From Marsupella aquatica (Eukaryota > Plantae > Marchantiophyta): 64,000 nucleotides of DNA. Under the pieces are notes generated by a model. The model made no database searches. It saw only the letters and a program-made list of their open reading frames with translations, and was not told the DNA's origin. The position numbers and the translations under genes are program-made. The stretch spans positions 13,060,828-13,124,827 of the forward strand of contig OZ316894.1 of the NCBI GenBank assembly GCA_973895155.1. The letters run 5' to 3'. Below, in pieces: positions 1 to 64,000 of the stretch (position 1 is its first letter; every line of letters begins with the position of its first letter).

Positions 1-21
1 TCTTCAAAGAAGCGACCTGCT

Positions 22-2385
22 ATGACTCCTGAGCCTACCGAGCCCAGTGCTACAAAGTCAAAAAAGAAGACTTTGGAGAAAATTCCAACGCATTTGGAGC
101 AAAAGGCTCAATCAATGTCAATGGATGCACGGGTATTGTACCAGGAGGAGATTCTGGGAAGATGTGGTGTTCAAGAGGAGACCATGACCGTTGACATTGG
201 TCAACTTTACCCTCCAGTGAGAGAGAAGGCTGTGGGCTTGCCCATTTACCAGGTCCGACACATCCAACCATATTTCTTGACCCAATTGACCTTGCGGATG
301 AAGACTGTAGGTGCCAGTCCACTTGCAGCTCCGTTTGTCCTCTTGGTGGATCCGAAGGAGTGTGCTACTAGGCAAGACTTTGATTTTTCAAGGAAAGCTG
401 ATTACCATTATTATGTGATTGGGGGCAACCATTCAGCCTGTGCCAAAGCAGACCTTGCTCTTCAGTTCCCTAACAACAAGGCATTTCGGAGAGTGCAATC
501 TTGGATATTTGCGGGATTGAGTGTGCAAGAGGCAAGAAACCTTGCGTGGAGTCACAATATTGATTCTGAATTTCGACAACAGATGACGACAATCCAGAGA
601 GTAAATTATATTCACATGAGATTTGTTGAGAATGGATTGTCGTCCAACCAGGATTTCAAGAAAGAGTGTGCTACTGAAATCAATCTCAAGGATTGGGGTG
701 TACGAAAGGATGCTGAGGTTCTTAATGCCAATGATAACCTATTTCAGTTGGCATTCCGACAAGATCCTGTGTGGTCATTTGTGAGGCAGATTTGTGACAA
801 GTGGGAGATGTGTGAGATCAAAGGTCAAAAAGGAGACAAAGGCAAGAAGAAAGTCTCTAAGTCTGGAGATGCCAAATTGCCTTATGAGGACATGAAATTA
901 ACAGAGTGGAGACACATGCAGGCCTTGAAAGATCCTGATATGATTTGCCCAGTGTTACAGAGAGTTCTTACTAAAGAACTCTCTTTACAGGAAATGGGTC
1001 ACGAATTTACTCGACACAAATTTCAGATGCAGGTGCAGAAGGCCTTCCTCACGTGTCTACACGAGGAGAGTTGGTCATGTTGTAAAACCAAGTACCCTGA
1101 GCATTGCACGGACAATGTGCTTAAGAATTTCGTACCTGTTTTCCAGACATGGGTAAGATTCTGTCACCTTTCTTCGAATGATTGTTTGAATTCATTTAAT
1201 ATTTGGAATCCTTGTTTCTAATTCTACAGTTCCTTTTTGTAGAAAGATACCACCTCCCGGAAAAAGAAGGGAGATGAGGAAGGCAAAGATCTCAAGTCAT
1301 TCCCGGACAAATTCAATGCGCATATTGTGCAAGCCCAAAATTGGCTATCCATGAAGACTTCTAGTCGGCAAACCCAAGAGGGGGAACTTCATCCAAATTC
1401 GTTTGAGCATCCAGAGTTTGGTGATGTGCACTATGATATTTTTACTCATGATGCTCAGCGATTACATGAGGTGGTTCCGGGTCGGGCTTACACATTAGCT
1501 TTAGTGGATATTCCCTACGGGTTTGCATTGCCTGGATGTCTTCATGAAGACACTATTGGATGGGGAACTGAGGAGATCACAAAAATGGTCCAATCGTTCA
1601 AGGTGGCTACTACTGCAAAGTTGTGGCGTATTATCATTCACCACAGCCTTGACCAATATGAGGCCATCAAGACCGTTTTGAAAGCGGAGTGTAATGGAGG
1701 GTTCCAGAATTGTGTGTGGTAAGAATTTTTTTTTTGTTGAAAAAAACAACTATTAGTTATTCATGATTTCATGAACCATGTTTCTCAGTTTAAATAACTC
1801 CTTGACTTTTTGTGACTTTTCAGGGTTAAGGATAATGTGAAGAATGCTGGTGGACCAAGATTGAACAGCAACTTTGAGTGCTTTACAATTGGCTTTCACA
1901 GCCAGGATGGTAAACGGTCATTGGAGCACTTCAATTTTGACACAAATGAATCAAGGAACAATGTGGTTGTATGCGCAGCTGTGACTAAGAAGCTGAAACA
2001 CAACGGGGATAACAAGGCAGTGAATGTTTATCAGAAACCACGTGCATTGTTAGATTGGGAAGTGAGTCATTTTAGTCAGGTTGGAGACTGGGTTTTGGAT
2101 ATTTGTTCAGGATCAGGGACTGGGACAACCTCCTCCTTGGCCATGGGGAGACATTGCGTTGCCATTGAGATTGACGAGCGACAGAGCAGTGTGTTGAAAG
2201 GGAGGATTCTCAACCTTGCAGATAACATTGAAGAGGAAGACGGACAGGGGGAGATGGATGAGGAGAGTGAGGAAGACATTCCTCAGGCCGGAGAGGATAG
2301 CGTGGTTGACGATGCCACAATTGTTCCAGAATTGACGACAGGGACTTCCGGAACCGAGGAAGGGGAAGCGGTCCCTTTGGATTAG
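22..2385 (+). CDS. Spliced ParB/Srx-like domain + beta-class N4C/N6A DNA methyltransferase (N6_N4_Mtase-like), ~722 aa from the ATG at 22; may extend 5' beyond the window
   Basis: Exons 22-1152, 1243-1718 and 1824-2385 are joined by GT-AG introns (gtaag at 1153 and 1719; ttttgtag 1242; ttttcag 1823) that keep frame with no stops. N-terminal YYVIGGNHS resembles a ParB motif. Catalytic motif IV LVDIPYG is DPPY-like, followed by YQKP and SAM-binding VLDICSGSGT..GRHCVAIE, the beta-class order. Acidic tail. The frame is open from base 1. Confidence 0.85.
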
Positions 2386-2649
2386 ACTAGATAAATAGAG
2401 GGACTCGTAGCATTTGAAACCACTTGGGCTTAAGTTGGGTTATATTTTGTAAAACTTTGAGTTTGACTTAAACTCTGATCGATGAGTTTGATTTTGATTA
2501 CTTTTATAAAGTGCATATTTCAAGGTTTATACAATTGTGAGAATATCATATAAGATATGCTTAGATTTTGGTGGTAAAATTCTCTTGAGTCTAGTTTGGA
2601 AAATACATACCATTTTTTGGTGGTTTTTTGGTATACACTTTTTAATATC

Positions 2650-4069
2650 ATGAAGATTTTGAAAAGAGAAATAAGGCTTTGGACTCATCCCTTAAGGCTT
2701 CTTGTTCAGGGGGTCATTCTGTCATTTCTTGTTCAGTCCATTCATCCCTTTGCCCTAAGACATAGTTGTGGAGTAGTGCACATGCGCGATACCTACACAT
2801 CCACACATTATCCTTTTTCTCATTAAGTTGTGTCCTAATTTCTTTTAGAGAAAACCAACAAGATTTAAGAACACCTATGCAGTGTTCGTTGACATATCTG
2901 GTCTTTGCAATACATGTATTCCAATCCTCCTTGTCTTTGCGCCCAAATGTATTTTTGTATGCTGCCACCATGTGGGGCGCGTTCACGTAACCAGAATCCC
3001 CAATACGATACTATCCCAGATCAAAGGCAGACTCTCCATGAATTTTTTCCCAAAGCATGTTCCTTTTCAGGACTGTGATGTCTGAACAAGACCCTGGCAT
3101 ACCTGTCAAACACAATGCAAGAATTGGCCAGGAAAGATTAGCCAAGGGAATTCCATACAGGTCTGGTAGTTCTGAAAATGAAAACAGGAATGAAACTTCA
3201 ATTCAGTGCAAAATTATTGGATTGCAGGCTTCACCTGCACTTAGGAAAATGATTTTCGTTTTATGGTCACATACAACCTGTGCGTTGATGGAGTACCGTG
3301 ATTTCCTATCGAAATAACATTCCCCATGATTTTTGGGACGCTGAGTCAAAGGCAATGTTGTTTCGTCAATCAAGCCTACACAGCCCTGGAAGCCTTTCTT
3401 TGCAAATTCATCTGAGATTTGTACCCTCTCTATCCTATCTGGCCATTTCAGCAAATCACCAAGGGATGACTCTAACGCAGTCATGCATCAAACTGTGTAG
3501 TTCACACAAGATCCTACGCTAACACCCCAGAGAAGCAGTGTTCTCTTTAGACAGACTCCATTTCCTGTATGTCCCAACCTATCTCAACATGTGGCTAATT
3601 GGAGTGATAAAGGAGCCTGCTCATGTCGTGAATTATTCAGAAATACCGGATGTAATTCAATCATCTGGAGGAGAACAAAGAAGGCTTCTTTGTCCATCCT
3701 ACAAATTTGTCTAAAGTCACTTTGGGGAAGGACAGTCCTGAAAAATGTGTCTGCAAATTCTTTTGCCCTAAGTGTTTTAGAACGTTTCTGAAAATACCTC
3801 TCACTATCCAACACAACATACAATTCCAACCAATGGGATGGTTTGGCATTTACATCTGTCGGATCAGTAGATATTCCATCATGTGAATCTAAAGATGAAT
3901 CACAATCACTATCTGTATCTGGAGTCATGAAGCCACTAGTGACTGAGGAGGTATCAGATGAAGCACTCGTGCCCTCCTCTTCACTACTGGAGCTGTCCAT
4001 CATGATACTGAAATAAAGATTCTCACGAACCCATTTCAAACATTGCTGCCAATTGGAGACCTTTGGCAT
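2650..4069 (-). pseudogene. PIF/Harbinger (DDE_Tnp_4/HARBI1-like) transposase, inactivated
   Basis: Motifs FRQICRM, GCVGLID, YFDRKSRYSINAQVVCD, GMPGSCSD, IGDSGY and EHCIGVLKS-W. One intron at ~3103-3235. In-frame stops at 3584, ~3488 and ~3010. Confidence 0.88.
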
Positions 4070-4329
4070 GATTGTTCAATTAAACGGAACTTCTGACCCG
4101 TACACTGCAAGGGAGCACATATATAGGATGGTCAACTTACATAAACAAATTAAAAATGCACCACGTGCTTTCCATTTCAAAAATTTCTGTGTCACATACA
4201 TAGTTTACTGAAAAAACCAAAAGAAGTGTGACAGAGATTTAGCAGGACATGAAGTCTAAAGCCTCTAATTTGAACTGTCGCGAGAATGAACTCAGAATCC
4301 CAAGGGCCTCAGTCTACTCAATTCAGACT

Positions 4330-4360
4330 GAAGTTAGTCGATTAGATAGTCAAGCGGGCC
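4330..4360. mobile_element. Candidate right terminal inverted repeat of the Harbinger element
   Basis: ...tagtCAAGCGGGCC resembles PIF ends (CAAACGGGCC) and lies ~290 bp upstream of the transposase ATG. It is followed by TTG, not a perfect TWA, and the partner TIR is not in the window. Confidence 0.4.
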
Positions 4361-4469
4361 TTGCAGAGAATGTGTGATCAGGTGATGGACAAAAGTAGAT
4401 AGGGAAGCTTTTCAGCTACGTGTCTTTTCATGACTGAATGACACTCATTGTTCCTTGTTTGTCACAGGC

Positions 4470-5380
4470 TCACAACCTCTCAAGCTGTTGTATCGGCGAG
4501 TCCTCTTTGGGCCCCCTTTCGTATGAGTTCTTTTATTTTTACCACATCCACGCGCCTTCGGTTGGGTCTTCCTCACCCTTGCCTCTTGGGTCAGCCCACT
4601 TGCGTCTGTGGAGCGCCCCTTGATGGGCAAGGCATTCACATTCTCAGGTGCGGTCATGGTAGTGAGAGGACTGCGACACACGACGACATTCGGGACGTGG
4701 TGGCGGCCATTGCTCGTGATTCTGGTTACCATGTCATGATGGAGCAGAGACATGTGTTACCTCCACGGGATGGGTTTCTGATCGTCGTCGAGCAGATTTG
4801 GTATTCTCTCGCGCTGATGTTCGTGCCCTTGGGGATGTCATTGTTGCTGATCCGACTAGTGGGGCCAACGTGGCTTCGGCGGCTCATGTACCAGGCCATG
4901 CCGCCGCGAGGGCAGCTCGGCTGAAGGAGGAGGCCTATGCTGTGCGGTACCCCGGGGACCTCTTCCATCCGTTTGCCGTGGAGGTCTTTGGGGCGCTACA
5001 CCCATCCTTTGACCGTTTTCTTCGCTCTTGCGCAGTTCAGTATGTTGAGCAGAGGCCCTATCCCCCTGTGTCAGTCATCACTGCATTCTTTAGACAGAGG
5101 GTGCCTGTTGCGCTTCAGCGGGCATAGGCGTTCACTATTCTTCATAGGGGGGAGGCTGTTGGTTTTAGGGCCGCTAGTAGGATTCCTTTGCTTGACCCCC
5201 CCATGCAGTTCACACCGGAGCTTTACCAGGCTCTCCAGCTTGCTGATAGGTAGGCGTTTGGGTTCCTGTCTTTGGGTTTGCTTTTCTTGGCCCCTTGGTG
5301 GTCTCCCCCTTGATTGGGTCTTTTGTTCATGTCTCCTGATTGTGTGCCCTCTGTTTTTTGGCAGTTTGATATACTTTGTA
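4470..5380 (+). mobile_element. 5'-truncated non-LTR retrotransposon with CCHC knuckle and restriction-like endonuclease (CRE/R2-group)
   Basis: RLRLGLP..CVCG..HILRC..H is followed, across a frameshift, by RAD..LGDVIVADP..LKEEAY..FHPFAVEVFG, the RLE signature. Confidence 0.7.
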
Positions 5381-6571
5381 TAACTATGGAGATGTACGGT
5401 GATGTTAACACATCGGAGGACACGGTAATTATGACGACAGTCCTAATCGTAATCACGGACTTCGTCCCATCGGACGTGCCTGAAGTCTCACCTCATACCG
5501 TAGGGATTGGTACCACGTTGTTACGACGGGTTTTGCTGTCGCTCACCTCTGTGATGCGACAGTAGATAGACCATGGTGAAACTGCTTTGTTTCATGGACC
5601 GTGGAAGAAGGGACGAGCGGAATGTTTGGGACTTTGTGGGTCCTGAGTTAGGTTTGTGAGATTACCTGATAGGTAGAAACGATGTACTCATTTTCACGTT
5701 TTGTCGCGATTTGGAGTACGCTTCACTCGGACAAGTTGATGACGGAGAAGCAGATTTCTTTGAAACACTCTCCTGTTTTTAGTAGGTTTTAGCTCTTAGA
5801 GTTGTACTGGACCCTCTCGTTCCCAACTAATGTTTTGTATGTATGGGAATGTTGATTATTTTCTCCTGATTGCGCCGTACACCGCGCGCTCGAGTTGGAT
5901 GATTTCTTCTCCGTCTGACACCTTTCAACAGTTGCGTGGAGCGGAGGGGAGTTCTCCATACACCAGGTTGCAATAGACTGATGACAGGAGCAAGAGTACG
6001 GAGACAGCACGATTAGAACAGCTTATTGAAGAAATTGCATGCCCGACTTTAAGTTCTGGCCGTAGAGTCACCGTATTGTTTCCACACTCAAAGCAGGAAT
6101 GTTGAGTATGTAGAATGTAAATCGAACGTCACACCATGTGTGCATGCGGTGAGACTTGCCTATCAGGCAATAGATACGAAGGCCAAGAATGTTAGTGAGC
6201 CTGGCAAGCCAAGTTCGATCTGAAAAAGTTAATACATTGACTAGGAGTGTAAAACTATGTCGACGGAGTTCCGTAATGTGGGAAAAAAATGAATGGGGAA
6301 TTTGCGGTTTCATGCGAGGGACGAAAGGTGTACTTTGTCAGACGCAGAAATCACCGGGGTAAACTATTGTCAAATTTGTCGATTGTCGGTAGAATGGTCC
6401 TGCACCCTTCTGCCAATGCGAGAGACGAGTCCCTGCTAGCCACTATTCTGGTTTCATCTTAGGCCTCGCTAAAGTCGGAGTGGTCTGCAAATCTTACCTC
6501 GAAAGGTATGGTCCTCGGAAGCTAGCACGAAAAAGCGAGAGTGTGTTGCTTTGACAGCAGCTCTAGTCAAC

Positions 6572-9311
6572 ATGGGGGTAGTTCGCGCTGACGCGCACGA
6601 AGGCAACGGAGACGAATGCAGGATGGGTGAGGACGTCCTCCCCTCACCACTCGGGAAATGTACCAGGGACAAAAGACGTTTAATGGCTACTGCAGTGCCG
6701 ACTACTGACTCATCGGACGGAAGTAGGACTCCCAGTAGCTGGGTAACCACTTCTGTGGCGATCAACTGTTTCCTCCTCGTCGCGGTGATATATCACGAAT
6801 GGTCACGAAGTCAAGCCACCAAGGGAGTCAGTTACAATGCTGTCTATCCTGTGAAGAGCGAAATCTCCCCAATTATCAGAATGCCGCAGGTTGGGACAAG
6901 TGACCCGTGCTCAGGGCATGGGATTTACGAGACTGAATACGAAACTGGATGTGGTGCTTGCCGATGCCACCCATGCTTTACCGGCCCCGATTGCTCATTG
7001 CTTGATAATGGCTGCATTATTGACCTTTATCAGTATGTATCTGTTGCATTTGAGGTTTAAATGAGATACACTTACTGTGCAATCCAGCTGTTGGATGGAA
7101 TCCTCGCGGACTTTTTTTGTTTTTTTGCCTTGAAAAATCATTTGGAATCCTCGCGGACTTGGATAGATAATATGCCAGAATCGTGGACGTGTTTTCGCGC
7201 GACGATTCTTTAAATTTTGTTACATTGTAGACAATGTTTAGATTCTAGACAAGGTTCTTGAAAGCGGTCACTAATTTCTTGCATCGTACGATATGGTCGA
7301 AGTAGCCACATTCAGTCTGGGGGAGTAGAGAATCCGCTGTTTTGTTCTAATTGTCAGCTTTTTCGGCCATGCGTACTGAAGCCTGCCAGGAGGACAGTGA
7401 GAAGCTACGAGCATGATTCAACAATTTGGATTGAGTGCGGGAAGCGAAAGTCGGTACTTGTCAAGGCTGCCGCGTCTACTTTCTTAGTTTCCTTAGTCTG
7501 ATCATTGGACTGTCAGTAACTCAGCTAGTTTGCTCGCATGAATCTATTGCAGAGGAGATCCGACCATGTTTGAGAAGTATTGGTTGCTCAATGGAGATTC
7601 TTGCACAACGGTTATTCTGGGGTGGCAGCGGATGAGCTACTATGCCAATAGTAAGCAGTTCTTCTTTGTTCAGACCGAGCTGGATCTAGAGATCCGGTCT
7701 TTGCACGAAGTTGTAGGGAATGCTGTCACGGAAGGACGGAATATCGTCGTTGGTGTTGGATCCACTCAACTTTTCCAAGCTGCACTGTATGCCCTCGCAT
7801 CTCCGAGTCGTTCTACACCGACAAGTGTCGTATCCCTGGCTCCATATTACTCAGTACGGCCCATTCAATCAGAAATAGCTTGAAAAAGAGACTTACTCTT
7901 GGTCCCATGTGTCGCTTGATCTCTTTCTTGCTGAGTTGTAGTGTGATTTACCAGTGAAGGTACTTGTTGTTGTGGCTGCCGTATGTGTGTACGTGTTGCG
8001 CTCCTGTGACAAACTGTCAGATGTGACTTGCAGTCATACCCAACCATAACAGATTACCTTAGGTCTGCGCTATATAGGTGGGCTGGCGATGCTGCCAATT
8101 TCAAGCAGATATCTAAAGAAGATCCCTACATTGAGCTGGTGACCACGCCAAACAATCCAACAGGCGAACTTCGACACCCTGTCGTGAACGGGATTGGTGC
8201 TGTTGTACATGATCTAGCCTATTACTGGCCTCATTACATTCCCATTTCGGCTCCTGCTGATGATGAATTAATGCTCTTCACAGTGTCCAAGAGCACTGGG
8301 CATGCCGGTACCAGAATTGGGTGAGGAGCTGCGCTACATGTAATTCTGAGCTTACCTCTGTGATTTCTTGCCCGTAAGGGATTGTGGTTAAGCCACTCAT
8401 GCTCACTGTGCACCTTATGCAATGCACTTATTTTCAACACAGCAAGCAAGATATGCTCAGTAAAACTAAAGTTTTGATTGTCAGATGGGCGATTGTGAAG
8501 GACATTAGAGTGGCGCAGAAGATGGCTAAGTTCATTGAACTGAACACTATAGGGGTATCAAAAGATGCTCAAATTCGGGCGACCCAGATCTTGAGATCCG
8601 TAAAGAAGTCTTACAGTGGGGTCGAAGATAACCGTCTCGGAGCTCCCCAGAGGACAATGTCCGAAAAGGTGGAGTCATATGTGGAGAAGCAAGCTTTGTT
8701 TCATTTTGGTGCTTCGGAAATGACTTACAGATGGCTACGGCTTCGATCTGCACTGGGATCGGGTGTGCATTTTAGCTTACCCGAATTTGAACCATCGTTC
8801 TGCCATTTCTTCAAACAGATACGAACTCCAACTCCAGGTACTTTGGCCGAACCAAGAACACGTAATACCCGGTAACAGCAACGGTTTAGTAATGAAAGGT
8901 TGGTTCCATTTCTGTATTGCCAGGTTGACTTACTAAATCATGTGTGCATGAACTGGTCATGTTTTATCCTCTCGGTTATTTGCATTTCTTAAATGAGGGG
9001 AGAAAATCTGTGAAAAGCGGGTCTGGGCTGGGGAGTCCTGCAGCAGTGTTGCGTCCGTGGCTTCACTGCACAGTTTGCGGGAAAGCTAGCCCCTCATTTT
9101 GAGCATGTCTTTCTTGTGTACGACAGCATTTGCGTGGCTTCGATGCAACCAGGAAGAGGACTGCGAAAAGTTCCTCAAAGTTCATAGTATTTTGACGCGC
9201 AGCGGTGTTCACTTCGGAGCTGAGCCCAATTTTGTACGACTTAGTATGATAGATAGGCGCAGTAGCTTTGAAATCGTAATTAGTCGATTAGAAGCACTGG
9301 AGCTAGCCTAA
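6572..9311 (+). CDS. TAR: Tryptophan aminotransferase TAA1/TAR family (PLP-dependent, alliinase fold) with N-terminal TM segment and EGF-like domain, ~528 aa
   Basis: Exons 6572-7032, 7553-7853, 8034-8320, 8485-8837 and 9127-9311, all GT-AG, total 1587 nt in frame. Motifs [55 protein letters not shown] and the PLP lysine in [16 protein letters not shown]. Confidence 0.95.
7096..7160 (-). mobile_element. Micro-insertion of a LINE 3' tail with 18-bp TSD in TAR intron 1
   Basis: tggaatcctcgcggactt at 7096-7113 and 7143-7160 flanks a 29-bp T-rich insert. Confidence 0.65.
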
Positions 9312-10379
9312 GAGATTCGTGGATGCATTAGTCGGATCTGTTTCCAAGTTGAACCGATAATTTGATGGTTCCAAAATGGACCGTCTCGTGTGACTTTACA
9401 TCGCGAGGTAGCATTAACACCTTGAAACAGCGAGGAGTGATTCAACTTCTAGAGAAAATAAATATATTTGTGAGGTTTGATTTTCGGTTCTGTGACCCGA
9501 AATCGTTGGTTTTAGCTTCTCGACCCTCAACGAGTTCGTACTCACCGTAATGCCCCTAGAAGACCTGACCTGGCAGCACAGTCAAATATTCACCCATCAG
9601 GTATGAACTTGGCACTCTGCTAGAACAGACGATAGATGCGATGAAACCCAATTTAGAAATGATTTAGAGCCGGGTGCATGGCGTGGATTGAAAGGATGGG
9701 CGTACAAGCTTCTTGATCCTTCGCTTTGCCCGTTTTACTCAATAAGAACATGGGCATCCGTGTTTGGAATGTCTTCTTCGTCGACAATTTCAATTCCTTT
9801 CTCGCCTTGCTCTCCTTCGTCCACAATTTCAATTCCCTCTCTGGCCGCGCTCAAACATCTTTTGCCATAATCGCATACCTCTTTTCCACGCTCGTCCGGT
9901 TTGAAGAGAATTTCGGCCTTTGCATCGTGGTTGCAAGGCACATTTCCTACTTCAAGGTTCAGAAGCGAAGACACTGCGCAGTGCAGCACCTCGACCCTGT
10001 CCTAACCGGCAAGCTGCAGTGGAATTCTACAAGGATGCGGATGTACTTGATGTATCCACACCAGTGCTTTTTTAGAGGCCTAAACAAAGTCTTCGCCGCT
10101 TTTGTTTAGAATTTGCCAGACTTTTTGGTCGTCCTTTAGGTCATGTCAAAGCTCTATCATACGAAAAAGGCTTTAATGCTAGGACAGATCGAGGACATGC
10201 CCCGTTGATGGGAGCAAGGAAATGCCCGTTGATGGGAATTGCCCTGCCAATGACGGTTCCTGTCGGGTCTAATCTCACGTGCAAGTTCCCTGTTTGCTGG
10301 GCATGTAAAATCATCAAATGATAGCCTCAAAATTGAAAGTTTGATGTATATTCTTTGAAATTCCTCTAGACTCCCTCGG

Positions 10380-10800
10380 ACACTTCCTGTACTCCCCAAA
10401 CTCCCCTTGGACTCCCCCGTCTCCCCCTCTTCATAGAGCCAGTCCCCTAGTTTGGGGTTGTAGCCGGGCGGGGCTGGGTTGATGGGTGGGGTTCGGGGGT
10501 CGGCGGCCGGGGTTCGAGGTTTGATGGCCAGGGGTTAGTGGGCAGGGTTTGGGGGTGGGGTCGAGGGTCTAGCAGCTGGAGCCGGGGCCAGGTCAGGGGG
10601 CGGCGTCCACATTCGGGTGGGCGGGGTCTAGCCGGAGTCCAGGTGACGGGTCACAGTGGGGGCCGGGGACTGGGATAGGGGCTAAGCCGGGTTTTAAAAG
10701 GCAGGGGACCGGGATAGGGGCTGGTGCCGGGAATTGGGGGGCGGATTAGGGCTCCAAAGGCCAAGACGAGCTCACGAGGGGGTAGGGTGATTAGCATAAA
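10380..10800. repeat. G-rich low-complexity tract with many G3-G5 runs
   Basis: Strong G skew on the + strand, with repeated ggggcc/ggggt motifs. Confidence 0.6.
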
Positions 10801-12888
10801 AGGGAGAACTAATCCACTCCATAGTTTCACAATTGTATTCCATAGAGAAGCTGAGTCTCATTTTTGTGGTTTCATGTTGTGCATGTTGTTTGTATTAGGT
10901 GAGTTATGAAAAGGAGGCATATAATGAAACTCTTGTACACGCATGCTTGGAGCTCGGCTTGGCCTGCGATAATTCGCACTAGAATTTCTTAATATCGCCT
11001 TAACAATTTGACATCATTATTTTATTAAGTGAAATACTTGCGAGTAAGGAGATACCCATGTGCATATGCTTAGAGTTTTGTCTCAGTCTATGATATTTTA
11101 TATGGGTATCACGATTCCTCGTACATGTGTTCACTTGATAGATACATGGTTATGAAGTTATAGATATTACGTAAGCTGTGGTAAGATGGAGAGTTATCCC
11201 TTGTTTTGATCAGTATTTTTCAAATTCCACTCAAGTGTCCAAAGTGTAAAGGGTCGGGGATGGACCCTACATGTGATTATGTATGTACTCAAGAATCATT
11301 TTGGAATGGTGAGTTTCAACACCAAAAGCACGATGATGTTATTTTCCAAAATACAATACTCATAGAACTCTAATTTACAATAGTGCAAATCAATAATGAG
11401 TCAATTTTTTTGTAGATAGTTAAACCTTTCTCATTCATGTGGCCTAACCATGAATGCCACAATTGAGTCATGTCCTTGTGAGACTTGGTTACATTGGCCT
11501 CTCCACATACAATATTGTCTTGCAATACATACAAATTCGTTTGTCTGTTCCCCTTCAAAATCATTGTATTTCCTAATATGACTTAAATTCATCATCAATA
11601 ACGCCCCATTGATGATCATTTGAATCCAACAAATCAAGTGAAATCAAATTTTTACACATGCCAGGTACAAACCTGACTCTAGACACTATGCGCATAGCGC
11701 CATCTAACATATGAATCTTCACACACCCAATACCCTCAATTCAACAGGAGTGATCATTTCTCATCGAACTGAACCGTTTAAAATAGAGTAAGAACTGAAA
11801 AACTCACAAATGTAGCAAATGTGAAAGGAGCAAGCACAATCAAGAATCCACACATCATATGTTCACCTAGATGAGGTGCATAGGGCCTACCCTTGGCTTC
11901 ATAAGACATAACCATCATTGAGTAAATCAGTTTCTCCATCAACCTTAGTCACATTGGCCAATGAAGACTCAGCTGCCTTGCCCTTACAATCTTGCCTGAA
12001 GTGTCCAACCTTGTTACACTTCCAATATGTCACTTGCCTCCTCTCTGAGGACCTTGGCTTAGATATAGATCTAAAGTGGGTTCTGCGCTTTCCTGTTGAT
12101 CACTGCATACTCTTTCCACGGTTAACATTGAAGGCAATACCAGTCGATGATGAAGGTTGTGACGTTATCTGCATCTTCTATTGAAGATCATCAGTAAGTA
12201 GAGAACTTATCACATCATTATATGATATGATATTCATATCACGATGTAACAACACTTGTGATAAGGAATGATAAGATGGAGACAAACAATTGAGAAGGTG
12301 CAATGCCTTCTTCTCATCATTCACTTCCTTCCCAAGGTTTTTCAAATCAAAACGCATCCACAAGATCCTACAGCTTTGTATCGATTTCCTTCATTCTGAA
12401 ACTCATCAGTTTGTAGGACGTGTAGAGCCGGTTCAACAGCTCTATGTGGTGATACTTCTTGTGCAAAGCCTCAAACAAAGACATGCAATCCTTATGCACA
12501 CCCAATTGCTTGATTATGGGAGGCTGGAGGTAAAGTGTAATATACCACACTCCCTACTCTTGCATTGCCTCCCAGTCTCTCTCCTCAATATTGTCCGTAT
12601 GAGACTTCAACAACTTGCCCATCCACAAAGCATAGAGCACTCCCTTCACCTACTTCTCCCAGAGTAGGTAGTTAGAGCACTCATCAAACTTTGTGAATTC
12701 ATACTTGGGGCCCCAAGCTTGAACGTTCTCATCTTCTTCTTTGTCACTATTGTTAGCTCCGATAGTAAAATTGCTTCCTCCATCACACACCGCACTGGTG
12801 ATGGTATTGGTGTCATGTGCTCTTCCTCTTTCTCTTGCTCCTCTATCTCCACCTCCAACCATAGTAGTGATCCGCGTGCTTCAAGTTC

Positions 12889-13234
12889 TGTTGAGCGTAG
12901 ACGACATTCGTAACGGCAAGCCCATGAACCATCCAACGCACAATAGTCAACATAGAGAGATACGTGGTTCACCTCCACATGAGGCTACGTCCACGGGAAC
13001 ACACAAGAGCTTTACTGCACTCTAGGCCAATCGGCCATACCAAGCATCCACAGCACAAGCTCTCCCTATCTCTCAACTAGCTCCGTAATAATGAGCCTAA
13101 GTTCCACCAGGGTCTGGCATCAGCCCTGGCTATATGCACAACAGCACTACCGCTAACATTAGCTAAGTCCTAACCTGAGTTAGACTAACTGTAGTTAGCT
13201 CATGAGTCAACAAGACTAAGAGCAATATCTAACA
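12889..13234. mobile_element. Solo LTR of the Copia family, 346 bp, TSD AGTTC
   Basis: TG...CA termini with agttc at 12884-12888 and 13235-13239. Similar to the LTRs at 16932 and 31182. Confidence 0.88.
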
Positions 13235-13643
13235 AGTTCAACGTCTTTGAAATGCTCCTCTGAATCCCTCATATGAGTAAATCATGAAAAAATATTGCTT
13301 TTTGCAACAACTCAAAAATCTCAAAACTAATCACCACAGCGTAGCCCACGAAGCTAGAAGTCCAATATTGAAAAAAAACCACATCCCCGCTTGGGTCCAG
13401 ACCATCATCAATAGCGAGTTCAGCACTACTCGGTCGACAAGGCCGTCTACACTTGCTTTGGAAAACCTCTATCAGCACCTGCAGAACTTCATGGGAACCA
13501 GACCATCAACCACCGGTGTCGGCCCAGTCGAGCCCGTGCCCATACCCACACCAACACCGGCTTAGGCTCAGGTTCCACCTCAGCCTAGCCGATCCCCACC
13601 GCCGGTCGTCCCGCCCGTATAGGTACGATCTATCGTCAACATT

Positions 13644-15690
13644 GTGGACCTCAGCAACGACGATGAGGCTACCCCACCCTTGCTCAGGCGGCCCAGAGGA
13701 GCGAGCAACCAGGGAGCCGGCACTACATCGCCCCCTCCCCAAGCCCAGACCCAAGTAGCGGCTCCAGTGGACAACACGGTGACCGTAGCCGCCCCGGCCC
13801 CGATACTAACGGCGATGGCACTACTCATACCCGATCGGGAGGATGGGGAGATGTCACCCTCTCCAAGCCATCACAGGAGCCAGTCTCGGGGGAATAAGAG
13901 GAAAGAACCTGCAGCTGTATCCGGTTTAACCAGGGCCACAGTAGCTGTGGCCAAGGTAACAATGCACCGCATGGGGGAAAACATGCATAAGAACATCCTC
14001 CACCCCAAACATGCGGTGTACTTGAAGACTCAAGGGTTTGAGCACCTCGTCTCTCTCCCCTGGAACACCTGTAGGTACTACGGGGAGGACATGATAGAGT
14101 TCGTCAAGAATTATGACGACGTCCGTCAACAGACTCGGCTACGGGGGAGGAATATGTCCCTCACAGAGGAGCAGCTCAGGATGATCTTTGGGCTACCCAA
14201 GGGAGATCAACGAGTCGAATCATGGGCTCCCGGGAGCAAAGGAGCCAAGTACCAATCCTTGAGTTTTCCCTCTGAGGGGTCAGTGGACAACGGGTTTGTG
14301 ATGAGAACCTGCCTCATCCCCGAGATAGCTGAGCGGCTGGAGTTCCAGAGGTACGCCCTCCACATGATGGAACCCCGGGGCAAGATCTCCGCTGCCCAGG
14401 TTATCCAGGTCGAGAACTATTGGCCTAGGAAGTGGGCATCGTACTTAGCTAAGAAGTTCCATGAAGAGATGGAATGGCGAAGGAAGGCGTTGTACATCGG
14501 TGGGAAGGCGTATTTTGCGAGCCACATCGAGATCATTCTCGAGTGGTACGCCCGGTTTGATCGACAAACCCTTCCCCGGGCCAACGTAACTAAGTTGGTT
14601 CCGACTAAGTGGGTCTTCCCAGCCTTGGAGAGACGGCCTCAACCCGAGGCCCAAAGTCTGGCGGCCACCCAGGCCTCACCCACCCCACCTCCACAAGTAG
14701 CCGTAGCCATGGCCAAAGAGGTACTGGATGAGGCAGTGATCGCAACCTTAGACGCGATCAACCAGGCCGGGCCGAGTGCAAAAGTTGGGGCGGTGGAGGC
14801 CTTGCCCGAGCCCGAGGGTCCAGAAGACCCACCGGTGGCTATTCCAAAGGACAGCACGATGATGGAGGAGGACACTCCAGCCCCTTCCAAAACTACATCC
14901 CCAGGGCTGGATGTCACTACCCCAGCTCCTGCGCAAGTTGACATCTGCCCATGCCCAACTCTGGATGGGCACAACCTGGACCACCCGGAACTCTTCGTAC
15001 CAGGTACATTTCTGAACGGGCTTTTGGGAGATTTCTCCCAACAGATTTCCCGGGATACCGGGGAGTTCATGGCCCGGAAGGTAGCCTACTTCTTCAACCA
15101 GGAGTTGGTTACCGCAGTAAAGGCAGGTCGGGCCCAGTCATAGGCCCTTCAGAGGATAGAGCGGTACCGGGTTGAGTCCGTGTATCTAAAGGGCAAAATT
15201 GAGACTCAAGAGGCTGAGCTTTTGCAACTACGACCCAAGGTTGCAGCCGCCGATGAGTTGTTAGCAAATGCGCACGCCCTTACTGCCTTAGCCAAATAGG
15301 CCAAAACTGGGAAGGAGGTCGAGATTGCACGGCTCCGGATCCAGATTGACAGTTTGAAGAATCAAACTATCATCTGGCAAAAAGACCTGGAGGAGGCCAA
15401 AGAGCGGGCCCAACGTGACACTACGGAGATTGCCGCCCTACAGGCCGAAGTAGCGTGGCTTCAAACCAAAGCTGAGAAGCAAAACCAGATGGTGGACAAG
15501 CTGACGAGCAACGCCCAACAACTGGAAGAGGCATGTCAGGAGGCAGCTAAGGAGACGGATGCAGCGAAGTGAGAGAACGAATCTCTGCTAGACCAAGTCT
15601 AGGTCCTCAAGATGGACAACGATAGACTCCGTAGGCAGCGGGATGGCTGCTCCCACTCGGACGGCTCTGGCAAGCGCACCAGGCATTAGC
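13644..15690 (+). pseudogene. Accessory ORF of a Gypsy-like element (plant-transposon-protein-like domain, Pro-rich linker, coiled coil)
   Basis: 499-aa ORF (FVKNY..RGRNMSLTEEQLRMIFGLP) continues past stops into a heptad-rich region. It is followed by a G-rich PPT-like run (~15915) and an LTR-like segment ending gtgaca at 16568. Confidence 0.6.
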
Positions 15691-15925
15691 GGAGGGTTAG
15701 GCTTAGAATAGAACTAGGAGTAGCTAAAACAGGCTGTTAGGACAAGTGCCGGCCAAAAGATAGCGGCGCTGACACATTAGCCAACCTGTATAGAATAGGT
15801 TAGACTAATAGGACAAGTCGTAACCAGCTTAGCGAGGATATAAGTTAGCATAGATTCGGGCACGAGGCCAGGCTGGTCCTCAGCCCTTAGTATTTAGCAG
15901 CCCCCTGGTAGAGGCACGGGGGGGA

Positions 15926-16568
15926 TTTTAGACTCAAAAGTTGGCCATTTGCGGTACGCGCAGGGAAGTCCCAAACTCGGTGAAGTGCCGGAGTGCCAAG
16001 GGGAGGGTATATGACTAAGCTCATCGGGCGAGTGCGGAGCCGGGCTCCGTTGTAGTGTATACTCCTCGGCCTTGGGCCCGTTCATTCACAAGGTATCGGG
16101 TCACCCAATCGTAAGTGTATGATCATATATGAATGAAATCCTTTCCCCTCAATTCCTTTGTGTAAATCAAGATTTATGTTATGTATGAATGCATGTATGA
16201 GTCTTGTGTGCAAGTATCAATGCCAGGCCGAACACATTATGCCAAACGTGCACGGGGTGCAGGTTACGGGTACGGGGTTGCGAGCCAGGGTTGAGCACTT
16301 GTACTAATGGATCCGGATCAAAGGCAGTAACACGAAGGCTTAGAAGTCCATAACCCGGGGTTGACCCCGTGTCAACTAAGGTACGTTCCGGCGGCGGAAC
16401 ACAAAGCATACCTAAGCATGCTTGTAAGTAAATATATGCGCACTTAGCGCTAGTTTGGGAGAATTATACGCACTCCGTATGTCCCTCCCTGCCCAAACCC
16501 AAATACTAGCAAGGGAAGTGTCCGTCTTAGACGTAGATCAACCTAAGGACTAGGCCGATGGCGTGACA
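15926..16568 (+). mobile_element. Probable Gypsy-type LTR
   Basis: Follows the purine run cacgggggggga and ends ...ggcgtgaca, where the Copia leader resumes. The left boundary is approximate. Confidence 0.45.
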
Positions 16569-18147
16569 AAACACCAGAAAACCATGTACCAAAATGACCA
16601 GCTTGCTTCAATCTTCAACTTGAGCTATAACATACAACGCCTTGCGCACTACACAGCTCACACCGTTGAGAAAACAAACTCTAGTCCCTCTCACCAAAAC
16701 TGTCAAACATTAAAAAATCTAAACATACGCAAAGTCCAATTATGTCACACCACAAACTCTGATCAATGGTTTTCTAAACACTGTTAGAAAGCTCTCACAT
16801 TGATCTATCTGCTTAGTCCATAACATTCAAGAGTTATGCAGCAGAACTCCGAATGCAACACCAACACTTAACGTTGGAAAAAACCGTTACAAAAAAACCT
16901 TGTCACCTCCAATGAATGCTTTGATACCAATTGTTAAGCGTAGACAATAATTGCAACGGCAAGCCCATAAACCATCCAATGCACACTCGACATTAGACTC
17001 TGCTTTTTTATAATGTTGTGCTTGGCCCTTTTCTCTACAAAGATCATGTTGTGCATAACGAAGTAGTCACAATACAGCTTACCTACAAAAATACAACTCT
17101 AAAAGAAATTAGACTAACTCGGTCCAATTGCCAAGCAAGTTTCTGGTCCAACAAATTCTATCTCACTTGAATCTCCATTGAGATTCAAGATTGACTAAGC
17201 AAATTACTAGTAAATTGTTCAATTTGCGTGCAAGAACTTGGTTGATTTAAGACGTTAAACAATTGGAGCACAATTATCCAAACTCGGACAAATTTAGTAT
17301 AGTCTTAGCATTCTATTTATTTCAAATATTCTCATGTTTGCAAGAATTATGTCTAGGTCTATTTTATAAATAACTCTCAACTAAGGTTGTCCACCTTATA
17401 ATCACAAATCCAGAAGAGGACAATATGGCTTCCACATGACTTGGATAAGAAAATGATTCCTGGACATTGCACTTGGTGAATGTGATGCCTAGCCATGAAT
17501 CACTAGGTCATTTAAGGGGGTAAACATGGGTGGTATACACTAAATTGCATTAGTCCACGGAGGGAAAAGGGAAAAACTTAAACAATTAAGTGTAACCATG
17601 GAACCCAAGCCAAGGCCAAAAGTGAGGGTGTAACGGCAACAAGAAGGTACGGTGAGGGTTAGGGCACGCTAAGCACAGTTGACAGTGGGCATTCAATGGG
17701 CAGTCAAGCAAAGGTAGTGCAGAGGGGGGTAAGGACTATTCACCAGGATTGGCGGCTCATTCACAAACACCGACAAAGGAACAAGACCAGCAAATTGTCA
17801 TCAACTTAGACAAGCACTATGGGCGGAAGTAGACATCAAGCATCAACACAAAGCGGGGATGAGAAACATCAACCAAGCTGCACATTTTTGGGGCGGCCTG
17901 TTTGAGCGGGCAACTGAGTTTATTAGAACCTACAAGGACAAGGAGCCAGAGAGATCAGCCTAAGAAAGATAGGAGCTTGCTAGGTTGTGGGAGCTCCAGA
18001 GGTCTGCTTTCATTGGAGGGGAACTCATCAAGGACAAGTTCCTATGGACGCCCTTCGCCAATCAACTAGACAAATTGTTGTTTTGTCAAAACATAATTGT
18101 CGACATTTGTGAGGCCATCAACCGTTGGAACGACAAACATTTGAGAC

Positions 18148-21100
18148 TTGAAGGGTAGCACGGCGGCGTGGACAAAAGCAACTATGTTGGGAGAATCATC
18201 AAGAGCAACCACCATGAAGAGGAAAGTAACAACCAACAAAGAGGCCACCCCGGCAAAAAGAACTAGGTTGGCAACACCTAGAAAGCCTATCGAGCAGGGG
18301 AGAAAGAGACAAGAGGAGGCCGAAGAACCGGAGATATATCCGGTCAATGCCATCCCCACAAAGGATGACACATGGAGGGGCTGGGCAACGGCACAAGACA
18401 AGGATGCATGTCTTACAGCCATGCAATCCCAAAAGTACCAAGGTTTCATGGCCGGATCCGGCTTGGAGACCTTTGTTAGATTACCTTGAATGGCTGAAGC
18501 AAGAGGTGCTAGATTTAGATTTGCTGGAATTTTTGGGATCATGGGATCACAATTTGGATGCAACCAAGGTGTATGGGAGGGTATATATCTCACTCCCAAA
18601 GTGATTGCAGAAGTATTTGGCTTGCCGATAGGCAACAAGACCAAGGTGGACTCCCAAAATAACCTGTCAAATAAGGAGTTCTTGTTCCCAGGGCCTTCAA
18701 CAAAGAATGGCTTCTTTCGGAACACTTGCACCAACCCGCATATAGGAGAAATCATTGACTTCCCATGGATGACTTTGCATTGCAATTTGACAAGGCCAAA
18801 GATTGGCAAGGCACAGGTCTACCTTGCCAAGAGACCAAACCCAAGTTGGGACTACAACGGGTACCTCCACACCCAATTGAAGAAGATCTTGAAGGAGGAG
18901 CAACAAATGATAGGCCAAGGGAGCATATCCCAACTTGCTTATCACATGTCGTTGTTATGCCGTTACGCCCGAAGTCAGCCCTTTGCACCCATACTTCCCT
19001 TAAAAGCAAGAGCACCAGAGGGGGTTAGAAGAAGGGCTGGCAGCAAAGGAAACTAAACCAATTGGTAACCCTACTATCGAGCAGTTGTTCATGCCGAGTG
19101 TAATAGAGGGGTTAAGCCCTTAAGGATATAAAAGTTATCTAATATGAAAAAAATGGTTTTCAATGACCATTTTGAGGACCTTGAATGATTATTTAGGCAT
19201 CTTTGAAGTATATTAAGCTGAAATCATGCCAAGGTGCATGTAAAGATGTTATGGTCCCTCATCCAACTCAATAGTGAAAGAAGAATAAAACCATAAATGG
19301 ATTGGTATTGGGAAAATCTGATAGCAAGGAGAGACCTACTTCAACCCCTCAAGGAAAGGTTTGGCTTTGGAATTGAGGTTCAACTTTTTACAAATTTGAG
19401 TTAGACGGCTAATTTTAAGGTGAAGTAATCAGTGCATTTTAGCAACAAGTAGCTCAATCTTTTATCAAAGTTGTGTTACCCCACCTTCCAATAGTTCATG
19501 CGAAAAATTACACCAACTAAGTGATGGAAAGTGAGGAGTTATTCCATCCGGAATTTGAACTGGTTTCCATTTGGTTTTTGGGCCGGTTTTTGATCCGATT
19601 TGGACATACCATCTGGTAGAAAAACTACCATAACTCTCAAACCATTTATCCAAATCAAGATCTATAAAGTGTGTTGGAAAGCTCTTTCCGAGGCGGTTAA
19701 GATATATATAAAGAAGTCTGAAAATGGATTCGAAATGACCCACTTAATATTATGAGTCTCTAACCAGTGCAACCAAGAGATATCCAAAATTTCTGGACAA
19801 ATAATGGAATGAAGATTTTGAAGCGTTGCTTCCACACCATTTGACCTTCAAGATGACTGACTTTGGACCAATAAGAAATATGATCCATGGTTAAGGTCCT
19901 TAACCAATCAAAATGGTTGGATAAGTATGAAAGGATACTATGAAAAGATATACCCATTCATTGGAAGATGGAGAGACTCGATAGTCAAATTCTTATTACT
20001 CTAACACTCTTAAATTTTACCTACACCAATGGACACCATCTCAAGACCTCATTGTTGGAAACTTTTCACTTTGAAACCAAGAAATGTACTACCTGCTTCC
20101 TATTTTACTACTACCTTTGGAGGTGCCACTTTCATACCAAACCCTCTTAACTCCATTGATCCAGCAGTAGACTCCACATCGGTGAAGCCTGACACTTCAA
20201 CTCCCGAACAGTAAAAAGTTATTCCATCCGGACGTTGAACCGGCTTCCCATCCGGTTTCCCACCCGGTTTCTGATCCGGTTTTGTGTTTACGGCCTTATA
20301 AAACTTAGTATAGGAAGAATTAGACTTTGAATTTTTGCTGAGCACTTTATCTCATAGTCTAGTTTCACACTTTAGCATTACTTTTTACTTTTACACTTAG
20401 GTTAGGAATTGAAGAGACATACCTCTTCAACTTTTGTTTAGAGGAGACTTGTCCCTAAGTATAAGAGGGAAAGTTTCCACCATTTTACTCAAACTTACAT
20501 TTCACTTTTGAAAGTCTCCTTCTTTGAAGAGAAGTAATAGATTCATACTTATCTTTGGTAATCTATGACTTGTGTTTGGAATTTAGTGCGTGACCATACT
20601 TGCTAGAATCTGTTTGATGTGACTAGCAATGCCTTGCCAATATTCAGATTGACTTTTGATGTGACTAGCAATGCCTTGCCGATATTCAGATTGACTGGAA
20701 ACGCATGCTTGAGTTCATGCAAAGATCTGAATTGACTTGAGTGTTTGGAATACTTATCAAGTATTTTTGGAAGATGTGCCAGACAAAAACTCACAATTAC
20801 CATAGATCCAGAAGAGCAATCTAGAGAGTTGATTAAAAGAGGAAGCTTGTTTGGAGTGACGAGTACCGCCTTGTTTCGACTTGGCCATAAAGTTAATACG
20901 GGCTTACTTCCATATATCTTTTACAAATTCTTAGATGGTTGGCTTTAAAGATTAGCTTTAGGCATCAGCCTAATTTAGTCAGACTCTCTGTTGACTCTTA
21001 ATCGTGCCTAACTTAGTCATAGATTGCTAAGTGGTGAGAGGAGATGAGACATTTAAGGCTCGCCTAATCCTATCTTTACGCCTCTGGCTTTTGGTTGTTT

Positions 21101-22250
21101 TCTTATATGTTTTAGGATTGATTATTGCACTGTTGATGACGCAAACATCACAATACTTGAGGATGTATTAAAAAACTCCTTCCACCTGACCTAAGCATGT
21201 CGGTAAAGGCTTGAAATCTGAGATAGGTTAGCTTAACTATCTCAAAGTATGTTAATACAATCTTTTAGGTCTCACAAGCTCTTAACGGGAACAAACTCTG
21301 GTTTTTAAGAGGAAAATAGTTCATATTTCCTTAAACCCTACTCTAAACCAAGGCCGGCACCCATGCCAAGAAGCAACCAGCCATGGAGGGCCTGGTATAA
21401 ATGCTGCAAAAAGAAAAGCCGGTAGCTGCGGTACAAGTGTCAGTGCAAAGCACCGTTACATAGTCGGGCCCAACAAGACCAACAAGGGAAGATTTCTTTG
21501 TCGGGCCACAAAATGAAGGAGGCTAGTGCCAGAATAGGGATTGCAGATCATGTACATGGGAGGCTTGGGGTCAGGACCCAAGGAACGGGGGCCCAAGATC
21601 CCAAACTGTAGCAAAGAGAGGGAGAAGCAAGTATGGGAGCAGAACCCAAAGCCGTGCACCTGTACACTCCTTCCAGCAGGAGGCCGCCTTTACGGGAAGT
21701 CAAGGGGAAGACAGGGGGAACCCAAACTCCAAGTCGGAAGGGTAGGAGTGGAGGACTATGAGGATGAGGACTTTGGCTACAAAGAGGATCGGCCTATACC
21801 AGGGGTTAGGACTTTTGGCCGATTCATTCCCACACTTCTGGGGGTAGTCCATAGGGATCCGGAGCAGCAGGTAAGCCCTGAGTTTCCCCCACTAGATATA
21901 CCTCCTCCAAAATTTGACAGAATGAAATAGGCAGCAAAAGAGCTGCAGGAGTGACTCAAGGATCTGGCCAAAGCAACCTAGAACTAGGAGAAGGACTTAT
22001 CGGGGGAGGATGGCCAGACAACATCCAACGGCTTACGGAAAGACAAGTCAAGCCAATGCCAACATTTGACAATGTTCAAAAGGAGGCATGGGATTGAGGC
22101 CGCAATGGCAGATGTCGGTTTTGCTTGGACGCTCGACGTATGCACATAGTAGAGCCATGGAGTACGGGACAATGTGTGGGTTGCTTGCCTTGGTCATCTC
22201 ACAGACAGAGTTGGAGATGGGGCCGTTTATCCAAAAGGAGGTATTGGATA
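18148..22250 (+). pseudogene. Second, divergent copy of the same accessory ORF family, split by a solo LTR
   Basis: GLETFVRLP*, IAEVFGLP and FPGPSTKNGFFRNTC..PHIGEIIDF align by eye with the 13644 ORF. The reading continues after 21352 (FMPR|PAPMPR). Confidence 0.6.
19099..21347. mobile_element. Large solo LTR (~2.25 kb)
   Basis: Begins tgtaatagagggg and ends ccctactctaaa. TSD ccgag/ccaag differs by one CpG transition, and the flanks rejoin into a continuous reading. Internal 42-bp direct repeat at ~20612-20695. Confidence 0.6.
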
Positions 22251-22258
22251 AAAGCCGT

Positions 22259-24750
22259 TGTTTGGGGACCAGTTTAAAGCGGTGCAAAACTTGTGTCCTA
22301 AGTGTCAGGGACTTAACACTTTCATCTTATTTGAATGAATTAGTTATCCTCATTTAATCCATTTGAAATCTCATTTCTAAATTCAAGTTTACACTAATTC
22401 TTTGTCATCAAATTTATTCAAGCTTCTTTTTTATTCATTCATAACTCAAAGTAGTCATAGAAAATACTCAAGCACTATTTTCATTCTTATACAATCCATT
22501 GCAATGACAACAAAGGTGCCCTTGTGCACCCCCTTAAAGGTGCCACACAGGGCTGTTAGTTAATTTTTGAGCTTATTAAGACTTATAGTTACCTCTTTGT
22601 GTGTAATTTCAATGTAGTTGAAGGCTTTAGGCCTTGGTCAACTTTGAACCTAGAAGATTGAGTGAGAAGTTAATAGTGATAGTTTTAAGGTAGAGTAGCC
22701 TTTTGCGATATTTTGATCAAATCTTTACAGGTCATGGAAATAATTTTTGATGAATAGATAGATTTTAGATAGAGAAATCAACCCAAAAAAATGTCAAGCA
22801 AAATGGACATGTCTTTAGGAAGTTAGGGTCATTTTTGTTTCGCATATTAACACTTTGGTAAATAATTTATATCAATATCTTTAAGTATTTATATAAATAC
22901 CAATATTTTTAAGACTTGTCCTGATTTGGTAGACAAGTCGAATTGGGGAAATAATGTCAAATTACAAGTCGCCGAAGTTAAAATTTGTGGAAAACGAATG
23001 GTAGAAAAACTCAGCAACGCCAAATATTTTTTGAAGTCACATTAGCTTGATCAAATTGACTGAAATTTGGTGTGAAGGTAGAAGGGAAATAGATGCACCT
23101 TCTGGAAAAATATGAGCACCAACCAAGGTCTGGTTGGTGAGAGAAAAATCAGATGTCAAATGGGGGTCTATAGCTTTCTAGCTTTTGTTGCAAATCTGAT
23201 TCCACACCTTCAAGCAAATGAATGTTGTTGTAATCAATTGGTTGATGGGAAGATGGTGATGGTGATTAGTTGTGATTGTGAAGCACATGAGGTAGAAGGT
23301 AGTAGGTTGGAAGGAAAGGTCAAAATGGAGTTAGGAGTTCAATCGCAAGTCGCCAAAGCTGAAAATTGCAGAAATGATGAGTAGAGAAAATCAGCTATTT
23401 TCTAGAGCAACATTTGCTCAACCAAATTGGCTCAAATTTAGTGTGGAGGTAGAAGGGAAGTAGGCGCACCTTCTGGCAAAGTATGAGCACCAACCAAGGT
23501 CTGGATGGTGAAAGAAAAATCAGATGCCGCAGGGGGGTCTGCAACTTCCAGTTTTTCTAGCGCAAAATTTGATTCATTGATTTGAATCAATGGACCAGAG
23601 TTTGAATGGAGGTTAGAAGTTTGATTAGGAGCTAGTAAGAGAGTGAAGCAATTGGCCTATGGTGAGATTTGGATTGGAGTAGATTAGAGTGGCTGAAAAG
23701 TATTTAAGGATTGTAGTTTCTTGTGTTGGGGAACACATGCCTGGTTGCTTAGTAGAAACTTCACCCACATGGAGTAAAAACTAAGATCAACAAGCATATG
23801 ATCCTAGAGTTAGATAGTTGTAGAGAAGTGAGGAGAAGGACCTTGGACAATGGTTCCATTTGTACCAGGAAATTTATGATGTTACATAAAAGTCTCTTCT
23901 TCTTACATCCTTCTTTGCTATGACTTCAATTATGTAGTTGGCATGAGAACTGAGTTTTAGAGGGATCAAGTACCTGGATGTTACCTTGTGCTCAAGCCGG
24001 TTGATTTCCTGGATGTTTGATATGCTAACTATGGTGTGTTTTGCTATTAATCCTTGGTGTCCCATTGGCCAGAGTTACCCCTAGGAGTGACACTCTAGTT
24101 TCTAGAGCCAAGAGATAATTTTTGACTAGGGGAGCTGCTAAAGTCTTATGCTTGAGATTGTGTTGTAGTTGGAACCTATGGGCTCAGCCCCTAGTTCCGT
24201 TCTACAAACCAATTGATGGTAAGAATAGCAGCATAACAACAACACCACTTATGGCTTACCCAACAGGGTTTTCTCAGTGACCTGTTGGTTTGTTGTTGGA
24301 ATGTAAGTTAGATCAACTAGAAGCTGTGGTGTGACTTTAGGTTCTCCCTGGTCCGGGCAGTACACCTTGGCATCATATTGGCGGTTCCTTATGAAGCCTT
24401 CAGTTGGTGTCTCTAGTTGTGAGCTTTTAGTAGAGGCTTGCTTGCAGGTTTTTCCTGGATACCCTACTTAAAGCATATTAGTAAAAGTTGCACTCTCATA
24501 GGGAGGGAGTCCTTGTGGAGAGTTAGGTTGTTTTGTCGTTGTATTCCATTGTTTTGAAGTGGAGAAAGCTCTCCAGCCTCTTGGAAGATAGAGGTGGAGT
24601 TTTGTTGGTTCTAAAAAGTATTTACATCCATTTTCCGCTTGTGGTCCCACCCTAAGCTCTTCCATGGGAACGAACTGGTAGAGATAGCAATATCTTTGCT
24701 TCCAAGGTTGTGTGCTACCCGTGAGTCACCCTCCACGACAGCCCCAACCA
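22259..24750. mobile_element. Long LTR-like segment (~2.5 kb) with internal tandem duplication
   Basis: Termini tgtttgggg...ccccaacca. The start is homologous to 34220 onward, and 23020-23180 is repeated at 23390-23550. No TSD found. Confidence 0.55.
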
Positions 24751-25520
24751 ACTTAACTCTTGTCTTATTTAAATAGAAATTCAGGTTTGAGGTTATAAAA
24801 GGGTTTCATCGGCTGGCCATTTTCTAGCTTGAGAGTTCCATGGTCATTTCAGATCAGGTCTTCGTATCAGGTCAGGTCATGGTCTCAAGGTTGTCGATGG
24901 TCTCTCCTAGGCATTTCAAACATAGCTTCAATTTCCGTTGTGCTTCCTTCACATCCTTGTTCCTGCCCTTCCTTCCTTCTCTTCTTGATCTTCCAATCTC
25001 ATAACAAGAAGAATCTGTGACCAGAAGTTTCAAAACCCATGGGAGCAAATAGTTCTTAACTTAAATATCATTTCAATTACTGGATTCCACTCGCTAAAAG
25101 AATTTAAGTCAACTTGTAATCTTCCTTAAAATTCCACAACATCAAATGTAAAAAAGTACAAGTAACCCATACTTCCAACTGGAACTTCCTAATTAATCTC
25201 ATGAAAAAGTTCCTCCCTCTTCTTGGTCCAAGACAAATAAATTAAAGATGCTATTCTTGGTCTCAATTATCTCACTCCATTCTCCCAAAATTCCCACTCG
25301 GAATTACTCATGTTCTTCTATCTCGCCCTTCACGTTCAGTCTGCTACATAGTTTTCCAGCGTTCCACTTCACATCTCGAATGTTAAAACATTCCTTTCAG
25401 GGTTCACCACAAATTTTCAGAATTGCCTCTGTCAACCTGTTCTCAGTTTTTCTCTGAAAGCTTTTCTTGATTCCTCAAGAACTTAAGCTCATCACAACCT
25501 TGAACATATACTCCAAGGGC

Positions 25521-26178
25521 TTTCCTTGGAAATGTGTTTTCTTTATTTATTTGGATAATGACCACAAAAACCCCATGGTGAGGAAAAACAGGAAGAGTCC
25601 CACAACACACAATCAACCACCCCACCTGAAGAGTAGAAACAACAACATGCAATGTAAGCCCAAAGACCAGGCTGTCAAACCCAGACACAATGATCCACAC
25701 ATCTCGCCAGGTGAAAGCAGAACTCAAGTACTGCATGCCCAATTGGCCAGCAAAATTCCTATCTAGATGTAATCCAAGTCTGTTGGCTGTTCAGCCACAC
25801 TATTCTTTCCTGTATTATAAGGAACTCCTTCACTCGTAACAATCGTGTGCGTCGTCTACTCGGGGGCAAACACAGGCCCACCGCCGATGCATGGTCAGCA
25901 GCTTCTGAGAGAATAAAGCGAAGGTCAAATGTCCTAAAGCCATTGGCCTGAAACATGTGCACATTCCTACTCTGCCATAAGGACCAGAGGATTTGATAGA
26001 GAATAAATAGTTTGGCGACTGTGCTGGGGTCCTTCTCCAAGGGCTTTGACCCCAGAACTGTTTTTCCGGATTCAGTCCTTCCTCTCGATTCAATTCAAAC
26101 TTCAAATAAACTTCATTTGCACATCTTCGCTCAAACCTCATTTCTCCAAAGAAAAATACCATCCAGGGGTACACAACA
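25521..26178 (-). mobile_element. L1-type LINE 3' end
   Basis: ILWSLWQSRNVHMF is an L1 ORF2 C-terminal motif. The 3' UTR ends aataaataaagaaaacacatttccaaggaaa. Confidence 0.7.
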
Positions 26179-26651
26179 TCATCAGTTATCACTGACTGAT
26201 AACTGATATCAGTTATCTCAAAAATTTTAGAATCTCAGCTGAGGAGTTGAGATGGGGCCTTCGAACTTCCGCTCATCTCAGTTGGGCAGCCGAGGTTGAT
26301 TCAATCTCGGCTGACCTCGCCGAGATGGGCGTATGGACCGAAAAAAAAGCCAAAAAAAAAGCCAAAAAATTTCCAAAAAAAAAAGCCAAAGCTGGCCTCG
26401 CCGAGATGGGGCGTACGGACCGAAAAAAAATGTGGAAAAAACACCAAAAAATTGAAGGAAAAAAAATTCCCATCTCGGTTGGGCTCGCCGAGATATGTGT
26501 CCGTACGGTACGGATGTCTCATGGCGAAAAAAATTTGAAAAAAAAGTTTTTTCTTCATTTTTTCTTTTTCGCATCGCAACTTGGCGGCCTCTCTGAGATG
26601 AGGTGGCAGCTGATATCAGGTACACTGATGAAAGTGACTGATAACTGATGA
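26179..26651. mobile_element. MITE/foldback-like non-autonomous DNA element
   Basis: TIR tcatcagttatca...tgataactgatga, with internal repeated ctcgccgagatg motifs and A-tracts. No clear TSD. Confidence 0.6.
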
Positions 26652-28538
26652 GATTACTTATCTCTACCATCCACAGTCTACCCCGCGCACAGCATTCCCC
26701 GGCCCATAGCAGACTTTGTTAGAACTTTGCTGCTATTATTCAGCCCTTTTTTATTTATCTCTTTTCCATAGCCTTCGATTGCCAATCCCTTTTTTTCAAA
26801 TTATTGATGTACCCTGAACTTGCTCTCTTGGAATTCTCGATCCACTTTCCACCATTCACTAGAGCATTTCAAACTCTTCCCCAACCTGATCTCCCCTCCG
26901 TGCTCATCCCTCCTCCTCATTCACAACATTTTTTGACATCCACCACACATCTCATTTAATAGCCCCAAGCTCACCAATTCTCATGACTCCATGAAAATCT
27001 AACTAGACTCCACACTTTTTCCTGAACAGCAATCGATCCTATTCCTTACCTCCAATCTCTTTCCACGATACCATCCCCATCGCTCCTTGTCGTCCACGGC
27101 TTCCATCCTTCCACACATACATAATTTTCCCCACACACTCACACATTGTTTCACACTGTAACTCTCAATCAGCTTTCCAACTCTATGCCAGACCTTCTCA
27201 CTCATATATTCATCCTCTCACCTCCAATCCGAGCACACTTCTTCCAAACTCATATATATTCTAGTGTGATTCCCAAATTCTTCCTCACCTCTGCACATCC
27301 AAAATTTATCCTCTCATTCCCTCAGCAACACTATGCATTCCTGAGTACCCAGCTTTGATCACATCATATTCTTGGTTTGGTCCTTTGCCTCATGCCCGCT
27401 TCCACATACAAGTGCCACTTGCATTTTACGGACTGGCATTCTCAACGGACTCTGTGGCAGGTATTTAGGAGCAACACAATTGCCAATCAGGACTCCATAG
27501 CTAAAAACTTCTCAAGTTGTGGAGTTGACCCTATTCCAATTCTTTTCTCTCACCTCTACGCAAGGAGAATTCCTTGTTTCTTACTTCAGATCTTCATCAC
27601 TTTGTCCTCCAACCATTCTCACCATGTCCTTACCCACTTCCGCTCCTTGACACTCCAAAAAATCCAACAACCACAATGCATCTAGAATTCCTTCCCAGAC
27701 CTTAGTATCTTGCCTGCTTTGCCTCATTCGCCTGACAGACCAAATTTTCCCCAACAACCACCATCGGCCGTTTTTCTCCTCTGATTCTCAATAAAGCGCT
27801 CAGCCTCAACCATTGACTTGTCCCCAAAGTCCACTCTAACCTCCTCACCTTTGAAAACTGCCCCTTATGAAGTTTTTGAATCCTTCAAGCCGACACGTGT
27901 TGCTACCACAATAATTTGCCTTAAAATCCATTTAGCCTAAGCTAAATCCTTCTTCCTTTATTTCTCTTCTGTCCTATTGCTATTCTTTTCAAACAAAAGC
28001 CCTTCTCAAAAACACAAACCACCTTCAAGCATCTCCAATCTAGAAACAAGGCATTTTCCTTTCCCTCCTTCATTATCAGACCCAACTACACTGTTTGGAG
28101 GAAGCGGTGGCTTTGGAGAGGATGAAGAAAGATGAGGTCATCCAGCGGCTTAGAAGAAAGGAAGCCAAGACTGGAGACATGAAGGCAACAAGCAGGCTCA
28201 AGACGAGCTGCTGGGTACGGCCAAGGTCAGGGAAGTTGGGCTGCCTTAGAAGGGAAGAACAAGAAGAAATGAGGCAGTCAGGCCAGGTGTCAAGCGGTTG
28301 ACATTGGGTCTTGACACCAAAGCTATCACTATTGGGTGCCAAAACTATCTCCTTGTACCTGAGGATCAGGAAGGGATGTTGTGAAGGCTGGTATACACCG
28401 GTTTATCCCCTTAACGCCAGACTATCAAAGCAAGACTCTGTCACACATCACCCAAGCTCAATCCCAAAGGACCAAGGCTGGGAATCAGCTCTTGCACTCA
28501 TGATAGTTCTGGTGAGAAGGGGGTCTTCATGTCGGGCC

Positions 28539-30727
28539 TGTACACACAGGGCCTAGCGCTACGGTGTGCATATGTCTATACGTATGCTTACTGCCATAGG
28601 TATGTTTCTATTCCGCCGCCGGAATGTACCCATAAACCAGTGACTCTGACTGATTCCCGGCTTAGGGACTTCTAAGCCATTGCCCCACCACTCTGCCATT
28701 CCACTCCCAACAATCAGAGTTATGACAGCCCTCACCCAACCCACTTCAATGCACCCGGTACACCTCTCAGTGGCGCTGCTAGTCCCATCATACACTCAGA
28801 TTGCCTCACACACACACACATCCATGAGAGAAATGAGGCCTGAGAGGAAAACTCAATTAGATTCAACGATGTGCACAATAGTTCACTGAGAACACTTGAT
28901 TCAAACAATAGTCCCGAAGGCTATCTACTCCAGATTGCGACGTGCTTGCCCCGCAAGTCCCGTGCTTGCCATGCAAGCTCAATCCTGAACTTGAGCCCGG
29001 CTCACTCCAGATTGCGACGGCAGATTGGACTCGAACCAATCCCGTACTTGCCTTGCAAACTCAATCCTGAACTCAACCTCCTTCACTGCACTTCATTCTT
29101 GGGGGCACATACAGATCTCACACCTCCATTTTAGAATGTCAAGTTACGCATGCACAGTTGACTCGACTTCAAAGCTAGTACTAGGCCTAACGGCGATCGA
29201 TCTACCCCAGACTGCAATGAGGCCCGGCCTCATGCTTGCCTTGCAAGCTCAGCTCTGGCCATAAATCCCTTAGTGCTCTCTACCAGACAAAGGCCGGGAC
29301 TCCCCATGGATCACGTAGCCTTGCCAAACTGAACTGTAAATGCTCCTCCTGCTGCACCTCAATCAGTGTCTCAGCCTCCCTACTGTGCTCATCGTAAATG
29401 CAATCAAAATCCTCCCCACAGTTTACAATCACCAATACGTCACCTATCACCAAGGTTATGTATCGGGGGAAAAGAACCCAGTTGTGCTGCCCACTAGAAA
29501 GAGCCACAATCCAGCTCGCAAACCTGGCAAACCGTTGCTATGAAGCTTGGCTGATTACTCCCTGAGTAATAGCACAACCCAGCTCTCCCCACCACACGAC
29601 GTCCAAGTCCAGCCTTGCTTGCACAGAGCTCCTCCCTGATGCTCAGTCTACGTGAGATCACACAACTGAAGTCCCCCCTGCCTCTACCGGGGGGCTGTCC
29701 TATATACTCTCACACTAAGCCCAAATGGGTGGATGCTACGTTGTTGGCGCCCCATCCTAGCCCTAACAAAGCCGCCACTATATCTAACTACTAAACCCTA
29801 ACTCGCAACTTTATTTCTATCTCAAACTGACTATGTACTTCGGATTTGGCTCTCCTCCATGGTTTTCGCGAGCTTGCACCTCCTCTCCCGATTTCTCTAT
29901 TCAACCATTTGCTGCGTGGGTAGCAGAGTTGGAAGCGGCTTGAGCTCCTCTTTCCAACGAGGTCAATTATAGTCGATTTGGGCAAATACAGAGAAAGTTA
30001 TGCCCCCGCAACCGAGAGGGGGTACACACTGTTGCGCTAACCCGAGTTACATAGCTAACCCGAGTTTGGCTAACCAAGCTATCTATCTAGCCCGAGTAGA
30101 GCTAACCCGTGGCCTCTGGCTAATCTGCTACCCGCTAGTCTGCTAGTCTTCTAGTCCGCTAGTATGCTATCGCTAGTCTGCTAGTCTGCTAGCCACTAGT
30201 CTGCTATCCGCTAGTCTGCTAGTTTGCTATCGCTAGTCTACTAGTCTGCTAGCCGCTAGTCCGCTAGTATGCTAGTCCGCTAGTCTGCTATCCGCTAGTC
30301 TGCTAGTCTGCTAGCCACTAGTCTGCTAGTCTGCTAGCCACTAGTCTGCTAGCCGCTAGTCTGAGCCCAAACCCGAGCTGACCTATGCTAACCCGGGCCC
30401 GAGGTCAGGCTAACCCAAACTTGGGCTAAGCCTAAGCTGAAGCCGGGCTGACCTAAGTTAAGCCGTGGCCAAGCTTAGGTTAACCCGAAACCGAAGCCAA
30501 ACCCGCTAATTCCGGCCACAAGTTAACCCGACACACTAACCAGGCCGTATCTTTCTTAATACACCTCCGTTTCCCGAGTGTTTTATATCGATTTTACTCG
30601 CCTTGACCAGATCTTTCCAATGCTCTTTATAGATCCGGATTTGGTGACACATTGAAAGAGATACGGTCACCGACCACCCGCGATATATGATTGCCCTTAT
30701 TCTTGCCATCTCGCTGATCGTTCTACA
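28539..30727. mobile_element. Probable long LTR containing tandem repeats
   Basis: tgtaca...ttctaca ends. TSD not confirmed. Confidence 0.4.
30130..30365. repeat. 8-bp tandem repeat (CTAGTCTG/CTAGTCCG)n
   Basis: Roughly 28 degenerate units visible directly, flanked by gctaacccg repeats. Confidence 0.9.
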
Positions 30728-31181
30728 GTCTCACAGTTACTTACTGTGCACAGCATACCAATTCCATCGTATTATTGAATAAGGACCATGTCACCGGCGT
30801 CACACCAGGCCAACATTGCAATCTACAATAAGGCCATGGTGGATGCCCAGAGGACAGAGAAGGCATTGAAGGGAGAGCCCAATGATCTTTGCAAGGACTA
30901 TCAACAAAAGTGTGCCTACTATGACAAAACCCATAGGCCATTTCTCTGTTCAAGGAGGAGCTTGCAACGTTGTCAACCAATTTTCAAGCCAACCTGCGTT
31001 GGAAGGACTCAAGAAGAACTGAAGTGAATGTGCAATGAGCAATCTAAGTATAGTGGCTCTGGAGTGGTCCTGACAAAGCCTATTAGCTTCAAGAAAAACC
31101 AGGGTTTGCTACAAGTACGTTGCCCAAAGTGCTATTAAGAGGAGAATGCTTGCTTGGAGAACACCAAGCACATTAACTATA

Positions 31182-34100
31182 TGTTGAGCATAGACAACAA
31201 TCGCAATGACAAGCCCATGAACCATCCAACGCACAAGAATCAACATAGAGATATATGTGGTTCACCTCCACATGAAGCTACGTCCACAAGAACACACAAG
31301 AGCTTTACTGCACTCTTGGCCAACCGGCCATACCAAGCATCCATAGCAAAAGCTCTCTCTATCTCTCAACTATCTAGTTGTGTAACAATGAGCCTGAGTT
31401 CTCACTCTCCAAGCAAACACCACTTGGGTATAGAGTCTGCACAGCATGACTAACCTAACCAAGTCTGTGACTAAGGTTAGCCTTAACTACGGTATAGTTG
31501 TAATCTCTAGACCTAAGAGTAAATCCTAACAATCTCTCCCTTGACTTTGGTCTAAGGGAGGGTAAAGACTGCTACCAATATGATTGCTCAGCGGGAAGTT
31601 CTGGAAAGAAAAACCAAACCAGTTTTTCCCTCTTTATACGAGAGTGGACCATAACTAAGCCGTAGCCTATACAAGGAATGAGCAAGAGCATATCTCAGTA
31701 TCTACTCAAATTAATGTTAAGTATCCCTACTTGTGAGGCAATTGCAGAACCTACGACCCATCACTATGTCTGGAAAAACTCTCCAAAGGAATCACTTTGG
31801 TAAAAGCTTCAACCGAGTTGAGTTTATCGTCAATCTTGACTTGCGCAAATAGATTATCAGACACAGCCTACGTGATAAAATGGTACCTGATGTCAATGTG
31901 CCTCACTCTATTGTCTGTAACCTGGTTCATAGCAAGGTGGAGTGCACTCTGACTATCACATGTCAATGGAGCTTCACATTCCCTTGTGGCAATCCCATCT
32001 CAATGATCAGTCTATCCAACCAAATAGCTTCCTTTGCTGCTTCTGCTACTGCAACATACTTTGCTTCTATAGTAGACTGAGCAATACGTACACTTATGCA
32101 AAGTAGACCTCCAACTTATGCATCCACCTCCCAATGTAAACACATAACCTGTTGTTGACCTCCTCCAATCTAGATCTTGTGCATAGTTAGCATCTACATA
32201 GCCCATCAATGATCTAGCATTATCAGCATGTGCATCAAACAATAGACTATGATCCACGGTACCCTTCAAGTACCAAATAATCCACTTCACTACTTCCCAA
32301 TGTACCTTCCCTGGATTTGACATGTACCTACTCAACTTGCCCATAGCCATGGCAAGATCAGGTCTAGTGCAAGTCATCAAATACATGAGGCTCCCCACTG
32401 CCTTGTCATAAGGAACCTTTGACATCAGCCCCTTCTCTGTCTCATCCGTAGGACAAAAATCTGATGACAGCTTGAAGTGTGGAGCCAATGGGGTACTTAC
32501 TGGCTTGCTATCCCCCATGTTGAGCCTTGAAATTACCTTCCTTGCATAACTGCCCTCCGTCAACCATAGTTTACCAGCCTCCAAGTCCCTAGTGATCTCC
32601 ATACCCAAAATCCTCTTAGCTGGCCCTAAATCCTTCATTTTAAACTCTGCACTAAGCAGTGCCTTGAGCTTAACAATCTCAGACCTATCCTTGGCCGCTT
32701 ATTCCATTGTCTTGGTGACTGATTCAACCCGTACAAGGATCTCAGCAATCTGCAAACTAAATCCTCTTGCCCTCTCTTCACAAAACCTAGCGGTTGTCTC
32801 ATGAAGATCACCTCTTCCAAGGTGCCATAGAGGAAAGTTGTGATGACATCCATTTGATCTAGCAACAGACCCGAGAGCAGACCAAACATAACAACAAGCA
32901 CACACAATAGCCGTATTATTGAGTACTTAGCAACTGGTGAGAAGACCTCAATATAATCCACACTTTTTTCCTATGTGAATCCCTTGGCTACCAACCTAGC
33001 CTTGTAGACCTTCAATCCACCTCCCGTGGACTGATCCTTTAACTTGTATATCCACTTGCTATCCACCACTTGTTGTCCCTCAGGCAGCTTGACAAGCTCC
33101 CAAGTTTTGTTGTCCTTTAGTGATTGTATCTCTGTTTGCATTGTTGTAGTCCACTCTTGCTTCTCCTTAGAAGCACTTGTCTCATGAAATGAAGAAGGTT
33201 CCCCTTCTTCCAAAATCAATGCATCACTCTCATCATCAGTAACAAATCCTCATCTTGCAACTGAGATGAATCAATCCACTATCTATACCTTGGTGGAGCG
33301 CGTACAGTGCAACCAAATGTTCTTCTAGCCGATGACTCCGGTTGATCTGCGTGTGCTAGTACAATCTGAAGCTCAACAACATCCATTTGCTGCTCACCAG
33401 CATGAACAAAATCCTTTGGTTTCTCTGGCATAGGAACCAACTCCATAATTGGAGCAACTCCTTCTCTCCAGTCATGCACCTCATGACCAATCTCCCCCTC
33501 AATGAGATCCAGGATAGGAGATTTTCCTTTGTCAGTACGGGAGACTTGAGTATTTTTCCCCTCCTTCAATAAACTGACAACCAACTTACAGGCAATAGGA
33601 TCCCATAGCCTATAGGCCTTCACACCACTCTGGTACCCAAGAAAAACATATTTCTCAAAGGTAGGATCCAACTTGGTCCTATTCTACTTTGGTGTGAGAG
33701 CATATGCATCACTTCCAAAAACTCTAAGCCATGATAGTTTGCTTGCTGTTTATAGTGCATCTCAAACGGCATTTTGAAATTGATAGCACTAGAAGGAGAA
33801 AGATTGGCTCAACATAAATAAGTTTATGTCCAAAATTCATGTGGTAAACCTGATTGGCTCAACATACTCCATGATTGCTCCAATAGTGTCCCAATTGAGC
33901 CTCTGACGACCCCATTTTGCTGTAGAATATAAACTATGGTGAGATGATGAGTTACCCCCTATTCTGAACAATCTCTTCAAATTCCACCAAAGTGTACTCC
34001 CCGTCGTTGTCTGACCTCAGACTCTTCACCTTTGTATCCAAATACTTGACCGTGTTTCCAGTTTGATTCTCCACCTGGACCTTCCACTTCTTAAAATGGA

Positions 34101-34219
34101 CAAGACATCGGAATTATGGGTCATGAAATAAATTCACACAAATCTTGAGTAATCGTCAATAAATGATACATAGTACAACTTTCCAGAATGTGAGGGAGTT
34201 GGGGATAGACCCCACACGT
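31182..34219 (-). mobile_element. Degenerate Ty1/Copia 3' half: integrase, RT, RNase H, PPT and 3' LTR (31182-31531)
   Basis: YKARLVAKGFT, LYGLNQSPRQW, MKDLGPAKRILGMEI, TRPDLA and GYVDA..RRSTTGYVF. PPT at 31532-31545. Several frameshifts. Confidence 0.9.
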
Positions 34220-34470
34220 TGTCTGAGGACCAGTTTAAAGCGGTATGAAATTTAACTTTTTGTGTTTTTAGGGACTAGACTCTTTCATCTTAGTTTTTAT
34301 AAGTTATTTAAACTCTATTTTATCTTTTTTAGTTCTTATTTCCAAGGCCAAATTACACTATCCTTTCATATCAAAACTTTAAATCATTGCTTTCATTCAT
34401 TCACAACTCAATCATTGCATTCATAAATATTGCTCATACATATTTTTCATCCATCTACAACTCATCATTT
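34220..34470. mobile_element. LTR start of the 22259 family, truncating the Copia integrase
   Basis: tgtctgaggaccagtttaaagcggt matches tgtttggggaccagtttaaagcggt at 22259. Confidence 0.6.
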
Positions 34471-35413
34471 CCACGGCAAAAGTAATCCAAACTTTTTAAT
34501 GTTTCTTTTGTTTAAGAAAAAAAGTTTTGGTTTGAAGTTACAAAGAGTTTTCTTTGGTTGCCCGTTCTCTAGCTTGGGTTTCACTAGAAGAAACCGAGGT
34601 CATCTGAGACCACAATATGTGACTCATTTTGGCTCATGTGACTTCATTGTGACTCAACGTGACGTGACCCAGGCTGTGACCCTTGGAGTTGCAAAAGTTG
34701 AGACCAAAAAATGGAAGTCACTATTGATACTGGACATTGCGACTTGCTTGATACCCATTTGTGACTGATCTGTGACTCCATTATGGAGTCTAGCCTTGCA
34801 ATGTGACTTTAATTAGTCATAGGGTAAGTCATGCCCATGACTTACTTGCCCTTAACAGCACCTAGCTTGTGACCTTTTAGTGTCACATAATAGAACCATT
34901 TGGGTCACACAACAAAACCATTTGGGTCTCTATATAGTCATGTTCATAACTAATAAGGTTGAGATGGAATTTAGGGAAGTTGTAACCATGACTAATGAAT
35001 TGTGTAACAGTTCATAAGGAGAGAGAGTCAATTCATGAGCACTCCACATTGCAATACATAGAAACACTCATGTTGACACTTTAGAAGTATAACATATTGA
35101 ATACAAGAAATGAACAAAGCATGAATGACATCCACATGAAACAAAGCATAATCTATAAGCAGATCCTACATAAAACATTCATAAGAATTCAACGGAATCA
35201 CAATATTGCTAAAAGATGATGATCAATTCAATTACAATGGAATAGTTTACAATGTCATCAATGTAATTAAGAGAAAATAGGAACTTGTAAACTGATAATT
35301 GTTTGAAATAATTGAAAGCAAATGCATGATACTATCAATTATCAAACATGATAATGCATTGCTTCTTGAATTCTAAAATCTACAGAGCATGACTCACACT
35401 ACAAACAAATAAT

Positions 35414-38364
35414 TGTTGTAACTCATACTTGAGTTAAGTCTACCTTTGGGATAACTACCTATGTAACTACCCTAACTACTTAGGCCGTAGCCACATGTAC
35501 ATATTCTACCAAGAGTAAAGATGGAACCAACTCTTTGTCTCATTTATCCCACAACACGTTATCAGCACGAGCCTAAGACTGGCTGAATTTTTTTTTAGGC
35601 CATGACTGATTCACTCTAAGACGAAGAAAGAAGGGAAAAGACGTGATTCGAATGTGCCAAAGTTTTTTTTGCGAGAGCTGCTTGAAGCGCTGCACGAGCA
35701 ATTTTTCTTTGGAAGAAAGGCCAAGGAAGAATTGATCCCAGCTATGGTGAATTGAATATCAAGGCGCCATCTTATTCGGTGCACGCTTTTCAAGTCGGTA
35801 TAGCAGTAAGGCAATAGCAACAGTCAGTCAGAGCCAATGTTGTTGACGCGTTCACAAATCTGGAAACGAGCCAGCGATTGGAACTCCAGCCATTTCGAGG
35901 AGTCGGAAGTTGGTGGCCAAGGTGTTTTCTCACTCCCTGGCGAGCAAGACCCTCACACCAACTACATCTTTTATTGATAAGATTTCTAGCGAGCACCAGC
36001 TCACTGACGGCTGGTCGTGAGCGCACAACAGATTGGAGTACGACAACCTACTCTATTTCCTGTGTTTGCTTCTAGTTCTACTCGAGTCTACCGCTGGAGG
36101 CATTCGAAATGGACGAAGCAGTAACAGGATGTTGTGATTTCTTTCCCGACACTACGCTTTCCCGACACTATGCTGACAGAAAAGCAGGACAAACATGGGG
36201 AAATTAAACCCGTTGGTCGCATCACTGGAAAACGAAAGAAGGATTTGGAGCAATCGCGTAAGAAGTGCAAAAAGAAGCAAGTGAAGAAAGTCGCGACTTG
36301 CAGACCATAGAAAGTAGCGACCTCCACTTCAGGCAGCGAGATCATCACACAAGCAAACCGATCCAAGGCGCAGATCACAGCCTCAATTCCATAAGGAACT
36401 CGTAAGGATAGCAGGAGATAAGGAAATTTTTCTTAGAAGATTCGAAGAGAACTCAAGAAGAAAGCAGAACAGAACGGAAGTCTATCCCCAACCGAGGATC
36501 ACAAGATTACATTCTTCGTTAGTCATTGATGAGTCTTTTGCCCTTCGAGAGTAACGGATCTTGAAAAGCAGCATTCCCCTCCAGGGTGAAAAGGATAAGA
36601 AGAGCAAGACGACAGCAATAGAGAGAAGACGATCGAAAAGCGTAGGCAGGTCCCGTGAATTACCCTCATTCGCCGTTGCCCCTTCTGGAGAGCAACGATG
36701 GGTTTGTTCGAGAGCAGCTGGTACCCTGAAGGAAGATGATAAAGAAGAGGAAACCGAGCTACTGGATGCTCTAGTTTCTAAGCCGTACTGCGATGATGAC
36801 GGCCTTTCCTACCGGCATTCTCACCAGACTTTACTATGTTGATGGAGACACCAAGAGCTTGATCGACTTTACACATCCATGACAATGGAGATTGAAGGAA
36901 GATTTCACATTTAGGGAGCACGAACAAAAGACCCTCGGAGAAAAGAGGATAAGAGCACGAAGGGAACGCGCGCAGCAAAGAACAAATCTCGCAACAAAAA
37001 CGCTGAAACGTCGAGAAAACGTCGAGAACATACCGCTAAGTGCAAACCCTCCTTAATTGCAAAACCCGTCAAATAGATTTGCGTATACAAAGAACAATGT
37101 GCACTGAACCAGGGAAACACACATACTAAGAACGGGGACGAAATGGCATTAAAATGAAAGATATCTATTGGGAATATTACCATATAAGAATTGCCATTCA
37201 CAAATTCAGGGGGAGAATTGTTTTTCCCAACGTGCCTACTGCACTTAAAAGTTAAGCTCTGTGCCTACTACACATGGAAGCCAATGAGTGCCTACTGCAC
37301 ATGGAAGTAAATGACAAATTGAGGGGGAGACCTCAAGTAAGACTTGACATCAAGTAATGTAACCCATGGGATGTGCCTATTGCACAAGTGCCTTTCGCAC
37401 CAATGAATACCTAAAAATGGAACTCTATTCCATGCATATGGCAAATCATGAAATCTAAGGAATTTTTATAAATGATTGAATATGGTGTTAACACAATCAC
37501 TTACCAATACTTGATGAGGTATACTGGATATTAAAGTACCATATGATAATATGAGGTACAGTACCAGGTCATAAGGTACCATAAGGTGAGACATGGCATG
37601 GTAAGGCACCATAAGAGATGGTGCGCCATACCCCAATATGATAACCCTACGTTGTGGATATGGTACGTGATGTGGTGCAAATAGGTTATGCCCACACCAA
37701 ATCTAGGGTTGGACACCCAATCCAATTCCAAGGCCATGGATTACACCATATCATCTTCGTTTTGTACTAATACTTTACTTTGTCATGGCATGTAATCGGT
37801 GACCATCAAGGAGTCTCCATTTCCAGATTGGAAGGAGACACGAGAAACAATCAACCAAGGAAGATCTTCAACAAGCCTATAGTGTTGACAAACACCTTAA
37901 GAGACTTTGTAGAAATTAAACATACACTATATGCTTAAACCCAAATATGTTACACCCATGGGGATGGTAATACTCTTTCCTCCCACAAAGAAAGTAGGGG
38001 AGGTTTTAATGAGGTTACATCCCCCACTTACACTTTACCATGCAACATGAATTATAAGACATCTATTAGGAGAAGCTTGACATTCATTTATAGTAGACTT
38101 GAGATGGCTACACCATTTATAAAATAGGCTAGACATAAACAAAACCTATTGTATACCACTGAATATACCCAAAGTAGACTCTTGATTGTAACATTTCAAC
38201 CCCAATGTTACAAAGGGGGAGTGTTGTAACTCATACTTGAGTTAAGTCTACCTTTGGGATAACTACCTATGTAACTACCCTAACTACTTAGGCCGTAGCC
38301 ACATGTACATATTCTACCAAGAGTAAAGATGGAACCAACTCTTTGTCTCATTTATCCCACAACA
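35414..38364 (+). mobile_element. Non-autonomous LTR retroelement (Bianca-dependent, TRIM/LARD-like), copy 1
   Basis: Identical 143-bp LTRs at 35414-35556 and 38222-38364. TSD ATAAT, PBS cgttatcagcacga, PPT aaagggggag. No gag/pol ORF. Confidence 0.93.
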
Positions 38365-38374
38365 ATAATGACAT

Positions 38375-41300
38375 TGTTGTGTTCTCCATAGAATCAATCC
38401 TTCCATTCCATTTCCGAGGTGTTACATAGTGTGTCCCTAAGGACTTGGTAGTTAGGCAGTTATTCCTGCCCCTGGTAGAGTAGACATAACCCTGGGTTAT
38501 ACTAGGTCTAACTAGGGTTATAACACTCCCCCTTGGGGGTAACATTTCTGGGTAAATGATACTCCCACTTGTGTCTACTCTGTTTTATATTGAGGCCTAA
38601 GCTATTATGTCTATTTAAATGGGGATGTAACCTCATTAAAACCCCCCCTCCGCCTTTGTGGGGGGAAAGAGTGTTACCATCACCCATTTGATAGTTTGGC
38701 CTATTGCCCTTATCTTGGTCACTTTGTAACAGTAAGTGTTCTTCTTTCTGTTTTACTGGGTGTATCTTTATGATTGTCCAGTCTGGTGAACTGGTTCTTC
38801 GTAGTCGTAGAGTTCTTTGTTGTTTGTTGATGGTGTTGGATGGTATGTTCTGTGTGGTCCGAGTTGTATTCTTGCATTTCAGGTGGTTGGGCGCTCGGTC
38901 GGGCGTCCTGGCGGCAATGCTCCCCCTGAACACGAGGTAAGTGTTCTCTATGGTCTCTATTGTTCCTGCATCAACTTAGAGAAGCTTCGTAAGCCGATGG
39001 AATGTGAATGGTCTTTATGGATAGCCGGTGGTAGTGATTTTGTAAACATATCTACGTGATTCAGCTGGCTTGCTATCCATTTAACGGTAATACTGTCACC
39101 TTGTTGCTCGTGTGTGAAAAAGAATTTCAGAGCGATGTGCTTCGTCTTATCACCCTTTATGAAACCTGCCTGTATTTGGTCCACACAGGGCCTGTTATCT
39201 TCGTAGATCGGTGTGGGCGATGTCAGTTTAGTTGTACCTGTGTGTTCGCTAATGTGGTTGAGCACATGCCTGAGCCAGATGCACTCCCTGCTTGCTTCGT
39301 ATAGCGCTATGATCTCTGAGTGGTTCGAGGATGTCGTTGTTAATGTTTGTTTGCTGCTTTTCCAGGAGATCGCCGTTGTTCCTATCATAAACACGTATCC
39401 CGTCTGTGACTTTGCATCCTGCGGATCTGATAGATTGCCCGCGTCCGCGTAACCTGTTAATGTGTTGTCTGTATTTGCAGGGTAAAACAGTCCCATGTCA
39501 GTTGTGCCCTTAAGGTATCGTAAGATCCTTGTAATGCCATTCCAATGGCGAATGGTCGGCTGTGCGCTGTGACGTGCTAAGAGGTTAACTGCGAATGCGA
39601 TGTCAGGGCGGGTCTGATTTGCAAGGAACATGAGAACGCCTATGGCAGATAGGTATGGCTTGTCTGGACCAAGTAGTGGTTCGCTTTCATCTCTTTTCCG
39701 AAACATGTCTTTATGTTTATCGAGTGATCTTATGTCCATCGGGGATTTGACTGCATGAGCCTTTTGCATATGAAATTGCTTTAATATTCGCTGTGTATAC
39801 GTGGTTTGATGAAGTAGTATGCCTCTTGGTAAATGTTTGAACTGTAGGCCAAGGCAAAACGTAGTTTGCCCCAAATCACGCATTTTGAAAACTCGTTTGA
39901 GTAATTTGATGGTTTCCTGCATTATTCGACTGGTACCGAATAGGTTTAGGTCATCCACATAGATGGCAATTATAATGAATTCTTGGCCTTCTCTCTTAAG
40001 GAAGATGCATGGGGCAATATCTTGATTTTGGAAACCCATGGCGAGCATTTCAGCTTGGAATCGCTTGTACCAAGTTCGGCCACTCTGCTTCAGGCCGTAC
40101 ATGGACCTGAGCACTTGCACATCATATCGTATTCTGGCTTGAAGAGCCTTAGTTTGTCTGCCCTTGCTTATGTGGGGTTTCAATTTTATACTCTGTGAGA
40201 TACGTTGTAGTATCTCTTGATTTGAGTGGTCAAACATAGTGTCCTCTGGTTTGTGTGTTGTCGTGGGCAGTTTCTCCCCATGACAGTGTTCTTCCACCCT
40301 GTTCATTAATTCTGGTGGAGCTTCCATATGGATTGTCGTATCTAAGTGGCCGTATAAGTATGCTGTTACAATATCTAACTGATGCACGGATAATCTGTGA
40401 TGCAGTGAGAAGGATATCAGGTATCGGTAAGTAATTACGTCCATAACGGGTGAGTGGGTGAGATCGTAGTCTCTGCCTGGTATTTGAGTAAATCCCTTTG
40501 CTACTAGCCGTGCTTTATAGCATACTACCTCCCCCTGTGCATTTCTCTTTTTAATAAAGGTCCACTTGTATCCTGTCAAGTGGATGTCTTGTGGGGCTAG
40601 TGTGATCGGGCCGAATACTTGTCTGGAGATCAGGGAGTCGAGTTCCTGATTGATGGCTTTCTCCCACTCTGGCCAGTCGGATTGTCTCTGTGCTTCTTTC
40701 ACCGTCAGTGGGTCCGGTGTGTCTTCTTTTATTTGTTGTGCTATTGTATATGCAAATGTTTCGTCTGGGAAGGTACTCTTTCTATCCCATATATTGCCGG
40801 TTATATTGTAATTGATGGCGATTTCTTCGTTTGTTTCGGTAACGGGTTGGTTTGGTATAATGTGGTCGTTGTTGATTGCTGCAGGAGTGGATGTAGTTTG
40901 GGCTGAGGGCACTTGGCGCCTCTGCCATGGTTGCTTGTCAGTAGCCCCGGGTGGTCTTCCCCGTTTGGCCCTTGGCACCGAGTATTCGGCTGGTTGCTTT
41001 GTCATTTGTATACGTGATGGGGTGTTCGCTGCGGGTATGTGCGATCTTGTCACTTTTGCCGCATCTGCGAATGAATCTGGTAACTGCTCCATCATGCTTG
41101 TAAGGTGGAGTAGTCTTTGTACTTCACTGTTGGCTTGGCCCATTCTCGGGTCATTCCAGAACTCAGATTGCGTCTGCCAATTGAGTTTTGTATTGTCGTC
41201 TTTGTGTTGTTGTGATCTATCTTCTAGACTTGGGAAAGTGCTCTCGTAGAAGTGGCAGTCCATGAATCGGGCTTTAAACACGTCCGTTGTTGTTGGTTCC

Positions 41301-43968
41301 AGGTATCTGATGATGGAGGTGGAGTCTAGGCCCACATAGATGCCCATTTGTCTCTGTGGGCCTATTTTGGTTCTCTTCGGGCCCATAATCGGAACTAGGA
41401 CCTGACACCCGAATGTTCTCAAGTGGGAGACGTCGGGGATGTGTCTGAATGCTAAGTGGTGTGGAGAGGTAGAATTGAATGATGATGGTCGGTAATTGAT
41501 GAGTGTAGCTGCGTGTATTATTGCATGGCCCCATGCCGAAAGTGGTAGGTTGGTTTGCATAAGAATTGGTCTAGCTATGGTTTGTAGCCTTTTGATGAGG
41601 GATTCAGCGATCCCATTCTGAAAATGGACATGGGCGACCGGATATTGTATCTCTATGCCGGCTGATTCGCAGAACTCTTCAAAGGTCTTGGAGGTAAATT
41701 CTCCAGCATTATCTACTCGAAGAGTTCTTATTGGGAAGTTGGGGAATTGAGCTTTGAGTCTCAATATGTGCGCCAGGAGTCGGGGGAATACCATGTTTCT
41801 CGTGGATAATAGTGAGATTCTTGACCATTTTGATGATGCACAGATAATGGCCAGGAAGAAGCGGAATGGTCCGCTTGTGGGTTCAATTGGACCGCACACA
41901 TCCGCGTGGAGCCGCTCTAGGAAGTTGGGTATCCTTGTTTCAGTTGTAGGTGGGGATGGACGTAGGATCAGTTTTCCTTTGGAGCAAGCTAGGCAGGGGT
42001 TCTTCATAGCTGTTGGATGTACTGTCTGTGGTATGCCTCGGGTGTCTCTCAGTATTCGCTGGAACATTGTGGTCCCAGGGTGGCCGAGCCTTCTGTGCCA
42101 TATTTCTGTAATGGTTTCCTTATGTGGTTCTGTATGGTAGGTATGGGCTTTGGTGGTATAGAATCCCAGTGGGAGGGCTGTAAACGTTTCCTTTATCCCC
42201 GTTTGTTTGGGTGTATTTGAAGTAATGTGCAGGACTTCCTTGTTGTTCTCTATGCCCGTCTGTATATGTAAGTTATTTGCTCTAATGTCTTTAAAGCTCA
42301 AGAGGTTTCTTGTTGCCCTTGGGGCATAGATAGCCGATTGAATGTATATAACTGTGCCTCTGGGCAGGATGATTGTTGCGGGTCCAGAGCCTTCCTCGAT
42401 CTGGTGCTGGCCCATTATGGTCGTTATCTTTCGTTGTGATGGTATAATATATTTGAAGTATACTTTGTTTTGTAATATTGAGTGCGAGGTACCACTGTCT
42501 ATAATGCAGTGGTTTAGTTCGTTTATTGATGGTTGGTTTCCCGAAGTGATCATATGTATTTCTGGTAATATTTCCGCTGATTCAAGAAAGGTGCCATATG
42601 TTTCTGATTCATTTGCAGTAAGGCTTTTCTTGTATAGATCAACCAAGTGTGCTGGGGCTCTACATGTTCTTTGTGTGTGCCCTTTAGTGCCACAGCGGAA
42701 ACAAATTGATGGGTTTTCAGCGTTATCTGATTGTAATCGTTGGCTGCTGTTGTTGCGTTGCCAGGTAGGTCTCCAGTTGTATGTGCGGGGTCGTCCGTAG
42801 CCTCCTCCCTGGGATCCATTGTTGTTTCCGCCTCGTCGAGGGCCACCTCCCCGACCTCTGAATGGTCCTCGTCCTCTGAATGATCCGCGGCCTCTGGAGT
42901 TGCCTCTTAAACTTCCTCTGCCTCGGGGGTAAGTTCCTTGTTCTCGATTTGGTGCGTTGTAGTGCGCTTCTGATGGTGGCTGAGGTGGGAGAGTTCCTGG
43001 GGGTCATTGTTGGGTATTTTGTAGGAGAAGTAGTTGGTGCTTCTCGGCTAATAGCATGTGTGCTATTAGCTCCGAGTATTTGGTAAACCGCATATTCCTA
43101 TATTGCGTTGAGAGGACGAGATTAGATGAATGAAGTGTCGACAGAGTTTTCTCAATTTGTTCCTCATCAGTGACTGGTTGGCCGCAGATTGCCAACTGCG
43201 CCACTATCCGGAAAAGCTCGCTGTTGTAATCGGCAATGGACTTATGATCCTGTACGCGGAGGTTCACCCAGTCATGCCTGGCTGCTGGCAAGAAAATCAT
43301 CCGTGTGTGGTCGAATCTGGAAAGGAGTTCTTCCCATAGAACCCGGGGGTTGAATTCGTTCATGTATTGTCTCTTGAGTGAATCTGCTAGGTGGTGCCGG
43401 ATTAGAATGAGAGCTTTGGCTTTTTGCTGTAGCGTTGGGCCCGCATCCGTTATGACTGTATCCTGAAGGTCCTTGGCGGCTAGGTGTGCCTCCACATCGA
43501 GGGACCAAGAGAGATAGTTTGATCCGTCGATGTGTAGAGCCTGGAACAGTAATTTTTCAATTGAGTTTGCGGATGTCGACATGCTCCAATATAAGTTTAA
43601 TAAAGTTGTGATTTGCAATCCCCTATTCTGCGCAAGGACTTCGCTCTTGGTCGTCCCTCTTTGTCAGTTTCTCCCTCGTCGGATTGCTACTTCCGATTGT
43701 CCAAATTGTGGATCGTCCGAATTATGGATCAGAGAGAAAAATGTTGTCCGCTGTCCCTTTGGCTGACGAATTGATCGGGAGGAAAAAAAATGTGTGGAGC
43801 GCTTCGTGCTGATAACGTGTTGTGTTCTCCATAGAATCAATCCTTCCATTCCATTTCCGAGGTGTTACATAGTGTGTCCCTAAGGACTTGGTAGTTAGGC
43901 AGTTATTCCTGCCCCTGGTAGAGTAGACATAACCCTGGGTTATACTAGGTCTAACTAGGGTTATAACA
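38375..43968 (-). mobile_element. Full-length Ty1/Copia retrotransposon, Bianca lineage
   Basis: Identical 151-bp LTRs at 43818-43968 and 38375-38525. TSD GACAT, PBS at 43804-43817, PPT aagggggag. Confidence 0.96.
38957..43618 (-). CDS. Gag-Pol polyprotein (gag, CCHC, PR, INT, RT, RH) interrupted by one in-frame TGA at 43004-43006
   Basis: IDGSNYLSW gag, CFRCGTKGHTQRTC, IDSGTSH, WHRRLGHP, HADVCGP/RVDNAGEF, IYVDDL and GYADA are all in one frame. Confidence 0.92.
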
Positions 43969-43973
43969 GACAT

Positions 43974-44699
43974 GACATTGTTATGGATCCTCTATGAACT
44001 TGCTTGGCCATAATAAGAACCTGCAGCATCTCCAAGTGTCTTCTAAGGAGGATCATCATTTGTGTTTGGAATGGGAAGGACAGCTTTAGGTTTCACCAGT
44101 AACGTGATTAACACTACTGAATAACCTGGGGGAATCCTCTTGCCATGGAACGTTGTAGAACCGACCTACACTCTGCCAAATCATACTCGTGTTCCACTTT
44201 CATCAACAGCTAACAAGCCACTTTGTCCCTTAGCATTAGGTGCCTTCCCCACTTCCACCTTAGATCTTTCTACCAGCACCGATCTTGGAGGTTTGTATGA
44301 AACCTTTGACGTGGCTCTGCTCCCAGCAGCAGACTTGCTTTGTGTGCACATGCTTCCTCTCTTCACAGTAGTGACGCTAGGCTCAATAGGTTCCTATGTT
44401 GGGACTGTCACAGTAGCAGGTTCCTCACTTGGGAGTGCCATACCAACTAACTCTTTGGTTGGATTTATCACAACAAGAGGCACACCTATCGTTGACAATG
44501 ACATATTCTGCAAATCATTTATCTCTGCAATGGGATCAAGATCTACATAACACAAACCTTGCTCCACATCACATGAATCTGGCTCAATGGTATCATTGTC
44601 ACGTTTGCTGATATCCTCCTTTGCCCCAACATTGATATCATCCAATCCCTTGCCAATCTCATCCTCAACCAAACATGGTTGACTGCCCTCTGTCAAATT
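43974..44699 (-). pseudogene. Distal part of an older TE ORF that continues from 58612 (host of the nested insertions)
   Basis: Acidic, low-complexity reading. Joins 58612 across the CACTA TSD. Confidence 0.4.
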
Positions 44700-45454
44700 C
44701 ACTACTACATATTGGCCCCTTTTGCGAAGCTTTTTTTTTACGCCGGGATGGTCTTGCGATGTCATCGACTTCAGATATTTTGTGATCAAACACGCATCAC
44801 AATAAACCATGCTCACAGGTTCGCAACATGGTGTTGCGAAGCTAAATACCTTGCAATTTGTTTGAGATCGGATTGAATTCGCAACTCTTTCAGATACTAT
44901 TCGTCTCGCAAAGTATTTGTGGATCCGCGACCATCACGATTGCATTTGGATCTCTTTTGTTTCATAATTTAGCGATAATAATGTACTCAAATATATATTG
45001 TGAACCTATTAGCTTCGCACAATATTGTGAAGCATAAATAGTCGCAAGTTACCGAATCCAGTTGATTCGCAAAGTTGAGAACACATTGGCATCACAATTA
45101 CCGATGGTGTGTTATTCACAAAGTGTTCAGAAGTTGCTTCTTGACAAGCTTGAAAATGTTTTGCAAAGAGAGTTGTTTGAAAATTTTGTAGAATGGAAAT
45201 GTTTGAGAGAGTTTCTTTACAAGATGGAGAATGCATGTGTTTAGGTTACAGCTAGGGTTTTCAAAAAGGTGGCATGCATGAGGATAGCTTTGGAAACGGC
45301 TAAGGTTGCATATATAATAGTGAGATGAAATTTCAAAGTCCAATTAAGTGTTTGCAAAACAAAAGAAGAAAAGTAATATGTTAATATAAATAAAACCATG
45401 ATAGTTAGTTTAGGGTCAAATTCTGGGCCCACAACAAGTTTTACTACTAGTGCA

Positions 45455-48400
45455 TCAAACCTGGTCCTCATCCTCGCCTCCATTTGACACAATAATAACG
45501 TCAGGTTTTTCCGAGATAATGGAACGGGACCGTGGCACATACGGTATAACAACTGACCACTCTAGGTCTGGTGGGTACGGAATATAGAAACACTGCTCAA
45601 GGTGACTTGGGAATGTAAATGGTTCAGATGTTTGCCAATGAGATGGTTGAAAGCTAGTTGCTGATGTCTTCAGTCGAGTAAACCCACACTCATCAAGAAG
45701 TACCGTGCGATTATCACCAACCAGGTGAATTTTGAACCACTTACACTTGAAGACATACTCTTCAAATTTGGAATCGGCATCATAGGATATGATCAAGATC
45801 TCCTCAATCTTCCCATAGTGAGGCACCACATCTCTGATCACATTAGTGTCATGACGGCTACTTTGTGAATCTTGCATGAACTGCCCTTGAACTCCACAAT
45901 CAAAAGTTCTTCCCCTCTTCTCATCAAGGTCAGAAATCCTGAAATGCCTCCCTTGTGTCCACATTGCTGTTCTGGTTTGAACAAGTCTTAAAGGACCATG
46001 AACAATTGTTCGAACCTCAGGAGTCATATCTGGAAAATGTGATACATTCTCACCTTGGGCCACCATAGCATCCAACTGAAGTACTTTCTCCTTCATATAC
46101 TCAAGGAACTTTGGAAAGATCCTTGGGCGACGACTCTCCCTCTTTGCATCCTCATAAAACTCTCTCCAATCTTCCATCACATTGTTGTTACTCAACATGA
46201 AAGTACTAACCTGTGTCAACTCCACTGCGGTTAGTAAGCGTGTTTTTTTGCACTTGTTAAACGGTCCTCCTCCACTTCCCTCTCTTCCATCCAAGTGCGT
46301 GGAAAACTAGGATCAATGGTAGCTAAGTTGTTACTACAATAAAACATACTCTCAGCTGCCAAGTATCCAGTTGCCATGCTCCCCTCCACTCGTGCACGGT
46401 TCCGTACATAAGCCTTTAACACGGCCATATACCTTTCCAGCCAATACATCCACCTACAATGCACCAGACCGGCAATGGCAACCTCCCTCACAAGATGAAC
46501 GAGAAGATGCACCTGACAATCAAAGAAGGAAGGAGGGAGGGCCTTCTCCAACTTGCATACCACCTCTGCTGCCAATACCTCCATCCGTGGTATCTCTTCT
46601 TCATATATTTCCTTTGAGCATATCCATCTCAACAAAGTGCCCAGTGACCAAAGGGCGTCTTGCACTTCTTCACTCCCCAAACCTATGATTGCCACAGGAA
46701 GTATATGTTGTAGTAAACGATGATAGTCATGTGTCTTGAGATACATTGGCCATTTATGACTGTCCTCCATCCCAAAAGCCTTACGTAGATTGGCACCATA
46801 GCCTGTAGGAAACCGCATCTGCCCTATGCGTTGTCGAAACTCTCTTCTTTCACCAACACTCAAAACCCATGGAGCTGAAGGACGATGTTCCATCCCTGTG
46901 GATTCATCAACTGTTATCCATACATCTGGATGTCGTTCTAGATCCTGGCATGCCTCCCTAAAATTAATGTTCTTTTCCCCATAAAAGTGCTTGATCAAAG
47001 CCTTCCCAACATTTCCCTCTATATGCATGGGGTCTAACAAGTGATGAATCTTCAACTCAGGCCAATAGGGCAAAGTGGCCAGTATACCCCACCTTGTCAA
47101 TCCACTACCATCAAATCCCATGGCATCTTCAGGTCTGCCACCCTATCAGCTATGGATTTCCAATACGAAAATGTTGTGCGGTCAGGTATCTCACGCTCAT
47201 CACCATTGATCATGTCAAAGTCTGAAAACAAAAGGGGGTCAGACCTCATGTGATGCCCAAGTGGAAGAAACTTGGTATGACCAAGGTAGATTATCTTGTG
47301 CAGCCATTTTGAGTACTTGGCCATATCGTGAAGGCTTGGACCACAAGTGGAGCATGCCTTGTACCCTTGAGTTTGGAACCCAGAAACAAACCCAAACCCT
47401 GCTCACAAAATAACATTCTCAATTAGAGTCAAAGGAATTGAAAAGTTCATGTACATAGAATTAAAGAGGGACTTCCTTCCAAACAAACTTGATCTCCAAT
47501 ACATGAAAAAAATACAAATCCATACCACTCACCTGGATAGTCATGCATGGTCCACATAATGATTCCCTTCAATTGGAAGACACGTGGTAACCCTCCTGTA
47601 GTTTTCCGACCATCATATGCCCATACACCCCCCCATAATTTATGGAGTTCCCCAACCAAGAGCGCCAAGTAGGTGTCCATGTTTTTTACCTTAGATGGAC
47701 CTGGGATAATCAATGATAGCAATAAGAATCCCTTTTTCATGGACAACCATGGGGGAAGGTTGTAATTCATAACAACCACCGGCCAAACCGAAGTAGGGCG
47801 CCCTTTCCCTCCAAGGGAGTGTGGGCTTACCCCATCTGATGCCAACCCCAACCTCACATGACGAGGGTCACGTGCAAATTCTGGCCATTGTGACTCCACA
47901 TGCTTGTGAGCAGGGGAATCAACTGGCAACCGCATGACACCGGCCTCTGATCGATGTGTCTTATGCCATACCATCAATTCTGCCAAGTCAGAACATCGGT
48001 ACATGTGCAACAATCGAGGAATAATAGGAAACCAACGAACAGCTTTTCTAGGCACCTTTGAGGTCAACATGTTGGTTTCATATCGAGGCTCTTGACAAAT
48101 TGGACACTCAGTTGCGCTAGCATTGGTCTCATGATAGAGAATGCAGTCATTCACACAAGCATGAATGATATGGTATTCCATGCCAATGGATGATAAAACC
48201 CTCTTTGCCTCCTTCCAAGTTCCTGGCAACATATTTTCACTAGGTAACAAGAGATCATGGCAAATTGGAAACAAATCCGATAGTAGCGCATTGCTTGCCT
48301 TGTGTTTTGCCTGAAGATTCATCAATGCCAAGATGGCAGATAGTCTATTCAAACGAGCACCCCCATAAATAGGTGTTCTAGCATGTGCCTCAGCTTCTTC

Positions 48401-50033
48401 CCATTGTTTTTGTCCTTCAGGTGTACATTGAGGCCTTGGATCATGTGCAACATTTGGTGGAGGGTCTCCTTCATTGGGTGGGACACCTCCTTCACCACCA
48501 ATGTCTACACCAAACCAATCTGTCATGAAGTCATCCATGGCTGACTCTTGGTCTTGCATGACCTCATAATCTGTCCGAGGTGCCCCTTCATCTGGACTGT
48601 CATTATCATTGTCACTTGATGAGGAATCTGCTGATGATGTTTCCCCGTCTTGTGGCAAGCCCATTTCTTGATATGTAGCTCTCAACCTCCTTGGCAACAT
48701 ATCTTGACTAGGCCGCACATTCTATAGACAATACAATAAAGTATTCACAATGAAATTAACGCCAAATATAGTAGTGCTCAAAACATATTATTAACAATAT
48801 AAAAAGAACATGTCATTACAAAACATACGTTCACATACGATGAACGTATAATACATGTCCCTAAAGTAATCCTAATCCCATTCATAATGTGTAAACAACT
48901 CCTCTCCAGCCAGAATGGTCCTATTAGCTACAACTAGACAATGGTCATGATGATATCTCTGCCCATAAGGGGCTAGAGGGGGACCATCAACAAAAACCCA
49001 TTCACAGTTTTTCCTACGCTTAGGCCGGGTCCCCACAGTACTGTTGATGAAACCGGCAATATTCCCACTACGGATGGGATCACCATCAATTATACGCTGG
49101 TCACAATACTTTCTGGTGCAACCATCAAAAGTATCCATGTCCAATGCATAAGTCTTCCACTCAGGGTGTTGAACAAGGATCATGTTCCAATGTCTCCTCT
49201 TGTAAATGGGTCCACCATACGGGAACAACGTTGGTCCATCTGAAGAGCGCCCTTTTCCACCCATATCATCCACAATAATGTCCTGACAAGAGAAAATCCC
49301 ATACCCATGCCTCTCCCCTAGGGTCGAACTCTTGACAACCCAACGTCTTCCCCAAACTTCTATCTCCTCACCATAGGTTATATCACATGGCAAACCAAGG
49401 CACTCCGGATTCCAATCCTTTATGATAGGAACACACTTCCCTGTGAAGGTACAAGGGCCCCATCTACCATCAACCCTACAAGTGTACTGATCCACTTCCC
49501 CTCTAGGCTGTCTTTTTGACTTTTTTTTCCCTCTTGTAACAATACCGTCACCCTTAATTGTCCCAACACTACCTTGCCCTGCTGCCACTAAACGAAAAGC
49601 TTGTGAAAGTGCCGAGCCTATAGCATCTAGAACTCCTTGTGAGGGAACATAGGGTGTTGGTGTAGTGGGTGTAGGCCTACTGGATACCTATAGGAAGAAA
49701 TGGAACCAAGTGAGTGTGATGAACCTCCCAAATTTTATTTTATGCTACCTAGCAAGATTTACAAAATAAAATGGAAATCACAGTAAGTTTACAACTCACC
49801 ATACGGGATGAAGAAGCTCCCGGTGTAAGACCTCGATGTTGGCCATATCGAGCAATGTGCTCCGCACATACATATGACTTTTGGACAACCATCCCCACAC
49901 ATTTTTTACAACCACAAAGTTGGCGTGGTGGACCACTAGGTCGACGTACGGTTGGTTCAGGTTGAGGAGGAGGATGACTTTCTTCATCGGAAGAGGAATC
50001 TGATGTGGTGGAAGTTGTAGAGGATGAAGACAT
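45455..50033 (-). pseudogene. CACTA TnpD/Tnp2 transposase (TAD, Transposase_21, DUF4218, DUF4216), two frameshifts
   Basis: Exons 50033-49800, 48721-47533 and 47398-45455. Motifs CGCKKC..HIARYG, IHACVNDCILY, RLGLASDG, YNLPPW, MHDYPG, LDPMHIE and WMYWLERYM. Frameshifts near 47120 and 46245. Confidence 0.9.
48872..49687 (-). CDS. SET-domain lysine methyltransferase-like exon inside the CACTA transposase gene
   Basis: Open frame with VKSSTLG..GYGIF, LFPYGG, IDGD..GNIAGFINS, and VVANRTILAGEELFTHY. The acceptor ttcctatag (ending 49688) is in phase with exon 50033-49800, giving ~349 aa. Confidence 0.82.
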   Translation of the reverse strand, partial: VSSRPTPTTPTPYVPSQGVLDAIGSALSQAFRLVAAGQGSVGTIKGDGIVTRGKKKSKRQPRGEVDQYTCRVDGRWGPCTFTGKCVPIIKDWNPECLGLPCDITYGEEIEVWGRRWVVKSSTLGERHGYGIFSCQDIIVDDMGGKGRSSDGPTLFPYGGPIYKRRHWNMILVQHPEWKTYALDMDTFDGCTRKYCDQRIIDGDPIRSGNIAGFINSTVGTRPKRRKNCEWVFVDGPPLAPYGQRYHHDHCLVVANRTILAGEELFTHYEWD

Positions 50034-50464
50034 CTGACAAGTGTAGCAATTGGAAGGCGATTAGTAAAAACTTCACCAAAACCATCATTGATAATCCCTA
50101 CCTAAACATATTAAAAAGAATTGACAGAAAAATACCTTTATGAGACCCGGGCTTAGCAATGCCTTGACGGATCTTGTGGCTCAAATTTCATGAACCAAAT
50201 CTGGAAGGAGGGGAAAATCTGCCAATATACAATGAATTAAGCCATGCCTTATGGTGAACCAGAAAAAAAGGATGATAGATTGTAACCCTCCATATTTACA
50301 GCAATGACTAGAAATGCATGAGAAAATGTTATACCTTTCAGATGCCCGGGCTCTCGCAAGGCATTATCATGCATTAGCCAAAACTTTAAAAAACATGGGG
50401 AAGTGCCCTACAACGCCAAAGAGTTTTCCTCTCCATGTTAATGAGATAGACAAAGAAATATAAG

Positions 50465-51300
50465 TAACCCAAACCCTACCCTAAACCCAAACCATGAAAT
50501 GAAACCCTTCATTAAAACCTAACCCAAATCCCTCAATCACCCTAAACCCTTACCCTTATCCTAACCAATACCCAAATCCCTCATTAAAAATTCAAACCTT
50601 TACCCTAAACCCAAACCCCTACCCTAAACCCAAACCATGAAATGAAACCCTTCATTAAAACCTAACCCAAATCCCTCAAGCACCCTAAACCCTTACCCTT
50701 ATCCTAACCAATACCCAAATCCCTCATTAAAATTTCAAACCTTTACCCTAAACCCAACCCAAATCCCCCAATTACATATAAAACTCTTACCCTATCTACA
50801 CCTTACTTTACCTATATAGGCCAACCCCCACCCCTATAGTTATTCTAAACTTCACCCTAACCCCTAAATTGAGGCCCTTTTTTAAAACTTAAGCAAAAAT
50901 TGTACCCCCTCAATTAGAACCAAATCCAACCCTATATCATGTTACACCCCAACCCAAACACTTACATTAGAAACCCAACCCCTTTAAAAAAACCACAATT
51001 AAACCCCCCAACTAAAAACCAAACCCAATCCCTTTAAAAAACAACCACAATTCAACCCCTCAACTAAAACCAAACCCAACCCCTGTAATTACTCACAACC
51101 TAATGCAAACCTCTACCTTGAACCCTAAGCCAAACCCATTAATTTAAACCCAACCCTTTTATTCCAACCTAACCCAAGTTTTAACCCCCTTAATTAAACC
51201 AAATACTCCTAGATTAAAACCAAATATAAACCTAACCTTTAATTAAACCCAAACCTTTGTTAACTTATATTCTAGTTATCCTTACAACCCAAACATCCAT
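50465..51300. repeat. Telobox-like (AAACCCTA/AAACCC) degenerate array with a ~142-bp tandem duplication
   Basis: 50468-50610 is repeated at 50610-50760. The C/A-rich tract lies between the two divergent CACTA genes. Confidence 0.8.
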
Positions 51301-51754
51301 TGACACCCCTTCCATGTTAACTTATGGGCACTTAACATACCTTAAATGTCGTTTGACAAACCTTAATAGCCGTTTGACACCCCAAAGTGTTTTCCAACCC
51401 TAAACCGATAAGACCTGCCTCACAAATTATTTCACAAGTTAGAGAATCTTTTTGCGAACCTACGACCTTCGCACTTCCTTCGCAAAAACAGAGGCCGAGA
51501 ATGATTTTTTGGGTCTTCTGCGGGTTGCGATGGCTTTGCGAAGGGAATAGATTCGGAAGTGCCTCACAAGTTGCGAGACTATTTGCGAGGGCGCAGGCTT
51601 CGCAGTTTCCCATGCGTATGTCATCGCAAACCCGTTTTTGAACGGCGTAAACATCGGCGGGAGCTCACATTCGGGCTCATTTCAGTTTTTGAGCGAGACG
51701 AGAAGGGCCGGGGCGCGCGCAACAGTACGAGGGAGACTGTGAGAGAGGGGAGCT

Positions 51755-53795
51755 ATGGCTACCGGTGAGGGGAGTGGAGGGCAAGGTGGTAGTGGTAGTG
51801 GTAGTGGCAATGGGGGAAATCCAGAGAAAGAGAAGAATGCCTGGGCAGACTTAGTGGCCCAACATCTCAGTGCTGCACAATTGGGAGAAGTGAATCTCAA
51901 TTCTCCAACAGGGCTTGCCTCTTTGAGTGCCATTCTTGGACAGGTTTTGCAAACTGGGATTGTAGCAGGACAAGCTACTAGAGAGGGGGAGGAGAGGGCC
52001 GCAGCTGAAGAGAAGGCTAGAGAGAAAAAAAGGAAGAGAGAGGAAAGAACTAAGTCGGGAGTTGCCTCTCCTCAAGCCCTAGAGAAGCAGAAGAGAAGAG
52101 AGGAGAGAGATTCAATTCGAAAACAGAGGGAGGAGCAACGTCAGAAAGAGGAAGCAAGAAAAAAACTTCCATTCATTGCCTTGGAGACGAGTGGGACTCC
52201 AACTGAGCTAGCGTATGCAGGGGCTAAGAGCACAATCAAGCAGATTATCACAAGCAATTTCTCACGAGGCATGTAGTGGGGGAAGATTGAGAAGGCAGAG
52301 CGAAAGAGGGTCATCAACCAAATCAAGGATGCATTTCGCAATGGGCCTGACATAGATGAGCAATGGTTGGCAGATAAGATTTCAAATTCTATGTCTCAAA
52401 TGCGATACCATGACAGGATGAAGATTAGAGCCCACCTGAAAGACTTGAGATCATACAGGAACTTGCGCAGACCCCTCCACTTCACCGAGGACATCTGGAA
52501 TTCGTTTTACAAGATTGAGGTGCAAATTAAGGCAGCTCACAAGTTGGAAGAGTGGAAGGGCAATATAGATCGAGCCTTGAAAGCAAAGGAGGCCGGGAAG
52601 CTCCCCCTTGACCACGACCTGAAGCCACTTGAGCAGAAGGTAGCTGAGATGCAGAAGGTGGCCGACCAGGAGGGAAAGCCGCCCAAGCGTTTCACAGATG
52701 CAGCCAAACGAGTGAAATCCACCCCCAATCCAGTCCACAAGTTGGGTCAAGGCGAGCTCCCCGGCCTCAAGTCACACTTTGTGAGTGCCTCTTGCTCCTC
52801 CCTAACCTCTCTATTCCTTTCAGAGTTGTGCAATGCAAGTGAATGACATCCCCGAAGGTTCTTGCTGTTGTGCATGCTTGCTTGGTTACTAGTTTAGGGC
52901 AACTCTGACACTTAGAATTTCTGGCAAATTTTTAAAAACTCTCGGGAACACAGTTTGCGAAGGTGTTGCGATGCGTATTTGTTCGCAAACCCCTTGCAAA
53001 GTCTATCATAGACTTTTTCCATTTCAATTTTCCGATGCCTTTGCGAACAAATGCGCATCGCAAAATCCATCGCAACGCCTTCGCAAAAAAAGGTGGTTCG
53101 CAAGTTGCTATGCTTATAGGTTCGCAAATTTGAATTTTAAATTTTTTTTGGGTCATGTTTAGTAGTTGAGGATTTAGGCGTCACTTGTGGCTATAGGGTA
53201 TGCTTAAGGGCAAATTTAACCAATTTTAATTGGTTTTATGCATGGCAGTATCGGAGGTACAAAAGGAAGATATCAAAAAAGCATATTGAGGTGGCGATAG
53301 AGCATGGACGAAAGTACCTCTTTGCGATGGTAGATGCCGAGTTGGCTACTGTAAGTGTCTAAGTGTGAACCATATGATTAGCATGCGAACATTGTGAGTG
53401 ACCCTTTATGTCTTGCGGAAACTAATGATATGTAATGGATGCAGGATTCGGATGAGCCTGAGGGGTCGGGTGCTGATGTGACCAGTAGTGATGATGATGA
53501 GGGGGCTACTCCTGGTACTAGTGGTGCTCGAGGGGGGAGTAGTCGTGAGGTAGGTTCTTCCCACCGTGGTAGTGGTGGTAGTCGTGTGTCATCAGCACAC
53601 GTTGATGACCAGGGGGAGGAGGAGGACCCTGAGGATGAGGAGGAGGAGCAGGAGGGGCAGGAGGAGCCAGAGGAGCAGCAGGAGCAGGAGCGCCGACGGC
53701 CATCATGCACCCGTCACCAACAGGATCCCCGGAAGGATAAGGGCAAGAAGCCAACCAAGAAGCCAACCAAGAGGAGCCGCAAGAGCCCATTCTAG
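51755..53795 (+). pseudogene. CACTA second gene (TnpA/PTTA-like), transcribed divergently from the transposase; one in-frame TAG
   Basis: Exons 51755-52780, 53249-53350 and 53445-53795, phase 0 GT-AG. TAG at 52274-52276. WGKI..RVINQI and RPLHFTEDIWNSF motifs, acidic/basic tail. Confidence 0.6.
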
Positions 53796-54026
53796 TTATT
53801 TTGTAGAGATACATGCATGAGAGTGACTTGTCATGCCGGAGCTTAGGGTAGGAAGAGGCAGCATAGGTTTAGAAGGGCGGACCTAGCATCAGATATTTCC
53901 CCCCTCTTGTCCATGTATAGGGTTCTTTGAAGCCCTATCATTTTGTTCATGCTTTTCCATTTTATAAAACAACAATTTTGCCTTCCACATTGGGTTCCAA
54001 GGAAAACCCCTCGCAAATAATGTATT

Positions 54027-57000
54027 TGTTGTAACTCATACTTGAGTTAAGTCTACCTTTGGGATAACTACCTATGTAACTACCCTAACTACTTAGGCCG
54101 TAGCCACATGTACATATTCTACCAAGAGTAAAGATGGAACTAACTCTTTGTCTCATTTCTCCCACAACACGTTATCAGCACGAGCCTAAGACTGGCTGAA
54201 TTTTTTAGGCCATGACTGATTCACTCTAAGACAAAGAAAGAAGAAAAAGATGTGATTCGAATGTGCCAAAGTTTTTTTTGCGAGAGCTGCTTGAAGCGCT
54301 GCGCGAGCAATTTTTCTTTGGGAGTAAGGCCAAGGAAGAATTGATCCCGGCTATGGTGAATTGAATATCAAGGCGCCATCTTATTCGATGCACGCTTTTC
54401 AAGTCGGTACAGCAGTAAGGCAACAACAACAGTCAGTCAGAGCCAGTGTTGTTGACGCGCTCACGAATCTGGAAATGAGCTAGCGATTGGAACTCCAGCC
54501 ATTTCGAGGAGTCGGAAGTTGGTGGCCAAGGTGTTTTCTCATTCCCTGGCGAGCAAGACCCTCACACCAACTACATCTTTGATTGATAACATTTCTAGCG
54601 AACACCAGCTCACTGACGGCTGGTCGTGAGCGCACAACAGATTGGAGTACGACAACCTACTTTGTTTCCTGTGTTTGCTTCCAGTTCTACTCGAGTCTAC
54701 CGCTGGAGGCATTCGAAATGGACAAAGCAGTAACAGGATGTTGTGATTTCTTTCCCGACACTACGCTTTCCCGACACTATGCTGACAGAAAAGCAGGACA
54801 AACATGGGGAAATTAAACCCGTTGGTTGCATCACTGGAAAATGAAAGAAGGATTTGGAGCAATCGCGTAAGAAGTGCGAAAAGAGGCAAGTGAAGAAAGT
54901 CGCGACTTGCAGACCATAGAAAGTAGCGACCTCCACTTCAGGCAGCGAGATCATCACACAAGCAAACCGATCCAAGGCACAGATCACAGCCTCAATTCCA
55001 TAAGGAACTCGTAAGGATAGCAGGAGATAAGGAAATTTTTCTTAGAAGATTCGAAGAGAACTCAAGAAGAAAGTAGAACAGAACGGAAGTCTATCCCCAA
55101 CCGAGGATCACAAGATTACATTCTTCGTCAGTCATTGATGAGTCCTTCGCCCTTCGAGAGTAACCGATCCTGAAAAGCAGCATCCCCCTCCAGGGTGAAA
55201 AGGATAAGAAGAGCAAGACGACAGCAATAGAGAGAAGACGATCAAAAAGCAGAAAGAAGAATTCGATTAGGACATCGCGACCTCATAGGGGCAGGCCTCG
55301 CTCGATAGCCAATGATAGCCGCACGGGATGCAGCTATCTTGGAGCAAAATTTGGCTATCACGGAGAGAATAGCTGCATATGAGGAGAGAGACGCTACTCT
55401 TCTGCTACGTGACGTAGCTTACGCTGATCGAGATTCCGCCATGGAGGAACGCGATGCTACTGTTACAACTCTTGATATTTCAGCGAACAAAACACCCTTG
55501 TCCAAAAGAGGCCATCGGTGAAAGATTCAAAGCTCTTCCATCCGCTGAGTATGAAAAGAATTGTACTATTGTAGGAGTTTTTCATTAGGCTCCCTTGTCT
55601 TCCACACGGTACAGTGCTGTTGTTCAAGAGCAAAGTGACCTTGGCAAGATCGGCGACGCCAAAAGAGTCAGTTTGTGGGTTTCCTAGGAAGAGGAAGCTA
55701 ATAGTGAAATCTACGCTTGATCGCATAGTGCGTTCGAAAAGATCATGTCGTTCTCCCTAGGAGCATCGTTTGGAGCTTGGAGATAGCGACGAGGCCGATT
55801 ACCTGAAGGGCCCGAACGATGATGTTCACGACGTTGATAATGTGCGATACCCCATTCCCCACTGCTCCTGTATAGGTGTGAGACAGTAGTGTTACAGATG
55901 GGGTAACGGGGGCTGGCAGTCCTCGCGTTGCACTACTATGATCTCCATGAACTTTTTGGAACAACTCGGCTCCGAAGGGATAAATGTAAATTATCCTGTC
56001 GATTTGAAGGAGCACTGGGCAAATCATGGAACTAACCGTTACGTTACAATTCGATAACAAGATGAAGCATGCTCCGTCATTCAAGATCAACGACATGTAG
56101 GGAAGTTTCCGTCAATCATATTTGTGAAGCTCTCTTGACAGGCGCAAAATGTTTTGGTTTCGGGGGCCAAGTGAGGCACACTGGGCGTTTGCCGAGATGA
56201 TACGTGGTTATACTGACGCATCTGCATTTTGGAACAAGTTTTGGAACGAGTCATCAGACCTCCTACTTCCAGTCCGTGAAGGCGACCCCATACGGAAGCT
56301 TGATTCATAAGGAACACCCATAGTTACGCCTAATTCCCAATTGAAAAGATAAGAGGAGAGAAGACACTACAGAAATCGAACGCAGATCGTGAGCAAGGCA
56401 GGCAGCATCGCGAACATATCAAACGCGAAGGGAGAAAACTTTGAAGGAAAGAATGCGAGACAGAGGAGAAACAATAAGCACCAAAGGCAAGGAGGATAAA
56501 TCCAAGAACATTGAAGGAAGCACAAACCCAAAAAACCAAAGAGAGAACGCGAGGAACGCCAGGAGAGAGAAGGACGTCCAATGCAGACGGAGATCGTGGT
56601 ACAGGCTACAGACGAGACGCCGGGCAAAGGAGGCAAACAAAGAGAAGCCATCAAACCAAAGGAAAGTCCTCCACATTTTCTTCTAAGAAGACCATTTTAC
56701 ACTAAGTAATGGAGAACTAAAGAACAAAGAGACTTTCTCTTCAAAAGGAAAGAAAAACCAAACAACAAAGCATGAAGTAAGGACATAAAGAAAGAAGCTA
56801 AAGTACAGAACCTACATGGCGACAAATGATGATTACTTCCACCAATTAATTTCATAAATTCAGGGGGAGATATTTTTCCCAAGGGTGCCTACTACACATA
56901 AAATCCCCGTGCCTACTACACATAAAAGCCCTGTGCCTACTGCACATGGAAGCAAATGGGTGCCTACTGCACACCCAGCCAGAAAGGAAAAATAAATGAC

Positions 57001-58049
57001 AAATTGAGGGGGAGACCTCAAGTAAGACTTGACATCAAGCAATGTAACCCATGGGATGTGCCTATTGCACAAGTGCCTTTCGCACCAATGAATACCTAAA
57101 AATGGAACTCTATTCCATGCATATGGCAAATCATGAAATCTAAGGAATTTTTATAAATGATTGAACATGGTGTTAACACAATCACTTACCAATACTTGAT
57201 GAGGTATACTGGATATTAAAGTACCATATGATAATATGAGGTACAATACCAGGTCATAAGGTACCATAAGGTGAGACATGGCATGGTAAGGCACCATAAG
57301 AGATGGTGCGCCATACCCCAATATGATAACCCTACGTTGTGGATATGGTACGTGATGTGGTGCAAATAGGTTATGCCCACACCAAATCTAGGGTTAGACA
57401 CCCAATCCAATTCCAAGGCCATGGATTACACCATATCACCTTCATTTTGTACTAATACTTTACTTTGTCATGGCATGTAATCGGTGACCATCAAGGAGTC
57501 TCCATTTCCAGATTGGAAGGAGACACGAGAAACAATCAACCAAGGAAGATCTTCAACAAGCCTATAGTGTTGACAAACACCTTAAGAGACTTTGTAGAAA
57601 TTAAACATACACTATATGCTTAAACCCAAATATGTTACACCCATGGGGATGGTAATACTCTTTCCTCCCACAAAGAAAGTAGGGGAGGTTTTAATGAGGT
57701 TACATCCCCCACTTACACTTTACCATGCAACATGAATTATAAGACATCTATTAGGAGAAGCTTGACATTCATTTATAGTAGACTTGAGATGGCTACACCA
57801 TTTATAAAATAGGCTAGACATAAACAAAACCTATTGTATACCACTGAATATACCCAAAGTAGACTCTTGATTGTAACATTTCAACCCCAATGTTACAAAG
57901 GGGGAGTGTTGTAACTCATACTTGAGTTAAGTCTACCTTTGGGATAACTACCTATGTAACTACCCTAACTACTTAGGCCGTAGCCACATGTACATATTCT
58001 ACCAAGAGTAAAGATGGAACTAACTCTTTGTCTCATTTCTCCCACAACA
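54027..58049 (+). mobile_element. Non-autonomous LTR retroelement, copy 2, with larger cargo, nested in the CACTA
   Basis: Identical 143-bp LTRs at 54027-54169 and 57907-58049. TSD GTATT, same PBS and PPT as copy 1. Confidence 0.93.
55312..56057 (+). pseudogene. BPC: Captured BBR/BPC (BASIC PENTACYSTEINE, class II-like) GAGA-binding factor fragment
   Basis: Alanine zipper [61 protein letters not shown] at ~55850-55950. C-terminus [20 protein letters not shown] ends at 56057. Confidence 0.88.
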
Positions 58050-58611
58050 GTATTGAATCCTGTGTGATCATAATTTTGCGAACCCTTTAAGAACTCATTC
58101 CCATCGCACAATATTAACCCCAAGGCGTCACACTTTTTGAGTCAATTAACTTCAGAACTTCAGATCCAAATATGTCGGGTTTTTGTGATACTTCTAGGAT
58201 CGCACTTTCCTAATCGCAACCGTTCACAAACTTCTGAAATCACCGGTATTGCTCTTTGTCATACAATCCCCATCAAAACAATTGAACCAGTATCAATCGC
58301 AAATATGATGCGATGGTAAATCCGTCTCAAATATTGACGCCCGCGCGGGACGTGTGCGTGTATGTTTGCGAACCTTATGCGACGTATAATGGATCGCAGA
58401 AGTATTGAATATTGCGAACCTCTTAGCTTCTCAGTTTGCCATGATGTTGCGATGTCGTTGCGATGGTCCACGTGCGAAGTTATTAGGTTCGCAAAGTGCG
58501 AAGGGGGTGCGATGCGCGTATGTTCGCAATATCCAAAATTATGAAAATCAGGGGCTTGTTAGTTGCGATGAGATTGTCTTCGCAAAACCGGCCGATAGTG
58601 TTGTAGTGATT

Positions 58612-60780
58612 AGTTGCATGTATAGACTGCAACTTTGTTGCCTCTAAATTGCAGTGACTATTTGCCAGGTGATCATACTTCTTCTCTGCAACACATGTCT
58701 TATTCTCTATGGACACAACAACCACAATATATGTTACTAAAAATAACACAAAAACAATAGATTTTATAATCATATCCCACAAAGTTATAAGGGCCTTACC
58801 TTCAAGCCTACATGTTGTTGGCATGCCAAAAGAGTGCATAGACTTTGCCACCTCAACTGGTGATGGTGGAACTCCTGCAGAACTACAATCAATTTTATCT
58901 CTCACCAACACAACGGCTTCCATTAATGACTTGAAGTTCACATGGAACAATTAAGTCAGTCAATGAATTCAAACGTTCATTGATCTCTAGAAGACATGTT
59001 TCCACAGCCTTCAAATGATCACTTATCTCCGTAAGTGAAGATCCACCTCCCTACATGACACAGGGCAATAGTGAATCACTCCATATGAAATGTTGGGCAA
59101 TATATGCACAATCAATGATATGTGTACACCTAAAATTCAACGCAGGTCATTCAATTACCAATCAGAACTCATTTAACTTACCTGCTTGGAGGATTCAGAT
59201 GCCTCACATGCCCTGTTGTTCACAATTTCAGCCCTCAACTCTTCTTTTGAAGGGCTTTGCCCCAATTGGGCTTTCTGCACATGCATGGCAAACACAAGTT
59301 ATCATTTTCCAATGAACACTGAAAAACAAAGTCAACAGGTCGACATAGTGTAGCATGAATTACATAACTTGCCATTGATTCTTACCAAGCGTTTTGCTAT
59401 CGGTGCAGTGTCGGTCCTTCTTGTCCGATTAAGGTTTTGAACACTCAACTTGGCCTCGGTCATCTGTGAACTTTTCTTTTTTGCAGCATTAGTCACAAAA
59501 TAAGCTATTAATTTTGTCCACACTTTATCATCACAACTTGCTGGTGGAGGCATATCTGGCTTCTCCCCACCATCCTTCCAAGCCTTATGCATTCTACATC
59601 TCTCTTGCTTGATGATTTTACCTGCTGTACTTTCTAGGCAACCTATGTCCATGCCATCATCACTGCCCACATAATTCCATTTGGCAACAACATTTTCACA
59701 TACAGTCTTCCAATCTTTTGGATGCTACTTTTTAAAATTAATAACACTCACATCTAACCAGCGCAATACTTCAGCTTTCAAATCAGCATGCCATCAATTT
59801 TTGCGAGGACACTCAACATCCACCCATTGTCTGTCATTCAGCTTTACTATCCCTTTCTTCTTCACCTCCCCTTGTGCACTGCTCTCTGTAGTACTGGGCG
59901 GTGTAATATTAATGGGCACCCCCTGATTCACCCTACCTGGGGTTCTGAAGTCACCTAGGCAAATACAATGTCATTCATGCTTGAGAACTATATACACCTT
60001 ATATTTATTACAAACACCTATTGGCACCATTAATTCAATGCATCTCTTTAACAAAAATTGAACCAACATATATACCTGTAGCTCTACCAATAGACATTTG
60101 TGCAAGGACTGCACTCTGGAATTGTTGCGACCTTGGACCACCTGTCCAGCCTAGTACAGGGGTCCAGCCTAGTACAGGGCACAGACGTTGTCACTTTCTA
60201 GCTAGGCATGTACAAACATATGTACTGATAACTTAGTAAATCAATAAACCGTAGGGAAACAAGTCAACATTCCAAAATACCTGCCCCCTTCTGTGCTGCA
60301 TCTGCATAGGGGCATTAGTGAATACTTGCGTCGATGGTTCGATTGTCCAACCTGCACACATACATTTGCTATCATTGTACATGTACAGAATATACCCACA
60401 TGAATGGACTACAGATAAAATGAGTTCTTCCATTGCAAACTGTTGCATACATTACCTGCCCCTCTTCCGACATTTGTAGGTACTGTGTTCTAAAAGCCTT
60501 GCCAATTACCTTCATCACCTTCCCAGCCTTGTTGATTCCAGGACCCATCACCATCCTCCCAACCTCGTTCAACCCATGTCTGTCCTGGTGGACATTGAAA
60601 CTCATCATTACCAGCATTTGCCCAATCAGGTTGAGCAAAATCTGCATGCAATGGCAGGTGGAATGAATTTCATGTTGTATGAATTCAATCCCAAACAATG
60701 TCAAACATTGCTATGCAGTCTGAAATTCACAAGTGCTACTTTTTCAACTTTCCTTTTTCTAGTCCCCTCTAAGTGAGACA
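58612..60780 (-). pseudogene. Older CACTA TnpA/PTTA-like (Transposase_24-like) gene fragment
   Basis: PPPASCDDKVWTKLIAYF..KKKSSQMTEAK.SVQN at 59332-59930, with stops and intron-like segments. Confidence 0.5.
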
Positions 60781-60991
60781 GCAACGGACAATTCCTAATT
60801 TAAATACCAAACCAATTACTGGATTCCACTCAATAAAAGAATGTAACATAATCAACTTATAGCTTCCCTCAAATCTCCAACACTTCAAATGTAAAAAAAC
60901 AGAAGTGATCCATACTTCTGATCGGAACTTCCTGATTATTTTCATGAAAAAGTTACTCTTTCTTCTTGGTCCAAGACAAATAAATTAAACC

Positions 60992-61815
60992 TGTTATAAG
61001 TTAAAGTTAACCCTAGATAAAGAGGTTAAGGAGTAGTTACACAACTACCTCCATATAACCACACATCTGTACTCAACACTTACATTATTATGAATGTTGG
61101 AGATTGGAGTAAGTTCTGGCTATGGTGTCCTCAATCTAACACGTTATCAGCACGTCTCTTCGAGCAATTTTATATAGAACGGCCATACAAGCATGAGAGA
61201 GGAGATTGCCCTCCTACCTATCGACAAATTTTTTCTTTCCCTTTTCAATAAATAGGATCCTAGCCCAATACAAAAGTGCCAGAAATTGAATTTCTGAATC
61301 CTCCATAGATTGCATACTGCTTGGTGGTCTTTCCCTCCCAAATTTAGGAAGAATTGCAAGTTGGGGACCATTTTCCTATACGGACATGGCTTGGATAACC
61401 ACAAATTTCAAATCAACAGTATCCCACACACAATTTCCTTTACAAGGATCACACTCCAAGAAGGAAATCCGGACGGGCTGACAAGAGAAGCAGTTACACA
61501 CAAATATTCCGAAGAAAATTGATACCGATGATCCCAAATTACGCCTTGACAAAATCCTAGAGTCTCCCCTTTTACAAATGCAAAAATTGGACGCGGCCTT
61601 AAAATCAAGCACATTAATCAAGGCCCGAAAGGGTGACAGTTGATCCCCTACATCATAAATCAATACGACTGCCGCATAAGAAAAAGATCACTGACAATTA
61701 CACAACAACAATGGCACTAGAAAAGCTAAGCTTCCGAGAATTGGCAATTGATGGATCAAATTATTTATCTTGGTCTCTCAATATGGAGGCGCACCTCGCA
61801 GCGAAAGACCTCCCA
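60992..61815 (+). mobile_element. Third Bianca-type element, 5' end only (150-bp LTR, PBS, start of gag)
   Basis: tgttataag...ctaaca at 60992-61141, PBS cgttatcagcacg, and MALEKLSFRELAIDGSNYLSWSL at 61711. Cut by an LTR insertion. Confidence 0.85.
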
Positions 61816-62290
61816 TGTCGTGTGAATCCACATCGTCATACAACATACATCGTTGGTCATGCCATACTCACATACATGCATAACATGGACAAGAGCATAC
61901 ATAAATACAAGACAGTGTACCGCAACTGAAATCCATGAAAGACATACTGTCATAAAACACGTAAGAACACACACAGTCAAGCCAAACCCACTCCGCAATG
62001 GAGAATCTAGGTCGAAGCTAACGGGACACCATAGCCAAGGAGCTCCACTCACTACCAAGGCTCTCCCAACGCCAAAGGCTCAACTCAAAGAACTAACCGT
62101 CCTTTGAGCCTCTCCACACTATACCCTCCAACCCTGAGGGCGGGTCCTACTAGAGGAGTCACCCTCAATAGGGCACCCCCTCTAACCCTCTACCATGGAA
62201 CCAGACTCCTAACTAGGCACTACGGCCCATCTAAGGTATGGACTCCGCTAGCACACTACATAGTCTAGCACGCTATGTATGGTCATGACA
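61816..62290. mobile_element. LTR (475 bp), followed by a partial copy of its own start (62293-62404)
   Basis: tgtcgtg...catgaca termini. The block ccacatcgtcatacaacatacatc...gtaccgcaact occurs twice. Confidence 0.65.
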
Positions 62291-62974
62291 GCTGTTGTGC
62301 GCTTCCACATCGTCATACAACATACATCACTGGTCATGCCATACTCACATACATGCATAACATGGACAAGAGCATACACAAATACAAGACAATGTACCGC
62401 AACTCGCCCCCCTAACTAGCGGTTAGGTCCCTCTAACTCCCAGGTAGCCCTATCCATCTACTACATGTTATACACCTTTGTGGGTGCACGGATCAGAAGG
62501 CCGGGTGCTATGTTGCCCCATCGTTAATCGCCCATCTGCAATCCATACCATGTGAAGATCAAGTCATCCACCTCCTAAGTACACCGAGGACAAACCCACC
62601 GTTGTCGTGCCAAAAGATTTTGGCTCAGGAATGGCTTTTATAGGGGATGATGGGCAAGGCCTTCCGGTTGGGTTGCGTGCATGCTGACTCGGAGGGGCTG
62701 CTTGGTTGGATGGATTGAGGTTTGGTGATTGGGTGACTCGTCATCACCAGGTTTGGTGTTTGGGTGAGTCACTAGGCTTGGAGTTTGGATGAGCCTCGCT
62801 GATGGCAGCTGGCTCAGGCTGGATGGTTGGGTTTTCGATACTACTTAAGACTTGAGCCTCGGCTCATTGAGGTTGGCGGTTGTCTATTGCAATCTGTTGA
62901 GTTTTGTTCTGTGAGTTCCACTCCATTTTGCAGAACTCGACTATTGTGCGGCGGTTTTGGAGTTCTGGGCGAGT

Positions 62975-63115
62975 GTTGGATCCAGGTGTGGAGTTTTCGA
63001 TCCAGGCGGGGATTTCTCAAGTTTGGAGCCTCGTCGATCCACGTGGGGATTTCTCAAGTTTGGAGCCTCATCGATCCAGGCAGGGATTTCTCGAGTTTGG
63101 AGCCTCGTTGGTCCA
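62975..63115. repeat. ~37-bp tandem repeat, 3-4 units
   Basis: gggatttctcaagtttggagcctcgtcgatcca is repeated. Confidence 0.8.
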
Positions 63116-63469
63116 GGCCCGAGTTTCGTGAGAGCTGTTTTAGACTAGTGGAGAAGCTAGTCAAGTTTTGGTTTTGTGAGCTAAGGAGGAGAGTTTTTCC
63201 GTCAAATTTTGAGTAGATAGTCACTCGAGGAGTTCAGCTCGACAAGTTAGAGGTAGCGGCCCACCGTAGGGCCAGCTACCAGACTCTTGCGGGCAAGCTT
63301 ACTCAAGGGCACCCATTGTAACCTTTATGAGAAAAGTAAAAAAATTAAAGGAGTGAGAGTTCGCTCTGAAAAGTGCTTGTCACCTGTCCCAATCGCAGCC
63401 AGAAACGCACAGTTTGCCCAAGGAGCCCCTAACTCGAGAAGCTGAGTGCTAGGATTCTCAAGAGGTTTG

Positions 63470-64000
63470 ATGCTCTCTACTCGAACAGATGGTTTACAGT
63501 GAGAAAGAAAAATGGAAGCTTGAGGTTCATTCCAGAGCAACCTCCAAACAAGGTGACCATCAGGAATGTGGGAGTTGGGCCACTCGTGGATGAGTTTCCT
63601 TGGAAAAATTTTCTTTTATAATAAAATTGCGAAAACCCACGTAAGGGGGGAAGCACACAGCACCAGAAAAATGCAAAGCAACACCACCCCGAAGAGGACA
63701 ACAGGGAGGCCCCTAAATGGGGCCAACAGAAAAACTAACAGCCGCCAAACCAGAACACTACTGCCAGTAAATACAGTCCACCCTGTCAGAAGTATTCTCG
63801 TGGATGAGTTTGTGGAGGAGTTTGCTGGGAAGGCGATCTACTCCATGGGTGATTTGTTTTTGGGTTACGACCAGTTCCAGTTGGTGCAAGAGAGCCGAGA
63901 CATTACGACTATGAGGACCCCGCTGGGCCTCTTGAGGATGTGCACTCTTCCTCAAGGGGCAACAAACTCAGTAGCGCACATGCAAAATGCGATGAGTAAA
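63470..64000 (+). pseudogene. Ty3/Gypsy reverse transcriptase fragment, runs off the window
   Basis: YSNRWFTVRKKNGSLRFI..NKVTIRN..VDEF|VEEFAGKAIYSMGDLFLGYDQ..RTPLGLLRMCTLPQGATNSVAHMQ. Confidence 0.85.
63598..63796 (-). mobile_element. 5'-truncated LINE 3' end inserted in the Gypsy RT, 15-bp TSD
   Basis: ctcgtggatgagttt at 63583-63597 and 63797-63811. The insert ends tttttccaagg(aaa) on the minus strand. Confidence 0.8.

Follow-up and report, generated by a model that had tools for sequence, protein, structure and literature searches.

A SET-domain exon inside the transposase gene of a CACTA transposon from the liverwort Marsupella aquatica, with a predicted shared first exon

Results

The CACTA element and its surroundings

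The window, that is, the whole 64,000-nucleotide stretch of Marsupella aquatica DNA that was analysed, contains a 13.9 kb CACTA element at 44700-58608, in which a SET exon lies between a zinc-knuckle first exon and the Tnp2 body of the transposase gene (Table 1). Terminal inverted repeats, a 3-bp target-site duplication, a Tnp2/TnpD transposase and subterminal repeats are all present, and these are among the features of CACTA elements given in the consulted part of PMC4158355. The CACTA...TAGTG termini match in 9 of 10 terminal bases. However, the terminal 10-mer by itself is within chance expectation (5 seen, 2.9 expected), and the ends are fixed by an empty-site joint between 44696 and 58609 with three shared letters, which was found in contigs of three of the four public runs (X1, X2 and X4). 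The ends that the sequence-only reading had defined by TIR and TSD were borne out. The source of the joint may be paralogous copies of the host repeat that holds the insertion.

The pentamer TCGCA/TGCGA, a motif picked by eye, occurs nine times in 44700-45300 (15 per kb) and 19 times in 58050-58608 (34 per kb), compared with 0.9 per kb in 1-44000. Clusters of a short repeat flank the second gene as well as marking the two ends, with densities of 22-34 per kb versus 0.9.

Table 1. Features of the CACTA element in the window
Feature	Position	Strand	Remarks
Target-site duplication ATT	44697..44699		at 3' end of transposase gene
Terminal inverted repeat CACTACTACA	44700..44709	+	inward: subterminal TCGCA/TGCGA repeats
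Transposase exon 3 (DUF4218, DUF4216)	45455..47398	-	Pfam; DUF4218 113.6 bits
Transposase exon 2 (Transposase_21/Tnp2)	47533..48721	-	Pfam 134.7 bits; phase-0 distal acceptor
Spacer, 150 nt, AT-rich	48722..48871	-	73% AT, three TGTA words, one AATAAT
SET exon: linker, about residues 1-64; N-terminal beta-hairpin and SET domain, 65-271	48872..49687	-	own stop
GT-AG intron, 112 nt, exon 1 to SET exon	49688..49799	-	same position in L003-L006
Exon 1: Ser-rich start and CxCxxC...H zinc-knuckle (transposase-associated type)	49800..50033	-	234 nt, 78 codons
ORF2, second gene, divergent	51743..52846	+	51-59% identical to L003; in-frame stop 52274-52276
Nested LTR element	54027..58049		143-nt LTRs identical, GTATT duplication
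Terminal inverted repeat CACTACAACA	58599..58608	-	subterminal repeats precede
Target-site duplication ATT	58609..58611		from the sequence

The divergent second gene, ORF2, gave no significant Pfam or Atlas match and no Transposase_24 match; at the position of its stop codon, the related metagenome locus L003 encodes Glu. Between exon 1 and ORF2, degenerate telomere-like (TTTAGGG-type) repeats and a 143-nt tandem duplication occupy 50465-51260. The nested LTR element is a later insertion from outside the CACTA family, and an empty-site joint across it (54021-58050) was present in all four runs. Two related, non-coding-looking LTR copies were seen at 35410-38401 and 54023-58086, with stretches 95-99% identical, the second of which is the one nested in the CACTA element. 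The CACTA element itself sits in another high-copy repeat (about 44000-44696 and 58612-60500) with a weak Transposase_24 match at 59332-59724; this hosting repeat is probably another CACTA element.

Elsewhere in the window, an intron-containing gene on the forward strand (1-2385) has an N6/N4 DNA methylase domain at its end (PF01555; 35.3 bits, exceeding the cut-off). Tail to tail with it, a stretch on the reverse strand (about 2800-4075) resembles, as judged by eye, a PIF/Harbinger transposase remnant; the scanned piece of it had no Pfam match. The two together may be another transposon with an epigenetic enzyme as cargo. Pieces of an Alliinase/TAA-TAR-like host gene (EGF_alliinase, Alliinase_C) lie at 6473-8875 on the forward strand, and a young Copia element with identical 151-nt LTRs, a gag frame (43004-43663) and a 1348-aa pol-containing frame lies at 38375-43968 on the reverse strand.

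The transposase gene and the state of this copy

Exon 1 ends at a phase-0 donor (ATG/GTGAGT; the slash marks the splice site). The near acceptor, CCTATAG/GTA at 49687, opens 271 codons up to a TAG at 48874-48872, yielding a SET exon of 816 nt, and the far acceptor, TCTATAG/AAT at 48721, opens into the Tnp2 frame. Exon 1 is predicted to be common to both products, and the 150-nt spacer is predicted to serve both as the 3' UTR and poly(A) region of the SET isoform and as the 3' end of the long intron. Exon 1 had been described as a transposase-associated Zn domain; the CxCxxC...H knuckle agrees with this, whereas the match to Pfam Transpos_assoc, at 16.7 bits, stays under the 27.7 cut-off.

The window copy is decayed, with two frame breaks in Tnp2, the stop in ORF2 and the nested LTR element. 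The two Tnp2 frameshifts, noticed earlier, were confirmed as 1-nt breaks near 47131 and 46242. Locus L001 is in frame, and contigs of other copies in X1 carry the extra base at the two breaks (in depth units, 586 of 586 and 594 of 782, where contig depth is not taken as copy number). The L001 transposase also has two introns (2627-2774 and 3643-3789) that are absent from the window copy.

Weight had been placed on an intact SET exon next to a frameshifted Tnp2. This contrast turned out to be uninformative, because the copy is decayed, because the 816-nt SET exon would escape three lesions spread over 4.5 kb of coding DNA with a chance of about 0.58, and because the SET exon is broken in three of six related loci (L003, and L005 and L006 as judged by eye). 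A related idea, that SET was kept and the transposase lost as a sign of domestication, was rejected, as other copies lack the frameshifts and this copy is decayed.

Predicted splicing of exon 1 to two acceptors

The sequence-only reading had proposed that exon 1 (50033-49800) ends in a phase-0 donor with in-frame acceptors at 49687 and 48721 and a SET stop at 48872, and all of these coordinates were verified in the sequence. In the SET exon, the first methionine comes at residue 142, past the GxG motif; therefore, the window copy needs exon 1 to make the SET domain. Predicted gene models from Calypogeia and Sphagnum (P0001, P0069 and P0003) join exon 1 to the SET exon identically, whereas many Sphagnum models begin at an internal methionine instead.

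The seven codons from the far acceptor to the first Tnp2 methionine read NVRPSQD in the window and NIRPSED in L001-L003, with synonymous changes, and 15 of their 21 bases are identical, compared with 23 of 60 in the intron (ungapped). The context of the far acceptor, AG/N-[VI]-R-P-S-[QE]-D-M, is conserved in L001-L003. Among 18 alignment columns with an invariant GT, only 49799 scores 4-5 of 6 in all rows against a donor consensus. The conserved phase-0 GTs within the SET exon score 0-2.

These conserved elements stand behind the proposal of an alternative exon; the splices themselves are predicted from the sequence. In four public runs of unspecified kind, the contigs read through both introns, and none of the nine joints listed fell at the predicted junctions, which is uninformative either way. 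Overall, we consider it likely that exon 1 is spliced both to the SET exon and to Tnp2.

A different route of expression has a small chance of being correct, in which the transposase would start from its own ATG (48700) under a separate promoter, or a SET-Tnp2 fusion would be made via an internal donor. Seven gene models do fuse SET parts to Tnp2, with differing break points, so the gene predictors disagree on the structure, and Arabidopsis Spm families are described, in the consulted part of PMC13547354, as switching between spliced and split-gene layouts. However, the fused models do not agree on where they break, the GTs within the SET exon score far below the exon 1 donor, and the AG and codons upstream of ATG 48700 are conserved. 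A search for longer fused homologues gave none among 2199 candidates, yet a profile search recovered fused models of 625-773 aa; hence, the blank was a miss.

Fold, activity and substrate of the SET exon product

The SET exon matched Pfam SET with 26.6 bits, above the 22.4 cut-off, and 20 of 20 aligned members matched it at E values up to 1. The motifs reported earlier were verified as G128-x-G130, Y157-x-G159, F213-I-N-S216 and G261-E-E-L-F-x-x-Y268, and no Cys follows Y268, as the chain ends three residues later. In SET domains, GxG and the Asn of the NH motif bind SAM, and the Tyr is catalytic. In an alignment of 84 sequences that reaches down to 25% identity, G128 is conserved in 75 of 76 relatives, G130 in 74 of 76, N215 in 83 of 84 and Y268 in 81 of 81, and E263 is nearly invariant. 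Ser replaces the His of the NH motif in 79 of 84. Among 196 relatives with the motif, 81 end within four residues of the Tyr, and only three carry at least two Cys after it.

With the 84 aligned sequences, AlphaFold2 modelled residues 65-271 at pLDDT 89.8 and pTM 0.85, whereas an earlier model from 24 close sequences (pLDDT 43.5) was unusable. Foldseek matched the model to SET8, MLL1, NSD1, ATXR5 and G9a at 15-23% identity. In the structural comparison (Z 12.1, rmsd 2.7, 130 aligned), EZH2, Set1, ASH1L, SET7/9 and SET8 were tied at Z 11-12. Predicted viral SETs matched at the level of the fold alone (8-21% identity), no better than these enzymes. We are confident, on the strength of the model, that the product has the SET fold. 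Searches of solved structures by sequence, with the single protein and with a 20-sequence profile, gave no matches.

The host SET classes (E(z), ASH, TRX, ATXR5/6 and SUV) tie at 15-26% identity, and no companion Pfam domain of a host SET class was found in the SET product. Because no host class is preferred, the substrate and the direction of the effect cannot be read from the sequence.

In SAM-bound SET structures the cofactor site is formed in part by the post-SET segment, which points away in isolated EZH2, an enzyme that is inactive without its partners (PMC3868588, in the part consulted). As the chain ends three residues past Y268, the cofactor site of the element's protein looks incomplete. 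Together with the Ser in place of His, this means that either a partner, the N-terminal part or dimerisation activates the protein, or it is a pseudo-enzyme. The earlier term "minimal methyltransferase" is therefore overstated: the product has 349 aa, and the missing post-SET segment calls for caution about activity. Solved ATXR5 and LegAS4 likewise lack the NH His (printed alignments), which speaks against a dead enzyme. On balance, catalytic activity of the SET protein is somewhat more likely than not, and it would probably require that the SAM pocket be closed by a partner or by the protein's own N-terminal part.

A SET protein that is under selection but catalytically dead, acting as a decoy or reader by binding histone tails or soaking up PRC2-type partners, is unlikely. 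It would account for the lack of a segment needed to complete the cofactor site (PMC3868588, same part) and for the missing His, but the near-invariance of GxG, the Asn and the catalytic Tyr over the 84 sequences is seldom kept by dead enzymes.

A histone is the proposed substrate, at somewhat less than an even chance. It is quite unlikely that an active lysine methyltransferase modifies a non-histone substrate, be it the transposase, the ORF2 product or a host silencing protein. The shared exon 1 could co-localise SET with the transposase, and the fold comparison ranks SET7/9, a multi-substrate enzyme, level with the histone-specific classes; most structural neighbours, however, are histone enzymes.

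Distinctly improbable is a histone methyltransferase that writes a repressive mark and damps host defence genes, rival elements or the element itself. The viral vSET writes a repressive mark on H3K27. EZH2 is among the leading structural matches, and EZH2 and ATXR5/6 are among those found by profile, but these rows tie within one Z unit with H3K4, H3K36 and H4K20 enzymes. PRC2 is described as repressing transposons in Marchantia in the consulted part of bioRxiv 2022.10.24.513474. An effect of the SET protein that favours expression of the element is less likely than not.

The SET exon is shared by moss and liverwort lineages

A protein search retrieved 41 homologues among 463 candidates, and 506 matches at E values up to 0.001 came from a profile search that covered 1.84 billion representatives. 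The named homologues came from Sphagnum species and the liverwort Calypogeia fissa, with 51-78% identity, plus one at 31%. Six metagenome loci are related to the window at 66-80% DNA identity. A seventh, L007, proved to be a false match that lies antisense to a bacterial transporter gene, and was dropped. As far as the contigs reach, the donor, both acceptors and the stop are the same in the six loci as in the window: exon 1 and its donor are retained in four, the SET acceptor in five, the far acceptor in four and Tnp2 in three (the L001 contig begins within the SET exon).

Among 327 collected family proteins, the exon 1 knuckle was found in 19 by pattern match and a Tnp2 match in seven; most of the others are single-exon metagenome calls or fragments. 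None of the models runs from exon 1 directly into Tnp2, a join that a set gathered with SET queries could not reveal. In Riccia sorocarpa, the models P0210 and P0202 join knuckle and SET, and near-identical paralogues (P0256 and P0298) continue into Tnp2, as does P0237; the SET identity of these models to the window is 33-47%. In P0096, knuckle and SET lie in a single frame. SET and Tnp2 identities co-vary over five lineages (Spearman rho 0.73, with 4 of 120 permutations as high), two Riccia pairs being matched via paralogues. Distant SET homologues were found in Ginkgo and the fern Adiantum.

In a FastTree phylogeny (46 sequences, 199 columns, midpoint root, no host SETs included), the window clustered with Calypogeia and Sphagnum with a support of 0.996, Riccia occupied two other branches, and Calypogeia was spread over three. 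The nearest Atlas clusters were the family's own, all from Streptophyta, and two scans of viral contigs revealed no relative of the SET exon. Together with the fold-level matches to viral SETs, this speaks neither for nor against a viral origin. We also observed that Calypogeia SETs are far nearer to those of the moss Sphagnum than to those of the liverwort Riccia (P0001/P0069 vs P0003, P0097/P0210). This closeness may reflect old parallel families or paralogy, or horizontal transfer between bog bryophytes.

The recurrence of the SET exon in six loci and in Sphagnum, Calypogeia and Riccia speaks against its confinement to the window copy, and the 15-26% identity to any solved SET is far from near-identity with a host exon. 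The comparisons indicate a long-conserved family trait of moss and liverwort lineages, and not a one-copy capture.

Selection on the SET exon

Nei-Gojobori dN/dS of the SET core was 0.12-0.16 between the window and five loci (dS 1.3-1.7) and 0.26-0.32 between L004 and four loci. Tnp2 exon 2 gave 0.09-0.14 at dS 1.3-1.4, and exon 1 gave 0.12-0.24 against three loci. Codon maximum likelihood yielded 0.080, 0.096 and 0.239 for three SET pairs, with omega=1 rejected (2dlnL 127, 101 and 36), and 0.136 for Tnp2. Neutral evolution of the SET exon between subfamilies, with dN/dS of 0.08-0.24, was thereby refuted. For the same pair, the maximum likelihood dS was higher for SET (2.25) than for Tnp2 (1.27), and both are near saturation; therefore, an equal age of the two is roughly shown at best. 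Near-identical loci had ratios of 0.27-0.69 with intervals spanning 1, as expected for dead insertions. Among 30 listed variant sites of the runs, from the best-supported 40 of 179, 15 were synonymous and 15 non-synonymous.

These ratios indicate that the SET exon is under purifying selection, with dN/dS like that of the transposase, and they point to selection at the level of the element, by which copies with a working SET spread, and not to host domestication. CACTA elements capture gene fragments. That the SET exon is such a fragment, taken up from a host gene by one copy or a young family and drifting neutrally, would suit the ratios of the near-identical copies and the three broken loci, but is hardly credible given the same position in several deep lineages, the subfamily ratios and the low identity to solved SETs.

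Discussion

The reading that we favour, tentatively and at below an even chance as a whole, is that the SET exon sits in the first transposase intron and that alternative splicing yields a chromatin-acting knuckle-SET methyltransferase that keeps copies of the element expressed. One promoter would drive exon 1. Use of the near acceptor, with polyadenylation in the 150-nt spacer, would give the 349-aa knuckle-SET protein, and use of the far acceptor, with the SET exon skipped, would give a transposase with its usual N-terminal knuckle. The knuckle-SET protein would then methylate a lysine in chromatin, to the benefit of the element. We identified no DNA-binding domain by which SET would be directed to copies of the element; the short-repeat clusters may bind an element protein, as the motifs of TnpA and VANC do. 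A more elaborate version is improbable, in which an old CACTA lineage of land plants writes histone marks of its own: the acceptor choice would be a switch between jumping and de-silencing, and the protein would represent a new class of post-SET-less methyltransferases, active only when complexed with element proteins and thereby marking element copies alone.

A SET domain and a transposase reportedly also occur together in SETMAR, in which a host SET gene is spliced with a domesticated mariner transposase at a single locus. As is predicted for the window family, SET and transposase are brought into one gene by splicing. In contrast to SETMAR, the window family is mobile, and SET would replace the transposase body rather than being joined to the transposase.

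SET cargo of transposons is on record from the HarbingerS and MuDR families in Phytophthora (PMC12730594), from Helitrons and, within the EnSpm superfamily, from red-algal Plavaka elements (bioRxiv 10.1101/2025.02.11.637652); in the consulted parts of both sources, these genes are annotations from oomycetes and red algae, none of them assayed. HarbingerS, MuDR and Helitrons are, like the window family, DNA transposons that encode SET cargo, but they are described from other superfamilies and hosts, with SET as an accessory gene and not as an alternative exon. Plavaka PAG2 is closer, as there, too, an EnSpm-superfamily transposon has long retained a SET that is proposed to modulate chromatin. 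However, PAG2 is presented as a separate gene, an adenine methylase-SET fusion in a three-gene cassette with PAG1 and PAG3. By this description, the window family is set apart as a canonical Tnp2 element with SET alone and a predicted sharing of exon 1. No methylase or oxygenase domain was found among the scanned ORFs of the element, and its predicted product is knuckle plus SET; on these ORFs, it does not fit a PAG2-type cassette.

For the use of one transcription unit for a transposase and an accessory regulator, the model is En/Spm of maize and Arabidopsis, and the window family is predicted to behave alike. Alternative splicing of Spm produces TnpA and TnpD, and TnpA is anti-silencing (PMC13547354; bioRxiv 10.64898/2026.08.24.746577; parts consulted). 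TnpA, as portrayed there, is a DNA-binding, non-enzymatic and transposase-derived protein, whereas the second isoform of the window family would be an enzyme fold that was captured and is encoded ahead of the transposase body. A term search of the main texts of these two sources found no mention of a SET domain. In Arabidopsis, the VANC protein of the Mutator-like VANDAL elements counters silencing of its own family, as cited in both. According to these passages, VANC binds DNA motifs, induces hypomethylation and lacks SET, and its activity has been shown, whereas counter-silencing by the window family is inferred.

In the literature searched, with Repbase and most subscription journals outside its scope, we found no SET in land-plant CACTA elements and none as a shared-exon isoform. 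What is new is, therefore, the SET exon in a land-plant CACTA element with a predicted shared exon 1; transposon-borne SET cargo itself was already known.

The SET family described here occurs in genetically tractable mosses and liverworts, in many copies, and encodes a compact protein that falls into no assigned SET class and is without the post-SET lid. With this SET-CACTA family, the question of whether transposons write their own chromatin marks becomes directly testable. If the favoured reading is true, an enzymatic route would be added to the known anti-silencing systems of VANC and TnpA. In addition, many annotated "SET-domain genes" of Sphagnum and liverworts are to be read as transposon cargo and not as host regulators.
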